A stretch of 54,407 nt of DNA from NCBI GenBank assembly GCA_044350215.1, contig JBILIB010000001.1, forward strand, positions 1-54,407. Direction: 5' to 3'. The notes under the pieces are model-generated. The model worked only from the letters and a program-made list of their open reading frames with translations, was not told where the DNA came from and ran no database searches. Each line of letters opens with the position of its first letter. Positions within the stretch are counted from its first letter, which is position 1. The stretch is from Acidimicrobiales bacterium (GTDB lineage: Bacteria; Actinomycetota; Acidimicrobiia; Acidimicrobiales; Acidimicrobilacustridaceae). Positions 1 to 54,407 of this stretch are shown piece by piece. A program made the position numbers and the translations under genes.

Positions 1-778
1 AGCTCCCGCGGTAGTTGGGTGTGCGATCTTCAGCGCGAGCAGCGCGGAATTCGGCGTAATCCTCGGACTTGTTGAGGAAGGTTTGGTAGATCAGCTCGTC
101 GGCCATTGATGTCGTGATTTCCGGCTGTGCAAGGTGGGAAATGACGCGACGAGCCAACTTGATCGTGACGGCCGGAGCGGCGGCAATCTTCAGCGCCATT
201 TCCATTGCGGTGTTATCGAGCTCTTCACGGGTGACGATGCGGGAAACGATGCCGAGAGAAAGCGCTTCTTGTGCATTGAGTGAACGTCCGGTCAGAACCA
301 TGTCGCTCACAACGCCGTGTCCACACATTTGAAAGAGGCGACCAACGCCGCCGGTATCGGGAATGACGCCATGTCCGGCTTCGGGGAGCATGAACTTGGC
401 GTCATCGGCGGCGATGCGGATATCGCACAGCAGTGCTCGTTGGAACGAACCGCCGATGGCCCACCCTTGTATTGGGACGATCACGGGTGCATCAAGATCA
501 AAGAGCTGTTGGATTCCCTTATGGCCGCGTGCCATGAGTTCGTGGTGCGTAAGCCCAGTCGTGTCATTGCCGATTGATCCGACATCTCGGCCTGATGACC
601 AAGAGTGACCTTCGCCCCGCCAAATGACGGCACGAACCGTTGGAGTTGCTCGAAGTTCGCCGAGGATGTCGAACAACTGCTTATCCATCTCGTCAGTGAA
701 GGCGTTGCGCTTCTCTTGGTTGTCGTTCGTAATGACGGCAATCGAGCCATCGATCTCGAGTCGGACTTGTCCAGCCAT
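1..778 (-). CDS. Enoyl-CoA hydratase/isomerase (crotonase) family protein; stop codon cut by window edge
   Basis: Not in ORF track. Hand translation from ATG 778 (GGGGGA RBS): MAGQVRLEIDGSIAVITNDNQEKRNAF...WSSGRD...GWAIGGSFQRALLCDIRIAA...PEAGHGVIPDTGG, ending DRTPNYRGS at position 2. Confidence 0.9.
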   Translation of the reverse strand, partial: MAGQVRLEIDGSIAVITNDNQEKRNAFTDEMDKQLFDILGELRATPTVRAVIWRGEGHSWSSGRDVGSIGNDTTGLTHHELMARGHKGIQQLFDLDAPVIVPIQGWAIGGSFQRALLCDIRIAADDAKFMLPEAGHGVIPDTGGVGRLFQMCGHGVVSDMVLTGRSLNAQEALSLGIVSRIVTREELDNTAMEMALKIAAAPAVTIKLARRVISHLAQPEITTSMADELIYQTFLNKSEDYAEFRAARAEDRTPNYRGS

Positions 779-891
779 GATTCCCCCTGCAGAAGAGCTC
801 TTCCTCGCAGTCTTGCCGAACGGGCTGATTCGGTCGAACGGGTCGCCAAAGCGGAGTGCCTGGGCCACACTTGGTGAAAGGGAGGGGACCA

Positions 892-1752
892 ATGCGCTGG
901 AAAATTGGTGAAGTGGCGGTCACGAAGGTTGTGGAGCTCGAGCAAGAACTCCCCCTAAGCGGGTTGCTTCCTCGGGCGAGCGAAGAGGCTCTTGCCCCGC
1001 ATCAGGCATGGCTCATGCCGTATTTCATTGATGACGAAGGCATGACGGATCTTTCAATCCACGCGTTTCTGATCGAAAGCAGTGGGCTGCGCATCATCGT
1101 CGACACCTGTGTGGGTGATCGCGACATGGCTGGTCTTCCGGGATTCACTGGCGATCCCGCGTTTCTGAAGCGGCTTACGGCAGCTGGATTTCCGCCCGAG
1201 ACAATCGACATTGTGTGTTGCACGCACTTGCACTTCGATCACGTGGGCTGGAATACGAAACTCGAAGACGGTAAATGGGTGCCGACATTTCCGAATGCGC
1301 GTTATCTGTTTTGTCGCGCTGAGTACAACGCATGGGTCACCGAACCCGGCGGCTATGCATGGAACCTTCCTGACACCGTGGCGCCAGTTGTTGATGCCGG
1401 GCTTGTGGACCTTGTCGATCCCGATCACCGAGTAACGAGCGAGGTTCGATTTGTCCCCACACCAGGTCATTCCCCGGGCCACATGTCCGTTCTCATCGAG
1501 TCGAATGGCGGCCGGGCACTCATTACGGGCGATGCCACGCATCATCCGGTGCAGTGGGCCGAAACGGATTGGGGCATGAGCGGGGATTGGGATGGAGCAC
1601 AAGCGGCTGATTCTCGGCGTGAGATGCGCGCTGACCATGGCGACACGGGAACGTTGATTCTGGGCACGCATTACGCCGCCCCAAGTGCTGGCCACATCGT
1701 GAGCGTTGGCGGCGAATGGCAGTTTCACGTAACGACAGCGACGGAGTTCTGA
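892..1752 (+). CDS. MBL-fold metallo-hydrolase (lactonase-like)
   Basis: THLHFDHVG, TPGHSPGH, GD and GTHY metal motifs; GGAGGGG RBS before ATG 892. Confidence 0.9.
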   Translation: MRWKIGEVAVTKVVELEQELPLSGLLPRASEEALAPHQAWLMPYFIDDEGMTDLSIHAFLIESSGLRIIVDTCVGDRDMAGLPGFTGDPAFLKRLTAAGFPPETIDIVCCTHLHFDHVGWNTKLEDGKWVPTFPNARYLFCRAEYNAWVTEPGGYAWNLPDTVAPVVDAGLVDLVDPDHRVTSEVRFVPTPGHSPGHMSVLIESNGGRALITGDATHHPVQWAETDWGMSGDWDGAQAADSRREMRADHGDTGTLILGTHYAAPSAGHIVSVGGEWQFHVTTATEF

Positions 1753-1753
1753 G

Positions 1754-2509
1754 GTGACGACATCGCTGTTTGATCTCACCGGCAAGGTGGCGGTCATAAC
1801 TGGAGCAAGTAAAGGGCTTGGTCGTGCGATGGCCCTTGGATTTGCTGACGCGGGTGCTGATGTTGTCGTATCGAGTCGCCGGATCGACGCGTGCGAAGGC
1901 GTTGCGGCTGAGATTCGAGCAAAAGGGCGACGAGCGCTTGCCGTGGCCTGCCATGTAGCGGACTGGGCCCAATGTGATGCACTCATCGCTGACTCGGTTG
2001 CCGAGTTCGGCAAGATCGACATCATGGTGAACAACGCTGGCATCGCTCCGGTTCCGCCATCGCTCGCAGGCGTCACCGAAGAGTTGTTTGACAAGACCTT
2101 CGGGGTAAATGTCAAGGGTCCGCTGCGACTGATGGCAATGGCGGCTGAGCACATGCCCGCGGGCGGATCCATCATCAACATCAGCACGAAGGCATCGCAA
2201 CGACCTTCACCCTTCACGGTTGTCTATGCGGGATCGAAAGCTGCATTGAATGCAATTACGCAAGCGACCGCACAGGAGTTTGGTCCGCGCGGTATTCGAG
2301 TGAACGCGATTGTGTGTGGTCCGTTCATCACCGACAGTTTCAGCAAAGCCATCCCAACTCCCGAAGCGGCCGAACACGTCGCAAAGATGATTTCCGTGGG
2401 GCATATCGGCCAACCCGAAGAGATCGTGGGAACAGCGTTGTTGCTCGCTTCGGATGCGTCGTCCTACATGACGGGTTCACTCATCAATCTCGATGGTGGG
2501 GGCTCGTGA
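1754..2509 (+). CDS. SDR family oxidoreductase
   Basis: TGASKGLG, NNAG and YAGSK motifs. Confidence 0.92.
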   Translation: MTTSLFDLTGKVAVITGASKGLGRAMALGFADAGADVVVSSRRIDACEGVAAEIRAKGRRALAVACHVADWAQCDALIADSVAEFGKIDIMVNNAGIAPVPPSLAGVTEELFDKTFGVNVKGPLRLMAMAAEHMPAGGSIINISTKASQRPSPFTVVYAGSKAALNAITQATAQEFGPRGIRVNAIVCGPFITDSFSKAIPTPEAAEHVAKMISVGHIGQPEEIVGTALLLASDASSYMTGSLINLDGGGS

Positions 2510-3504
2510 ACGAAGACCCCGTCGGCGCCGAGTTGGTCGACGTTGAACGTCTTGGCGCTTGGCTTGATGGTCGTGGTCTTGAAGTCGGTCAGCCGCTAAC
2601 TGTTGCTCCGCTGACTTCAGGTCGGTCGAACGCGATGTTCATCGTTCATCGCGGAGCTTCGCGCTGGGTGCTTCGTCGTCCTGCTGCTGTCGCAATTGAA
2701 CGAGCGGACGAAGGGATGCGTCGTGAATATCGAATTCTTGACGCGCTTACTGGTTCCAATGTTCCGCACCCTGCAACAGTTGCATTGTGTGAGGACCACG
2801 ACGTTCTTGGCTGCACGTTTTTCTTGATGCAGCAGGTCGATGGAGTGAATCCTGCTCCTCCGCTTCCTGATCCGTTCACCGTTGCTGATCAGCCAAGCGT
2901 CGCATTTGCGATGGTCGACGCACTCGCCGCCCTGCATGACTTTGATTGGCGGGGAAGTTCATTGTCTGATTTCGGCAAGCCTGATGGATTCCATGAACGT
3001 CAGGTCGAGCGATGGACTGGGCAATTGGCTTCCTACAACGGCCGAGAGCTCCCGGGGCTTCACCACGTCACAACCTTCCTTTCGGAAAACCTTCCGGGAT
3101 CGTTCGAACCGTCTCTGATGCACGGCGATTTTCATATGTTCAACGCGCTGATTTCTTCAGAACCCCCGGGCGAGGTGACTGCGATCATTGATTGGGAAAC
3201 CGCAACGATTGGCGATCCACTGCTGGACCTCATTGGGTTCTGCGAAATTTGGGGGAAGGTAACAGCGGGGCCGGGTTGGCCTCGCCGCGCTGAACTGATC
3301 GCCCGCTATCGAGAACAGCGTGAGATCGAACTTCCCTCAGATCTTTCCTATTACGAGGTGCTCTACAACTTCCGGATGGCCGTGCTGCTTGAAGGTATTT
3401 ACCAACGGTCACTCCACGACGCAACGAGACCAGACCTGGTGGACGTTGGTGACGGGGCCATGGGATTTCTTCAGCGAGCGTTAGAGGTACTTAATCAGCG
3501 TTGA
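2506..3504 (+). CDS. Phosphotransferase (APH/ACAD10-like) family protein
   Basis: VLRRP, HGDFHMFN, DWETATIGDPLLDL; GTG 2506 overlaps the SDR stop (GTGA). Confidence 0.88.
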   Translation: MNEDPVGAELVDVERLGAWLDGRGLEVGQPLTVAPLTSGRSNAMFIVHRGASRWVLRRPAAVAIERADEGMRREYRILDALTGSNVPHPATVALCEDHDVLGCTFFLMQQVDGVNPAPPLPDPFTVADQPSVAFAMVDALAALHDFDWRGSSLSDFGKPDGFHERQVERWTGQLASYNGRELPGLHHVTTFLSENLPGSFEPSLMHGDFHMFNALISSEPPGEVTAIIDWETATIGDPLLDLIGFCEIWGKVTAGPGWPRRAELIARYREQREIELPSDLSYYEVLYNFRMAVLLEGIYQRSLHDATRPDLVDVGDGAMGFLQRALEVLNQR

Positions 3505-3525
3505 TTGGCAGTGTGGGGTCTGAGA

Positions 3526-4296
3526 TCAGACCTTGTAACCGCCGTCGACGCTGATGACCTGACCGGTGATCCCACGACCGTCATCGCTCACGAGCAGCGT
3601 GGCCATGCCTGTGAGTTCTGAGGCGTCGAGGACGCGATGCTGAAGGCTGTCAGCAGCCGCAAGTTCCTCCTCGATCTCCACAGTTGTGCCGCGAGCAGTC
3701 GCAATGCGCTCGAAATCAACGAGTGAGGTTCTGGTCCAACCCGGGCAGAGCAGATTCACGTTGATGCCGAAAGGTGCGCCGGTCTTCGCGAGTTCTTTCG
3801 TGAAGCCGACAAGTGCGTGTTTTGCGGTGGTGTAGGGGAGTGAAGCGCCGGTGGTCTTGGAGGTGCCGGAGCCAATGCTGATGATCCGCCCGAAGCCTTG
3901 ATCACGCATGCTCGGGAGCGCCGCGCTGGTTGTCCACCATGCCGAGGTGAGACACAACACGAGGGTGGATTCGAACGCATCGTCATTGGCCAAGAACGGA
4001 TCATTGTTCCCGACCGTTCCGCCGACGTTGTTGACCAGAATGTCAACGCGACCGAATCGCTCAAGCGCTTCGCTTACAGGACGACGAGCATCGTCGCGAT
4101 CGGTGGCATCAGCCACTACAGCCAGACCGCGGTCGGAGTCGAGGCCAGCAACGCTGAGTGTGTTCTCGAGGTCAGACGCCGTGCGTGACGAAACGACCAG
4201 AGTTGCTCCTTCGGCCGCGTACCGGAGTGCGATGGCTTCCCCAATCCCTCGGCCACCGCCAGTGATGACTGCAACGCGTCCGTCGAGTTGTCCCAT
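3526..4296 (-). CDS. SDR family oxidoreductase
   Basis: TGGGRGIG, NNVG, YTTAK; ATG 4296 with GGGGA RBS. The ORF-track N-terminal extension is antisense to metG. Confidence 0.9.
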   Translation of the reverse strand: MGQLDGRVAVITGGGRGIGEAIALRYAAEGATLVVSSRTASDLENTLSVAGLDSDRGLAVVADATDRDDARRPVSEALERFGRVDILVNNVGGTVGNNDPFLANDDAFESTLVLCLTSAWWTTSAALPSMRDQGFGRIISIGSGTSKTTGASLPYTTAKHALVGFTKELAKTGAPFGINVNLLCPGWTRTSLVDFERIATARGTTVEIEEELAAADSLQHRVLDASELTGMATLLVSDDGRGITGQVISVDGGYKV

Positions 4297-4422
4297 GAGT
4301 TCCCCAATCGAATCGGCCATTCGGCCCGCTGAGTCAATCCTGACACGCGCAAAGCGCGACCCGTTTGAAGGCCGAGCGGCGAGGTTCATCACTCGTGGTT
4401 CGTCGGCGTTGCCGCGGCCCCG

Positions 4423-4428
4423 TAGCCT
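4423..4428 (+). promoter_or_regulatory. -10 element (TAGCCT) of leaderless metG promoter
   Basis: TANNNT 6 nt upstream of GTG 4435; no Shine-Dalgarno. Confidence 0.6.
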
Positions 4429-4434
4429 TGCGGT

Positions 4435-5952
4435 GTGTCTGAACCCTTCTACGTCACTACTCCTATTTATTACGTGAACGATGTGCCCCATATCGGGCAC
4501 GCCTATACGACGGTGACCGCAGACGCATTGGCTCGGTGGCATCGCCTCGCCGGTGACCCCACCTTCTTCCTCACCGGCACCGACGAACACGGTCTCAAGA
4601 TCCAGCGTTCCGCCGATGCGAATGGCATTACTCCGCTCGAACAGGCCGATCGCACGAGCGCTCGTTTTCGCGAAGTGTGGGAACTGCTGAACATCAGTAA
4701 TGACGATTTCATTCGTACTACCGAACCGCGACACATCACGTCGGTCCAAACATTCATGCAGGCCATCTTCGACAACGGATGGATCCGTAAAGGTTCATAC
4801 TCCGGGCATTACTGCGTTCCGTGTGAGGCCTATTACAACGAGGCCGATCTGGTCGACGGCAATTGTCCGATTCATGGCCGACCAGTGGAATGGCTCGAAG
4901 AGGACAATTGGTTCTTCGAGTTGTCAAAGTTCGAACAGCCGCTTCTTGATTGGTATGCCGCGAATCCCGGATGTGTGCAACCTGAAGGTAAGCGCAATGA
5001 AGCATTGGGAATCATCAGGCAAGGTCTAGAAGACGTCTCGGTATCACGCACCTCAATCTCCTGGGGCGTTCCCGTTCCTTGGGACGAAGGTCATGTCTTC
5101 TACGTCTGGTACGACGCCCTCATTAATTACGCGACGGCGGTCGGATACGGTGCCGACTCCAAGCAGTTCGCCGAGTGGTGGCCCCAGGTGCACCATCTTC
5201 TGGGTAAGGACATCCTCCGCTTTCACTGTGTGTATTGGCCCGCGATGTGTCTTGCTGCTGGCATCGAACCGCCGAAGAAACTTGCGGTCCACGGCTTCTT
5301 GCTCGTCGGTGGCGAGAAGATGTCGAAGACACGCCTCAATCAGATTTTTCCTGCCGATCTTGTTGCCGATTTCGGTGTCGATGGGTTCCGCTATCACTTC
5401 CTGCGAGACAATCCGTTTGGTCCCGACGGAGATTTCTCCTACGAATCAATGGTCACGCGATACAACGCCGACCTTGCGAACAATCTTGGAAACCTGTTGT
5501 CTCGCGTCGCAACAGTTGTGGGCAAAAAGTGTGACGGCATTGGACCCGCGCCCGCTGCCGATTCACCGCTCGCAGCGATCGCCGCTCAGTCGCTGGCCGA
5601 CACAATCACTGGTTGGAACAACATCACGCCAAGCATTGCCCTTGAGGCAACGTGGCGCCTTGTCGGTGCGGCCAACGCTCACCTCGAAGCGAACGAACCG
5701 TGGAAAATGGATCCAAGTCCCGCGCTTGATGCAGTGATGGGTGACGCGCTTGAAGTGCTGCGCATCGTTTCAATTCTCGCAACTCCAGCTATGCCGGATA
5801 CCTGCGCGCAGATCTGGGAACGCATCGGATTGTCCGGTTCGCCAGTCGATGCTGGCGTCGCTGGCGCGACCTGGGGCGGGTATCCCGGCGGGTTGCCAGT
5901 GGTGAAGGGCGATGGGCTCTTCCCTCGTATCGCGAAACCCGACGCGGACTGA
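4435..5952 (+). CDS. metG: Methionine--tRNA ligase
   Basis: HIGH, GTDEHG, CxxC/CPIH knuckle, KMSK; short form without C-terminal tRNA-binding domain. Confidence 0.97.
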   Translation: MSEPFYVTTPIYYVNDVPHIGHAYTTVTADALARWHRLAGDPTFFLTGTDEHGLKIQRSADANGITPLEQADRTSARFREVWELLNISNDDFIRTTEPRHITSVQTFMQAIFDNGWIRKGSYSGHYCVPCEAYYNEADLVDGNCPIHGRPVEWLEEDNWFFELSKFEQPLLDWYAANPGCVQPEGKRNEALGIIRQGLEDVSVSRTSISWGVPVPWDEGHVFYVWYDALINYATAVGYGADSKQFAEWWPQVHHLLGKDILRFHCVYWPAMCLAAGIEPPKKLAVHGFLLVGGEKMSKTRLNQIFPADLVADFGVDGFRYHFLRDNPFGPDGDFSYESMVTRYNADLANNLGNLLSRVATVVGKKCDGIGPAPAADSPLAAIAAQSLADTITGWNNITPSIALEATWRLVGAANAHLEANEPWKMDPSPALDAVMGDALEVLRIVSILATPAMPDTCAQIWERIGLSGSPVDAGVAGATWGGYPGGLPVVKGDGLFPRIAKPDAD

Positions 5953-5962
5953 CGGAGTCGAA

Positions 5963-6721
5963 ATGCGTTGGATCGATGATCACTGTCATTTGGGTGACGG
6001 AACTGACCGTTGGCCGGAAGCCGAAGCCACAATCGCCGAAGCCCACGAGGCCGGCGTGATGCGAATGATCACCGTCGGTTGCGATCTCGCGTCGTCGAAG
6101 CTTGCGATTGAGGTCGCTAGCGCGTTCGACGATGTTTGGGCCACAGCTGGTGTCCACCCGCATGACGCAAGCGAGGGCATCGAGGGCATTGCCGAGCTGC
6201 TCGCCGACCCCAATGTTGTCGCTGTGGGGGAGTGCGGGCTCGACTACCACTATGACAACTCGCCTCGTGACGTGCAGCGAGAGATCTTCGCTCAGCAGAT
6301 CGCACTAGCCCATGATCACGATCTGGCGTTGGTTGTGCATACCCGTGAAGCATGGGATGACACGTTCTCGATTTTCGCAAGCGAAGGCATTCCGTCTCGC
6401 ACGGTCATTCATTGCTTTACCGGGGGACCCGCCGAGGCACAGAAATGTCTCGACCTCGGCGCTTGGCTTTCGTTCAGTGGCATCGTCACGTTCCCGGGAG
6501 CGCCCGAAGTGCTCTCCGCGGCAACCCTTTGCCCCCTCGATCGCCTGCTCATCGAGACCGATTCGCCGTTTTTGGCTCCTGTTCCTCACCGCGGGAAACC
6601 GAATCGCCCCGCTCTCGTTCCCGTTGTGGGGGCGGCAATCGCGGCGGCCAAGGGGATTGATGTGGCCGATGTGGCCAATGTCACATGGAAAAATGCTGCG
6701 ATGGTGTACCAGCTCCCCTAG
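5963..6721 (+). CDS. tatD: TatD family DNase
   Basis: [32 protein letters not shown]; GGAG RBS before ATG 5963; conserved position after metG. Confidence 0.95.
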
Positions 6722-6757
6722 CAGGGGATTCGCGAGTTTTTCTTCATCGCACAAAGT

Positions 6758-6766
6758 TGTGGACAA
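6758..6766 (-). promoter_or_regulatory. DnaA-box-like 9-mer TTGTCCACA
   Basis: TGTGGACAA on + strand, a perfect actinobacterial DnaA box; single copy. Confidence 0.35.
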
Positions 6767-6957
6767 GTCTCTGCGACCTTGTGAGCAGGGGTTACGCGCA
6801 GTTGAACAGGGGGTGTCACAGAGCCTCGCACCAGTTGCGGGTCCCGGACCTCCCTCCTAGGTTCTTTGGACGGCTCCGGGCGGAGTTTGCACTGCGTGAT
6901 CGCGCAGGGCGTTCTTCCGCTGTGGCCAGGATCTATTGCTCGACGAAGGACGCAGTT

Positions 6958-7560
6958 CTGAACACCACCGTGCACCCAACGCAACGCCGACTGATGATCG
7001 CACTTGTGGTCACGCTCGCGTGTTTGCCGTTGTTGGTGATCGACATGTTCCAGCGCTCGCCGAGTAGTGGGGCAAGTCAAACAGCAAGCTCCACCGACCC
7101 GAGCCTCGTTGTTGCCTCTGTCTCGACCGAAGATTCGACCACGACAATCGTGGCGGTCACGGTTCCGGTCACGGTTCCGGTCACCGTCCCCGCTCCAGTC
7201 ACAACGGTGGCCCCTCCGACAACAATCGCTCCCCGCCGAGCGACGACTACCACCACAACAACTCCGCAACGCGCCACGACACCACCAGTACCAACCGGGA
7301 ACGCCGAAGCGTCGCCGAGTCAGTGGGATCGCCTTGCGCAGTGTGAAACCGGTGGAAACTGGGCAGCGAACTCCGGTAACGGATACGGCGGCGGACTCCA
7401 GTTCGCCCATGGTCCCAGATGGTCGACATGGCGTGCCTTTGGTGGCGAAGAATTCACCGCTCACCCGTGGGAAGCGACACGAGAGCAGCAGATCGTCATC
7501 GCCGAACGTGTTCTCGCCAGCTCCGGGTGGGGCGCGTGGCCTGGGTGCTCGAGCTTCTAA
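6958..7560 (+). CDS. Resuscitation-promoting factor (Rpf) lytic transglycosylase with signal/TM segment and Thr/Pro linker
   Basis: [27 protein letters not shown]...WPGC. Start uncertain: CTG 6958 after AAGGA, GTG 6970 or ATG 6994. Occupies the rpfB slot but has no G5/DUF348 domains. Confidence 0.88.
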
Positions 7561-7662
7561 GCAAGACCAAGCGTTCTCGGTGTGTTTTCGATTCGGCGAA
7601 TCTCACCATTTCCACGCAGCAGCTACCGGTGAAGGTTGCCGCAGAAGGTTTGCGGTGATCGC

Positions 7663-8484
7663 ATGACACTCACACGTCGCGACATCACGGAGTTGCTCGC
7701 GCGTCATGGCCTCGAGCCAAGTCGCGCCCTCGGTCAAAATTTTCTTGCCGATCCAAATACGGTCCGTCGCATTGTGCGGTTGGCGTGCATCGATGCGAGT
7801 TCGAATGTGGTCGAGATCGGTCCTGGTGTCGGTTCGTTGACAACTGAACTTGCAGCAACGGGGGCAAACGTTGTCGCTGTCGAACTCGATCGACATCTAT
7901 TGCCGGTGTTGGCGGAAACGGTTGAGCCTCTAGGTGTTCGCGTTGTTCACGGTGATGCGCTTGAACTTGATTGGGGACAGGTCCTGTCCGCTGAGAAGCA
8001 GTGGCATCTCGTTGCGAATCTTCCCTACAACGTTGCGACGACCATTGTTCTTGATCTCCTTGACGATGTCCCACAAATCGAAACCATGCTCGTGATGGTG
8101 CAACGCGAGGTCGGAGAGCGCCTTGCTGCATCCGCCGGTGATGGTGCCTATGGCATCCCCTCGGTGAAGTTGTCACTCTGGGCCACTGCGTCGATCGCCG
8201 CTCGGATACCGGCAACAGTCTTCATTCCACAGCCGCGAGTGGAATCGGTGATGGTTCGTATCGAGCGACGATCGGCGCCTGTTGTCGGCGTCGATCACGA
8301 TTCCCTCATGGATCTCGTTCGCACGGCGTTTGGTCAGCGGCGCAAGATGCTTCGCCGGTCATTGTCCTCCAAGGTCACGACCGAGCAGTTCGAAGCCGCC
8401 GGAATCGACCCATCCGAGCGACCCGAGCGCCTCGACGTTGTTCAATGGGGAGCACTCACTGCAGCGGTACTGGCTGGGGCGTGA
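7663..8484 (+). CDS. rsmA: 16S rRNA dimethyladenosine transferase
   Basis: LGQNFL, EIGPGVG, ANLPYN, MVQREV, AFGQRRKMLR. Confidence 0.96.
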   Translation: MTLTRRDITELLARHGLEPSRALGQNFLADPNTVRRIVRLACIDASSNVVEIGPGVGSLTTELAATGANVVAVELDRHLLPVLAETVEPLGVRVVHGDALELDWGQVLSAEKQWHLVANLPYNVATTIVLDLLDDVPQIETMLVMVQREVGERLAASAGDGAYGIPSVKLSLWATASIAARIPATVFIPQPRVESVMVRIERRSAPVVGVDHDSLMDLVRTAFGQRRKMLRRSLSSKVTTEQFEAAGIDPSERPERLDVVQWGALTAAVLAGA

Positions 8485-8488
8485 TTCG

Positions 8489-9229
8489 ATGGGGGACGTG
8501 AGTGCCGAATCGGTCCGCCTCTTTGCTCCCGCCAAACTCACGACCTCGCTTCGCGTGGTTGGTGTGCGCAATGACGGTTACCACCTAATCGATGCCGAAA
8601 TGGTGTCGCTTGATTTTGGCGATTCACTCATTGTCGATTGTGAAAGCGCCGGACCAGTTTCGGTGAGCTTTGCCGATGTCGATGGCAAAACCATTGATCT
8701 CGGTGTCGACAACCTCGTCACTCGTGCATTGGCCATGGTGGGTCGCGACGCGTCCGTTCATGTTCAAAAGTTGATCGCGGCTGGTGCGGGACTCGGAGGC
8801 GGTTCTGCCGATGCCGCCGCCATCCTCCATTGGGCCGGTATGACTGATCCCGCTCAGGCGGTAACGCTTGGCGCCGATGTGGCCTTCTGTCTCCTGGGCG
8901 GCAGAGCGCGGGTGCAGGGGATCGGCGAGCAGATCGAACCGTTGCCTTTTGAAGAGCGGACCTTCACATTGCTCACGCCACCAGTGATGTGTTCAACCCC
9001 TGCGGTCTACAAGGCATGGGACGATCTTGGTGGTCCTTTCGGAGTGAACGGCAACGATCTGGAACCAGCGGCGCTGCTGGTCGCGCCTGAGCTTGCTCGC
9101 TGGCGCGACGAACTCGCCGCGGCTAGCGGCCGTCAGCCTCGCCTCGCAGGATCAGGGTCGACCTGGTTTGTCGAGGGTGCATTCCCGGGCCCGGGGCGGG
9201 TCATTACACACGCCAGCCCTGCTCGCTAG
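8489..9229 (+). CDS. ispE: 4-diphosphocytidyl-2-C-methyl-D-erythritol kinase
   Basis: APAKL, GAGLGGGSADAA, LGADV, GSGST; follows rsmA. Start 8489 or 8498. Confidence 0.93.
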   Translation: MGDVSAESVRLFAPAKLTTSLRVVGVRNDGYHLIDAEMVSLDFGDSLIVDCESAGPVSVSFADVDGKTIDLGVDNLVTRALAMVGRDASVHVQKLIAAGAGLGGGSADAAAILHWAGMTDPAQAVTLGADVAFCLLGGRARVQGIGEQIEPLPFEERTFTLLTPPVMCSTPAVYKAWDDLGGPFGVNGNDLEPAALLVAPELARWRDELAAASGRQPRLAGSGSTWFVEGAFPGPGRVITHASPAR

Positions 9230-9279
9230 CTCCCGCAGGGGCGGGGCTTGTCGCTCGCCGTATGGGCCCGTACGCGGAC

Positions 9280-9303
9280 CCACCCGGCTCTCGGGCCGGG
9301 TGG
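9280..9303. terminator. GC-rich hairpin between convergent ispE and bS22
   Basis: CCACCCGGCT-ctcg-GGCCGGGTGG; second hairpin CAGGCGTC-agg-GACGCCTG at 9330-9348. No U-tract. Confidence 0.55.
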
Positions 9304-9351
9304 AGTCAACGAGAATCGTTCTGGCACAGCAGGCGTCAGGGACGCCTGAGC

Positions 9352-9453
9352 TCACTTACCGGCAGCTCGACGCTGGAAGCGGGTTCGCTTCAGCATCTTC
9401 TTGTGCTTCTTCTTACGCATGCGCTTGCGGCGCTTTTTAATGAGAGATCCCAT
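9352..9453 (-). CDS. 30S ribosomal protein bS22 (AURKAIP1/COX24 family), 33 aa
   Basis: MGSLIKKRRKRMRKKKHKKMLKRTRFQRRAAGK; TACAGT -10 at 9463-9468. Confidence 0.95.
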   Translation of the reverse strand: MGSLIKKRRKRMRKKKHKKMLKRTRFQRRAAGK

Positions 9454-9492
9454 GGCGCAGCGACTGTAGCGGTAAGGCGTGCTCCGGTGCGA

Positions 9493-9544
9493 AACGACAC
9501 AACCCAACGACAGAACCCGAGGACGCAACCCAACGACACAACCG
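9493..9544. repeat. Four imperfect 13-bp tandem repeats (AACGACACAACCC)
   Basis: aacgacacaaccc / aacgacagaaccc / gaggacgcaaccc / aacgacacaaccg. Confidence 0.85.
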
Positions 9545-9570
9545 AGTGAGGGGCGGTTCGAGGAGAGTGA

Positions 9571-9601
9571 GGGATCCCGATCCATGGATGATCGGAATCC
9601 C
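9571..9601 (-). terminator. Hairpin downstream of tRNA-Gln
   Basis: Minus strand GGGATTCCGATC-atccatg-GATCGGGATCCC (12-bp stem with one G-U). Confidence 0.6.
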
Positions 9602-9616
9602 GCCAGGGAAGGAAAG

Positions 9617-9688
9617 CTCGGGGGCAGGGACTCGAACCCCGAATGACTGGACCAAAACCAGCCGTGTTGCCAATTACACCACCCCCGA
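9617..9688 (-). tRNA. tRNA-Gln (TTG)
   Basis: TCGGGGG...CCCCCGA acceptor stem, TGGTGTAATTGG D arm, TTG anticodon, GTTCGAGTC T loop; CCA not encoded. Confidence 0.96.
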
Positions 9689-9726
9689 AAGGTGAGGCCT
9701 CGAAAGGTGAGGCCTCGGAAGGCGAG
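9686..9726. repeat. 15-bp tandem repeat CGAAAGGTGAGGCCT x2 plus degenerate third copy
   Basis: 9686-9700 and 9701-9715 identical; cggaaggcgag follows. Confidence 0.85.
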
Positions 9727-9749
9727 TCAGACCGTACTAGAAAGTCTGC

Positions 9750-10847
9750 ATGACTCCGAGGCCGCTCTCAGCCATCGTCCTCGCCGCCGGTGAAGGCACC
9801 CGCATGCGCTCGGCGCGGCCAAAGCCTCTCCATCTGTTGTGCGGACGCGCAATGGTGCTCTACGTCTTGGATTCACTGGCTGGCGCTCAGGTCCGCCGCG
9901 CGGTGGTTGTCGTCGGTCACGGTGCCGAACGGGTGACCAAGAAACTTCTCGATGCTGCTCCCGATGTCCCACTCGAATTCGTGGAGCAGGAGGTGCAGCG
10001 GGGTACTGGCGATGCAGTGGGCGTTGCTCTGACCGCATTCACTCCCGAGGAACTCGATGACCTCGATGCCGACATTCTCGTGCTGCCCGGCGATACACCC
10101 TTGCTTCGCACCGAAACAATCACCTCACTTCTCGATATGCATCAACAAACTGATGCGGCGTGCACACTCCTTACTGCCCGCGTCGCCGATCCAACGGGCT
10201 ATGGCCGAGTCGTGCGCGGTCGTGATGATCGCGTCGAACGAGTCGTCGAACAGTCCGATGCCTCCGAGGCTGAACTGGCCATCACCGAGGTCAACACGTC
10301 GATCTACTGCTTCCGGGCCAGCGTGCTTGGCCCAGCGCTTCGACGCATTACGCCTGAAAATGCGCAGGGTGAGTACTACCTCACCGATGTCGTCGAGGTG
10401 CTTGCGGGTGCGGGCTACAGGGTCTCGGCGGTGGTTGCGGCCGATCCTGCAGATACCAATGGTGTCAATGATCGCCTTCAGTTGGCCGCGGCAGAAGCGG
10501 AATTACGCCGGCGGACCAACGAAGCCTGGATGCGTAAAGGCGTCACAATGGTCGATCCCGGCCGCACCTACGTCGACACAACGGTGGAACTCGCGGCCGA
10601 TGTCACTCTTTTCCCCGACACGATCCTTCAAGGTTCCTGTGTGATCGGCGCCGGAACCGAGATCGGACCAAACACTCGACTTGTCGATTGTCGGGTTGGG
10701 GCTCGATCAGTTGTCGAGAACTCTGTTGGACGTGGCGCAGATATTGGAAACGATGTTCGCCTCGGACCATTTGCGGTCATCGAGGAAGGCGACAGTATTT
10801 CTGACGGGGCGAGTCCCGGACCGTTCTACACTTCGTCACCAGAATGA
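9750..10847 (+). CDS. glmU: GlmU-type UDP-GlcNAc pyrophosphorylase with truncated left-handed beta-helix
   Basis: LAAGEGTRM, PK, GTGDA, GYGR, NAQGEYYLTD, GVND; only 365 aa; upstream of prs. Confidence 0.92.
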   Translation: MTPRPLSAIVLAAGEGTRMRSARPKPLHLLCGRAMVLYVLDSLAGAQVRRAVVVVGHGAERVTKKLLDAAPDVPLEFVEQEVQRGTGDAVGVALTAFTPEELDDLDADILVLPGDTPLLRTETITSLLDMHQQTDAACTLLTARVADPTGYGRVVRGRDDRVERVVEQSDASEAELAITEVNTSIYCFRASVLGPALRRITPENAQGEYYLTDVVEVLAGAGYRVSAVVAADPADTNGVNDRLQLAAAEAELRRRTNEAWMRKGVTMVDPGRTYVDTTVELAADVTLFPDTILQGSCVIGAGTEIGPNTRLVDCRVGARSVVENSVGRGADIGNDVRLGPFAVIEEGDSISDGASPGPFYTSSPE

Positions 10848-10876
10848 CCAATCAAAACGCCGGCGAAAGAAACCGA

Positions 10877-11857
10877 ATGGAACTCGTCACCAAGAAGCGG
10901 CTGCATATCGTCTCCGGTCGGGCCAACCTTCCGCTCGCAGAAGAGATTGCCGAACGCCTCGGTGTCGAGCTCGGCGATGCGAATCTTGCGGAATTTGCGA
11001 ACGGCGAACTTCATACTCGATTCGGAGAGTCAGTCCGCGGTACAGACGTGTTCATCATCCAATCGCATGTCAGTTCCGGGCGAATGAGCGTGAACGATGC
11101 GATCATGGAACAACTGATCATGGTCGATGCGGCAAAACGCGCGTCTGCCAAACGCATTACTGCGGTAGCCCCCTTCTACGGCTATGCCCGTCAGGACCGA
11201 AAGTCCGAAGGTCGCGAACCAATCACGGCAAAGTTGATTGCCAACATGTTCAAAGCTGCCGGTGCAAAGCGTCTGATTTCTGTCGATCTGCACTCGGGCC
11301 AGATTCAAGGATTCTTCGATGGCCCGGTCGACCATCTCACGGCAATGCCTGTACTCGTTGATTACATGGCGGGTCTTGGCGACGACCTTGTAATTGTTTC
11401 GCCCGATGCTGGTCGTGTGAAAGTCGCTGAGCGTTATGCCAACCAATTGCATGCCGATCTCGCCATCGTTCATAAGCGTCGCGTCAAGGAACAGAAGAAC
11501 ACTGTCGAAGCTCGCGATGTAGTTGGAGAGGTCGATGGCCGTATTTGCGTGCTTATCGACGACATGATCGATACCGGCGGAACGATCGTTGCGGCAGCCG
11601 AACAACTCAAGGCTCGCGGAGCGACGGAAATCTACGCTGCCTGCACCCATGGTGTCTTTAGTGGTCCGGCAATTCAACGTCTGAACGATTCGTGTATCTC
11701 GAAGGTCGTCATGACCAACACGTTGCCGCTGCCGCCCGAAAAGCAGTCAGACAAAATCGAAGTGCTTTCTGTTGCCGGAATCATCGCCGATGCGATCGAT
11801 GCGGTCTTTGAAGACACCTCGGTCAGCGAAATCTTCGACGGGCACAACCAAAGCTGA
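10877..11857 (+). CDS. prs: Ribose-phosphate pyrophosphokinase
   Basis: FANGE, YGYARQDRK, DLH, SPDAG, DDMIDTGGT. Confidence 0.97.
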   Translation: MELVTKKRLHIVSGRANLPLAEEIAERLGVELGDANLAEFANGELHTRFGESVRGTDVFIIQSHVSSGRMSVNDAIMEQLIMVDAAKRASAKRITAVAPFYGYARQDRKSEGREPITAKLIANMFKAAGAKRLISVDLHSGQIQGFFDGPVDHLTAMPVLVDYMAGLGDDLVIVSPDAGRVKVAERYANQLHADLAIVHKRRVKEQKNTVEARDVVGEVDGRICVLIDDMIDTGGTIVAAAEQLKARGATEIYAACTHGVFSGPAIQRLNDSCISKVVMTNTLPLPPEKQSDKIEVLSVAGIIADAIDAVFEDTSVSEIFDGHNQS

Positions 11858-12058
11858 GCGTCTAGAAACGGACGATGATCAGTTCTCCTAGGGCAGCATT
11901 CGGGGCAATTGCCGGAGCCCCTAGGGGTGTAGGTAGACCGACGGAGCCCTCGCTAGGAGCGAGTTCGCCTTCTCGGGGGTGGATCGGTAGGATTGCCACC
12001 CGTTTCACGAACGTCAGCCGACGGCGCGCTATAGCGCTGCCTCCAGGAGCACCGAATC

Positions 12059-12706
12059 ATGGCCATCACCCTCATCGCCTCAACCGGACGTAGTGCCGGT
12101 TCCCGTTCTTCGAGCCGCATGCGGACCGACGGTCTCGTGCCTGCGGTCGTCTACGGCCTGGGACGCGATTCGGTTGCTGTTTCGGTTCCGTGGCCCGATC
12201 TTCGTCGTGCGCTTAAGACCGAAGCCGGTCTCAACGCTCTTATCACTCTCGACGTTGATGGCCAGAAGGACCTCGCCATCATCAAAGATCTTCAGCGACA
12301 TCCGATTCGTCGCAATGTCCTGCACGTTGATTTCCTTCGTGTTGATCCCGACGCAGGCGTTTCCGTTGAAGTTCCGCTTGTCCTCGTTGGCGAAGCCAAG
12401 AAGGTTGAAGGCCGTCGAGGCATTGTTGATCAGCCGCTCAAATCCCTCACCGTCACCGCAAAGCCGGCCGACATTCCGAGCCTTATCGAAATCGACATCA
12501 CCGACCTCGACGTCGGCGACTCGATCACCGTTGCGACGCTCACCCTTCCAGCCGGCGTGACAACCGACATCGAAGACAGCATCCAGCTGGTTCTTGGCCT
12601 TGCTACTCGCTTCTCAGTGGAAGACGGCGCGACCGAGGGTGAAGCTGGCGAAGGCGCGCCGGCCGAGGGCGACGCCGAGGGTGCTGCCGAGGGCGACGCC
12701 GAGTAA
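12059..12706 (+). CDS. rplY: 50S ribosomal protein bL25/Ctc
   Basis: VPAVVYG, LHVDF, acidic AEG tail; AGGAG RBS. Confidence 0.95.
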   Translation: MAITLIASTGRSAGSRSSSRMRTDGLVPAVVYGLGRDSVAVSVPWPDLRRALKTEAGLNALITLDVDGQKDLAIIKDLQRHPIRRNVLHVDFLRVDPDAGVSVEVPLVLVGEAKKVEGRRGIVDQPLKSLTVTAKPADIPSLIEIDITDLDVGDSITVATLTLPAGVTTDIEDSIQLVLGLATRFSVEDGATEGEAGEGAPAEGDAEGAAEGDAE

Positions 12707-13330
12707 GTGGCATTTGGCGGCAGGGGCGGCATTCGTCCCCGACGCGGCACGCCGGCCGACGTTCTCGTCGTAGGTCTCGGCAATCCAGGAAGCGAATACG
12801 ACGGGACGCGCCACAACGTGGGCTTTGCCGTTATTGACCTTCTTGAGCGACGCCATAACGGCCGCTTGAAGTCGGGCAAGGAACGCGCGCTTGTTGACGA
12901 GGTTCATGTAGGTCAAAAGCGTGTCGCTCTGGCTAAGCCGACAACGTTCATGAATCTTTCGGGCGAGTCAGTCTCACCACTTGTGCGTCGTTTCGGTATT
13001 GAGGAAGCGTCAAGACTGGTAATTGTTCACGACGAACTCGATCTGCCGACTGGAATTGTTCGCGTGAAGATCGGCGGTGGGCTGGCAGGCCATAACGGGC
13101 TTCGGTCGATCAAAGCCCATCTTCATGATGACGCGTTTGTGCGAGTCCGGATTGGTGTGGGGAAACCGCCGAGCAAAGAAGGTGGCGCTGATCACGTCTT
13201 GAAACGTGTAGGGAAAGCCGATCGTGAAGCACTCGAGGTCGCGATTGAAGTAGCGGCCGATGCAGTTGAACTCATCGTGAGCGATGGTCCCGATTCGGCG
13301 ATGAACCGCGTAAATGCACGAGCGTCGTAG
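12707..13330 (+). CDS. pth: Peptidyl-tRNA hydrolase
   Basis: VGLGNPG, TRHNVGF, FMNLSG, HDELD, GHNGLRS. Confidence 0.96.
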   Translation: MAFGGRGGIRPRRGTPADVLVVGLGNPGSEYDGTRHNVGFAVIDLLERRHNGRLKSGKERALVDEVHVGQKRVALAKPTTFMNLSGESVSPLVRRFGIEEASRLVIVHDELDLPTGIVRVKIGGGLAGHNGLRSIKAHLHDDAFVRVRIGVGKPPSKEGGADHVLKRVGKADREALEVAIEVAADAVELIVSDGPDSAMNRVNARAS

Positions 13331-13343
13331 ACGCTTGGCGGAC

Positions 13344-13730
13344 CTAGTACGGCAACTCAACCTGACGAGGTAGGAGTTGGTAGGCAGGATTGAGAATCGT
13401 AAGTAGTCGATGGTGCTCACTTGTCATGCCTTCGACGATGAGGTGAGTGCCGAGGTGGACTCCACCCAAGGTGCGACGGCCGAGGAACACCACGGTGATG
13501 CCGCCAGTTTCGTCGGCAAGCGTAAGTTCAAGGCTCGCGACCTGATCAGCCCACGGTTGCACCCGAAGCGCTTTGACTCGGCCCGCAACTTTTACCTTTT
13601 CGCGCCACTTCACATCGGCAATCGGCATAACGCCAGCGAGAGAGCGAGCCCCAAGGTCAGCGAACTGTCGTTTGGTCTGATCAATGCGCTCTTTCTCGAG
13701 ACGCTTTGCGCTACCGGAGAAAAGCCCCAT
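13344..13730 (-). CDS. OB-fold nucleic-acid-binding domain protein
   Basis: V.GRV...LELTLADETG.I.VVFLGRR...ILNPAY pattern; directly downstream of the APC transporter. Confidence 0.75.
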   Translation of the reverse strand: MGLFSGSAKRLEKERIDQTKRQFADLGARSLAGVMPIADVKWREKVKVAGRVKALRVQPWADQVASLELTLADETGGITVVFLGRRTLGGVHLGTHLIVEGMTSEHHRLLTILNPAYQLLPRQVELPY

Positions 13731-13731
13731 C

Positions 13732-15753
13732 TCAGTGGCGAATGCCTGTTGTGCCCGACATCGAACCGGTCTCGACCTTATGGATGTGCTGACCCTTCGA
13801 TGTTCTCGTCAAGTGGTACGGAACAAAGGTCACGTTTGCATGCGGAACGTCGGCAAGTGCTTTGGCAATGCCGTCGGCGGAGTGATCGTGAAGGAGTCGA
13901 TGCCATGCCGAGCGGTACTCACGACGGGGGATGAGAACCGTCACTTCGGTTTCGCCATCGGCCGCCAGTTCGGTAACAACCTCAAGGACGGTTCGGTTAA
14001 TTCTTCGATCGGGGCATTCGCGAACATCAAGAGAAATTTGCTTGAGCGGTAAATCGCTCCACTCTTTTGAAAGTTCTTGTGCGTGTTGTTCATCGACGGC
14101 GATATGAACGGCATCAAGTCGATCTGGATGCAGCGTGCGGGCGTACTGAATTGCCCGAGCAGAGGTGCGATCGATTTTGTCGATGAGTACAACGACGGCA
14201 TGACGCTTGAGGATGGGGGCGGTGGCGGCAAGAGTCGCGTCTTCTGCGAGTTCGGTCTTTTCCGCCTCGTATTGGTGATTGAGGCGGACGACGACCCATA
14301 CGAAGATTGGGATCATCACAAGAATCACCCATGCGCCGTCGAGGAATTTGGTTGCGCTAATGACCACCGTAACGACCGCAGTCACCACCGCTCCGACACC
14401 ATTAATCAAGAGCCCGGTCCTCCATCCTTGCTCCTTCAAGCGGATGTGGCGACGGGCCATGCCCGCCTGGGACAAGGTGAAACTGAGGAATACGCCGATT
14501 GCATAAAGCGGGATGAGGCGACTCACGCTGGCGCCAAGAATGATGACGAGTACGGCAGCCATAGCGGCGAGCGTCAAAATTCCGTTGCTGTACACCAGTC
14601 GATGACCGCGTTTAGTCAACTGTCGCGGCATGAATGAGTCTTCGGCTTGAAAGCTGGCGAGCCGAGGGAAGTCGGCAAACCCTGTATTGGCGGCCATGAT
14701 CAAGATAAACATCGTCGCGAACTGCGTAAAGACGAACATCAGTCGGCCAAGTCCAGAACTGCCGTACACGCCCTCGGCGATCTGGGCAATGACGGTCTTG
14801 CCCGCCACAGGAATGGTGTGAAGTTCCGAGGCGAGCCACGAGATGCCGACGAACATGAGTCCGAGCATCGTTCCCATGATGACAAGTGTCTGTGCCGCGT
14901 TTTTCCACGATGGTTCACGAAAGGCGGGAACGCCATTGGAAATAGCCTCAACGCCCGTAACTGCGGCGCCACCCGAGGCGAACGCGTGCAGGATGAGGAA
15001 CCAGCCAACCGCACTCATGCCGACTGCTTCGTGCGCCTGTTCGGGGTTCATCTCCTCGATAGAAATCTGATCAAGGCCGCCACCGAATCCTGCCTTGAAC
15101 AGCCCGTAGCCGATCATGAGGGCCATGGCGACGACGAACGCGTAGGTCGGGACGGCAAAAATGCGTCCTGATTCCTTCACGCCTCGGAGGTTGCCGAGCG
15201 CAACAATTGCGATGAAGGAGAGAGCGATGAAGATTCGGTAGGGATAGAGCTCTGAGAAAACGGAGTAGAGGGCAGCGGTTCCGGCCGATGCCGAAACGGC
15301 AACCACCAAGATGTAATCGGTGAGCAGAGAAACGCCGGCCACTTGAGCAGGAAGCACGCCAAGATTGTCTTTGGTAACGATGTATGCGCCGCCGGCGGAC
15401 GGATAGGCCTTGATCGTTTGCCGATAGCTCAAAATCAGGATGATCAATACACCGATCATTGCGAAGGTGATTGGCATTACGAATTGGAACGCAACAAGGC
15501 CAATTCCCGCGAGCAGCAGGGTATGGAGGATCTCTTCTGTTGCGTACGCAGCTGATGAAAGGTTGTCCGAGGCAAAGACTGCGAGCGCCGTCGGTTTGCC
15601 GAGTCGTTCGTGTTCGAGTTGGTCGGTGTTGAGTGGGCGACCAAGCATTCGGTTCTTCAATCGAAACATCCGACTTTCAGGGATCGGTGTTCGAGAAGAG
15701 GGCGGTAGTGGCGCCGGGCCGTCGGGGGAGGGACTCGCAGTTGGAGTTGTCAT
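13732..15753 (-). CDS. APC family permease, KimA/YdaO-like potassium transporter
   Basis: ASDNLSSAAYATEE, AYPSAGGAY, DYILVVAVS, NLRGVKESG, TGVEAISNG, ANTGFADFPRL, C-terminal cytosolic domain. Confidence 0.88.
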   Translation of the reverse strand: MTTPTASPSPDGPAPLPPSSRTPIPESRMFRLKNRMLGRPLNTDQLEHERLGKPTALAVFASDNLSSAAYATEEILHTLLLAGIGLVAFQFVMPITFAMIGVLIILILSYRQTIKAYPSAGGAYIVTKDNLGVLPAQVAGVSLLTDYILVVAVSASAGTAALYSVFSELYPYRIFIALSFIAIVALGNLRGVKESGRIFAVPTYAFVVAMALMIGYGLFKAGFGGGLDQISIEEMNPEQAHEAVGMSAVGWFLILHAFASGGAAVTGVEAISNGVPAFREPSWKNAAQTLVIMGTMLGLMFVGISWLASELHTIPVAGKTVIAQIAEGVYGSSGLGRLMFVFTQFATMFILIMAANTGFADFPRLASFQAEDSFMPRQLTKRGHRLVYSNGILTLAAMAAVLVIILGASVSRLIPLYAIGVFLSFTLSQAGMARRHIRLKEQGWRTGLLINGVGAVVTAVVTVVISATKFLDGAWVILVMIPIFVWVVVRLNHQYEAEKTELAEDATLAATAPILKRHAVVVLIDKIDRTSARAIQYARTLHPDRLDAVHIAVDEQHAQELSKEWSDLPLKQISLDVRECPDRRINRTVLEVVTELAADGETEVTVLIPRREYRSAWHRLLHDHSADGIAKALADVPHANVTFVPYHLTRTSKGQHIHKVETGSMSGTTGIRH

Positions 15754-15949
15754 GGCCTATGTAGTTGACACCCGCAGGGTCACTAAGCGCAATCACCGGT
15801 GACCCGAATCCCAGTGCCGAAACCTGAACAGGTCGAGTGACGGGTGAGGCCAGGCGGGTGAGCAAGGTGTCAGTCGAACAGGTGGCTAGCCTTCAACCCT
15901 CACCCCCGGCACACTCTGTGCCGGGCGTACGCGCGTGTCCTGAGGTCCC

Positions 15950-18900
15950 ATGGCTCTGTCCGATCTGATCCCGATGATGGCCGATGAGCCTGCGCTCATC
16001 TCGATCTTGGGACGTCGTGAAGGCTCCATCGTCATCCCGGAACCAGCCCGAGCCATCACGATTTCCTCACTGGTTGAGCGGGCTGAGCGTCGACCAGTGG
16101 TGGTTGGCGTGTCTACAACTGCAGAAGCTGAGCGTCTCGTGCGTGACCTCGCTGCGTTTCTAGGTCCCGATGAGGTGGAGCTATTCCCCGCATGGGAAAC
16201 ACTCCCATTCGAACGGGTGAGTCCCGCGATCGACACGATGGGCCGGCGCTCACGGGTGCTGTGGCGACTCCACGAACCCGAACGAGCCCCAGCAGTGATC
16301 GTGGCGCCGGTTCGGGCACTCGTCCAGCGTCTAGGCCCTCACGTCGGTGAAATTGAACCCATCACAATTGGTGTTGGCGACGTTGCTGATCCTGTTGAAC
16401 TCATCGAGCAACTTGTGAGCTTCGGCTATCGACGCGAAGTCCAGGTGGAACATCGTGGCGAGGTTGCGGTGCGCGGCTCAATCGTCGACATCTACCCGAG
16501 CACGGCTGATGTACCCATTCGTATTGATCTGTGGGGCGATGAAGTTGACCGCCTCACCGAGTTTTCGATTGCCGATCAGCGAGCAACCGTTTCAGTGGCG
16601 GAAGCAACCTTTTTTCCCTGTCGAGAACTCCTTCCCACCGAGGAAGTGCGTGAACGTGCTGCAGCCCTCGTCGGAGCCCAGCCCTGGGGGCGGGAGCAGT
16701 GGGAGCGACTTTCTGAGGGCCAGATGTTCGATGGCATGGAGAGTTGGTTGCCATGGTTGGTCGATGACAACGCTGATGATCCGGATGTTCTTTTTGATCT
16801 GCTTCGAGATGACGCACAAATTCTGCTGATCGAACCGCGACGTATGCGCGATCGCGCTGGAGACATCCTCGCTGAGGAGCAAGACCTCGAGCAGTCGCTC
16901 TCGCGAACATGGGGGGCGGAAGGATCCTTTCCTCAGTTGCATGTTGCGTTTGAACGTCTTCTTGGCCGCACGGGAGCACCAATGTGGACAGTGCTTGATG
17001 TTCCCGATGCGCCCAGCACGCCGGTCGTTGGAGCGTCGGGTTGGGATCCCGTTGTCGGCGACGGAAACCTCCTCGTCGAACAATTACGTTCGATGCTGTC
17101 TGATGGTGCAACGGTTGTCGTAGCTGCCGATGGAAGCGGTTCAGCCGATCGGTTAGTGACGTTGCTCGGCGATCAAGGCATTCACCTTTCATTTGATGAA
17201 CGCGGACGCGAAGACCTTTCGACCCCGGGTGGACATGTTGTTGTTGCGCCACTCGAGCGTGGGGTTCGGTTGCCGCAGATCGGACTTGCACTTCTCGCTG
17301 AATCTGATGTCACCGGCCGTCGTCGCGCTCATCGCCGTGCACGGCCGCGTAAGGCTGTAGCTCAAGGGCATTTCGACGACCTCGCACCCGGAGACTTTGT
17401 CGTGCATTATCAGCACGGGGTAGGTCGGTACGGCGGAATGGTCAAGCGCGCAATCGGTGGAGTCGAGCGCGACTATCTACTTCTTGAATATCGCGGTGAC
17501 GATCGTCTTTATGTTCCAAGCGATCAAGTCGATGCGGTGCGGCCTTTCACCGGTAGCGATTCTCCCAGCCTGAGTCGCCTTGGCGGAGGTGAATGGCAAA
17601 AGAACAAAGCTCGAGTACGCGAAGCGGTCACCGAGATCGCGCAGGAACTCGTGGTTCTCTACCAAAAGCGGATTCACGCTCCCGGTCACGCGTTCGCTCC
17701 TGATACCCCATGGCAGCATGAACTCGAAGAGTCCTTCCCCTACGAACTCACCCCCGATCAGAAGATTGCTATCGCCGACGTGAAAGCGGATATGGAAGGC
17801 GAGTCTCCGATGGATCGACTCGTTTGCGGCGATGTTGGTTTCGGAAAGACTGAAGTCGCAGTTCGAGCAGTCTTCAAGGCGGTCCAAGACGGAAAACAAG
17901 CAGCAGTGCTGGTGCCGACAACACTTCTTGCGCAACAGCATTTACAGACGTTTAGTGAACGATTCGCTGGTTATCCGGTTCGAGTCGAAATGCTCAGTCG
18001 CTTCTTGACGAATGCACAGGCCAAAAAAGTTATTGCCGATCTCGAAACCGGCGATGTCGATGTTGTGATTGGAACCCACCGGCTCCTTGCTGATGGGTTG
18101 GCCTTCAAAGATCTCGGGCTCTTAGTTGTCGATGAAGAACAGCGATTCGGCGTTTCACACAAAGAATCCATCAAAGGACTCAAAGTTGGTGTCGATGTGC
18201 TGACGCTTACGGCCACGCCAATTCCGAGAACGCTTGAGATGAGTCTCACGGGTATTCGCGATCTCACCTTATTGAATACGCCGCCGAGCGAACGTCAGCC
18301 GATTCTCACTTATGTCGGTGAATACGACGAGCGCGCAGTGGTCGAATCAATACGGCGTGAGTTGCTCCGCGAAGGTCAAGTCTTCTTTGTGCACAATCGT
18401 GTGCAGGACATTGAGCGCGTTGCGGCGCAACTTAGAGAGCTGGTACCTGAAGCACGGATAGCTGTTGCTCATGGACAGATGGACGAAGGAACGCTCGAGA
18501 AAGTTGTTCTCGATTTTTGGGAAGGCGCATTCGATGTACTCGTCTGTACCACCATCATCGAATCAGGTATTGATATGCCAACGGTCAACACCTTGGTAGT
18601 TGATCGTGCCGATCTCCTTGGGCTTGGCCAACTTCACCAGCTTCGTGGGCGCGTCGGACGTTCAGGAAGTCGCGCGTATGCCTATTTGTTCTTTCCTCCG
18701 GAGCGAGCGCTTACCGAACAAGCCTTCGAGAGACTGCGCACGATCGGAGAAGCGACCGAGCTCGGCTCTGGTTTCCGTATCGCGATGCGCGACCTCGAAA
18801 TTCGAGGGGCGGGCAATTTGCTTGGCAGCGGACAAAGTGGCCACATCTCGTCTGTCGGATACGACCTCTATTGCCAGATGGTCACCGAAGCAGTGGCGGA

Positions 18901-19387
18901 GTTAAAGGGCGAGCCGATTCCCGAACCGGCCGAAATCAAGCTCGAGTTACCGGTCGATGCTTCGTTACCTGCTTCCTATGTCGAACGTGAAGACTTACGG
19001 CTCGAGGCCTATCGGCGTCTTGCCGCGGTGATCTCGGCTGCTGAAGTTGCCGATATTCGGACCGAGTGGGAAGACCGCTACGGACCGGTGCCCGAAGATG
19101 CCGAAGCGCTCCTTGAGGTTGCCCGCCTTCGGGCGGAGTGCGTCAGAACCGGGGTTACCGACGTCACCGTGACCAAGGGGCCAGGATTTGGCGGGCCGAA
19201 GTTTGTTGCCCGGATCTCACCGTTGGCCCTTCGGACTTCCGCCACGATCCGTCTTGATCGCCTCTACAAAGGGTCGGTGTATAAGCCCGAGCCGCAGCAA
19301 TTGCAGCTTCACCTGAACTCGGCAGTGTCGATCATTGACGACCTCGTCTCGGCGCTGGCCGATCTCGTACCTGAGGACGAGGGCTGA
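15950..19387 (+). CDS. mfd: Transcription-repair coupling factor
   Basis: CGDVGFGKT, DEEQRFG, TATPIPRT, QLRGRVGR, RDLEIRGAG, TRCF domain. Confidence 0.98.
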   Translation: MALSDLIPMMADEPALISILGRREGSIVIPEPARAITISSLVERAERRPVVVGVSTTAEAERLVRDLAAFLGPDEVELFPAWETLPFERVSPAIDTMGRRSRVLWRLHEPERAPAVIVAPVRALVQRLGPHVGEIEPITIGVGDVADPVELIEQLVSFGYRREVQVEHRGEVAVRGSIVDIYPSTADVPIRIDLWGDEVDRLTEFSIADQRATVSVAEATFFPCRELLPTEEVRERAAALVGAQPWGREQWERLSEGQMFDGMESWLPWLVDDNADDPDVLFDLLRDDAQILLIEPRRMRDRAGDILAEEQDLEQSLSRTWGAEGSFPQLHVAFERLLGRTGAPMWTVLDVPDAPSTPVVGASGWDPVVGDGNLLVEQLRSMLSDGATVVVAADGSGSADRLVTLLGDQGIHLSFDERGREDLSTPGGHVVVAPLERGVRLPQIGLALLAESDVTGRRRAHRRARPRKAVAQGHFDDLAPGDFVVHYQHGVGRYGGMVKRAIGGVERDYLLLEYRGDDRLYVPSDQVDAVRPFTGSDSPSLSRLGGGEWQKNKARVREAVTEIAQELVVLYQKRIHAPGHAFAPDTPWQHELEESFPYELTPDQKIAIADVKADMEGESPMDRLVCGDVGFGKTEVAVRAVFKAVQDGKQAAVLVPTTLLAQQHLQTFSERFAGYPVRVEMLSRFLTNAQAKKVIADLETGDVDVVIGTHRLLADGLAFKDLGLLVVDEEQRFGVSHKESIKGLKVGVDVLTLTATPIPRTLEMSLTGIRDLTLLNTPPSERQPILTYVGEYDERAVVESIRRELLREGQVFFVHNRVQDIERVAAQLRELVPEARIAVAHGQMDEGTLEKVVLDFWEGAFDVLVCTTIIESGIDMPTVNTLVVDRADLLGLGQLHQLRGRVGRSGSRAYAYLFFPPERALTEQAFERLRTIGEATELGSGFRIAMRDLEIRGAGNLLGSGQSGHISSVGYDLYCQMVTEAVAELKGEPIPEPAEIKLELPVDASLPASYVEREDLRLEAYRRLAAVISAAEVADIRTEWEDRYGPVPEDAEALLEVARLRAECVRTGVTDVTVTKGPGFGGPKFVARISPLALRTSATIRLDRLYKGSVYKPEPQQLQLHLNSAVSIIDDLVSALADLVPEDEG

Positions 19388-19416
19388 CTCTCAGGCCCTC
19401 TGCTGGCTCCGTTAGT

Positions 19417-20490
19417 GTGAGCAACCTTGTGAAGACGACGCGCACTATCTCCATCACCGCCATCCTCCTCGCCCTCGTGCTTTCCCTCGTGGGCAGTTCA
19501 TGTTCGGCGGTGAACCCAACCGCACTGACCGTGAACGACTGGATACTTTCCGATTCGGAGTTCCAGTCGCAGATAGAGGCGTTTGCAAAGGTGTACTCGA
19601 CCTCAGGTGGAGCCAGTGAGCTCAAGTCGGCCGATGGCAACTCGTGGGCGACCTCCTACACGTCTGCCTTCCTAAACGATCAGTTGAGTCTCCAGCTCGC
19701 CCAGGTTGGTGTCGACGAACGCGGCCTCACCGTGACCGATGCGGATCGAGCGGATGCAAGGACACTGCTCGAGCAGAACTTCACCAACGGCTCTGGCACC
19801 TCAGTGTTCAATGAACTTCCGGCGAGTTACCAGCAGACGCTTATCGATGGTGTGGCCGCTCAGAGCGTGCTGGGAGCAGCAGTTATTGCTGAAGCCCAAA
19901 CCGACGAGGGTCTTCGTAATCTTTATGAGGCAACGAAGGATCAGTATCAAGAAGATCTCGTATGCGCGAGCCACATCCTTGTACTCGCGGGTTCGGGTTC
20001 AGGAAACGCGGTTCCGACCGACGCTCAGTACGCGACCGCTCTGACATCGATCAAAGACATCCAGTCGCAGATCAATGGAACATCAAACTTTGCCGAGATC
20101 GCTGCAGCGAAGTCGCAAGATCCCGGATCAGCGACGTCAGGTGGAGCGCTTCCGTGCAGCCCAAAGGGTTCCTATGTGACGGAATTCGATGACGCAGCTT
20201 GGGCGCAGCCGGTTGGGGTTGTGGGTGAACCGGTGAAGACGAGGTTTGGGTATCACATTGTTCTCGTAACGGCTCGTGGCAAGTTGACGTTTGAACAACT
20301 GAAGGATTCGCTGAAGCAGTCTGTTGTTGACAATGCCGACGCGATTGTCGGCGCTGAACTGATGCGTATCGCCTCAACGGCAAACGTGTCGGTTAACCCT
20401 CGGTACGGTCAGTTTGATGCAGCGACAGCGAAAATCATTGCTCCCTCAGGCGCCACCTCCACCACGGTCGCCGGACTTCCGTTGCAGTGA
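19417..20490 (+). CDS. Exported parvulin-type peptidyl-prolyl isomerase (PrsA/SurA-like lipoprotein)
   Basis: Signal peptide with Cys; ASHILV, SQDPGS..GG.L, PVKTRFGYHIV, VNPRYG. Confidence 0.88.
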   Translation: MSNLVKTTRTISITAILLALVLSLVGSSCSAVNPTALTVNDWILSDSEFQSQIEAFAKVYSTSGGASELKSADGNSWATSYTSAFLNDQLSLQLAQVGVDERGLTVTDADRADARTLLEQNFTNGSGTSVFNELPASYQQTLIDGVAAQSVLGAAVIAEAQTDEGLRNLYEATKDQYQEDLVCASHILVLAGSGSGNAVPTDAQYATALTSIKDIQSQINGTSNFAEIAAAKSQDPGSATSGGALPCSPKGSYVTEFDDAAWAQPVGVVGEPVKTRFGYHIVLVTARGKLTFEQLKDSLKQSVVDNADAIVGAELMRIASTANVSVNPRYGQFDAATAKIIAPSGATSTTVAGLPLQ

Positions 20491-20503
20491 TCTGCACTCG
20501 CCG

Positions 20504-21868
20504 ATGATGCCTCGAGTTGTCATCGTTGGGCTCGGGCCTGGCGATGTTGAACTCCTGACTCTCGGTACTCGTGAGTCGATCGACACGATCGCAACGCAGT
20601 TCGTTCGAACACGTCGACACCCAGCTGCGGTCGTGATGGAAGCGGCGACATCATTCGACGATGTCTATGAAACGGCGGCTTCTATCGAGGAGGTCTACCC
20701 CGAGATCGTCGAACGATTGATCGAGGCTGCGACCGAGGCAGGTCTAGTCCTTTATGCCGTTCCTGGTTCGCCGATTGTGGCCGAGCACACGGTGGAGCTC
20801 CTTCTGGCTGATCCTCGTTGCGAGGTTGAAATCATTCCCGCGCTTTCGTTCCTCGATCTCACATGGGCCCGTCTGGGAATCGATCCTGTCTCCGTTGGTG
20901 TGCGCATCATCGATGGTCATCGATTCGCCGTTGAAGCAGCGGGGGAGCGTGGACCACTCTTGGTGGCGCAATGCGACTCGGCCGAGGTGCTCTCCGACGT
21001 GAAGCTTGCGCTCGATGCCGGAATGAATTCGTGTCTTGCGGCCGATGCCACTGTGACGGTGTTGCAGCGACTAGGGCTACCTGATGAAGTCGTCGAGGAA
21101 ATTCCTTGGGCAGAAATCGATCGAATAGCGGCCGACCATCTCACCTCGATTTTTCTTCCTGAACTCTCTGCCCCGGTCGCCCAAGAGTTGGTTCGTTTCG
21201 CGGAACTCGTCGCGGTATTGCGCGCCGAATGTCCTTGGGACCGCGAGCAAACCCATGAGTCTCTTCGTCGTCATCTCCTTGAAGAGTCCTACGAACTCCT
21301 TGAAGCCATCGACCATCTCGATGTCGAAGCCGGCACTGGCTATGAACATTTGGAAGAAGAACTTGGGGATCTGCTTTTCCAGGTGCTCTTCCATAGTCAG
21401 TTGGCATCGGAAGAAGGTCAGTTCACGATTGCTGATGTCGCTCTCAACGTTCACGACAAATTGCGATCTCGTCACCCGCATGTTTTTGGTGACGTCGAGG
21501 CTGAGGACGCTGACGCAGTGGTGAGTAACTGGGAACAGATCAAGAAGGAAGAAAAGGGTCGCGAGAGCATCTTCGATGGCGTTCCCGACGCGATTCCCGC
21601 ATTGCTCTACGCACTCAAGATTCAAAAGAAGGCTGGATCGCTTACGGGCCTTGATCCGAGCGCTCTGCCTGTCCCAGAGTCGATCGAGGCGACACTTCGG
21701 GAATTTGGGGCGTCGATCGATGATCAAACCACCGGCGCGCTGTTGTTCGCGATCGTCGATGAGGCCCGGCGTGCTGGGATTGATCCCGAGACGGCACTGC
21801 GCGCAGCAGCGGTGAACTACCGCGATGCCGCTCGGAGTGCTGAACTAGGGGTGCGCGCGGATATCTGA
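20504..21868 (+). CDS. mazG: YabN-type tetrapyrrole-methylase-like/MazG nucleotide pyrophosphohydrolase fusion
   Basis: VGLGPG, YAVPGSP; CPWDREQTHESL, EELGDLLFQ, RHPHVF, NWEQIK. Confidence 0.92.
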   Translation: MMPRVVIVGLGPGDVELLTLGTRESIDTIATQFVRTRRHPAAVVMEAATSFDDVYETAASIEEVYPEIVERLIEAATEAGLVLYAVPGSPIVAEHTVELLLADPRCEVEIIPALSFLDLTWARLGIDPVSVGVRIIDGHRFAVEAAGERGPLLVAQCDSAEVLSDVKLALDAGMNSCLAADATVTVLQRLGLPDEVVEEIPWAEIDRIAADHLTSIFLPELSAPVAQELVRFAELVAVLRAECPWDREQTHESLRRHLLEESYELLEAIDHLDVEAGTGYEHLEEELGDLLFQVLFHSQLASEEGQFTIADVALNVHDKLRSRHPHVFGDVEAEDADAVVSNWEQIKKEEKGRESIFDGVPDAIPALLYALKIQKKAGSLTGLDPSALPVPESIEATLREFGASIDDQTTGALLFAIVDEARRAGIDPETALRAAAVNYRDAARSAELGVRADI

Positions 21869-21922
21869 CCGTCCCCACTGCTCGCGCGTCGACGTGGAAA
21901 ACTTCCACCCAAGCCCCATTGA

Positions 21923-23224
<1,302 letters not shown>

Positions 23225-23226
23225 TC

Positions 23227-23676
23227 ATGGCTCGTCTTCCCCGTCGATCACGCGCGGAGTCGTCCGCGTCGCGGAAGCGCTCCGACGCGCCCGCGAAGTC
23301 TTCGGGGCCCAAACACGCCAAACCACAGCGTTCGTTGCTGGCCCGATCCACATGGATTGTCACGCCGATCATTTTGGTGATCCTGACGGTTGCCGTGGTT
23401 GCCTTTCTTGCTCCGACACGCACGTTGCTTGATCAGCGCAGAACTGCTGCGACCGTTGAGCAGCGATTGGCCGAAATTGATCAGGCGAATGCCGATGCAC
23501 AGGCCCAAGCCGATGCACTCAAGACCGATGCGGAGATTGAACGCATTGCCCGTGAGCAATATGGCTACGCCAAGGCTGGCGAGGAGGTCTACCACCTGCT
23601 TCCGGAGGCTCAAGATCCGGTCCGAGTCCCCGACGCTTGGCCGTTCGAGGGTTTGGGTTCCTCTCTCACCCGCTGA
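23227..23676 (+). CDS. ftsB: Septum formation initiator FtsB/DivIC
   Basis: One TM, coiled coil, IERIAREQYGYAKAGE; follows eno. Confidence 0.88.
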   Translation: MARLPRRSRAESSASRKRSDAPAKSSGPKHAKPQRSLLARSTWIVTPIILVILTVAVVAFLAPTRTLLDQRRTAATVEQRLAEIDQANADAQAQADALKTDAEIERIAREQYGYAKAGEEVYHLLPEAQDPVRVPDAWPFEGLGSSLTR

Positions 23677-23735
23677 GTAGGTTCCCAACAGTCGTCCACT
23701 AACCTCTGATTGCCGCAACGGCACCTCGAGGGGGA

Positions 23736-26054
23736 GTGAACCACATGAGCGTGATGGGAACCCGTGTACAGCGTCGGGAAGATCCACTGTTCTTAACCGG
23801 CGGCGCCCGATACACCGCCGATCTTCAAGAGCCACTGCTTGAAGGGGCGCTCCATGCGCATTTTGTTCGATCGACAATCGCTCATGCGCGCATTACCGAA
23901 CTCGATGTTTCTGAAGCGCTCGCTGCACCAGGAGTCGTTGCGGTGTTTACCGCTGCAGATGTCGCCGAATCCGGTGACCTTTCCGCACCACCTCCTGCTA
24001 TTCCCGGCATGATCCCGGACATTCTCGCTCGGCCATGGCTCGCAACCGATGTTGTCCGTTACGTCGGCGAGGCAATTGTCGTCATCGTCGCCGAATCTGC
24101 TGTCGCCGCCGAGGACGCCTCTGAACTCGTGATTGTCGATTTCGATCCACTCGACGCGGTTGTCGATCCGGTGTTTGCCGCGACCGATCAGGTCCTGTTG
24201 CATCCTGAGCACGGTTCCAACACGGCGCTCGAAGTTCCGTTTGGGTTCACCGAAGAGTTATTCGACGGTTGCGAAGTTGTCGTCACTCGCGACATCGTCA
24301 ATCAGCGCGTCGCCGTTGCCCCTCTTGAACCTCGCGGTGTCGCGGTTGTGTGGCACGAAGGTCGTCTGATCGCATGGGTATCCACCCAAGCCCCACATTC
24401 GGTCAAGGGCAAGCTCGCTGGCGTTTATGAACTTGAGCCGCAACAAGTTCATGTGATCGCTCCTGCTGTTGGCGGCGGGTTCGGCGCAAAGATCAATCTT
24501 CAGACCGATGAACTTTTGCTGCCGTGGGTTTCACGCAAAGTCAACCGACCAATCCGTTGGGCCGAGTCGCGTAGCGAGTCAATGGTGTCGATGCCGCACG
24601 GTCGCGGTCAGGTTCACAAGATCGAAATCGGGGGCTCGAAAGAGGGCAAGGTTGAGGCCTATCGACTCACCGTCCTGCAAGACGTCGGCGCCTATCCGGG
24701 CATGGGCACATTTCTCCCGTTCATGACTCGCACGATGGCTCCGGGCACCTACGACATCCCAAAGGTCGAATGCAATACCAAGTCAGTGATGACAAACACC
24801 ACGCCGATTGAGGCCTATCGCGGTGCAGGTCGTCCCGAGGCAACTGCGGCTATTGAACGCGCATTCGACCTCTTCGCTGCCGAAATCGGCATGGACCCAG
24901 TCGAGGTGCGTCGACGCAACCTCATTGCCGCCGATGCGTTTCCCTTCACCACGCAGACCGGCGCGATCTACGACAGCGGCGACTACCAGGCGGCGCTCGA
25001 TCTCGCACTTGCCGAAGCTGACTACGAAGCCTTGCGTGCCGAACAAGCTGCTCGTCGTGCGGCGGGCGATCCGGTGCAACTGGGCATTGGTGTTTGTGTC
25101 TATGTCGAGATCACTGCTGGCCCGGCCGGTAGCCATGGCGAGTTCGCCAAGGTTGTCCTCGATAAGAACGGTGGACTCACGGTGTACACCGGCTCCTCAT
25201 CGCACGGCCAGGGTCACAACACCGCGTGGGCGATGCTTGCCAGTGATCTCACTGGCATTCCGATGGATGCCATCGAAGTCGTTGCCGGCGATACCGACCG
25301 TGTTGCCGAAGGTATGGGCACGATGGGCTCCCGCTCATTGCAGTTGGGTGGTTCGGCGGTCTGGACCGCAACTGAGCAGGTTGTCGACAAGGCACGCCAG
25401 GTTGCGGCCGAACTCCTTGAAGCAAATGTGGCCGACATCGAACTCGATATGGATCGTGGGGTGTTTCACGTCGCTGGCACTCCGAGCGTTTCCAAAACTT
25501 GGGCCGAGGTCGGAACCGCTGGCGACATCGTTGACCCGATCGGTGGTGGTGCGATGGGGCTGCCAATCGAAGCCTCACTCACCTTCAGTGCCGAGAACGC
25601 GACATTCCCGTTTGGTGCGCATGTGGCCGAGGTTGAGGTCGACACCGAAACCGGCAAGGTCACATTGCGCCGTATCGTCACCTGTGACGATGCGGGACGC
25701 ATCTTGAACCCACTTATCGTCGAGGGTCAGCGTCACGGTGGCATTGCTCAAGGTGTGGGACAAGCGCTGTTCGAACACATGATGTATGACGAAGACGGAA
25801 ATCCGCAGACCTCGAACTTTGCTGATTATGCGTTTGGTTCGGCAGCCGAGTTCCCGAGTTTCGATCTCGTTCCGCTCGAGACTCCCTCTCCGGTGAATCC
25901 TCTCGGCGCGAAGGGCATCGGCGAATCGGGCGCAATTGGCGGTACCCCTGCAGTTCAGAGCGCAGTTATCGACGCATTGTCACCGTATGGTGTCACTCAC
26001 CTCGATATGCCGTACACCGCCGAGCGCGTGTGGCGCGCCGTTACTGGACTCTGA
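23736..26054 (+). CDS. coxL: Xanthine dehydrogenase-family Mo subunit, form II CoxL-like
   Basis: GGGFG, AYRGAGR (24813-24833), HGQG, GAKGIGESG. Start 23736 or 23745. Confidence 0.9.
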   Translation: MNHMSVMGTRVQRREDPLFLTGGARYTADLQEPLLEGALHAHFVRSTIAHARITELDVSEALAAPGVVAVFTAADVAESGDLSAPPPAIPGMIPDILARPWLATDVVRYVGEAIVVIVAESAVAAEDASELVIVDFDPLDAVVDPVFAATDQVLLHPEHGSNTALEVPFGFTEELFDGCEVVVTRDIVNQRVAVAPLEPRGVAVVWHEGRLIAWVSTQAPHSVKGKLAGVYELEPQQVHVIAPAVGGGFGAKINLQTDELLLPWVSRKVNRPIRWAESRSESMVSMPHGRGQVHKIEIGGSKEGKVEAYRLTVLQDVGAYPGMGTFLPFMTRTMAPGTYDIPKVECNTKSVMTNTTPIEAYRGAGRPEATAAIERAFDLFAAEIGMDPVEVRRRNLIAADAFPFTTQTGAIYDSGDYQAALDLALAEADYEALRAEQAARRAAGDPVQLGIGVCVYVEITAGPAGSHGEFAKVVLDKNGGLTVYTGSSSHGQGHNTAWAMLASDLTGIPMDAIEVVAGDTDRVAEGMGTMGSRSLQLGGSAVWTATEQVVDKARQVAAELLEANVADIELDMDRGVFHVAGTPSVSKTWAEVGTAGDIVDPIGGGAMGLPIEASLTFSAENATFPFGAHVAEVEVDTETGKVTLRRIVTCDDAGRILNPLIVEGQRHGGIAQGVGQALFEHMMYDEDGNPQTSNFADYAFGSAAEFPSFDLVPLETPSPVNPLGAKGIGESGAIGGTPAVQSAVIDALSPYGVTHLDMPYTAERVWRAVTGL

Positions 26055-26066
26055 GTTGAATTCAAC
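26055..26066. promoter_or_regulatory. Perfect 12-bp palindrome GTTGAATTCAAC, candidate operator
   Basis: Directly after coxL stop and 3 nt before small ORF ATG. Confidence 0.35.
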
Positions 26067-26069
26067 ACG

Positions 26070-26216
26070 ATGACGCAACCAATCAACCCCAAACCACGCC
26101 AAGAACCTGCGGTGAAGCAACGTTGGCAAAGTTCAGCGAAGTGGACCCTCATCGCGTCGGTCGGGGTGACTGTTGGGATGTTTCTCGTCTTCTATTTCTT
26201 GTTCCTGAGAGGTTGA
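26070..26216 (+). CDS. Small single-TM hypothetical protein (48 aa)
   Basis: Hand translation MTQPINPKPRQEPAVKQRWQSSAKWTLIASVGVTVGMFLVFYFLFLRG; fills the coxL-pirin gap. Confidence 0.6.
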   Translation: MTQPINPKPRQEPAVKQRWQSSAKWTLIASVGVTVGMFLVFYFLFLRG

Positions 26217-26223
26217 ACAAGCC

Positions 26224-26928
26224 ATGACGATTGAAATTCGTGCTGCAGCAAGCCGAGGTGAAACTCAGATCGGTTGGCTTGACTCAAAGCACAGTTTCAG
26301 TTTCGGCTCCTATGTTGATCACACAAACACTGGCCATGGTCTCCTGATCGTAAGTAACGACGACCGAGTTGCACCGGCAACAGGTTTTGGTACGCACGGT
26401 CACGCCGATATGGAAATCATCACCTGGGTGCTTTCAGGCGAGGTTGAACATTCCGACACGCTCGGTAATCACGGCATCATTCGGCCCGGACTCGCACAAC
26501 GCATGTCTGCGGGCACCGGTATTCGTCATTCGGAACACAATCCCAGTCCCGACGTCGAGGCCCATTTTGTGCAGATGTGGGTACCACCCGATACGCAAGG
26601 CATTGATCCGGGCTATGAACAGCAAGAGGTTGGCCACTTGTTGGATGCGGGCGGGCTTGTTGCGATCGCTGGTGGTCCAGACAGTGGTGCGGTCATCATC
26701 ATCAATCAGCGCGATGCCGTGATGTACGCAGGACGCCTCAAGGCAGGCGAATCTGTATCGATCCCCGTTGCGCCCCATGTTCACCTCTTCGTAGCGCTCG
26801 GCTCGGCAAGGTTGAACGAGTCCGAGGAACTCGGTGAGGGGGATGCCCTTCGCCTTACCGATGAGGGCTCCCACACGATCATGGCGGGTCCAGAAGGCGC
26901 AGAAGTCATTGTCTGGGCTACTGCCTGA
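26224..26928 (+). CDS. Pirin family protein
   Basis: WLDSKHSFSF, HGHADMEI, HSD, MSAGTGIRHSE, QMW. Confidence 0.93.
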   Translation: MTIEIRAAASRGETQIGWLDSKHSFSFGSYVDHTNTGHGLLIVSNDDRVAPATGFGTHGHADMEIITWVLSGEVEHSDTLGNHGIIRPGLAQRMSAGTGIRHSEHNPSPDVEAHFVQMWVPPDTQGIDPGYEQQEVGHLLDAGGLVAIAGGPDSGAVIIINQRDAVMYAGRLKAGESVSIPVAPHVHLFVALGSARLNESEELGEGDALRLTDEGSHTIMAGPEGAEVIVWATA

Positions 26929-26973
26929 GGTTCACTTCGAAGGTACGAGGCGACCACCGGTAGCCTGCCGATT

Positions 26974-27885
26974 GTGAGTTCCGCTACCCCCGCATCTGTC
27001 GCTGACGTTGTCTCCGGTCTTGCCGCCAATGGCTATCTGTCCGACGAGGGATTAGCGACCGCAATTTTCCTTTCCTTGACGATGGGGCGTCCCCTTTTGC
27101 TCGAAGGGGAACCCGGTGTCGGAAAGACCGAAGTGGCAAAGGCGCTGAGCGCACTTACCGGAGGCGAGTTACTCCGACTCCAGTGCTACGAAGGACTCGA
27201 CGCATCGCAAGCGCTGTACGAGTGGGATTACCCGCGACAGCTGCTGCACCTGCGTGCTGCTGAGGCGGCTGGAACAATCAGTTCCGATGTCGCTGTTGTC
27301 GAGAATGAGCTCTATAGCGAGCGGTTTCTGGTGCGTCGCCCGCTCTTGGACGCGATCTCTGATCGTCACCACATTGCGCCAGTTCTGCTTATCGATGAAC
27401 TTGATCGCGCTGATGACGAGTTCGAGGCGTTTTTGCTGGAAGTGCTTGCCGACAACGCGGTGACGATTCCCGAACTCGGTACGTTTCGAGCAACAGTTCC
27501 ACCAATCGTGATCATCACATCGAATCGCACCCGTGATGTACACGATGCGCTGAAGCGCCGTTGCTTGTACCACTGGGTGGAGCATCCTGATCTTGAACGC
27601 GAGATCGCCATTGTTCAATCGCGCGTTCCTGGAGCAAACGAAGTTCTCTCGCGTCAGGTCTCGCGGCTGGTGGCTGAACTTCGGACAATTGGTTTATTCA
27701 AACCTCCGGGTGTCGCCGAGACAATCGATTGGGTGATGGCACTAACAGCATTAGGTCGTACTGAACTCGATGCGTCATCTGTTAATGCATCTCTTGGTGC
27801 TGTCGTGAAATATCGCGAAGACGCAGATCGAGTTCGTGCTCGTGGAATCGACGCGCTGGTCGAATCCGCAATGAATGCCGACTGA
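26974..27885 (+). CDS. coxD: MoxR-family AAA+ ATPase (CoxD-like)
   Basis: GEPGVGKT, LQCYEG, IDELD, DALKRRC, KPPGVAETIDW; TAGCCT -10 (26961-26966) 7 nt upstream. Confidence 0.9.
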   Translation: MSSATPASVADVVSGLAANGYLSDEGLATAIFLSLTMGRPLLLEGEPGVGKTEVAKALSALTGGELLRLQCYEGLDASQALYEWDYPRQLLHLRAAEAAGTISSDVAVVENELYSERFLVRRPLLDAISDRHHIAPVLLIDELDRADDEFEAFLLEVLADNAVTIPELGTFRATVPPIVIITSNRTRDVHDALKRRCLYHWVEHPDLEREIAIVQSRVPGANEVLSRQVSRLVAELRTIGLFKPPGVAETIDWVMALTALGRTELDASSVNASLGAVVKYREDADRVRARGIDALVESAMNAD

Positions 27886-29052
27886 GTGACCGCAATGGAC
27901 GACGACGGAATCCTGGGACTCGTTGAGTTGCTGCGAACAGCAGGTCTATCGGTGCCAGTTGGAAATCTGATTACGTTCACTGAGGCAGTGGCGATCATTG
28001 GTGATGATCTTCGTTCGCTGTATTGGTGTGGCCGCGCGACGTTGACACATTCACCAATCGATATCGAGTTGTACGACCATGTTTTCCGACATTGGATTCT
28101 TGGCACGGAACTCGGTCTGACCGAGGCGGTAATGCGTTCGCCTGAGCCGCTTCTTGTCGACGATGACGAAAGGCTCGATGACGAGCAGACAGACCGCGCA
28201 GATGTCGAGACTGAAGATGGCACGGTCCTTCGTTTCAGCCGTACGGAAACGCTCAGGTCAATGGATTTCGCCGATCTGGATGACGAGGAACGACTGGAGG
28301 TCGATCGTCTCATCGCTGACATGCGTCTAACTGCGACGATGCGCCGGTCGCGTCGGCGTCGTCCGTCGAAACGATCCTCTGGTGTTCCTGATCTTCGCCG
28401 TACCGTTCGTGAGTCGCTCCGTACCGGCGGGGAACCCATCAATCGACGAACATTGCAACGCACTCGCGTGGCCCGTCGGGTCGTGATTATTGCCGATATC
28501 AGTGGTTCGATGGCTGCCTACAGTCGCTCGCTGATTCGCTACGCACACGCAGCGGTGTCAGCTCGCAGTCGAGTTGAGGCATTTGCGTTGGGCACACGCC
28601 TGACCCGACTGACTCGGGAACTCGATACCCACGATCCTGACCAAGCTTTGCAGCGCGCAGCTGAGTCAGTCGAGGACTGGTCGGGTGGCACGCGATTAGG
28701 TGAGGGTCTTCGACAGTTCAACGATGACTGGGGTACACGGGGGATGGCTCGCGGCGCAGTCATCGTCATCCTGTCCGATGGCTGGGATCGCGGAGAACCT
28801 GAACGCTTAGCAAGCGAAATGGCCCGACTTTCGCGCGTGGCTCACCAGATTGTTTGGGTGAATCCGTTGAAGGCTTCTGATGGGTACGCGCCGTTGGCTC
28901 GAGGTATGGCAGCCGCATTGCCATACGTTGACGATTTCATCGAGGGCCATTCTCTTGGTGCACTTGATCGCCTCTCATCCATACTCTCGGGTGGCAGTTC
29001 AGGCCCCGTACGATCAAGATCCGCGTCTACGCCCGAGGAGGTGACCCGATGA
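27886..29052 (+). CDS. coxE: VWA domain protein CoxE-like
   Basis: DISGSM, WSGGTRLG, LSDGWD, WVNPL. Confidence 0.9.
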   Translation: MTAMDDDGILGLVELLRTAGLSVPVGNLITFTEAVAIIGDDLRSLYWCGRATLTHSPIDIELYDHVFRHWILGTELGLTEAVMRSPEPLLVDDDERLDDEQTDRADVETEDGTVLRFSRTETLRSMDFADLDDEERLEVDRLIADMRLTATMRRSRRRRPSKRSSGVPDLRRTVRESLRTGGEPINRRTLQRTRVARRVVIIADISGSMAAYSRSLIRYAHAAVSARSRVEAFALGTRLTRLTRELDTHDPDQALQRAAESVEDWSGGTRLGEGLRQFNDDWGTRGMARGAVIVILSDGWDRGEPERLASEMARLSRVAHQIVWVNPLKASDGYAPLARGMAAALPYVDDFIEGHSLGALDRLSSILSGGSSGPVRSRSASTPEEVTR

Positions 29053-29363
29053 AGGAAATCATGGACGACATTGATCGATGGCGCCGCGCTGGTCATCGTG
29101 TTGCACTTGCTCGTGTCGTCGACATCGAAGGTTCGGGTCCAAGGCTTCCAGGCGCGTCGATGGCTGTTGCCGACACTGGTGAGGTAGCCGGTTCCGTTTC
29201 GGGCGGTTGTGTCGAAGGTGCAGTGGTTTCCGAAGCTCTTGACATTCTCGCGACGGGTGATCGTCGCGTCGTCACCTTTGGTTACAGCGATGACGAGGCA
29301 TTCGCCGTCGGTCTCACCTGTGGAGGGACCATCCATCTGTTCATCGAACCTTTGGATTGGTGA
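29049..29363 (+). CDS. XdhC/CoxI N-terminal domain protein
   Basis: GSGPR, GSVSGGCVE, GLTCGG. Confidence 0.88.
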   Translation: MKEIMDDIDRWRRAGHRVALARVVDIEGSGPRLPGASMAVADTGEVAGSVSGGCVEGAVVSEALDILATGDRRVVTFGYSDDEAFAVGLTCGGTIHLFIEPLDW

Positions 29364-30157
29364 ACGAAATGTCCGAATCGATCTATGAACTTTGGCGTGC
29401 CGCGGTCAACGACCATCGCCCTATCGCTTTAGCGACGGTGATTGAAGGCGAGCACGTGGGCTCCAAAGTCATCGTCGGCGATGGCATCGAGCCGACCGGC
29501 ACACTCGGCGACGCCGATCTTGATCGAGTTGTTATTCGAGACACCATCGGTGAACTTGCTGGTGGCCGAAGCGGAGTGCGCCACTACGGTCTTCATGGCG
29601 AGGCCCGTGAAGATGCGGTTTCAATTTTCATTGAATCGTTTGCTCCACCTCCGCAGATGTTGATTTTCGGAGCGGTGGATTTCACTGGGGCCCTCGTGAA
29701 GGTCGCCAAGGTCATGGGCTACCGCGTCACGGTCTGCGACGCGCGTGAGGTTTTTGCTACAAAGCGCCGGTTTCCTTCCGCCGACGAAGTCGTCGTCGAT
29801 TGGCCCCATCGCTATCTTGAAAAAGTTGGCGATCGCTTGTGTCAGCGAGACGCCGTCTGTGTGCTTACACACGACCACAAGTTCGACGTGCCCGCTATTC
29901 AGGCTGCGCTTGCGACTGGCGTTGGGTATCTCGGCGCTATGGGAAGTCGCCGTACTTGTGCTGAGCGGCTTGAGCGTCTCGCCGAGGCTGGTGCCGACAT
30001 GGATCAGGTCAATCAACGCCTTCATGCGCCGATCGGGCTTGATCTGGGCGGACGAACGCCAGAAGAAACGGCAATTGCTATTTGTGCCGAGGTCATTTCG
30101 GCACGAACTGGTCGTGTGAGCACGTCGCTTAGCGATACGACCGGCAGCATTCACTAA
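29360..30157 (+). CDS. xdhC: XdhC family Mo-cofactor chaperone (C-terminal Rossmann part)
   Basis: IFGA, THDHKFD, YLGAMGS, PIGLDLGG.TPEE; start GTG 29360 (GTGA overlap) or ATG 29369. Confidence 0.88.
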   Translation: MNEMSESIYELWRAAVNDHRPIALATVIEGEHVGSKVIVGDGIEPTGTLGDADLDRVVIRDTIGELAGGRSGVRHYGLHGEAREDAVSIFIESFAPPPQMLIFGAVDFTGALVKVAKVMGYRVTVCDAREVFATKRRFPSADEVVVDWPHRYLEKVGDRLCQRDAVCVLTHDHKFDVPAIQAALATGVGYLGAMGSRRTCAERLERLAEAGADMDQVNQRLHAPIGLDLGGRTPEETAIAICAEVISARTGRVSTSLSDTTGSIH

Positions 30158-30200
30158 CACGTTCGTGCGAATGTCTGATCGCCTAAAGGGCGATCGTCAT

Positions 30201-31028
30201 TTAGGACAGGCCGGACTCTTCAAGCGAACGACGTACAAGAACGCGGGCCAGATGCTCGCGGTACTCAGACGACGCGTTGATGTCGCTCTGTGCTTCGGTT
30301 CCCTCGTTGGCAAACGCTGCAGCGTCGGCAGCATTTGCGCCGGACTTCACTGCGTCCATCACCGCACTCGCAAGCAGCGGGGTCGAACCCATGTTGACAA
30401 GTGCGACGCCGGCGGAGCCATTGGCGCGAACAGTAGCGACACCGACAATGGCCCAGTCCTGAGCGCGACGGTTGAACTTCTGAAACGACCAACCCTGTGT
30501 GTCGAGCTTCGGGACGCGGATCTCGGTGAGCAACTCATCGGGAGCAAGCGCAGATTCAAGGAATCCGGTGAAGAAGTCAGATGCCGCTATTTCTCGGGAT
30601 CCGTTGGGGCCGGTCGCCACAAGTGTGCCGCCCATCGCGAGGATGACTGCCGGAAGATCAGATGCGGGATCGGCGTGGGCGAGAGAACCGCCGATGGTGC
30701 CACGATGGCGAACCTGCGGATCGCCGACATGGCCGGCTGCGTGTGCAAGCAGTGGCGCATCTGCGGCCAACATCGTGCTGATTTCGAGATCGCGGTGACG
30801 CGTGAGTGCTCCAATGGCGATGTGATCGCCGGCATCGTTGATGTAGCGAAGGTCATCGAGGCGGCCAACATCGACAAGGACCGAAGGAGCCGCGAGGCGC
30901 AGCTTCATAAGTGGGAGGAGGGAATGTCCACCAGCAAGGAGCTTGGCTTCGTCGCCATGTTCGGTGAGTGCGGCGAGAGCGGCATCGACGGAGTCGGCAC
31001 GGAGGTAGTCGAACGATGCGGGGATCAC
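30201..31028 (-). CDS. coxM: FAD-binding subunit CoxM-like
   Basis: [23 protein letters not shown]; GTG 31028 overlaps coxS stop. Confidence 0.92.
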
Positions 31029-31498
31029 TTTGATGCCCCGTGTGATTCGGCAGCGCACGCAAGAACGGACTTCACAATGTTGTGATAGCCGGTGCATCGG
31101 CAGAGGTTGCCTTCAAGTCCAATGCGAACATCGGTTTCGGAAGGGTTGGGGTTTTCGTCGAGAAGTGACACTGCTGCCATCACCATGCCAGGAGTGCAGT
31201 ACCCACATTGGAGTCCATGGTTCTCTTGGAAACAGCGCTGCATCGGGTGAAGGGTGTCGCCATCGGCAAGTCCTTCGATCGTGGTTACAGAGAGACCGTC
31301 GACCTGAGCGGCGAGCATCGTGCACGACTTGGCTGACTGGCCTTCAACATGGATGGTGCACGCGCCACACGAAGAGGTGTCGCAGCCGACGTTGGTGCCC
31401 GTGAGGCCCAGTTCATCGCGAAGAAAGTGCACCAGAAGCGTGCGAGGTTCGACGTCGCCGGACCGCTGCTCGCCATTGACCGTCACCGTGATCTGCAT
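31025..31498 (-). CDS. coxS: (2Fe-2S)-binding subunit CoxS-like
   Basis: [27 protein letters not shown]; GAGGGGG RBS. Confidence 0.94.
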
Positions 31499-31587
31499 GT
31501 TCCCCCTCGGCGCGAACCCGCCGGAACTGCACCGGCGAACGGATTGCAGACTAGCCGAGCAGGGGAGCGGATTGGCTCGTCGGATGC

Positions 31588-32193
31588 TTGACTGTTCTGG
31601 TGAGCGTCCCCCAACCGCAGATCGCAGTGGTGTTGGCAGCTGGTGGTTCAACGCGCTTTGCTGCGGGAGCAAAGCAACTCGCCATCGTCGACGGAACACC
31701 TCTGGTGGCGATCGCTGTGCAAGCGGCGGTCAGCGCTGGATGTTTCGCAGAGGTCATTGTCGTGACGGGTGCAGTCCCGCTTGGGTCAGTGGTGCCTGAG
31801 GGTGTGCGGATCATCGAGAACCCGCATTGGGCCCTGGGGCAGGCCAGCTCGCTACAGACGGCGATTGAGGCGGCTCGGAGTGCCGGTGCGGGGGCCGTGG
31901 TCGTTGGGCTGGCGGATCAGCCGGGGGTGACGGCCGAGGACTGGCGGCTGATTTCACAAGCCGAGACACAGTCGCCCATTGTCGTAGCCACCTACGGAGG
32001 GGTTCGGGGAAATCCTGTTCGACTTGGGTCTGAGATATGGGACGAACTGCCAAAAGAGGGCGATGAAGGGGCCCGGGTGCTCTTGCGAAGAAGGTCCGAC
32101 CTCGTGACGGCAGTAGCCTGCCGTGGCGACGCGTCAGACGTCGACACCCTGGAGGATCTCGACCGATGGAACTCATCAACACCTTCGAAGTGA
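31588..32193 (+). CDS. mocA: Molybdenum cofactor cytidylyltransferase-like nucleotidyltransferase
   Basis: [28 protein letters not shown]. Start 31588 or 31600. Confidence 0.85.
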
Positions 32194-32849
32194 GCGTGCC
32201 GATTGAAACGGCATGGAAGGTGCTGACTGACGTCGAGCGCATTGCTCCGTGTCTGCCCGGCGCACAACTTCAGGAAATCGAAGGCGAGGAATACCGCGGC
32301 ATCGTCAAGGTCAAGGTCGGTCCGATCCAGGCTCAGTACAAGGGCAAGGCCACGTTCCTCGAGCGCGACGACGTCAACTTCAAAGCCGTTCTCGACGCAG
32401 CCGGTCGCGATACGCGCGGTCAGGGCAACGCAAGCGCCATCATCACTGCTCAACTCGAAGCAGCCGGCGAGAGCACTCTCGTCACCGTCACCACCGACCT
32501 CACGGTCACTGGCAAAGTCGCGCAGTTCGGGCGCGGAGTCTTGGCTGATGTCAGCGCAAAAATTCTCACTCAGTTCGTCGACAATCTTGAACAGACTGTG
32601 CTTGTCGACGACGCCATCCTCGCTCCGATAGCTGAAGCACCTGCCGCTGCACCTGTTGCATCAGACGCGCCGGCTGCAGCTTCAGCCGAAGAGGCTCCAA
32701 CAATCCGCAAGATCGATCAGCCCGAACCTGAAGCAATCAATCTCCTTGAGCAGGCAGGATCGCCCGTTCTCAAGCGTGCGGTCCCGATTCTTGGTGTCGC
32801 AGTCGGCGCGTTGATTGTGTACGGACTCATTCGTCGTCGCCGGAAGTGA
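32166..32849 (+). CDS. coxG: CoxG (SRPBCC) with C-terminal membrane anchor
   Basis: IAPCLPGA, VKVGPI, GKVAQFGRG, TM followed by RRRRK. Confidence 0.9.
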   Translation: MELINTFEVSVPIETAWKVLTDVERIAPCLPGAQLQEIEGEEYRGIVKVKVGPIQAQYKGKATFLERDDVNFKAVLDAAGRDTRGQGNASAIITAQLEAAGESTLVTVTTDLTVTGKVAQFGRGVLADVSAKILTQFVDNLEQTVLVDDAILAPIAEAPAAAPVASDAPAAASAEEAPTIRKIDQPEPEAINLLEQAGSPVLKRAVPILGVAVGALIVYGLIRRRRK

Positions 32850-33334
32850 CCACAGTGGCCGACGATCGAGCCCGGGTTGCCGAGCTTCTCGGTCGTGCGC
32901 CAATGGGGGAGTTCGAGGTCGTTGTGCGCAGCAGCAACGGAGACCCCGCTGTCCTTCGCAACGCTCCGATACTTCCCGATGGAACGCCAATGCCAACGCT
33001 CTATTGGTTATGTGACCCAAGCGTTCGGTCGGCAATCGGAACCATTGAGTCCGACGGCGGAGTGCGCACCGCAGAAGCCGAACTGGGTCTTGAAGTGATT
33101 GAGGCGGCGCATGCTGCCTATGCGGCCGAACGCGATCAGGCAATGCCTGATGACCATCAAGGTCCGGCGCCCTATGGCGGTGTGGGCGGTACTCGAGAAG
33201 GTTTGAAGTGTTTGCACGCGCATTACGCGCATTGGCTCGCAGGTGGCGATGACCCAGTGGGTGAATGGACGAATAGGCAACTGATCGACCGCGGATTGCT
33301 ACCAATCGATGCTCCAAAGCGGGTGAAACGATGA
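32846..33334 (+). CDS. DUF501 domain protein
   Basis: DGTPMPTLYWL, GGVGG, KCLHAH; normal neighbour of ftsB and ppx in actinobacteria. Confidence 0.9.
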   Translation: MTTVADDRARVAELLGRAPMGEFEVVVRSSNGDPAVLRNAPILPDGTPMPTLYWLCDPSVRSAIGTIESDGGVRTAEAELGLEVIEAAHAAYAAERDQAMPDDHQGPAPYGGVGGTREGLKCLHAHYAHWLAGGDDPVGEWTNRQLIDRGLLPIDAPKRVKR

Positions 33335-34248
33335 CTACCCCCGTTGCAGCAATTGATTGCGGCACGAATTCGGTTCGATTGCTCATCACTGCCGATGGTC
33401 GGACACAAATCGAGCGATTGATGCGCATCACCCGGCTTGGTCAGGGTGTCGACGCGACAGGACGCCTCGATTCAGCAGCAATCGAACGAACGCTTGCAGT
33501 GCTGCGTGAGTACCGCGAAGTCATCGACCGGCATGGCGCAACGCGCATCCGTATGGCAGCGACTTCCGCATCCCGCGATGCATCAAACCGCGACGAATTC
33601 TTTAACGCGGCGAAAGAGATTTTGGGCATTATGCCCGAAGTCATCTCCGGCGAAGAAGAAGGTCGCCTTTCTTTTCTCGGCGCGACTGCTGATCTGGATC
33701 CCGCACTCGGCCCGTTCCTTGTTTGCGATATTGGTGGCGGTTCGACGGAGTTTGTTTTTGGTACCACCGAAGCTGAATCAACTATCTCAGTTGATATGGG
33801 TTGCGTACGGATGACCGAGGCGTGGCTTCATCACGATCCACCCACGGCCGAGGAACTTTCACAGGCACTTTCTGTCATCGATATTCATCTCGACGATGTG
33901 CTGCGCGAAATCCCGGAATTGAGCAGTGCCCAGACGTTCGTGGGTCTTGCTGGAACCGTGAGCAACACTGCATCGGTAGAACTGGGTTTGGCTGAGTACG
34001 ACCGCGAAAAGATTCATCATCTGGTTCTTACCCGTCCGGCTGTCGAAGACGTATTTCGAACGTTGGCCACCGAGTCGATCGAAGAGCGCAAAGAGAATCC
34101 AGGACTTGAGGAGCAACGGGCCGACGTCATTGTTGGTGGCCTCTGCGTTCTGGTGGCGACGATGCGACGGTTTGGTCTCGCCGAATGTCTGGTTTCAGAA
34201 TCAGACATACTCGACGGTCTGGCCATGTCGCTTCTCTCCGGTTCCTGA
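33331..34248 (+). CDS. ppx: Ppx/GppA exopolyphosphatase
   Basis: DCGTNS, ATSASRDA, GEEE, DIGGGSTE, RADVI. Confidence 0.94.
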   Translation: MTTPVAAIDCGTNSVRLLITADGRTQIERLMRITRLGQGVDATGRLDSAAIERTLAVLREYREVIDRHGATRIRMAATSASRDASNRDEFFNAAKEILGIMPEVISGEEEGRLSFLGATADLDPALGPFLVCDIGGGSTEFVFGTTEAESTISVDMGCVRMTEAWLHHDPPTAEELSQALSVIDIHLDDVLREIPELSSAQTFVGLAGTVSNTASVELGLAEYDREKIHHLVLTRPAVEDVFRTLATESIEERKENPGLEEQRADVIVGGLCVLVATMRRFGLAECLVSESDILDGLAMSLLSGS

Positions 34249-34318
34249 CGAAAGTCGCCTCTGGGGTGCTGGCGGGGACGAATCGTGGGTGCGAGGTTGG
34301 TCGCTAGGATCGCCTCTT

Positions 34319-34909
34319 GTGACCACATTGTTCGGACGTCGAGTACTGCTTCGTCCGCTCGTGGCGGCTGATTTCCCCGCATGGCGTGAAGTCCGACGAC
34401 GAAATAGCGAGTGGCTCACAAAGTGGGAGCCAACTCGCCCTCCGGGCGCCCCTGATGTCATTGAGGATCGAGAAGCGTTCACGATCCGTTGCAACTCTCG
34501 GCAGCGGGAGCGCCAATTGGGCTCTGGCTATGGATTCGGCATTTTCGTCGAAGGCGAATTTTCCGGCGAGATCAACTTGTCGGCGGTGCAGCGGGGCCCG
34601 TTTCAGGCCGGAAGTATTGGTTACTGGATCGACGAGGCGCGAGCAGGTCAGGGCTACACCCCTGAAGCCGTTGTTGTGCTGGCGAAGTACTGCTTCGATG
34701 ATCTCCACTTGCACCGTCTCGAAATCGCGATTGTTCCTCGCAATGGCGCGAGTCGTCGAGTCGTCGAAAAGTTAGAGCTACGCGATGAAGGTCTCGCGAA
34801 GGGATTCCTTGAGATCAATGGAAACTGGGAAGACCACGTTCGTTATGGCATCACATTCGAAGACTGGCTCGAACGCGGACCATCATTGTGCGAGGCCTGG
34901 CTCTCGTGA
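34319..34909 (+). CDS. RimJ/RimL-family GNAT N-acetyltransferase
   Basis: IGYWID...GQG, LHRLEI, N.AS.RV.EK, INGNWEDH; TAGGAT -10 (34305-34310) 8 nt before GTG. Confidence 0.9.
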   Translation: MTTLFGRRVLLRPLVAADFPAWREVRRRNSEWLTKWEPTRPPGAPDVIEDREAFTIRCNSRQRERQLGSGYGFGIFVEGEFSGEINLSAVQRGPFQAGSIGYWIDEARAGQGYTPEAVVVLAKYCFDDLHLHRLEIAIVPRNGASRRVVEKLELRDEGLAKGFLEINGNWEDHVRYGITFEDWLERGPSLCEAWLS

Positions 34910-36237
34910 GCGATGCGGCGACAGGTCGCCCTCAAGTAAAACCTGATGGAGCATTTGTTGCGTTTCGCTATCGCAACTTTCGCTGGATGTGGAGCGCATC
35001 GCTGCTCTCAAGCAGTGGTTCCTGGTTGCAGATGGTGGCAGTTCCCTACGTGGTCTACACAATTACCGGAAGTGGCGCTTGGCTTGGGTTTGCCGGATTC
35101 CTTGGCTACGCCCCGATGGTGATTACAGGACCGTACGCAGGATCGGTCGCAGACCGTTTCGACCGTCGCAAGGTTCTGATCATCGGGGGCCTCATCCAAG
35201 CGACAATTACATTCGTGCTCTGGATTGCATGGATCGAAGGCGTGCGAAATATTGCCTTTTTCTTAGCGGTCCTGACGCTTGGTGCATTCGCAGGTGGTTT
35301 TACCGTTGCCGCGTGGCAATCGTTTGTCACCGAATTGGTTCCGCGTGAACACCTTTTGAATGCAGTGACATTGAATTCCGCACAGTTCAACGCGGCCCGA
35401 GCGTTCGGACCTGCGCTTGGTGGCGTGGTGCTTGCGACTTTGGGTGTTAGTTGGTGCTTCTTCATCAACGCAGTTTCTTTTCTCGCGATGGTCGGCGGTT
35501 TGCTTGTTATTTCCGTTCCGCCACTTGTGCGCGCAGTGAAAGTCGGCAAGCCGCGACCACTCGCTGAAATGCGCGAGGCGATGCGCTATGTCCGGACTGT
35601 GCCCGGCATCGTCACTTGCCTCATCGTGGTGTGCTCGTTGGGAATGCTCGGTGGTCCGTTATTCAATCTGCTCGTTGTGTTTGCCACCGATGTGTACAAA
35701 ATCGGAGACAGTGCCTACGGCGTACTCGCCGGATGTATGGGTGCCGGTGCAATCATCGTTGCTCCGATCGTTGCAGGACGCGGGAGTCGAGTAAGCCGCA
35801 GCCGAGTGTTGACTATCGCGATGGTCGCGTACGGAGTGGCCCTTGTGGCCCTCGGAGCTGCCCCAGTCGTCCTTGTTGGCGCTGCAGCCTTGCTGGTTGC
35901 TGGTGCCGGTTACCTCGGGATTACCGCCAGCCTCAACACCACCGTGCAGTTGCAGGTGAAAGAAGAGATGCGTGGGCGAACCATGGCGCTTTATCTGATG
36001 GTTCTCACCGCTGCTGTTCCGTTTGGTGCCCTCATTCAGGGTTGGCTGGTCGATGTCATCGGAGTGCAAAAGACTGTTGCTGGTGCAGGTGTTTTGTTCT
36101 TGGCCGTTTTTGTTGTGATGCGCTTTGTTCTCAACCGACTTTCAACAATGGATGCCGTTGATCACGAATTCGGCGCTGAAGACGCGCTGCATATTGCCGA
36201 AGCGGAAGCAACCGAAGCAGCTATCGATCCGATCTAA
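34906..36237 (+). CDS. MFS transporter
   Basis: Multiple TM segments; GSVADRFDRR motif A; GTGA overlap with GNAT. Confidence 0.9.
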   Translation: MSDAATGRPQVKPDGAFVAFRYRNFRWMWSASLLSSSGSWLQMVAVPYVVYTITGSGAWLGFAGFLGYAPMVITGPYAGSVADRFDRRKVLIIGGLIQATITFVLWIAWIEGVRNIAFFLAVLTLGAFAGGFTVAAWQSFVTELVPREHLLNAVTLNSAQFNAARAFGPALGGVVLATLGVSWCFFINAVSFLAMVGGLLVISVPPLVRAVKVGKPRPLAEMREAMRYVRTVPGIVTCLIVVCSLGMLGGPLFNLLVVFATDVYKIGDSAYGVLAGCMGAGAIIVAPIVAGRGSRVSRSRVLTIAMVAYGVALVALGAAPVVLVGAAALLVAGAGYLGITASLNTTVQLQVKEEMRGRTMALYLMVLTAAVPFGALIQGWLVDVIGVQKTVAGAGVLFLAVFVVMRFVLNRLSTMDAVDHEFGAEDALHIAEAEATEAAIDPI

Positions 36238-36254
36238 GCCTCGTCGTTCGAGAT

Positions 36255-37217
36255 TCAATCCTCGTCGAAACGATCGTTGTCTTTGTCGAGTTCGCCGAGA
36301 TGTGCCTTTCCTTGCGCGCAGGTGGTGCGAATCGGGCACCAGCGACATCCCCAACTGGGGCGCACGACCGGAGCGCGAGTACCAACAGAAAGCTCGTGCA
36401 GTTTTCGAATGCCGTCGGCAGTGCGAGCAACAGCCGAGTGCAGGACTCCTTCGGTGATTGCTTCGGCTTGAGCGACACCCGCGTCGAGGTAGTACGAAGC
36501 GGCGAGCCGAGGTGGCGTTCCGATGCGTATCGTTTCGAGTAGGGAGTACAGGCGTAAATCATCAAGATGCGATGGCGACATTGAACCAGTCTTGAAATCG
36601 ATGATGACTTTGCCGGCGGTGAGGCCATCGGCGCGACCCAACGTTAGGTCTGACCGGCCCGAGATCACGATTCGATGATCAAGGAGCTCGAGGCGCATAC
36701 GTGCTTCGGTGACCGGCGACCAGCCTGGCTTGATCGGTGGGAAGCATTCGAGGAACGTTGCGACGCGTTCATTGGCAAAGGCTCGCAGCTCGGCCCTGTC
36801 GGTCTCGGAGCAGGTTGCGAGCCAGGCCGAGATTGAATCGTCTGAGCGTTCGAGACGGTCCATCGCCTCGTCGACGAGTTCAAGCGGAATGGGTCGCCGC
36901 CGCTGATGCATCGAAAGTTCGATGGCTTTATGGGCGATGGTTCCGCGAGCGAGTGGAGGGCTCCACTCAAACGGCGTTTCCTTCTCGGTTAGGTGGCGAA
37001 GTTCGCAGCCATGCACCATTGAGAGATCGTGCTTGTTGACGAAGAGGGGCGCCTCGGGGCTGATCTCGCTTGCGAGGTCGGCGAGCGCGTCGTCGAGGTC
37101 GGCGCGCAGGGTGGCCTTGAGGGTGGGTGGGAATGACGGACGATCCTCGGGGGCGGCGCCAAGAAGGTCGAGGACTTCTTGTTGCGCGGGATTGAGCGGA
37201 GTCTCAGCGTCAGTCAT
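36255..37217 (-). CDS. PD-(D/E)XK nuclease with 1+3 Cys Fe-S staple (Cas4/AddB-like)
   Basis: HGC, GTIAH, E...GRSD...DFKTG, DLRLY, CRWCPIRTTC. Confidence 0.85.
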   Translation of the reverse strand: MTDAETPLNPAQQEVLDLLGAAPEDRPSFPPTLKATLRADLDDALADLASEISPEAPLFVNKHDLSMVHGCELRHLTEKETPFEWSPPLARGTIAHKAIELSMHQRRRPIPLELVDEAMDRLERSDDSISAWLATCSETDRAELRAFANERVATFLECFPPIKPGWSPVTEARMRLELLDHRIVISGRSDLTLGRADGLTAGKVIIDFKTGSMSPSHLDDLRLYSLLETIRIGTPPRLAASYYLDAGVAQAEAITEGVLHSAVARTADGIRKLHELSVGTRAPVVRPSWGCRWCPIRTTCAQGKAHLGELDKDNDRFDED

Positions 37218-37225
37218 TTCGTTGC

Positions 37226-37247
37226 ATCGTACGGAGCGGGTCCGACA
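37226..37247 (-). promoter_or_regulatory. PafBC/RecA-NDp promoter motif TGTCGG-N10-TACGAT
   Basis: Exact match to TGTCGG-N10-TANNNT, 8 nt upstream of the nuclease ATG. Confidence 0.75.
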
Positions 37248-37258
37248 CGGGCAGGGAC

Positions 37259-37280
37259 TGTCACACCTCTCCGGCATCAT
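37259..37280 (+). promoter_or_regulatory. Degenerate RecA-NDp-like motif TGTCAC-N10-CATCAT
   Basis: Same spacing, 7 nt upstream of ATG 37288. Confidence 0.45.
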
Positions 37281-37287
37281 CAGGGCC

Positions 37288-37719
37288 ATGGAAGCTTCTT
37301 CGCTGCGGTTCGCAGCCGCCGCCCGATCACTTGGCGAGGTGGCGCGCGCCGCAGGGCTTGTGGTGCCAAGTTTCCGCAGTCCGCCGCGGCTCGAGGGCGT
37401 TGATCGCACCATGAAGCGCCAGGTCGATGGTGCTGGGGTCGAGGCTGTCACCGTGTCGGTGCGCATCAAAGGTCGGCCGTGGGTCTCGGTGCTGGCCGAC
37501 ATGATCGACGGCGTGCTTGTTGTCAACGCTCTCAGTGGTCCGACAGCGGGCGCAGCTCGCACAGTGATGTGGAGCGCGGTCGAGGCCGACGTCATGCGAG
37601 GTACTGACGTCGATGGCCAAGCGGGCCAACGGCAGCGACGCACGGCCCATGGGGTTGGCGGGCATACAGGGCGCCGGGGCCCCCAGCCTGCTGGCACGCC
37701 GCAGACCAAGGTTGCTTAG
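37288..37719 (+). CDS. Hypothetical protein
   Basis: MEASSLRFAAAARSL...FRSPPR...DRT...ADMIDGV; fills the gap to tRNA-Leu; host-like codons. Confidence 0.7.
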   Translation: MEASSLRFAAAARSLGEVARAAGLVVPSFRSPPRLEGVDRTMKRQVDGAGVEAVTVSVRIKGRPWVSVLADMIDGVLVVNALSGPTAGAARTVMWSAVEADVMRGTDVDGQAGQRQRRTAHGVGGHTGRRGPQPAGTPQTKVA

Positions 37720-37769
37720 GTCTCACGGCGTGCCGGGTCCGGGCGGGGCGGTACCGTTGTCCCATTCCA

Positions 37770-37856
37770 GCCCGGATGGCGGAATTGGCAGACGCAGGGG
37801 GCTTAAACCCCCCGGCCTTTCGGGGCTTGTGGGTTCAAATCCCACTCCGGGCACCA
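37770..37856 (+). tRNA. tRNA-Leu (TAA)
   Basis: GCCCGGA/TCCGGGC acceptor stem, GGGGG-CTTAAAC-CCCCC anticodon arm, long variable arm, GTTCAAATC, encoded CCA. Confidence 0.97.
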
Positions 37857-38048
37857 CGGACCTACATCTCTGCAGGAGAGTCAACTCGCACCACCGTGCC
37901 GGCGGGCAAAATTGTGCGCACTGTGTGAGCGGAGAGATCGGATTCAGCATGGTTTGAGGACGGATCTGTCCGTGTGGAAGCACGTGGAGTTGGCGTATCG
38001 GTGACGCCAATGAAGCAGTCTCAACACCTCGGCAATAACCTCGCCGCC

Positions 38049-38897
38049 GTGCGCACCAGACGGACCGACTTCATCACCTTCGGGGGTGGCAGATCGGGTT
38101 TCCCTCGCGCTGCGCGTCGTCTGGCCAGCGAGGCCAGGCGATCCGAGTTGTTCCAGACCTCCGAATCGATCACCCACAAGGACCTGTTCCGGGATCACCC
38201 GGACTTCGCCGCCCGTCACGCCTCGAGGCTCAATGCGGCCACGCGCGGTTTTGGCTACTGGTTGTGGAAGCCGTACCTCCTCGAAAGTGCACTGCGCGAG
38301 ACGTCGGCCGACTACCTGCTCTACCTCGACGCGGGGTGCGTGTTGAACCTTTCCAGTGCCCGCGCCCGGCAGCGACTCGACGAGTACCACGACATCGCCG
38401 ACCAGAACGGCCTTGCAGTGATGCAGATCCACCATCGGGAGCAAGTTTGGTGCAAGTCGGACACCATGGATCGGCTCGGACTCGATGAACCCGGTCGTTC
38501 CAGCGGTCAAATCCAGGGCGGGACCATCCTGATCAAACGCTCGTCTACCACACAGGACTTCGTGCGGACCTGGCTCGAAATCTCCGAAGAGGATGACTGT
38601 CGGTATCTGAACGACTCACCAAGCACCCGCCCCAATCATCCCGACTTTAAGGAACACCGACACGATCAGGCGATCCTGAGCTGTTTGTGCAAGGTGACGG
38701 GCATTGTCCCCATCGCTGATGAGACCTACTTCGCTCCCGACTGGGCGATCGGTGGCGCAGACCTGCCCATCTGGGCGGCCCGTCACCGCTGGGGAAGCCC
38801 TTTCCGGCCCGATGAGCCGTATTCACTCTCACATCGGGCTGAATGGTGTTTCGATCGGGCCGAGCAATGGTGGGCAGCTCACACGCGACAGGGCTGA
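38049..38897 (+). CDS. Putative glycosyltransferase-like protein (GYW.WKP / D.G / HRHDQ type)
   Basis: GYWLWKPY, YLDAG, EHRHDQAILS; TAACCT -10 7 nt before GTG 38049; codons look more C/G-ending than neighbours. Confidence 0.6.
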   Translation: MRTRRTDFITFGGGRSGFPRAARRLASEARRSELFQTSESITHKDLFRDHPDFAARHASRLNAATRGFGYWLWKPYLLESALRETSADYLLYLDAGCVLNLSSARARQRLDEYHDIADQNGLAVMQIHHREQVWCKSDTMDRLGLDEPGRSSGQIQGGTILIKRSSTTQDFVRTWLEISEEDDCRYLNDSPSTRPNHPDFKEHRHDQAILSCLCKVTGIVPIADETYFAPDWAIGGADLPIWAARHRWGSPFRPDEPYSLSHRAEWCFDRAEQWWAAHTRQG

Positions 38898-39001
38898 ACC
38901 ACGCACACCCCATCTTGCCCAGGAATCGTCGCCTTGGCCCCCATCGACCGCGGCGTGCTTCTCAAGGTGGTGGCCGATGCCCCCTCCCGAAGGCATCGCA
39001 T

Positions 39002-39481
39002 GACGTCGGCCCCGATACTGCGGATCCAAAGAACTTCACATGGGGCGCCGATCCCACGTTGGCCGGTCCAGATCTCAGTCGGGTGCCAGCGGCAATTGCG
39101 TCGGGAAACAGTGTTGGTTACACCGAGCGCCTTGATTATGTGTTTGTGCGCGGTGAGATCACGATCGTCAGTAGCAAGGTCGTAGGCAATTCTTGGCCGA
39201 CATGTATCTCCACTTGGTCATGTGGTGCGGATGCGCAGGTGTCGAACTCGGCCAAAGCTGCTGTTGCGCTCGGTGTTTCTGCACCAGATCAGGCCGTCTG
39301 TTTTGGGTCTGACCATGCTGCAGTAGTTGTAGTGGCGCAACTAGGAACGACAGCCTCGAGCTCAAGTAGTTCGCGGATTTGGTTTGTTGTTGCTGGAGTG
39401 TTCATTGTCGTGATCGTCGCGGCGATCGTTTGGGGTCTCGTGCATCGATCATCGGGTTCGCCTCCCATCGAATCGAAGTGA
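39002..39481 (+). pseudogene. 5'-truncated endonuclease/exonuclease/phosphatase (EEP) family gene with C-terminal TM
   Basis: FTWG, ERLDYVFVRG, SDHAAV and TM anchor present; N-terminal catalytic motifs and plausible start absent. Confidence 0.7.
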
Positions 39482-39533
39482 GCACGTTCACGAGACCTAT
39501 GTCGGTCACACGGTTCTGAAACCAACCGCAATG

Positions 39534-40649
39534 TCAGTTGAGTACTTCATCAAGTTCAACGAAGCGCCCCTCCTCGATGCTGCGATGGGCAGCAACACCG
39601 ACAGCGACCGAAGCGAGCCCGTCGCGCAAAGTCACCGCCGGTTCACTCTCCGAAAGAATCGCGTCGCGCAGAGCAACATGTTCAAGGTACGACGCACCGT
39701 GGTGCATGCCGATGTGGCGAATATCGGGGTCGGCAACGGGCTCTGTGCTCACGTTCCCGTAACCAGCGGATCGTCGGCCGATGCGAACGATTCCCTCTGA
39801 AACCAATGCCTCTACTTTTCCAAGATGACCGACGACGGAGATCTCCTGTTCGTTACGGCTCGCTTCGGCGAACATGCATAAATCAAGCATGGCTCGTGCT
39901 CCGTGTTCGTACTCGATGATCACGAACGCGTTGTCGAGAATGTCGGGAACTTCGCCGTCATAGCGCTCGTCGAGATGATTCACATCTTGCGCACCACTTG
40001 CCATGACGCGAACCGGTCGGTCGTCGACGAGGAGGTTCATGAGGTCGAAGAAGTGACAGCACTTCTCAACAAGCGTTCCGCCGGTATTGCGATTAAATCG
40101 GTTCCAGTCGCCGACCTTCATCAAGAACGGGAATCGGTGCTCACGGATAGCGACCATCTGCACTTGGCCAACGGTTCCGGCTCGAATCTCGGCCAGCACT
40201 CGTTGAGTCGGGGGCATGAACCGGTACTCGAGTCCCATCCAGATGACGCGACCGGGACGGTCGGTGGCCTCGGCGCGATCGATCGCGTCTTTGCAATGTT
40301 CGACGGTGGTACACAGCGGTTTCTCTACCAGTGCGTGTACACCGCTATCGAGTACGTCGAGCAGGACTTCGTGATGGGTGTGATTCGGTGATGCGATTAC
40401 CACGACATCGCAGAGTCCGGAATCGAGCAGTTCGCGATGATTACTGAACGAAGCCATGCGGGTGCCGGGATTCACGGCGGCCTGGGCTCGATCGATGCTT
40501 TCTAAATGGGGGTCGCTCACTGCCGTGACGATGGCACCTTCGAGATGTCCGATGTTGGCGATGTGCTCGCGTCCCATCATTCCCGCGCCAATGATTCCGT
40601 AGCGCAGGACCTCTCCGGGTTGGGTTCGGCCGTCGGCTATTTCCACCAT
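39534..40649 (-). CDS. sqgA: Gfo/Idh/MocA-fold protein, probable NAD+-dependent sulfoquinovosidase (GH188, SqgA-like)
   Basis: GAGMMG, EKP, LEYRFMP, EHRFPFLMKVGDWNRF, GGTLVEKCCHFFDL, HHGA match GH188 motifs as recalled; adjacent to smoB/smoC-like genes. Confidence 0.75.
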   Translation of the reverse strand: MVEIADGRTQPGEVLRYGIIGAGMMGREHIANIGHLEGAIVTAVSDPHLESIDRAQAAVNPGTRMASFSNHRELLDSGLCDVVVIASPNHTHHEVLLDVLDSGVHALVEKPLCTTVEHCKDAIDRAEATDRPGRVIWMGLEYRFMPPTQRVLAEIRAGTVGQVQMVAIREHRFPFLMKVGDWNRFNRNTGGTLVEKCCHFFDLMNLLVDDRPVRVMASGAQDVNHLDERYDGEVPDILDNAFVIIEYEHGARAMLDLCMFAEASRNEQEISVVGHLGKVEALVSEGIVRIGRRSAGYGNVSTEPVADPDIRHIGMHHGASYLEHVALRDAILSESEPAVTLRDGLASVAVGVAAHRSIEEGRFVELDEVLN

Positions 40650-40667
40650 GGAACTAGCCTACGGCCC
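40650..40667. promoter_or_regulatory. Bidirectional leaderless promoter with overlapping -10 elements
   Basis: TAGCCTA (40655-40661) reads TAGCCT on + (7 nt before GTG 40668) and TAGGCT on - (6 nt before ATG 40649). Confidence 0.75.
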
Positions 40668-41579
40668 GTGATTGATGTGACTTCTCCGCTGCCGCTTCCA
40701 GGGTCGCGCTTAATTGCTGGGCGCTCGGTTGGACCTTTGGGATTCGGCTGTTGGCGTCTGACCACCTCGTCAACTGAAGAAGCGTCCCGTCTTGTGGAAG
40801 GAGCCGTTGACCTCGGGTGCACACTGATCGACACTGCCGATGTCTATGGGCTTGATTGGGGCGGCACAGGATGGGGCACGTGTGAGGAGCGCCTTGGTGC
40901 GGTACTCGCCGCCCGATCGGGATTGCGTGAACGTATGTTTCTCGTCACGAAGGGAGGGATCGTTCCCGGAGTTCCTTACGACAGCAGTGGTGACTACTTG
41001 ACTTCAGCTTGTGAAGCGTCGTTGCGTCGTTTAGGGGTCGACCACGTTGATCTCTTCATGGTCCATCGACCTGACCTTCTTTCGCATCCGGCCGATGTGG
41101 CCGAAACGCTGCAGTCGTTGCGCGACCGTGGACTCATAAGTGCGATCGGCGTTTCGAACCACACCGTCGCGCAGGTTGAAGCGCTTCAGTCCTACTTGGA
41201 CGAACCGGTAGCGGCGATTCAACCTGAGTTCTCGGTGGCTGCACTTGGAGCGATGCGCGATGGAGTCCTTGATCAAGCGATGCAGCATCGATCTGCCGTG
41301 CTCTCATGGAGCCCCTTGGCTGGTGGACGAGTACTAACCGGAGAAGGACTCCGTCCGGAGTTGATTGAAGTCCTCGATCGCATCGCCGCTACCCACGATG
41401 TCGACCGCACGTCGATAGCGCTGGCGTTCGTGCTCGCTCATCCTGCCCAGCCCATTGCACTTCTGGGTACGCAGCGACTCGATCGGATCGAAGCAGCACG
41501 ACAGGCACTCAGTATTTCTCTGTCACGAGCCGAGTGGTTTTCGATCATCGAAGCGAGCGAGGGAGTGCCACTTCCTTGA
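40668..41579 (+). CDS. smoB: Aldo/keto reductase, probable 6-oxo-glucose reductase (SmoB-like)
   Basis: GCWR, DTADVYG, TKGG, HRPD, GVSN, WSPLAGG; coupled to smoC-like gene. Confidence 0.72.
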   Translation: MIDVTSPLPLPGSRLIAGRSVGPLGFGCWRLTTSSTEEASRLVEGAVDLGCTLIDTADVYGLDWGGTGWGTCEERLGAVLAARSGLRERMFLVTKGGIVPGVPYDSSGDYLTSACEASLRRLGVDHVDLFMVHRPDLLSHPADVAETLQSLRDRGLISAIGVSNHTVAQVEALQSYLDEPVAAIQPEFSVAALGAMRDGVLDQAMQHRSAVLSWSPLAGGRVLTGEGLRPELIEVLDRIAATHDVDRTSIALAFVLAHPAQPIALLGTQRLDRIEAARQALSISLSRAEWFSIIEASEGVPLP

Positions 41580-42634
41580 CCCGCACCGGTGCACCGCTCG
41601 AGATGGCATGGTTCGCCGCGTTGTGCGATGACGACTATGAACAACTCGGTGTCGTTGACGAGCAACTCCTTAGTAGCCCAGAACATTGTGGCGACATCGT
41701 TCGTGCTGCCGATCAGTGCGGATTCGATTCGATCCTGATGCCATCGGGCTATGCGCTCGGTATCGATACGGTCACCTTCACTGCGGCGATTGCGTCATCG
41801 ACCCGAAACATCCGTCCGATCGTGGCCATACGCATGGGTGAGGTCTGGGTACCGACGCTGGCCCGTCAGTTGGCCACCCTCGACCACCTGCTTGATGGAC
41901 GGTTGATCGTCAATGTGATCTCGAGCGAAATGCCGGGCGAGTCACTCGACGCCGAATCTCGCTATCAGCGCACCGTTGAGCACATGACTGCACTGCGTGC
42001 GTTGCTCGATGGTGGGCGGTTGCAGGTCGACGGAGAGTGGCTTGGTATCGATATTGATCCACCGCGTCTAACCACGGTGTCACGACAGTGTCCACCGCTG
42101 TACTTCGGGGGCCTCTCGGAGGCGGCCCGCGAAGTCGCCGCTCGCGGCGCGGACGTGTACCTCATGTGGCCCGACACGTATGAACAAATTGCCGAAACTG
42201 TTGCTGATCTCCGTGGCCGAGCAGCGCGTCACGATCGCGAGTTGAGCTTCGGCTATCGCGTGCATGTGGTGGTTCGACCCACCGAAGCCGAAGCTCGAGT
42301 CGCTGCCGACTACCTCGTTGCTGCCCTCGATCCGGCAATCGGAGACGCCATTCGTTCGCGTTCGCTTGACAGCACGTCAGTAGGAGTCAAAGCGCAGGCG
42401 GCGTTGCGCCTTGGCAGCGATGAAGACGGCTATGCCGAGCCGAACCTTTGGACCGGCATCGGACGCGCTCGCAGTGGTTGTGGTGCCGCCATTGTCGGAT
42501 CACCAAGGCAGGTGGCAGACAAGATCGAGTCCTATCGCGACCTCGGCATCGATACGTTCATCTTGTCCGGATACCCGCACCTTGATGAATGTCGCCGATT
42601 CGCCGAACTGGTGCTGCCGCTTCTGAGGGCGTGA
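41576..42634 (+). CDS. smoC: LLM flavin-dependent monooxygenase, probable sulfoquinovose monooxygenase (SmoC-like)
   Basis: WFAALCDDDY..LGV, NVISS, LYFGG, DVYLMWP, LWTGIGRARSGCGAA, FILSGYPHLDE match Agrobacterium SmoC as recalled; TTGA overlap and GGGAG RBS. Confidence 0.8.
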   Translation: MTRTGAPLEMAWFAALCDDDYEQLGVVDEQLLSSPEHCGDIVRAADQCGFDSILMPSGYALGIDTVTFTAAIASSTRNIRPIVAIRMGEVWVPTLARQLATLDHLLDGRLIVNVISSEMPGESLDAESRYQRTVEHMTALRALLDGGRLQVDGEWLGIDIDPPRLTTVSRQCPPLYFGGLSEAAREVAARGADVYLMWPDTYEQIAETVADLRGRAARHDRELSFGYRVHVVVRPTEAEARVAADYLVAALDPAIGDAIRSRSLDSTSVGVKAQAALRLGSDEDGYAEPNLWTGIGRARSGCGAAIVGSPRQVADKIESYRDLGIDTFILSGYPHLDECRRFAELVLPLLRA

Positions 42635-42723
42635 GGCTTGAATAGTCCCGAGATTCGAGATTGCCTCGGTTGACCAATCAGTGGGACTCGCGACTGGCTT
42701 CAAAGACATACCTCAGTGACGTC

Positions 42724-42847
42724 AGTTGATCAGCGGGTCTCGCGGGAGTCCGAGGATGCGCTCGCCGATCTGGTTGCGCTTGATCTCTGAAGTTCCGCCG
42801 GCAATCGCCAACGCACGATGCATGAGTTGCAATGTGCCACCCATGAA
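42724..42847. repeat. 124-bp perfect direct repeat, copy 1 (orphan 3' end of acyl-CoA dehydrogenase)
   Basis: Identical base for base to 50478-50601; stop TGA here versus TAA in the intact gene. Confidence 0.97.
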
Positions 42848-42874
42848 CCAAGGCTGCTTAGGGCCTTTCCCCGT

Positions 42875-42915
42875 GGCCTTTCGTGACTTGCGGATTCAAA
42901 TTCCGCTCCGGGCAC
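42875..42915 (+). repeat. Diverged 3' fragment of tRNA-Leu (att-like relic)
   Basis: 35/41 identical to 37814-37854 without gaps; T stem GCGGA/TCCGC versus GTGGG/CCCAC. Confidence 0.88.
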
Positions 42916-42924
42916 AACGAGTAG

Positions 42925-45900
42925 TTAGGCAGTGGTTTCGGCTGCAGTGTCTGCCGAGGGCGTCTCGGGGTATTCCTCGGTTGCGACATCTCGGCGCGGC
43001 AGAAGTGTCACGAGGGCACACAGCAACGCTATGGCTGCGAGTGCGCTCACGGGGTATGACGCGGCACCCCACAGGTTTGAGGGGTAATCAACGATCCTCT
43101 TGCCGAGAACGACGAGTACGCCAGCGGCACTCATTGAGAGAAAAGCGATTGGTGCGAGCCACGAGCGACGATGATTTCGTAGCCACCACGCCGGTAGAAG
43201 AAGCACTGCGCCAATGCCGGTGCACCACACAGCGCCGATAGCGACACCAGCGATGAGAAGCGCTTTCGCTGGTTGTCCTTCGTTGAGTGCGTCGAGTTGG
43301 CGTTTCTTTCGGTCCGGCCAGAGAGCCATCACGAAAACTGCGAGCAACGTGAATAATCCAAAGGCGGTGCCGAGTTTGAAGATGCGGTCAGGTGCGAAAC
43401 GCAGATCCACCGTGCCGCCATCGCCCTCGGGCACGATGAACGCCAGGCGCCAGCCGTCAATCTTGAGAGGTGTGAGTGTTGTTCCATTGAGAGTTGCCTC
43501 CCATCCTTCATTGAATGCTTCGTTGACGACGAGAAGCCCTTCGGTTCCACCCGCCACCGTGACCGTGCGGTCGTTTGTTCCCCAATGATTGACCTTGAGT
43601 GTGCGTGGCAATCCAGTTGGCGCTGCCATCGTCGGTGAATTGCCAAGCACAAGTTGATCGACGGTAACGAGAGATGAACCGCTTGATGTGTCGAGAAGGG
43701 TCACACCCGCATTGAGAGCCACGTTTTCGGTTCCGCACGGAACAAGATCGAAGGGAGTGCCGTCGATGAGTGTGCCTGCCGTTGTGGCGATTGAATAGGA
43801 AAGTGCGGCTGAACCGATAGCAACTTTGGGCCCTGTATCGCAGGCAGCGACGTACGGCACCGAGCGATCGATGGGTCCGGGATAGAGATCGGAAAGAGCC
43901 GTTACGTCAATTGAGCCGAAACCCATCACTCGTGAAGAGGTTCTGTCGTCCAAGGGGACGGGCGCGTAATTGAGGCGGAGAGTGAGAGAGCTCGTCGTGA
44001 TTGGTTCGAACGTGACGGTGCCGTCGGCGGCGACTGGGGCGCTGCGGGCTTCCGTGCCCGCGTAGATCACAATGTCTTGTGGCATTGCTTCGTCGTTGCC
44101 ACGGACAAGGACGAGCGATGAAATCGATCGAGGTTCGCTCCATCTCATGTCGATGAGTGAACTACCTCCAACTGCAGTGATGTCGTTTCCGCTGCGCCAA
44201 TGAGTGGTGGTATCGCCATCAACGAGGTTGCGTGGGCTAACCCTGGGATTTTCGCCCCAGGTGGAGTCTGCAGTGACTGAGAAATCTGGTGTGCTTCCGA
44301 GCCAGCGGAGAAGTGGCTGTCCCTTCGTCGATGAGGCTGAAGCAAGGAGTCGGAACTTGCCGTCTTTAGGGACCGTGAATTTTCGAGCGATCTGAGATTC
44401 AGAATTGAGAGAAACGAGGGGTGATGTGGCGGCGCGGTTACGGGTGAATACCCATGCAGGGTCAGGAGACCCCGGAGTCGAGAACTGATCGTTGAGTTGA
44501 TTGGGTACGACGAGGCGGGGGGTGACCGGCGTTCCTGGAAGAGTCAGCTCACGAATCCCGATGACGTCGTCAATCGCGAAATAGGAACTGCGGGCGATGG
44601 AAACTTTGACCGAACTCGTAATGCCGGGGACAACATTTAAAGGTTGCTTCACTTGAATTGGTAGCAGCGTGGTGGTCGCGTCGCCGGCGTCGGTGTGAAC
44701 GGTGACGTCAATGGGCGACAATGTTGCGTACGGGCCGATGTACAGCGCGGTTTCAATTTGATTCAGGAGTGTCGGCGTTGTGAATTTTGTCTCGACGAAG
44801 GGATCGACTGGTCCCCATGCATCGAATCCATTGACTTCGATCCGGCGCGGAACCCACCAGGTGTTCGCGTCGCCATCCAGAATTTTCGCCGGATCAAAGG
44901 CGGGGATATTGGCTACGAACATTCCTGGGCCAACGCTTGAGGCAGTGACTGACGAGAACCCGTCGAGTTCTTGGTAGGTGCGACTCGTCGGATCCTGCCC
45001 TGCAGGAACTACATCGCCCGCGAAGTCGTGGATGTAACTCTTGTTGTTGCGATTGAGTCCGTAGTCGATCGTCGATGCTTGGTTGCCATCGGTGATGATC
45101 CACTGCGATGGGAGGAGCGGAGAGGGAACGCGATCGCGGGAAAGTAGGTACGGGCGATCCCCGAATACGGACGAAGGTACGGAAAGTGTCGATGCGATAT
45201 CGCCGCTCAACCACGTGGTTGACGAAGCCGCGTAGGTGGCCGCAACAGCGCCACCGGGCACCGAGTAAATATCTATTTGTTGAAGGTCTCCAAAGCCATA
45301 TCCACGATCACCGAATGCGGCAGTCAGCGTGAACCCACTCGCAGTCATTGCGTTTCGAACTGTCTCAGGCGGCGGAGCGCCGTAGTCCTCTGAACGTTGG
45401 TCGTTGGGAACGACGACTGCGGTGAATCCGCCGCGACGGAGATATTCCATTAGCCCCGTATCGCCGCCGCGTTCGATTGATGTTTCGGTGACATCGAGGT
45501 ATTCGACGATGTCGATACCGCTCAGAGGGGCCTGGCTGCGTGTTGCCCACGTGACATTTGATCCCCACTGGATGGGAATCTGCGCGGTGAAGCCCCAATC
45601 GAAATCAGCATCGGGAATGCCCGGGAGAACCAGCGTGCGGCCGGGTGAATTCTCTGACAGCCATGCGTTCGCTTCGACCCACGCTGCGGGGATTTCAGCG
45701 GCGCCAGGACCTCGAGTGAGAGAGTTTCTCCAAAGCGGCCACGATGCGCATGCGAGAACAACGATCGTGACTGCGGCGACACCCTGCTTCGCAATCTGGC
45801 GATTCTTTGCGTGATTGCCTTCAAGTATCCCGGCGAGGAGATGCGCGAGTCCAAACGCAAGTGGAAGCGCGATGAGTGGCTGAAATTTATAGACGTTGCG

Positions 45901-47001
45901 GAACGCGTTAAGAGCTCCATCGAGCAATGTCTGGTACTGCGTGGTTGCTGGATTCCCGAAGACGCCTCCGAAGCCACCACCAACTGCAGCGACCCCGAGT
46001 AAAAGACTTGTGACGAGGAACATTCGCTCGGGGAGTCGACGCCGCGCCAAACCTGCGAGGCCAGCGCCGGCAACAACGGCCGTCGCAAGGATTGGTATCG
46101 ATCGAAGGGAAAGTGCGAATCCAGCGGGGTTTGTAGCGCCGGGCAATCGTGAAACCCAGTCAGCGGTACCTCGAAGAACTTCGAAAAGTGAGGTTGGCCC
46201 CGTTGTGGTTCTTACCGACTCGGTGTACTGGAGCACATCGGGTCCGTATTTCCCGAAGAGGTAGAGGCCAACGAGCCACCACAGAGTGGCCATTGGTGCG
46301 GCGATAGCCCACCAGCGCAGCAGGCTTGCTCGACGCTGTCCCCGTGTACGCGTGAGCAGATAGAGAACTGGAACCGGAAGAACTGCGATGGTGACAGCCG
46401 CATTTGCACCACCTATGAGGGCGATAGCTATCGCCGAACGAGCGGCGGCCTTTCGTGTGGAACCAGTTTTGGAAGCGAGCACGAGCGGCAGCAATGCCCA
46501 AGGTAGGAATACCACTCCCATCGCGAACGGTGATTGCCATCCGACTCGAGAGAGGATGACGGGGGAGATTGCATAGGCAAATCCGGCAGCTATACGTGTC
46601 GATGGCCGCCCAATTTTGAACGCGTCGGCGAGACGGACGAATCCCCACAGTGCCAGCGCAATGAAGAAGTAAATGAAAAGTCGTTCACTGATCCACGGTG
46701 GGATGTGAAGTGCTTTCGCTATGCCAAACCAGAGGTCAAATGGAAACCAATAACCGTTCTGCTGAAATTGGATGGAACCCATATCCCAATAGGGATTCCA
46801 TAACTCGAATCCGCGTCCGACCATTGTGAATGGATCAAGGATCCGATCAAGACGCGTCAGGTAGACGATTTCGCCAAATCGCTGAGCGAATGCTCCGAAC
46901 AGGATGGGCAGGGTCGCAAGCGCGATCCACTTCGAGGGCGTGACCGATTCAGTCAACGACGGTTCTTGCGTGGCTTTAGGGGCCGAGGTCAAAGCGGTCA
47001 T
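42925..47001 (-). CDS. AftD/DUF3367-family GT-C glycosyltransferase with discoidin-like (F5/8, CBM32) modules
   Basis: WNP..G.IQFQQNGYWFP, WISER, GGANAAVT, FRNVYKF, two DG...T.W modules, NEGWEA, DGWR; many TM. Start 47001 or 47046. Confidence 0.85.
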   Translation of the reverse strand: MTALTSAPKATQEPSLTESVTPSKWIALATLPILFGAFAQRFGEIVYLTRLDRILDPFTMVGRGFELWNPYWDMGSIQFQQNGYWFPFDLWFGIAKALHIPPWISERLFIYFFIALALWGFVRLADAFKIGRPSTRIAAGFAYAISPVILSRVGWQSPFAMGVVFLPWALLPLVLASKTGSTRKAAARSAIAIALIGGANAAVTIAVLPVPVLYLLTRTRGQRRASLLRWWAIAAPMATLWWLVGLYLFGKYGPDVLQYTESVRTTTGPTSLFEVLRGTADWVSRLPGATNPAGFALSLRSIPILATAVVAGAGLAGLARRRLPERMFLVTSLLLGVAAVGGGFGGVFGNPATTQYQTLLDGALNAFRNVYKFQPLIALPLAFGLAHLLAGILEGNHAKNRQIAKQGVAAVTIVVLACASWPLWRNSLTRGPGAAEIPAAWVEANAWLSENSPGRTLVLPGIPDADFDWGFTAQIPIQWGSNVTWATRSQAPLSGIDIVEYLDVTETSIERGGDTGLMEYLRRGGFTAVVVPNDQRSEDYGAPPPETVRNAMTASGFTLTAAFGDRGYGFGDLQQIDIYSVPGGAVAATYAASSTTWLSGDIASTLSVPSSVFGDRPYLLSRDRVPSPLLPSQWIITDGNQASTIDYGLNRNNKSYIHDFAGDVVPAGQDPTSRTYQELDGFSSVTASSVGPGMFVANIPAFDPAKILDGDANTWWVPRRIEVNGFDAWGPVDPFVETKFTTPTLLNQIETALYIGPYATLSPIDVTVHTDAGDATTTLLPIQVKQPLNVVPGITSSVKVSIARSSYFAIDDVIGIRELTLPGTPVTPRLVVPNQLNDQFSTPGSPDPAWVFTRNRAATSPLVSLNSESQIARKFTVPKDGKFRLLASASSTKGQPLLRWLGSTPDFSVTADSTWGENPRVSPRNLVDGDTTTHWRSGNDITAVGGSSLIDMRWSEPRSISSLVLVRGNDEAMPQDIVIYAGTEARSAPVAADGTVTFEPITTSSLTLRLNYAPVPLDDRTSSRVMGFGSIDVTALSDLYPGPIDRSVPYVAACDTGPKVAIGSAALSYSIATTAGTLIDGTPFDLVPCGTENVALNAGVTLLDTSSGSSLVTVDQLVLGNSPTMAAPTGLPRTLKVNHWGTNDRTVTVAGGTEGLLVVNEAFNEGWEATLNGTTLTPLKIDGWRLAFIVPEGDGGTVDLRFAPDRIFKLGTAFGLFTLLAVFVMALWPDRKKRQLDALNEGQPAKALLIAGVAIGAVWCTGIGAVLLLPAWWLRNHRRSWLAPIAFLSMSAAGVLVVLGKRIVDYPSNLWGAASYPVSALAAIALLCALVTLLPRRDVATEEYPETPSADTAAETTA

Positions 47002-47023
47002 CGGTTCTGGACCCGGAACCTGG

Positions 47024-48079
47024 TCATTGTTCTCGAACTGTCTCATGAAGTACGGCCTCGAACATGTCGACCGCACGATCCCACGTAAAGATGGATGCTC
47101 TGTTTTTCGCCGCAGTCGCCATTTGGGCTCGCTGGCTGCCGTTGGCTGCCAGCGAGATCCATTGGGCAGCAAAGTCATTCTCGTCGGTGGCGAGGTATCC
47201 AGTGAGTCCGTTGGTGACGGAATCGCGTACCCCGTCAACGTCGAAGGCGAGGGTGGGGACGGATGCGGCGGCGGCTTCCATGACGACAGTGCCCCAACCT
47301 TCGTGGTGCGCTGGATGAATCAAGAGCCATGCTTGTGCGAGCTCGCTGCGTTTGCGGTTTTCGTCTACCCATCCGGTGAACTCCACATCGGGGCCCGCCA
47401 TGGAGCGGAGGTCGTTGAGTTCTGGCCCGTCGCCCACGATCACGAGCTGGCCGCCGGTGATCGGTCGCACGGTTTGCCACATTTTGAGGGCCAGTTCCAC
47501 TCGTTTGTGGGGAACGAGTCTGCTGAGGACGAGGAACCTTGGTTCCGTCGAAGGTGATGGCTCAAGTGGATCGAAAGCGAGTCCCATCTCAATTGTTGAG
47601 ATCTGGCTGGGTGTAATGCCGAGGTCGACCAATCCGCGTGTTGTCGATGGTGAGACGGAAATGAACGGCGCACGTCGGTACACGCGGGGCATGAACCAGC
47701 CTTCGAGCCATCTTCCGATCGCAGCGACTGACTTGGGAAATTGCATGCCCCATTGCTCGGTATGGACGTGGTGAACCAAGCCGATGACGGGTTTCCGCTG
47801 CCATAGCGGAGAGAAGAAAGGAATCCCGTTTTCGACATCGATGACGGCGTCGGCTCCCTTGCAGTGTCGAAAAAATGCAAATGGCGCAAACAGATACTGC
47901 GAATAGTTTCCACCGATGCTTGTGCTGCGATAGTTATGTTTTCCCGACGGGCCACCGTGAAGAAGCTGAACCTCGTGTCCGCGTTCGGTGAGCCTCGACG
48001 CAAGTTGATCGATGACGACTTCGGATCCGCCAGCTTGGGGGTGGGCGGTGTCGCGCCACGCGAGAAAAACAATCCGCAT
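47024..48079 (-). CDS. Glycosyltransferase family 4
   Basis: WRD..HP.AGGSE, RLVPHKR, EGWGTVVMEA. Confidence 0.92.
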   Translation of the reverse strand: MRIVFLAWRDTAHPQAGGSEVVIDQLASRLTERGHEVQLLHGGPSGKHNYRSTSIGGNYSQYLFAPFAFFRHCKGADAVIDVENGIPFFSPLWQRKPVIGLVHHVHTEQWGMQFPKSVAAIGRWLEGWFMPRVYRRAPFISVSPSTTRGLVDLGITPSQISTIEMGLAFDPLEPSPSTEPRFLVLSRLVPHKRVELALKMWQTVRPITGGQLVIVGDGPELNDLRSMAGPDVEFTGWVDENRKRSELAQAWLLIHPAHHEGWGTVVMEAAAASVPTLAFDVDGVRDSVTNGLTGYLATDENDFAAQWISLAANGSQRAQMATAAKNRASIFTWDRAVDMFEAVLHETVREQ

Positions 48080-48094
48080 GTGTTCGTCGAGTCT

Positions 48095-48868
48095 CTAGTG
48101 TTTTTTCGAAGAGGTGATTGGGATGGGCACCAAATGCCCGCTTCGGGAGGCTAGGCCCATAACCCTTGCGGATCGGGTGCGAATGCGAATCGGAATGAGA
48201 TCGATTGCTGTACGCAGGGAATCGCGCACGGGGCGGACCGCCGAGTGGTCACTTGCCACCCACAAAACGGGAACCTCATCGATTGAGTAGCCGAGAGCGA
48301 CTCCAAGGCGCAGGATTTCAGGATCGAACGCGAACCGATTGTTTTCCGAAAGTGAGAAGAGCAACCGAGCAACGTCCCCACGAAAGGCCTTGAATCCGCA
48401 TTGGGAGTCGTGAATGTCGAGGCCAGTTGACCAACGCATCAGTTGATTGAAGGTTCGACCCATGAGGGTCCGAAGCAGGTTTGAGCGTTCCACAATTGAG
48501 CCGGGCACGCTACGTGAGCCGATGACGATGTCGAACCTTGAGAGTCGCTGAAGAAAATCATCGATGTGTTCGAGTGAGGTTGAGAGGTCCGCGTCCATGA
48601 AGACGACTGCGTCTGATGTTGAGCGTGCAACCCCCGCTCGCAAAGCCGCTCCCTTGCCAAGGTTTCTCGGTAGTCGAACTAGCTGAATGCGATCGTCGCC
48701 TTGAGCGAGGTGTTCAGCAAGACCCGCAGAGTCGTCGGTGCTGCCGTCGTCGACAAGAATGATTTCGGTGTGGGAATCTGGGAAGCGGCGGGTTAGTTCA
48801 GTGAGCGTGGTCGGCAACGCACGCGCTTCGTTGAACATCGGGATGATGATGCTTCTCTCGGCCCCCAC
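48095..48868 (-). CDS. GT2 polyprenyl/dolichyl-phosphate glycosyltransferase-like
   Basis: IPMFNE, VDDGSTD, GKG, MDAD, GSR, DSQCGFK, FD.E; TAGGCT -10 7 nt before GTG 48868. Confidence 0.9.
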   Translation of the reverse strand: MGAERSIIIPMFNEARALPTTLTELTRRFPDSHTEIILVDDGSTDDSAGLAEHLAQGDDRIQLVRLPRNLGKGAALRAGVARSTSDAVVFMDADLSTSLEHIDDFLQRLSRFDIVIGSRSVPGSIVERSNLLRTLMGRTFNQLMRWSTGLDIHDSQCGFKAFRGDVARLLFSLSENNRFAFDPEILRLGVALGYSIDEVPVLWVASDHSAVRPVRDSLRTAIDLIPIRIRTRSARVMGLASRSGHLVPIPITSSKKH

Positions 48869-48941
48869 CCTCAATAGCCTAAGTGAATTTCCCTACAGGG
48901 TCGGGGGCATCTTTAAGTGGGTGGCCATGTGGACGAGAGGG

Positions 48942-49553
48942 CTACTCGGGCATGGGTAGGGCCGTCACAAGGATTGAGTGATGGACAACATTGAAACGGT
49001 CGGTTTCGATGACCTGGAATTCTTTTGCGATGGCACTTTCAAGCTGGTCTGAGGTCCGTGGGAAGTGTCCGGCATCGAGTTTCCAGAAGACCCTCGAAAA
49101 CCAGCGTCGTTTACGCCACACACCGTCAAGAAAAATGAATGATCCGCCTGGTTTCAACACGCGATTGGCTTCAGCTAATGACACGGGCCATATCGAATCA
49201 TCGAGGTGGTGAGAAACGCATTGCATCAACACCACGTCAGCGGTGTTGTCGGGGAGTGGAAGCGCCGAAGCATCACCCACAAGTCGCTCAATTGGCTTCT
49301 CTGTCGGCTCGACCTTGAGAACTCTCGCATCTGGATCGATGCTGTAGTAGGTCCAACCTGCGGGCCACATAGATCGACTGCGAGCAGTTCCGCCACCGAT
49401 GTCAACGACTGTGCCGATGGGCAGAGCAGCGAAGGTACGAGCAGCGACTGGACTCAGGTGGGCTTCGACACGACTCCGACCGAGTAGTCGTGTCTGGAAC
49501 TCATTCACTCGGGGATGAGAGACAATTCTTCCAAGGACGTCGCGAAATGACAT
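48942..49553 (-). CDS. Class I SAM-dependent methyltransferase
   Basis: VDIGGGT, GDASALP, HH, RVLKPGG; TATTCT -10 6 nt upstream. Confidence 0.9.
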   Translation of the reverse strand: MSFRDVLGRIVSHPRVNEFQTRLLGRSRVEAHLSPVAARTFAALPIGTVVDIGGGTARSRSMWPAGWTYYSIDPDARVLKVEPTEKPIERLVGDASALPLPDNTADVVLMQCVSHHLDDSIWPVSLAEANRVLKPGGSFIFLDGVWRKRRWFSRVFWKLDAGHFPRTSDQLESAIAKEFQVIETDRFNVVHHSILVTALPMPE

Positions 49554-49670
49554 GCGCAGAGAATAGGGGTGGAGATCCGCTAGGTTCGGGACGTCTTTCC
49601 CCGGGTGGGAGACAAAGAACTTGGGGCATGATCTGCAATGGGTGATTCAAACGGTGAGTACCAGCGGGGC

Positions 49671-50444
49671 ATGCCCACGAAGGCCCTTTCAGCAGTGACA
49701 TCGCTTGTCCCAAAGTCCTTCTTTCACCCTGTAGTGGCGCGGCTCCACCTTCGGGCCGAGCCCGAGATGCGCGGAATCATTGAGCGCTGTGACCCCACGG
49801 GAACCGCAATTGACGTTGGAACTTGGTATGGACCCTGGACGTATTGGCTTTCGAAGCGCGTGCGTGACGTGCAGTCGTTTGAGCCGAACCCAAAAGTGGC
49901 GGCGGTGCTGCGTCAAGGTGTGGCTTCAAACGTGACTGTGCACGAATGCGCGGTTTCTGACGTTGAAGGAACTGCAGAACTCGTGCTTCAAGATCTAAGT
50001 GTCGGCTCTGAGGGAACGGCAACAATTGTTCCGGGGGTCGAAGGCGCAGGTTCACACTCGGTTCGCACAAAGCGGATTGACGACATGGGATTTACCGACG
50101 TGAGGTTCATCAAGATCGACGTCGAAGGCCATGAACTCGCGGTCCTCAATGGCGCGTGGGAAACCATTGAGCGTGATCATCCAGTTCTCTTCGTCGAGCT
50201 TGAAGAGCGGATGAGCAATATCAACGGAACCATCGCAATGATGGCCGATCGTGGGTACGAAGCTCGGTTCGTGATGAACGATGTTTGGACATCATCCACA
50301 TCAATGGACCTTGCCGAATGGCAGCGCGAGTTCACCCGCACTCACGACACGCAGAGCTATATGCAAACCGTCGTGAAAGTGAATGGGTACGTGAACGATG
50401 TCGCGTTTGTCCATCCCCAAAGCACCTGGGCACCTTGGGACTGA
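49671..50444 (+). CDS. FkbM family methyltransferase
   Basis: IDVG..YG, FEPNP, IKIDVEGHEL.VL.G. Start 49671 or 49638. Confidence 0.9.
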   Translation: MPTKALSAVTSLVPKSFFHPVVARLHLRAEPEMRGIIERCDPTGTAIDVGTWYGPWTYWLSKRVRDVQSFEPNPKVAAVLRQGVASNVTVHECAVSDVEGTAELVLQDLSVGSEGTATIVPGVEGAGSHSVRTKRIDDMGFTDVRFIKIDVEGHELAVLNGAWETIERDHPVLFVELEERMSNINGTIAMMADRGYEARFVMNDVWTSSTSMDLAEWQREFTRTHDTQSYMQTVVKVNGYVNDVAFVHPQSTWAPWD

Positions 50445-50475
50445 ACGAGACGTCTTGAGTCTCTGTTGTTGCTGA

Positions 50476-52632
50476 TTAGTTGATCAGCGGGTCTCGCGGG
50501 AGTCCGAGGATGCGCTCGCCGATCTGGTTGCGCTTGATCTCTGAAGTTCCGCCGGCAATCGCCAACGCACGATGCATGAGTTGCAATGTGCCACCCATGA
50601 ATCCTTCGTCTTCGAGGTAGACGCCAACAGGGCCAGCGAGTTCGAAAAGAATTGCCGCTGCTTCTTCTGCGTTTTCGGTGAGCAGCAACTTCGTGACCGC
50701 GCCCTCTGGTCCGGGTTCACCACCGGCGACGGCTCGTTGTGCGCTGCGCACATTGAGGGTTTCAGCCGCTTGTGATCGAGCAGTAGCACGACCGATGCGA
50801 CCAGCGCCGCCAGAGAGTCGTTCGGGGTTTGCGTCGTATGGCGCGAGGAACGATGCCGGAGGGATGACCATGGCTCCGTCGCCGCTACCGATGCTCACGC
50901 TTTCGTTACCGAGCGTGCCACGAGCAACAGTCCAGCCGCCGTCGACGGGGCCGACGACATCGTCATCGGGAACGAAGACATCGTTGAAGAACACCTCGTT
51001 GAATTCGGCGCCTCCGTTGACCATGCGCAGCGGGCGAATCTCGACGCCTTCTGCATGCATGTCGACGACCATGCATGTGATGCCCTGATGCTTTGGCACA
51101 TCAGGGTTGGTGCGCACAGTGATGAGGCCAAACGATGCAAGGTGCGCGCCAGTTGTCCATACCTTCTGTCCGTTGATGAGCCAGCCGCCGTCTACTCGCG
51201 TGGCCTTGGTCTTGACGCCAGCGGCATCGGAACCGGCATCGGGCTCGCTGAACAGCTGACACCAGATGAGTTCCTGATTGAGTGCTGGCATGATCCAGCG
51301 GGCGAGCTGGTCGTCATTTGAATGCTGCGTGAGTGTGAGGATGACCCAGCCGGTGATCTGGTAGCCGGGACGCTTTACGCCGGCACGGTTGAACTCTTCT
51401 TCAATGACGAGCTGTTCAACTGCACTGGCAGCACGACCCCACGGCTTTGGCCAATGGGGAACCGCGTAGCCCGATGCGACAAGCGCACGAACGCGTTCAT
51501 TGCCATCAAGATCCTTGACCGCTTCGATTGCAGCACGAGCCTCGGCGCGGAATGCTTCGGCTTCGGGTGGGAGTTCCACGGCCCGGACGATCTTGACGTC
51601 CTTGCGGAGAAGGTTCGCGATATCGATGGCGGCAGCTTCGGCATCTACCAGCGCCTCAATTGCAAGTGCGCGGCGCAGGTAGAGATGAGCGTCGTGTTCC
51701 CATGTGAATCCGATGCCACCGTGCACCTGAATGTTCATCTGCGCATTGCGGTCGCCGGCATGCGATGCAGTGGTCGCTGCCATTGCCGCGGCGTAGGAGA
51801 ACTGATCGCCACCGGCTGCTGCGGAGCGAGCGGCATCCCAAACTTCAGCGGTTGCGATTTCTGTTTCAACAAGCATGTTGGCGCAGTGATGCTTCACAGC
51901 CTGGAACATGGCGATTGCTCGGCCGAACTGCTGACGCTCGCGGGCGTAGTCGGCTGCCATGTCGGTTGTTGCACGAGCCACACCGGTTGCTTCAGCGGCC
52001 AGAAGGAGTCGTGCATAATCAATAAGCGACTGAGCGCCGCCGGGAACGATGATCGCGTCAGCATTGTCGAACGTGACCTGCGCGCTGCGACGGGTGGGGT
52101 CGAGGTTGGTCATCGTGCGAATGTCGATGCCCTTTGCCGTTGCTTCCACGATTGCAAGGTCGTTTCCAACCGTGACGAGGATGAGGTTCGCGAGCGTTGC
52201 GCTGAGCACGCTGCGAGCGGTGCCTGTGATGGTGTTTGACGTTGTGGAAAGTGCGTCGCCGAATCCGATTCCAGCAACCACGCTTCCGTCAGCGAGTCCG
52301 GGGAGCAACTTGGCGGCAACATCGGCTGGGGCGGCAGCAACAATCGCGGCGCTTGCGATGACGGTGGACACAAACGGGCCGGGAGCAAGGCCCGCTCCCA
52401 TTTGCTCAACCACAACAACAAGTTCGGGCATTCCGAAGCCGGAACCGCCGTGCTCTTCAGGAATGTGAAGACCGAGCCATCCGAGTTCGGCAAGCGCGGA
52501 CCAGAAAGAGGGCATTGCCTCGTCCTGGGCTTCGAGCAGTTCGCGAGCTGCGTCACGTGATGCATGGCGTTCGAGGAAATCGGCAGTGACGTCAGCCAGG
52601 GTGCGGTGGTCTTCGGTGATGGCGATCGACAT
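50476..52632 (-). CDS. Two-domain (fused) acyl-CoA dehydrogenase
   Basis: R.QFG, QAVKH, HGGIGFTWEH; WCQLFSEPDAGSD, NGQKVWT, GGTSEIKRNQIGER; GGAG RBS. Confidence 0.93.
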   Translation of the reverse strand: MSIAITEDHRTLADVTADFLERHASRDAARELLEAQDEAMPSFWSALAELGWLGLHIPEEHGGSGFGMPELVVVVEQMGAGLAPGPFVSTVIASAAIVAAAPADVAAKLLPGLADGSVVAGIGFGDALSTTSNTITGTARSVLSATLANLILVTVGNDLAIVEATAKGIDIRTMTNLDPTRRSAQVTFDNADAIIVPGGAQSLIDYARLLLAAEATGVARATTDMAADYARERQQFGRAIAMFQAVKHHCANMLVETEIATAEVWDAARSAAAGGDQFSYAAAMAATTASHAGDRNAQMNIQVHGGIGFTWEHDAHLYLRRALAIEALVDAEAAAIDIANLLRKDVKIVRAVELPPEAEAFRAEARAAIEAVKDLDGNERVRALVASGYAVPHWPKPWGRAASAVEQLVIEEEFNRAGVKRPGYQITGWVILTLTQHSNDDQLARWIMPALNQELIWCQLFSEPDAGSDAAGVKTKATRVDGGWLINGQKVWTTGAHLASFGLITVRTNPDVPKHQGITCMVVDMHAEGVEIRPLRMVNGGAEFNEVFFNDVFVPDDDVVGPVDGGWTVARGTLGNESVSIGSGDGAMVIPPASFLAPYDANPERLSGGAGRIGRATARSQAAETLNVRSAQRAVAGGEPGPEGAVTKLLLTENAEEAAAILFELAGPVGVYLEDEGFMGGTLQLMHRALAIAGGTSEIKRNQIGERILGLPRDPLIN
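50478..50601. repeat. 124-bp perfect direct repeat, copy 2 (3' end of intact gene)
   Basis: Identical to 42724-42847. Confidence 0.97.
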
Positions 52633-52725
52633 TCGGGTGCGCTCCAAAGAGGGAAGTGTGACTGCGGCAGCGTACCCACCCATCGGCGGTTAGGCCTATG
52701 TGGGCGGAGGGGTCAGAATGGCGCC

Positions 52726-53700
52726 ATGAAGACCGATGCGATCATCCACGGGAATCTCGCCGATGCGGCGGCCGCTATTCGGCGGGCAGAGGACGCAGGG
52801 TTTGATGGTGTCGTCGCCGTTGAGATCTCCCACGATCCGTTCCTGCCGCTCACCTTGGGCGCTGCTGCCACTGAAAGGGTTGATCTCATCACGGGCATCG
52901 CTGTCGCCTTTGCCCGCAATCCCATGAACGCGGCGGTGATTGCCAACGACATCAACCGCCTTTCGAACGGACGGTTCATCCTCGGGCTCGGCAGTCAAAT
53001 CAAACCTCACATCACCAAGAGATTTTCGATGCCGTGGTCTGACCCGGCAGCACGTATGCGCGAGTTTGTGCTTGCCATCCGTGCCATTTGGGAATCATGG
53101 AATGAAGGAACGCCACTTGCGTTTCGGGGCGATTACTACCGCCACACGTTGATGACGCCCATGTTTGATCAGGGTCCGAGTGAATGTGGAGATCCGCGCA
53201 TTTTCGTTGCTGCGGTAGGGCCCGGTATGACGGCCGTTGCCGGCGAGGTCGCCGATGGGTTGATGGCACATGGTTTCACCACGCCGAGTTATTTACGTGA
53301 CGTCACGATGGTGAATCTGGCGAAAGGACTTGAACGGTCTGCTCGGTCACGAACCGATGTTGAAGTGACGATCCCGATCATGTCGGCGATAGGCCGAGAC
53401 GATGCCGAGATTGCGCCGAAGTTGGCAGCAGTTCGGCAGCAACTCGCGTTTTATGGTTCGACGCCTGCCTATCGCGGAGTCCTGGAACATCATGGATGGG
53501 GCGATGTTGGTGATGAACTCAATCGACTTTCAAAGCAGGGCGAATGGGTAGCGATGGGCGACTTGATCACTGATGAGATGCTTCAGGAGTTCGCTGTAAT
53601 TGGCGATCTTGAGTCGGTAAGTTCTGAGATCAAGCAAAAATTCGGGGGACTTGTAGATCGCGTCCAGATGGGCCTTAGCGATAAGCCGTTAAAGATCTGA
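52726..53700 (+). CDS. F420-dependent LLM oxidoreductase (TIGR03617-like)
   Basis: HDPFLPL, IAVAFARNPM, LGLGSQIKPHI.KRFSMPW, FYGSTPAY; CAGAAT 6 nt before ATG. Confidence 0.88.
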   Translation: MKTDAIIHGNLADAAAAIRRAEDAGFDGVVAVEISHDPFLPLTLGAAATERVDLITGIAVAFARNPMNAAVIANDINRLSNGRFILGLGSQIKPHITKRFSMPWSDPAARMREFVLAIRAIWESWNEGTPLAFRGDYYRHTLMTPMFDQGPSECGDPRIFVAAVGPGMTAVAGEVADGLMAHGFTTPSYLRDVTMVNLAKGLERSARSRTDVEVTIPIMSAIGRDDAEIAPKLAAVRQQLAFYGSTPAYRGVLEHHGWGDVGDELNRLSKQGEWVAMGDLITDEMLQEFAVIGDLESVSSEIKQKFGGLVDRVQMGLSDKPLKI

Positions 53701-53767
53701 TTCCTCGCTCCGCAGTACGCTCGCGGGAAAGGTGACGGCATCGTCGCCGCTTTGTTGGGGGAATCAA

Positions 53768-54407
53768 GTGAGCGATCGCAATAAATCTGCAGTCGAGCAG
53801 TTCTTTGTCGCTGGACGCGAGGTCGACCGTCTGTCGTTCATGGCCGAAGACATCGAGTGGTGGAACGGTCTTGGAAAGTTTCCCGCTGCGCCAGGACAAA
53901 CGGTGTTTCGTGGCAAAGATGAAGTTGGTGCGCGGATATTGGGTCGGGCGCCTTCTCCGCCGCAACCGAACGGCCGACGAATCGATCGGTATGACTTGTC
54001 GACCATCAGCTTTCACGACGTACACACCATCGCTGATGGGCCGTACGTCTTTCGTCAACATCTCTACAAGGCGACGACCATCGGCGGTAAGCCCTACGAA
54101 AACGTCTACGGGTTTCTCTTTCGCTTCACCGAAGACGGTCTCATCGACCGAATCTGGGAACACTGGGGAACGTTGAACGCTTACGAAACATTGTTTCAGG
54201 GTCCGCTTGTCGTTCATGACCCCGACGAGATCCTGATGACGACGCCGTCGGTTCGGCAACGGCTTGATCTCGAACGTTCGGTTGACCGCGATGTCATTGC
54301 CGAGTGCATGGAGATTGCGGTTCACGCGCCCAATGGGTCAAACCAGCAGCCATATCGATTCGTTTTTGTTGACGACGATGAAACCAAAGCCAAACTCGCA
54401 GCGATCT
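53768..54407 (+). CDS. NTF2/SnoaL domain fused to nitroreductase domain (3' partial)
   Basis: Not in ORF track. Hand translation open to window end: ...MAEDIEWW...GKPYENVYGFLFRF...IDRIWEHW, then DEILMTTPSVRQRLDLER...HAPNGSNQQPYRFVFV. Confidence 0.82.
   Translation, partial: MSDRNKSAVEQFFVAGREVDRLSFMAEDIEWWNGLGKFPAAPGQTVFRGKDEVGARILGRAPSPPQPNGRRIDRYDLSTISFHDVHTIADGPYVFRQHLYKATTIGGKPYENVYGFLFRFTEDGLIDRIWEHWGTLNAYETLFQGPLVVHDPDEILMTTPSVRQRLDLERSVDRDVIAECMEIAVHAPNGSNQQPYRFVFVDDDETKAKLAAI

What the first reader, a model, noticed from the sequence alone, without database searches (positions are those of the whole stretch)
37770..50601. Integrase-less cassette stacking: the internal junction duplicates both island anchors
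Seen: the order is tRNA-Leu | cassette A | exact 124-bp copy of the acyl-CoA dehydrogenase 3' end | 27 bp | tRNA-Leu 3' fragment | cassette B | intact dehydrogenase. Each cassette is therefore bounded by tRNA-Leu sequence on the left and the dehydrogenase 3' end on the right. No integrase or transposase is in the window. Inference: two alternative fillings of one variable slot now sit in tandem. A circle [tRNA'-cassette-fadE'] entering by single crossover would give this. Recombination between the 124-bp repeats would delete B with the gene intact, and recombination between the tRNA copies would delete A.
Basis: partly seen in the sequence, partly recalled or inferred. Interest (0 to 1): 0.85.

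Follow-up and report, generated by a model that had tools for sequence, protein, structure and literature searches.

The report
Leftover gene tail doubles cassette slot
In a lake actinobacterium, two gene cassettes that relatives carry one at a time sit side by side, joined by a leftover copy of the neighbouring gene's tail, which likely lets ordinary homologous recombination add or swap cassettes without any integrase.

Summary
The order is real. The slot between tRNA-Leu(TAA) and the acyl-CoA dehydrogenase gene (fadE) is variable. Of 33 genus genomes, 18 have both anchors on one contig: empty, B-type, A-type or other fillings, none A+B.

Corrections:
- Run contigs show the A-side copy is 98 bp exact plus 26 bp with four synonymous changes, so the 124-bp exactness is likely an assembly effect.
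- The tRNA fragment is decayed (33/39).
- The linker matches the end of the gene upstream of the tRNA (15/16).

The junction therefore fuses both outer flanks of the slot: old on the tRNA side, fresh on the fadE side. Two metagenome contigs show a second stack at this anchor, with a ~231-bp orphan tail, fresh outside and decayed inside.

Best reading (0.55): an old head-to-tail join made a two-slot island, and the orphan tail likely serves as a RecA landing pad. Loss of B is plausible; loss of A through the tRNA copies is not. No contig spans the repeat, so phasing is unproven. This is a variant of replacement islands and long-target-duplication insertions. The scan noted similar, not identical, stacks in other genomes.

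The parts
37705..37720 (+). 3' end of the hypothetical ORF upstream of the tRNA (stop at 37717-37719); source of the junction linker
   Evidence: 15/16 match to 42847-42862, unique in the assembly at <=1 mismatch; 10 relatives match the linker at 8-11/16 only
37770..37856 (+). tRNA-Leu(TAA), left anchor; the only TAA-Leu tRNA in the assembly
   Evidence: ARAGORN
37857..42721 (.). Cassette A: 307-aa unknown ORF, 212-aa fragment-like ORF, Gfo/Idh/MocA oxidoreductase (-), aldo/keto reductase (+), SsuD-like luciferase-family monooxygenase (+)
   Evidence: Pfam/NCBIfam; lies directly against an intact fadE in G047 at 88-98% identity
42722..42847 (-). Orphan fadE tail (41 codons + TGA): inner 98 bp (42750-42847) identical to the intact gene; outer part is A-specific in run contigs (4 synonymous changes)
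42847..42862 (+). Join point: 16-bp remnant of the upstream ORF's 3' end fused to the fadE tail
   Evidence: present inside an unbroken 7716-bp contig in X1 and a 460-bp contig in X2
42863..42919 (+). Decayed tRNA-Leu 3' half (42/51; 33/39 in 42877-42915). T-stem kept by two paired changes, one of which turns the G-C pair closing the T-loop into A-T
   Evidence: nhmmer E 8.8e-6
42920..50475 (.). Cassette B: AftD-like arabinofuranosyltransferase (1437 aa), GT4, GT2, class I methyltransferase (all -), FkbM methyltransferase (+); predicted surface-glycan module
   Evidence: Pfam; sole filling of the slot in G011, G019, G020, G042 at 7558-7564 bp
50476..52683 (-). Intact two-module acyl-CoA dehydrogenase (fadE), right anchor; its last 124 bp are the second repeat copy

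Best explanation
Two alternative cassettes of one variable slot sit in tandem, separated by a junction that fuses the slot's two outer flanks; this junction is likely an old head-to-tail join whose orphan fadE tail is likely reused by RecA-type homologous recombination to add or swap cassettes without an integrase. Step 1 (shown): the tRNA-Leu/fadE interval is a replaceable slot across the genus. Step 2 (inferred): an illegitimate join in this lineage fused fadE +124 to the end of the gene upstream of the tRNA. It could have arisen as a tandem duplication, a one-sided (homology-facilitated illegitimate) uptake of DNA, or a reinserted circle; the sequence cannot tell these apart. Step 3 (shown as sequence state): the spare tRNA lost its 5' half and decayed, which removes the homology needed to delete A. 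Step 4 (inferred): later recombination paired the orphan tail with a live fadE end, so the cassette now upstream (A) sits with its own fresh, synonymous-variant tail. Prediction: B can still loop out through the 98 bp and leave tRNA-A-fadE.
For: Slot alleles in 18 of 33 genus genomes with both anchors on one contig: 6 empty (77-94 bp), 2 at ~234 bp, 7 B-type, G007 glycoside hydrolase + B, G047 X+Y+A, G009 GT4+GT2. Cassette genes cross species lines: G020 B genes 93-96% against flanking core 77-81%; G047 Y vs G005 94.7%. The linker is this lineage's own upstream-gene end; from general knowledge, an integrase att site would not carry sequence from 50 bp upstream of the tRNA. Age mismatch: 7 changes in 55 bp of linker + tRNA copy vs 0 in 117 non-silent or inner fadE positions (p 0.0003; 0.003 if paired stem changes count once). 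Independent second case in L051/L052 (99.9% alike over 3895 bp): B-variant | orphan fadE tail | 2.1-kb cassette | intact fadE. Its outer 69 bp are fresh (65/69 to its own gene, 68/69 to the B-linked tail of G042) and the next ~140 bp are decayed with indels (nhmmer E 1.1e-8). Tail lengths differ (124, ~231, possibly 255 in G009), so there is no fixed cut. recA, comEC and dprA are present in the genome. A and B lie at similar contig depth in 8 runs (weak, the tool warns depth is not copy number).
Against: No read or contig spans A-tail-linker, so the tandem rests on the window's assembly plus both separate joins and similar depth. The window's own letters at 42731-42749 disagree with run contigs, so this assembly is imperfect exactly here. 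Only 2 orphan-tail cases were found (1 of 29 slot interiors besides this genome; 0 same-orientation orphan tails in 80 more fadE loci), so the feature is rare. No strain was seen with the same join and a different upstream cassette, which is the direct test of reuse. Gene conversion between the repeats could also keep the 98 bp fresh; 98-bp identical windows occur at low rate even between species (0-50 of ~2057). Integrase-like tRNA fragments do exist in this genus: G047's starts at the anticodon arm, and three tRNA-Met fragments on contig C183 start at one base. Competence genes do not prove transformation.
Confidence: 0.55

Rival explanations
1. B exists or existed as a circle [linker-tRNA'-B-fadE tail] that enters and leaves the fadE end by single crossover in the 98 bp. 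The decayed tRNA is a relic of the circle's origin, and each cycle refreshes the repeat.
For: The tail pattern (A-type outer end beside A, B-type beside B, identical inner 98 bp) is what a single crossover gives. One 897-bp contig in X10 joins 50477 back to 42724.
Against: The join was seen in 1 of 8 runs, at depth 4.5, in short-word contigs where lost side branches give the same path. B encodes no replication, partition or recombination family. The junction pattern has 0 matches in viral contigs.
Confidence: 0.2
2. The tRNA fragment is an old attachment-site scar from a tyrosine-integrase element (integrase lost or acting in trans). A separate, recent one-sided recombination then placed A with its fadE tail next to that scar, and the 16-bp match is coincidence or a decayed tRNA 5' part.
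For: The fragment starts near the anticodon arm, as in G047. Decayed same-start tRNA-Met fragments lie on C183. The linker can also be aligned to the tRNA at 10/14 with a 6-bp gap. Additive tRNA islands with such repeats are described in Alteromonas and Actinomarinales (PMC4898812, PMC7771536; passages).
Against: The 15/16 match to the upstream gene end is unique in the genome and lineage-specific. No PF00589 match lies at this slot in 34 genomes. The tRNA 3' pattern has 0 matches in viral contigs. L051 has an orphan tail with no tRNA fragment.
Confidence: 0.15
3. The tandem is an assembly path that strings together an A-only chromosome and a separate B-bearing molecule through the shared repeat.
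For: No contig spans the repeat, and the window's copy lost four real differences.
Against: The tail-to-linker join exists in contigs of X1, X2 and X10, and a mix of A-only and B-only strains would not contain it. The X1 contig runs unbroken 42818-50533, with no branch from an intact tRNA into B. Depths of A and B are alike across 2020-2024 runs.
Confidence: 0.1

Closest known systems
Replacement flexible genomic islands / minimal mobile elements (PMC4033161, PMC3787668; passages read)
   Same: Different gene sets between the same conserved flanks, no integrase, synonymous differences at the border, surface-glycan genes in B, exchange between species.
   Different: There the incoming cluster replaces the old one. 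Here two fillings are stacked, and remnants of both flanks lie between them.
Insertion with long target duplication (PMC2853133; passages read)
   Same: Insert under 20 kb (7.75 kb) flanked by a direct repeat over 30 bp, variable repeat length, no mobile-element gene, repeat overlapping a gene's 3' end.
   Different: Described for restriction-modification genes; B has none. Here the insert also begins with a remnant of the opposite flank, and the two sides of the join differ in age.
Additive tRNA islands of Alteromonas and Ca. Actinomarinales; tycheposon islands (PMC4898812, PMC7771536, 10.1101/2020.12.28.424599; passages read)
   Same: Cassettes stacked behind a tRNA with a partial tRNA between them, often without a resident integrase; G047 looks exactly like this.
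   Different: The junction here also holds a protein-gene tail from the far flank and 16 bp from upstream of the tRNA.
HFIR-built arrays with orphan 3' gene ends (V. cholerae T6SS, Rhs; PMC5361080) and transformation-made merodiploids (PMC3784515); passages read
   Same: Stacking by one homologous anchor plus one illegitimate join leaves orphan 3' gene pieces; duplication joins can be created and spread by transformation.
   Different: Those are effector-immunity or IS-repeat systems. Here the orphan is the tail of a flanking metabolic gene, and the cargo is whole accessory operons.
e14 / phage 21 insertion into the icd 3' end (recalled, no call)
   Same: Intact gene with one tail allele and a displaced tail with synonymous differences on the other side of the insert.
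   Different: That system needs an integrase and a fixed crossover. Here none is near, and the tail lengths differ.

Membership tests
Replacement island / minimal mobile element | Different gene content between the same conserved flanking genes | tested here: met
   18 of 33 genomes, fillings 77 bp to 9.4 kb
Replacement island / minimal mobile element | No integrase or transposase at the locus | tested here: met
   transposases checked by ORF scan only
Replacement island / minimal mobile element | Synonymous differences concentrated at the border | tested here: met
   4 synonymous changes + stop in the outer 28 bp, 0 in the next 98; small sample
Replacement island / minimal mobile element | Incoming cassette replaces the resident one, flanks stay single | tested here: not met
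   window and L051/L052 keep two cassettes and duplicate the flank
Additive tRNA-integrase island | Partial tRNA repeat downstream of the cassette | tested here: met
   82% over 51 bp; 86% over 58 bp in G047
Additive tRNA-integrase island | Integrase at or able to act on the site | tested here: inconclusive
   none at the slot in 34 genomes; own genome 83% complete; some relatives have extra tyrosine recombinases elsewhere
Additive tRNA-integrase island | Repeat limited to the tRNA 3' part, no DNA from upstream of the tRNA | tested here: not met
   16-bp remnant of the upstream gene end
Insertion with long target duplication | Direct repeat >30 bp around an insert <20 kb with no mobile-element genes | tested here: met
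   124 bp (98 exact), 7754-bp spacing
Insertion with long target duplication | Allele lacking the insert with one copy of the repeat | tested here: met
   G047: A directly against intact fadE; a sister species, not the same species
Insertion with long target duplication | Insert carries restriction-modification genes | tested here: not met
   no such family in B
Integrase elements that replace a gene's 3' end (e14/phage 21 type; recalled) | Fixed crossover position in the gene | tested here: not met
   tails of 124 and ~231 bp, possibly 255; later erosion of a longer tail not excluded
HFIR-built arrays | Formation by uptake of linear DNA with one anchor, RecA-dependent | not testable with these tools
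   recA, comEC, dprA present; the process was not observed

The most novel reading that the evidence does not exclude
A dead copy of a flanking core gene's tail acts as a reusable, enzyme-free attachment site. One accidental join turns a one-slot replacement island into a stackable two-slot island, the join travels with the downstream cassette, and it lets that cassette add itself behind whatever cassette a recipient already has. This happened at least twice independently at the same gene in one freshwater genus.
Probability: 0.3. Interest if true: 0.65.

Novelty: new variant of a known kind. Interest (0 to 1): 0.42.

Why it matters
How integrase-poor, streamlined aquatic bacteria grow their variable islands is still argued: replacement by homologous recombination, or addition by transient integrases. 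This locus shows a concrete bridge between the two, with datable scars (old join, fresh tail) in two independent stacks at one gene. It also makes simple predictions: B should loop out, A should not, and the join should occur with other upstream cassettes. The ingredients are all known, so the gain is a clear natural example rather than a new machine.

Tried and rejected
Viral contigs: 0 matches for the tRNA 3' pattern and 0 for the junction pattern; exact-match scans, weak evidence.

Earlier scan notes near this locus: none.

Linker as a recurring regulatory motif: rejected, since only the two sites match at <=1 mismatch.

Folding of the junction: not better than shuffles (z 0.18); only the T-arm hairpin persists. 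The idea that this hairpin is kept as a barrier for the convergent aftD transcript is untested.

Orphan tails in 80 fadE loci from other genomes: two loci had extra hits, both in the opposite orientation and partial, read as paralogues.

Two fadE tails in G001 and in G023 end at contig edges and were not counted as orphans. G009's 255-bp tail breaks off 34 bp before a contig end and is only tentative.

My first alignment of the L052 inner tail used lax scoring (132 against a random maximum of 130); I relied on nhmmer instead.

Low-share runs X19, X22 and X24 were laid to look for A-only or B-only populations. Both cassettes were patchily covered, and holes prove nothing.

Three of the five metagenome hits (L050, L053, L054) repeat arrangements already seen in genus genomes and were not counted again.

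15 of 33 genus genomes could not be scored for the slot (anchors on different contigs, missing, or not adjacent).

Seven paper searches showed no description of this locus or of an orphan flank tail reused as a landing pad. The library lacks most subscription papers, and I read passages only, no supplements. Passages of 10.64898/2026.04.03.716425 and PMC12381374 added nothing on mechanism.
Full report
Setting. The window is the whole of contig C205 of a 2.2-Mb, 218-contig, 83%-complete genome. All 24 runs that hold the junction region are lake-water metagenomes from 2020-2024. Record titles of the closest fadE relatives (96-99% amino-acid identity) mostly read Acidimicrobiales, Acidimicrobiia or Actinomycetota, and one Ca. 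Microthrix. The host is therefore a freshwater acidimicrobial actinobacterium.

What is there. ARAGORN finds tRNA-Leu(TAA) at 37770-37856. A 124-nt perfect repeat lies at 42724-42847 and 50478-50601 and encodes the last 41 residues of a 735-aa acyl-CoA dehydrogenase, here called fadE. Cassette A holds two unassigned ORFs, a Gfo/Idh/MocA oxidoreductase, an aldo/keto reductase and an SsuD-like monooxygenase. Cassette B holds an AftD-like arabinofuranosyltransferase, GT4, GT2 and two methyltransferases. No integrase or transposase family was found among 111 ORFs scanned. The genome has one tyrosine recombinase elsewhere and no serine recombinase, and it has recA, comEC and dprA.

Three corrections to the junction. 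First, contigs that run from A into the repeat carry four changes in its outer 26 bp in runs X1, X2 and X4, at full depth; X22 shows four differences over the same stretch. All four are synonymous and the stop codon differs, so the A-side tail is a different fadE allele at its tip and identical for the inner 98 bp. The window's 124-bp exactness is probably an assembly effect; a strain with fuller conversion is not excluded. Second, the tRNA fragment is 42/51 identical, with paired changes that keep the T-stem but alter the pair closing the T-loop. Third, 42847-42862 matches the last codons of the ORF upstream of the tRNA at 15/16, uniquely in the genome, and matches the same place in 10 relatives at only 8-11/16. 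The junction is thus fadE tail, upstream-gene end, tRNA 3' half: the two outer flanks of the slot joined head to tail, with most of the spare tRNA deleted.

Is the tandem real? Both joins exist in independent runs: A into the tail, and tail into linker into B, the latter inside an unbroken 7716-bp contig in X1. A and B have similar depth in all 8 runs laid, which is weak evidence by the tool's own warning. No contig spans the 98 bp, so the phase rests on the window's assembly. One contig in X10 joins the end of B to its start; this could be a circle or a short-word artefact at depth 4.5, and it was not seen in the other 7 runs.

The slot in relatives. Of 33 other genus genomes, 18 have both anchors on one contig: 6 empty (77-94 bp), 2 with ~234 bp, 7 B-type, one glycoside hydrolase + B, one GT4+GT2, and G047 with two more cassettes, an internal 58-bp tRNA fragment and then A against an intact fadE. 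None has A+B. Cassette genes move between species: in G020 the B genes are 93-96% identical to the window while the flanks are 77-81%.

A second stack. The one metagenome scan gave 5 loci. Three repeat known arrangements. L051 and L052 show B-variant | orphan fadE tail | a new 2.1-kb cassette (605-aa ORF, no Pfam or NCBIfam family) | intact fadE. The orphan's outer 69 bp are fresh and match the B-linked tail of G042 at 68/69; the next ~140 bp are a decayed fadE with indels (E 1.1e-8 among 29 slot interiors, 180 kb). No tRNA fragment lies there. These two contigs are 99.9% alike and count as one event.

Mechanism. In both stacks the join is old and the tail next to the upstream cassette is fresh. 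In the window, 7 of 55 linker and tRNA positions have changed against 0 of 117 non-silent or inner fadE positions (p 0.0003-0.003). One recent crossover by a new circle does not give this. The simplest account is an old illegitimate join of the flanks, decay of the useless tRNA copy, and later homologous pairing of the orphan tail with a live fadE end. Whether that later step swapped the upstream cassette or added the downstream one cannot be told from sequence, and gene conversion could mimic part of it. B remains deletable through 98 perfect bases, giving the G047-like state. A is effectively locked, since the tRNA copies share at most 10 perfect bases; the usual need of RecA for longer perfect matches is recalled knowledge. 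The slot variation, the junction anatomy and the age mismatch are shown; the join's origin and the reuse are inferred.

Comparison with the known. The slot behaves as a replacement island or minimal mobile element (PMC4033161, PMC3787668) but fails the 'replaces' criterion. B meets the geometric criteria of insertion with long target duplication but has no restriction-modification genes (PMC2853133). G047 and the C183 tRNA-Met fragments look like ordinary additive tRNA islands (PMC4898812, PMC7771536, 10.1101/2020.12.28.424599), so integrases may also visit this genus. Orphan 3' gene ends from one-sided recombination are described for T6SS and Rhs arrays (PMC5361080), and transformation can create and spread duplication joins (PMC3784515). 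I read passages of these papers only. Seven searches showed no account of this combination. Earlier notes of this scan describe gene-tail stacks with a fixed cut beside an integrase and integrase-less tRNA cassettes in other genomes; these are unchecked.

Verdict. A real, partly mis-described feature and a new variant of known island dynamics. Interest 0.42. The boldest reading, an orphan tail acting as a portable enzyme-free attachment site, has about 0.3 probability.

Noticed in passing
own genome contig C183: 9257-9276, 15756-15817, 16987-17047: Three tRNA-Met(CAT) fragments (20 bp exact; 81%; 87%) all starting at the same base of the tRNA, in a region with predicted glycosyltransferase-like ORFs. 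The intact tRNA is on C195, which has two further 3' fragments just downstream.
   Followed up: partly
L032:822-4950 (G047): tRNA-Leu | MerR + sulfate permease | 58-bp tRNA fragment | DUF418 gene | cassette A. The DUF418 unit is 94.7% identical to one directly behind the same tRNA in the distant G005.
   Followed up: partly
L019:8176-11349 (G006); L022 (G017): The gfo-akr-monooxygenase trio of cassette A lies upstream of the hypothetical gene and tRNA in G006, and between FkbM and a glycoside hydrolase in G017, so sub-cassettes are reshuffled.
   Followed up: partly
window:37700-37745: The region upstream of the tRNA differs from the closest species and resembles the more distant G019, a small mosaic patch at the left flank.
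   Followed up: no
L034, L032, L020, L046, L047, L048: Several relatives also carry insertions or different sequence between the hypothetical gene and the tRNA, so both sides of the tRNA vary.
   Followed up: no
window:38843-39481: Fragment-like ORF; the matching region in G047 is shorter and interrupted by stops. Probably a decaying gene.
   Followed up: partly
window:23736-32849: Molybdopterin dehydrogenase cluster with CoxE-, CoxG- and XdhC-like accessory genes.
   Followed up: no
window:9496-9543: Short 13-bp-period repeat next to tRNA-Gln(TTG) at 9616-9688.
   Followed up: no
L055:1-34 (G009): A 255-bp fadE tail breaks into a small hairpin-like sequence at the contig end and differs from the fadE on another contig of that genome; possible third orphan or a second strain.
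   Followed up: partly

What the first reader, a model, noticed from the sequence alone, without database searches (positions are those of the whole stretch)
39534..42634. Minimal three-gene sulfoquinovose monooxygenase (sulfo-SMO) module in an Acidimicrobiia-like genome
Seen: a Gfo/Idh/MocA gene divergent from a translationally coupled AKR-LLM pair. Established: sulfo-SMO uses an SQase, the flavin monooxygenase SmoC (SQ to 6-oxo-glucose plus sulfite) and the AKR SmoB; GH188 NAD+-dependent SQases are typically annotated as Gfo/Idh/MocA. The motifs match my recollection of SmoC (WF.ALC.DDY, LWTGIGRARSGCGAA) and GH188 (EYR, EHRFPFL.KV, HHG). The pathway was characterised mainly in Alphaproteobacteria. 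No flavin reductase, ABC transporter or regulator is adjacent. Inference: a streamlined route for algal/plant sulfolipid sugar that generic annotation would miss.
Basis: partly seen in the sequence, partly recalled or inferred. Interest (0 to 1): 0.85.

Follow-up and report, generated by a model that had tools for sequence, protein, structure and literature searches.

The report
Three-gene sulfosugar breakdown cassette
Three adjacent genes likely let this aquatic actinobacterium free the algal and plant sugar sulfoquinovose, strip its sulfur and reduce the rest to glucose; the pathway is known and already listed for this class, and what is added here is a predicted shared two-way promoter and a swappable position beside a tRNA gene.

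Summary
39534-40649(-) is a GH188 sulfoquinovosidase (347 bits to a solved SqgA, 8 of 8 active-site residues). 41576-42634(+) groups with SQ monooxygenase SmoC, apart from SsuD. 40668-41579(+) is an aldo-keto reductase, but only 34-35% identical to Agrobacterium-type SmoB, lacking its Lys120 loop; it matches the AKRs of sphingomonad smo clusters (43%). The same 9 of 33 genus relatives carry all three genes in this order. Novelty is lower than claimed: a 2026 survey lists 44 Acidimicrobiia genomes as sulfo-SMO, GH188 in smo clusters and clusters without flavin reductase are published, and this scan saw similar clusters on three other genomes. Added here: the 18-bp gap between the divergent genes holds TAGCCTA, two overlapping -10 boxes 6 and 7 nt before the start codons (21 of 31 head-to-head relatives; motif about tenfold depleted genome-wide), a predicted two-way leaderless promoter. 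The module lies in a 4.9-kb insertion after tRNA-Leu that a close relative lacks. No importer was identified. No enzyme was assayed.

The parts
39534..40649 (-). GH188 NAD+-dependent sulfoquinovosidase (SqgA), 371 aa
   Evidence: 347/344 bits to 8QC3/8QC2, next entry outside this group 81 bits; K110, Y142, R172, L176, K178, E195, H199, H316 match ArSqgA K107, Y136, R166, L170, K172, E189, H193, H321
40655..40661 (.). TAGCCTA: predicted overlapping -10 boxes (TAGCCT top, TAGGCT bottom), 7 nt before the AKR GTG and 6 nt before the GH188 ATG; predicted two-way leaderless promoter
   Evidence: geometry matches the 18-bp class in bioRxiv 2020.01.31.928960; transcription starts not measured
40668..41579 (+). 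aldo-keto reductase, likely 6-oxo-glucose reductase of the sphingomonad smo-cluster type, 303 aa
   Evidence: PF00248; tetrad D55/Y60/K95/H133 plus R134, W214, T268, R273 kept, SmoB Lys120 loop deleted; 43% to L084/L085 AKRs, 34-35% to SmoB-type and YdhF
41576..42634 (+). SmoC/SquD-type flavin-dependent sulfoquinovose monooxygenase, 352 aa
   Evidence: 338/335 bits to 7OLF/7OH2 against 236 (7JV3, MsuD) and 204 (SsuD); SmoC side of a 100%-supported split from SsuD; below the NCBIfam SsuD cut-offs
37770..37856 (+). tRNA-Leu(TAA), left anchor of the variable region
   Evidence: ARAGORN; same tRNA at the corresponding place in G001, G019, G024, G033
37974..38897 (+). ORF of unknown function inside the same insertion; weak lead to glycosyltransferase-like proteins
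   Evidence: no Pfam or NCBIfam hit; nearest named Atlas cluster carries PF05637 on 13% of members
38843..39481 (+). ORF of unknown function with a hydrophobic C-terminal segment, inside the same insertion
   Evidence: no Pfam or NCBIfam hit; also present in G023 (L138)
42724..42847 (-). 124-bp perfect copy of the 3' end of the acyl-CoA dehydrogenase gene at 50478-50601; right edge of the insertion
   Evidence: 100% identity over 124 bp; in G001 this sequence follows tRNA-Leu after 75 bp
42869..42919 (+). diverged copy of the tRNA-Leu 3' half, at the start of the neighbouring aftD/glycosyltransferase cassette
   Evidence: 82% over 51 bp to 37808-37858

Best explanation
The three genes likely form the catalytic core of the sulfo-SMO pathway, turning sulfoquinovosides into glucose and sulfite. 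Inferred steps: (1) sulfoquinovosyl glycerol or free SQ enters by a transporter not identified here; (2) the cytoplasmic GH188 enzyme would release SQ and glycerol by its NAD+-dependent redox mechanism; (3) the SmoC-type monooxygenase would use O2 and FMNH2, supplied in trans by a flavin reductase encoded elsewhere (best candidate G000 contig C133, 37% to a SmoA), to give 6-oxo-glucose and sulfite; (4) the AKR would reduce 6-oxo-glucose with NADPH to glucose, which polyphosphate glucokinase (C17) could phosphorylate. Expression is predicted to come from one 7-bp element whose two overlapping -10 boxes start leaderless transcripts at both start codons, with no dedicated regulator, and the AKR-SmoC pair is likely translationally coupled through its 4-nt overlap. 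Shown from sequence: family membership of GH188 and SmoC, the conserved linkage, the motif, and that the module sits in an insertion after tRNA-Leu that a close relative lacks.
For: GH188: 347 bits, 8 of 8 residues; the same residues in 53-54 of 54 homologues. SmoC: 338 bits; in the 50-row clade with Rhizobium/Ruegeria SmoC stand-ins, split from 15 SsuD-like rows with 100% support (the stand-in L086 scores 800 bits to 7OLF); it carries all 31 columns that separate the SmoC-like set from SsuD-like rows (the set was defined by identity to the window protein, so this is partly circular). Linkage: the same 9 of 33 genus relatives match all three genes, in the same order, and 24 match none; all 18 AKR matches at E<=1e-30 in other genomes of the family lie next to a SmoC-type gene; an AKR is beside the LLM in 63 of 80 loci. 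Sphingomonas paeninsulae has GH188(-), LacI, AKR, LLM in the same order with the same 4-nt overlap. Host context: two flavin reductases, polyphosphate glucokinase above cut-off, glycerol kinase and GlpD homologues, three TauE and one NIR/SIR match. Promoter: TANNNTA in 21 of 31 head-to-head junctions, 0 of 31 for control spacings, 0 of 43 AKR upstream regions without a head-to-head partner; 71 copies in the genome against 574-798 for other spacings; TANNNT peaks 6-9 nt before start codons genome-wide.
Against: No activity was measured. The seven SmoC sulfonate/flavin residues are also in most SsuD-like rows, so they do not show SQ specificity. The AKR lacks SmoB's glucose contact Lys120 in 72 of 72 Acidimicrobiia-locus homologues, and its fold matches YdhF-type AKRs (TM 0.87-0.89) as well as SmoB (0.83-0.85). 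I could not compare it with the assayed N. aromaticivorans SquF; L084 and L085 are unassayed stand-ins. No importer: no match in G000 to a sulfo-cluster ABC binding protein or TRAP subunits; TRAP 0 of 34 and SSS 0 of 34 in the genus; a sugar porter is in only 4 of 10 module-bearing genomes against 19 of 24 without. GH188 is within 8 kb of the LLM in only 34 of 80 loci. For the promoter: two contigs from RNA libraries (X1, X3) span the 18-bp gap, which strictly leaderless divergent transcripts would not give; DNA carry-over cannot be excluded. 10 of 31 junctions lack TANNNTA, and no -35 box was found.
Confidence: 0.82

Rival explanations
1. The GH188 and SmoC calls are right, but the AKR is not the 6-oxo-glucose reductase; it has another job (for example removing a reactive by-product) and another enzyme finishes the route.
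For: Only 34-35% to SmoB-type AKRs, no closer than to YdhF; Lys120 loop missing and an insertion after the catalytic Tyr; 17 of 80 LLM loci show no AKR within the DNA held.
Against: In the family this AKR type occurs only beside SmoC (18 of 18 matches); the same indel type sits in Novosphingobium and Sphingomonas smo clusters, and the assayed N. aromaticivorans SquF is a PF00248 protein; His151/Arg152/Trp232 and the NADPH-phosphate residues are kept.
Confidence: 0.08
2. The monooxygenase acts on another sulfonate (a general alkanesulfonate or a different sulfosugar), and the cluster is for sulfur scavenging from mixed sulfonates.
For: Only about 48-51% identical to Roseobacter/Rhizobium SmoC stand-ins; active-site residues are shared with SsuD; a sister clade with changed motifs exists in the same family (L106-L110), so specificity can shift in this group.
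Against: It is linked to an enzyme family reported to be specific for SQ glycosides; it is closer (57-61%) to LLMs in sphingomonad clusters that carry an SQase; it keeps the SmoC-type motifs that the sister clade has changed; it is far below SsuD cut-offs.
Confidence: 0.05
3. The enzymes are what they seem, but in this host the cassette is a passenger that contributes little because the cell cannot import SQ or SQGro.
For: No importer found; the cassette is absent from 24 of 33 genus relatives and from a 91%-identical neighbour locus in G001.
Against: All three frames are intact here and in most relatives; the genes are kept together across deep branches; a SmoC-type gene is in 61 of 300 near-complete genomes of the class. 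G000 is only 83% complete, and general MFS permeases were not tested.
Confidence: 0.05

Closest known systems
Sphingomonad sulfo-ASMO/SMO cluster (Novosphingobium aromaticivorans SquD + SquF, described in PMC9594981; stand-ins read here: N. pentaromativorans L084, Sphingomonas paeninsulae L085)
   Same: SQase, then AKR, then LLM in the same order; no flavin reductase in the cluster; L085 has a divergent GH188 and the same 4-nt AKR-LLM overlap; LLM 57-61% and AKR 43% identical; same AKR indels.
   Different: No LacI regulator and no TonB-dependent receptor here; L084 uses a GH31 SQase; the GH188 and AKR starts here are 18 bp apart.
Agrobacterium tumefaciens smoA-I (sulfo-SMO; PMC8795539) and Roseobacter/Rhizobium GH188-type smo clusters (L086, L087)
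   Same: SmoC-family monooxygenase with the seven named residues; an AKR with the catalytic tetrad; GH188 as SQase in L086 and L087.
   Different: No smoA, no ABC or TRAP importer, no exporter, no GntR; gene order AKR-LLM instead of LLM-AKR; AKR only 34-35% identical and lacking Lys120.
GH188 SqgA of Arthrobacter and Flavobacterium (PMC10755693; PDB 8QC2, 8QC3)
   Same: Full-length match and all eight catalytic and sulfonate-binding residues, including Leu170 rather than the Tyr variant of PMC11465081.
   Different: Linked to sulfo-SMO instead of sulfo-EMP; lacks part of a C-terminal insertion.
Bacterial bidirectional promoters of the 18-bp class (bioRxiv 2020.01.31.928960)
   Same: Overlapping -10 elements on opposite strands, 18 bp between the predicted starts; reported as common in actinobacteria.
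   Different: Here both predicted starts coincide with start codons (doubly leaderless); predicted only, not mapped.

Membership tests
GH188 (SqgA) | Rossmann plus alpha/beta dimerisation domain with high similarity to SqgA | tested here: met
   347/344/313 bits to 8QC3/8QC2/8ZN9, next hit 81 bits; below the IolG cut-off, 123 against 355
GH188 (SqgA) | Sulfonate triad Arg166, Leu170, Lys172 | tested here: met
   R172, L176, K178
GH188 (SqgA) | Catalytic and sugar residues Lys107, Tyr136, Glu189, His193, His321 | tested here: met
   K110, Y142, E195, H199, H316; numbering read from the 8QC3 alignment with a 13-residue offset
GH188 (SqgA) | NAD+-dependent cleavage of SQ glycosides | not testable with these tools
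   needs an enzyme assay
SmoC/SquD SQ monooxygenase | Groups with SmoC, apart from SsuD/MsuD | tested here: met
   quick IQ-TREE, 65 of 120 rows, SH-aLRT 100 for the split from SsuD-like rows; 94 for the 45-row clade that excludes the sister group; the careful tree did not finish
SmoC/SquD SQ monooxygenase | Trp206, Arg236, His238, Tyr341, His343 and Tyr136, Ser189 | tested here: met
   W198, R228, H230, Y333, H335, Y130, S181; not diagnostic, as 15-16 of 16 SsuD-like rows share each
SmoC/SquD SQ monooxygenase | Sulfite release from SQ and not from other sulfonates | not testable with these tools
   needs an enzyme assay
SmoB (Agrobacterium type) | AKR catalytic tetrad and NADPH-phosphate residues | tested here: met
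   D55, Y60, K95, H133; T268, R273; Asn285 is Gln
SmoB (Agrobacterium type) | Glucose contacts Arg152 and Lys120 | tested here: not met
   Arg kept (R134); Lys120 loop deleted
SmoB (Agrobacterium type) | Groups with SmoB apart from YdhF | tested here: not met
   L086/L087 SmoB-type rows join E. coli YdhF (100), not the window protein; L086 AKR scores 523 bits to 7BBY
SquF (Novosphingobium type) | Orthology to the assayed N. aromaticivorans SquF | tested here: inconclusive
   sequence of the assayed protein not at hand; 43% and shared indels with AKRs of other sphingomonad clusters; their joint branch is not resolved in the quick tree
sulfo-SMO gene cluster | SQ monooxygenase and reductase within 10 ORFs (PMC13372026), with an SQase (PMC8795539) | tested here: met
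   three adjacent genes
sulfo-SMO gene cluster | Flavin reductase and importer in the cluster (Agrobacterium form) | tested here: not met
   none among neighbours; reductase not required in the N. aromaticivorans form
Bidirectional promoter, 18-bp class | Overlapping TANNNT boxes on both strands at 6-7 nt from the starts | tested here: met
Bidirectional promoter, 18-bp class | Mapped divergent transcription starts | tested here: inconclusive
   only assembled contigs of RNA runs were available; two span the gap

The most novel reading that the evidence does not exclude
Acidimicrobiia are a large, under-counted group of complete sulfoquinovose mineralisers (a SmoC-type gene in 61 of 300 near-complete genomes of the class). 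Their streamlined members run the pathway from a mobile, regulator-free cassette switched on by a single 7-bp double -10 element that starts two leaderless mRNAs, with an unassayed reductase subfamily and an importer of a type not yet linked to SQ, since the genus lacks TRAP, SSS and recognisable sugar-ABC binding proteins. At 44-51% identity to Roseobacter-type genes they would fall under the 54% and 60% cut-offs of a published ocean survey.
Probability: 0.35. Interest if true: 0.55.

Novelty: new member of a known kind. Interest (0 to 1): 0.32.

Why it matters
Sulfoquinovose turnover is a large term in the sulfur cycle, and sulfo-SMO lets one cell recover both carbon and sulfur. This locus confirms, with residue-level and linkage evidence, that small-genome Acidimicrobiia carry the full catalytic core including an SQase, which the published table did not require. 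It gives three concrete tests: an AKR subfamily with a different substrate loop, an unidentified SQ/SQGro importer, and a very compact two-way leaderless promoter. It also suggests that surveys seeded with Roseobacter sequences under-count these genes: the window's proteins are 48% (LLM) and 46% (GH188) identical to the Ruegeria TM1040 ones, and PMC12780224 used 60% and 54% cut-offs against R. denitrificans (that strain was not compared here). None of this changes the known chemistry.

Tried and rejected
SsuD/MsuD identity for the LLM: rejected. Inositol or other Gfo/Idh/MocA dehydrogenase: rejected. Recent transfer from a distant donor: not supported; GC equals the genome's and the nearest relatives are Acidimicrobiia loci. 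Conserved neighbouring importer, reductase or regulator: 96 of 150 listed flanking ORFs from 43 loci were scanned at E<=1e-12; no flavin reductase or ABC/TRAP family, one MFS (L038) and three unrelated regulators. Import as whole lipid through Mce: no PF02470 match in G000, 83% complete. Sugar porter as importer: does not track the module. The three strongest ABC binding proteins of G000 resemble polyamine, thiamine and phosphonate/iron-type binders. The window's MFS gene (34888-36237) is also present in genomes without the module. No YeiH-type exporter match. Sigma-70 two-box scan: 0 sites. Single-sequence fold of the AKR was unusable (pLDDT 49); the 57-row fold (pLDDT 93) did not separate SmoB from YdhF. 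RNA runs held at most 12% of the words; pieces were short and scattered over both the module and a 20-kb control, so they show neither expression nor habitat. Literature: 'sulfoquinovose' + 'Acidimicrobiia' gave 1 unrelated paper; none of the 25 listed of 158 papers contained 'sulfoquinovose'; 'Acidimicrobiia' + 'leaderless' + 'transcription start' gave 0. Main texts only; subscription papers such as Liu et al. 2021 were not searchable.
Full report
Observation. The three ORFs are real: 39534-40649 (-), 40668-41579 (+) and 41576-42634 (+), the last two overlapping by TTGA. Pfam gives Gfo/Idh/MocA, aldo-keto reductase and luciferase-like monooxygenase. The window is contig C205 of a 2.22-Mb, 83%-complete genome. 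Each gene is single-copy and has host-like GC.

GH188. The Gfo protein scores 347 and 344 bits to 8QC3 and 8QC2, and 81 bits to the first entry outside that group. 8QC2 is named as a GH188 structure in PMC11465081 (part 1 of 2 read). PMC10755693 (parts 1-2 of 4 read) names eight active-site residues; all eight are present, and each is kept in 53-54 of 54 homologues. That paper already reports GH188 in sulfo-SMO clusters.

Monooxygenase. It scores 338 and 335 bits to 7OLF and 7OH2 against 236 for 7JV3 and 204 for SsuD. I take 7OH2 as RoSmoC because the residue numbers given in PMC8795539 (parts 2-4 of 9 read) fall on its alignment; the entry title does not say so. All seven named residues are present, but SsuD-like rows share them. 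In a quick tree of 65 of 120 collected rows the protein lies on the SmoC side of a 100%-supported split from 15 SsuD-like rows (the careful search did not finish). It is closer to LLMs of sphingomonad clusters (57-61%) than to Roseobacter/Rhizobium-type SmoC (48-51%).

Reductase. This is the weak link. It scores 146, 144 and 138 bits to a Salmonella YdhF-type protein, SmoB and YdhF. The tetrad, Arg152, Trp232, Thr284 and Arg289 are kept, but the loop with glucose-binding Lys120 is deleted in it and in 72 of 72 homologues from the Acidimicrobiia-type loci; the same deletion and a matching insertion are in the AKRs of Novosphingobium and Sphingomonas smo clusters, which are 43% identical. Agrobacterium-type SmoB groups with YdhF. 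A confident model does not discriminate. The case for 6-oxo-glucose reduction rests on context: all 18 matches in other genomes of the family lie beside a SmoC-type gene.

Linkage. In the genus the same 9 of 33 other genomes match all three genes, in the same arrangement, and 24 match none (completeness 66-100%, kin not independent). They fall in two clades, 78-95% and 60-61% identical for the LLM, which are not sisters in the three trees. Among 80 related loci, 63 have the AKR and 34 a GH188 within the DNA held; two further weak Gfo matches (27%, 31%) were dropped. In the family four genomes have GH188 without a SmoC-type match and two have SmoC and GH188 without the AKR. In the class 61 of 300 near-complete genomes match at E<=1e-100.

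What is already in print. PMC13372026 (passages and Table S9 rows read) reports frequent sulfo-SMO clusters in Actinomycetota; all 44 Acidimicrobiia rows are sulfo-SMO, called from SmoB plus SmoC. PMC9594981 (passages) says clusters lacking the flavin reductase, as in N. aromaticivorans, are presumed to use other reductases. PMC12890257 and PMC13436972 (passages) still describe the pathway as mainly proteobacterial. Liu et al. 2021 was not seen. This scan noted similar clusters on three other genomes.

Missing parts. G000 has two PF01613 reductases. The one on C133 is 37% identical to a SmoA, and its orthologue (69%, same downstream gene) lies about 2 kb from the module in G007, with matches near the module in G010, G027 and G028 too; this may be chance. 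Polyphosphate glucokinase passes its cut-off; glycerol kinase and GlpD homologues, TauE, NIR/SIR and a sulfite-oxidase-family protein below SorA cut-offs are present. No importer was found: TRAP 0 of 34, SSS 0 of 34, PF13407 two marginal matches in 34; PF01547 matches are weak and occur with and without the module; the sugar porter is in 4 of 10 carriers and 19 of 24 non-carriers. This stays unexplained.

Promoter. The 18 bp between the divergent start codons contain TAGCCTA: TAGCCT lies 7 nt before the AKR GTG and TAGGCT, on the other strand, 6 nt before the GH188 ATG. TANNNT peaks at 6-9 nt before start codons across the genome (119, 58, 44, 32 against 2-10 at other spacings), so leaderless genes are likely common here. 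TANNNTA is rare: 71 copies against 574-798 for other spacings, and this is the only site in G000 with the full two-way geometry between long frames. It is found in 21 of 31 head-to-head junctions, in 20 of them as the only copy in the locus; control spacings 0 of 31; AKR genes without a head-to-head partner 0 of 43, though 25 of 43 have a one-way TANNNT. Both starts were in frame at leaderless distance in 9 of 17 relatives checked; others have 10-11 nt or an out-of-frame ATG on one side. The geometry is the commonest class in bioRxiv 2020.01.31.928960 (passages). Against a strict reading, contigs of RNA runs X1 and X3 span the gap; scattered pieces over a 20-kb control leave DNA carry-over open. 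An operator for an unlinked regulator is not excluded.

Location. In G001 (one contig, 91% identical flanks) tRNA-Leu is followed after 75 bp by the 3' end of an acyl-CoA dehydrogenase gene; one low-depth contig in run X4 shows the same join. G023 has the module directly before that gene (L138) and G024 has the aftD cassette directly after the tRNA. The window has both: module, a perfect 124-bp copy of the gene end, an 82% copy of the tRNA 3' half, then the aftD cassette and the full gene. The simplest reading is a tRNA-anchored variable region where cassettes are gained and swapped among relatives (inference); a mis-assembly at the perfect repeat was not excluded, and no integrase was seen among the ORFs scanned.

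Verdict. A genuine sulfo-SMO core, confidence about 0.82, closest to the sphingomonad form without its regulator and receptor. It is a new member of a known kind in a lineage already tabulated. The promoter, the reductase variant and the missing importer are modest, testable additions. Interest 0.32.

Noticed in passing
window 42848-50477: aftD-like arabinofuranosyltransferase, GT4, GT2 and methyltransferase cassette flanked by a perfect 124-bp direct repeat of the acyl-CoA dehydrogenase 3' end and starting with a diverged tRNA-Leu 3' half; looks like the latest cassette gained at this site.
   Followed up: partly
G000 whole genome: TANNNT is 4-5 times rarer than TANNNA/C/G (2504 against 9599-13124) and TANNNTA about tenfold rarer than other spacings, suggesting strong avoidance of stray -10 boxes; TANNNT peaks 6-9 nt before start codons.
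   Followed up: partly
window 48875-48881: The only other TANNNTA in the window is also TAGCCTA, just upstream of the GT2 gene 48095-48874 (-).
   Followed up: no
L047:6303-7019, L052:2684-3400, L063:1801-2517, L050:3181-3909: A DUF2071 gene sits between GH188 and the AKR in three loci and next to GH188 in a fourth; a possible accessory protein of SQ use. G000 has a 40% homologue elsewhere.
   Followed up: partly
L106-L110 (G076, G084, G085, G046, G041): A sister clade to SmoC (45-49% to the window LLM) with His343 changed to Leu in 4 of 5 and altered motifs; no AKR or GH188 match near it in the four loci read with flanks; likely a different substrate.
   Followed up: partly
L041, L062, L064, L090-L094: The module abuts a sufB-type gene in two related lineages, on opposite ends of the module; shared history or a link of released sulfur to Fe-S assembly.
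   Followed up: no
L119, L120, L122, L123 (G052, G053, G054, G056): GH188 without a SmoC-type match in the genome; in G052 and G053 an SsuD-like LLM lies 6-10 kb away.
   Followed up: no
L003:890-991; L062:7136-7986; L102:7113-9226: Apparently damaged copies: the GH188 start and junction seem deleted in L003; the AKR match is in two pieces in L062; AKR and GH188 matches are each in two pieces in L102. Could be assembly errors.
   Followed up: no
L083:1450-10044: Rhizobium plasmid locus with a SmoC-type LLM (61%) beside an ABC transporter, dehydratase, aldolase and lactonase, which looks like a mixed sulfo-ED/SMO cluster without an AKR.
   Followed up: no
window 29357-33334: Carbon monoxide dehydrogenase-like accessory and subunit genes (XdhC-, CoxM-, CoxS-, CoxG-like by my reading of the translations; not scanned).
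   Followed up: no
record titles: Several loci titled 'uncultured Bifidobacterium sp.' fall among Acidimicrobiia rows in the trees; the titles are probably wrong.
   Followed up: no
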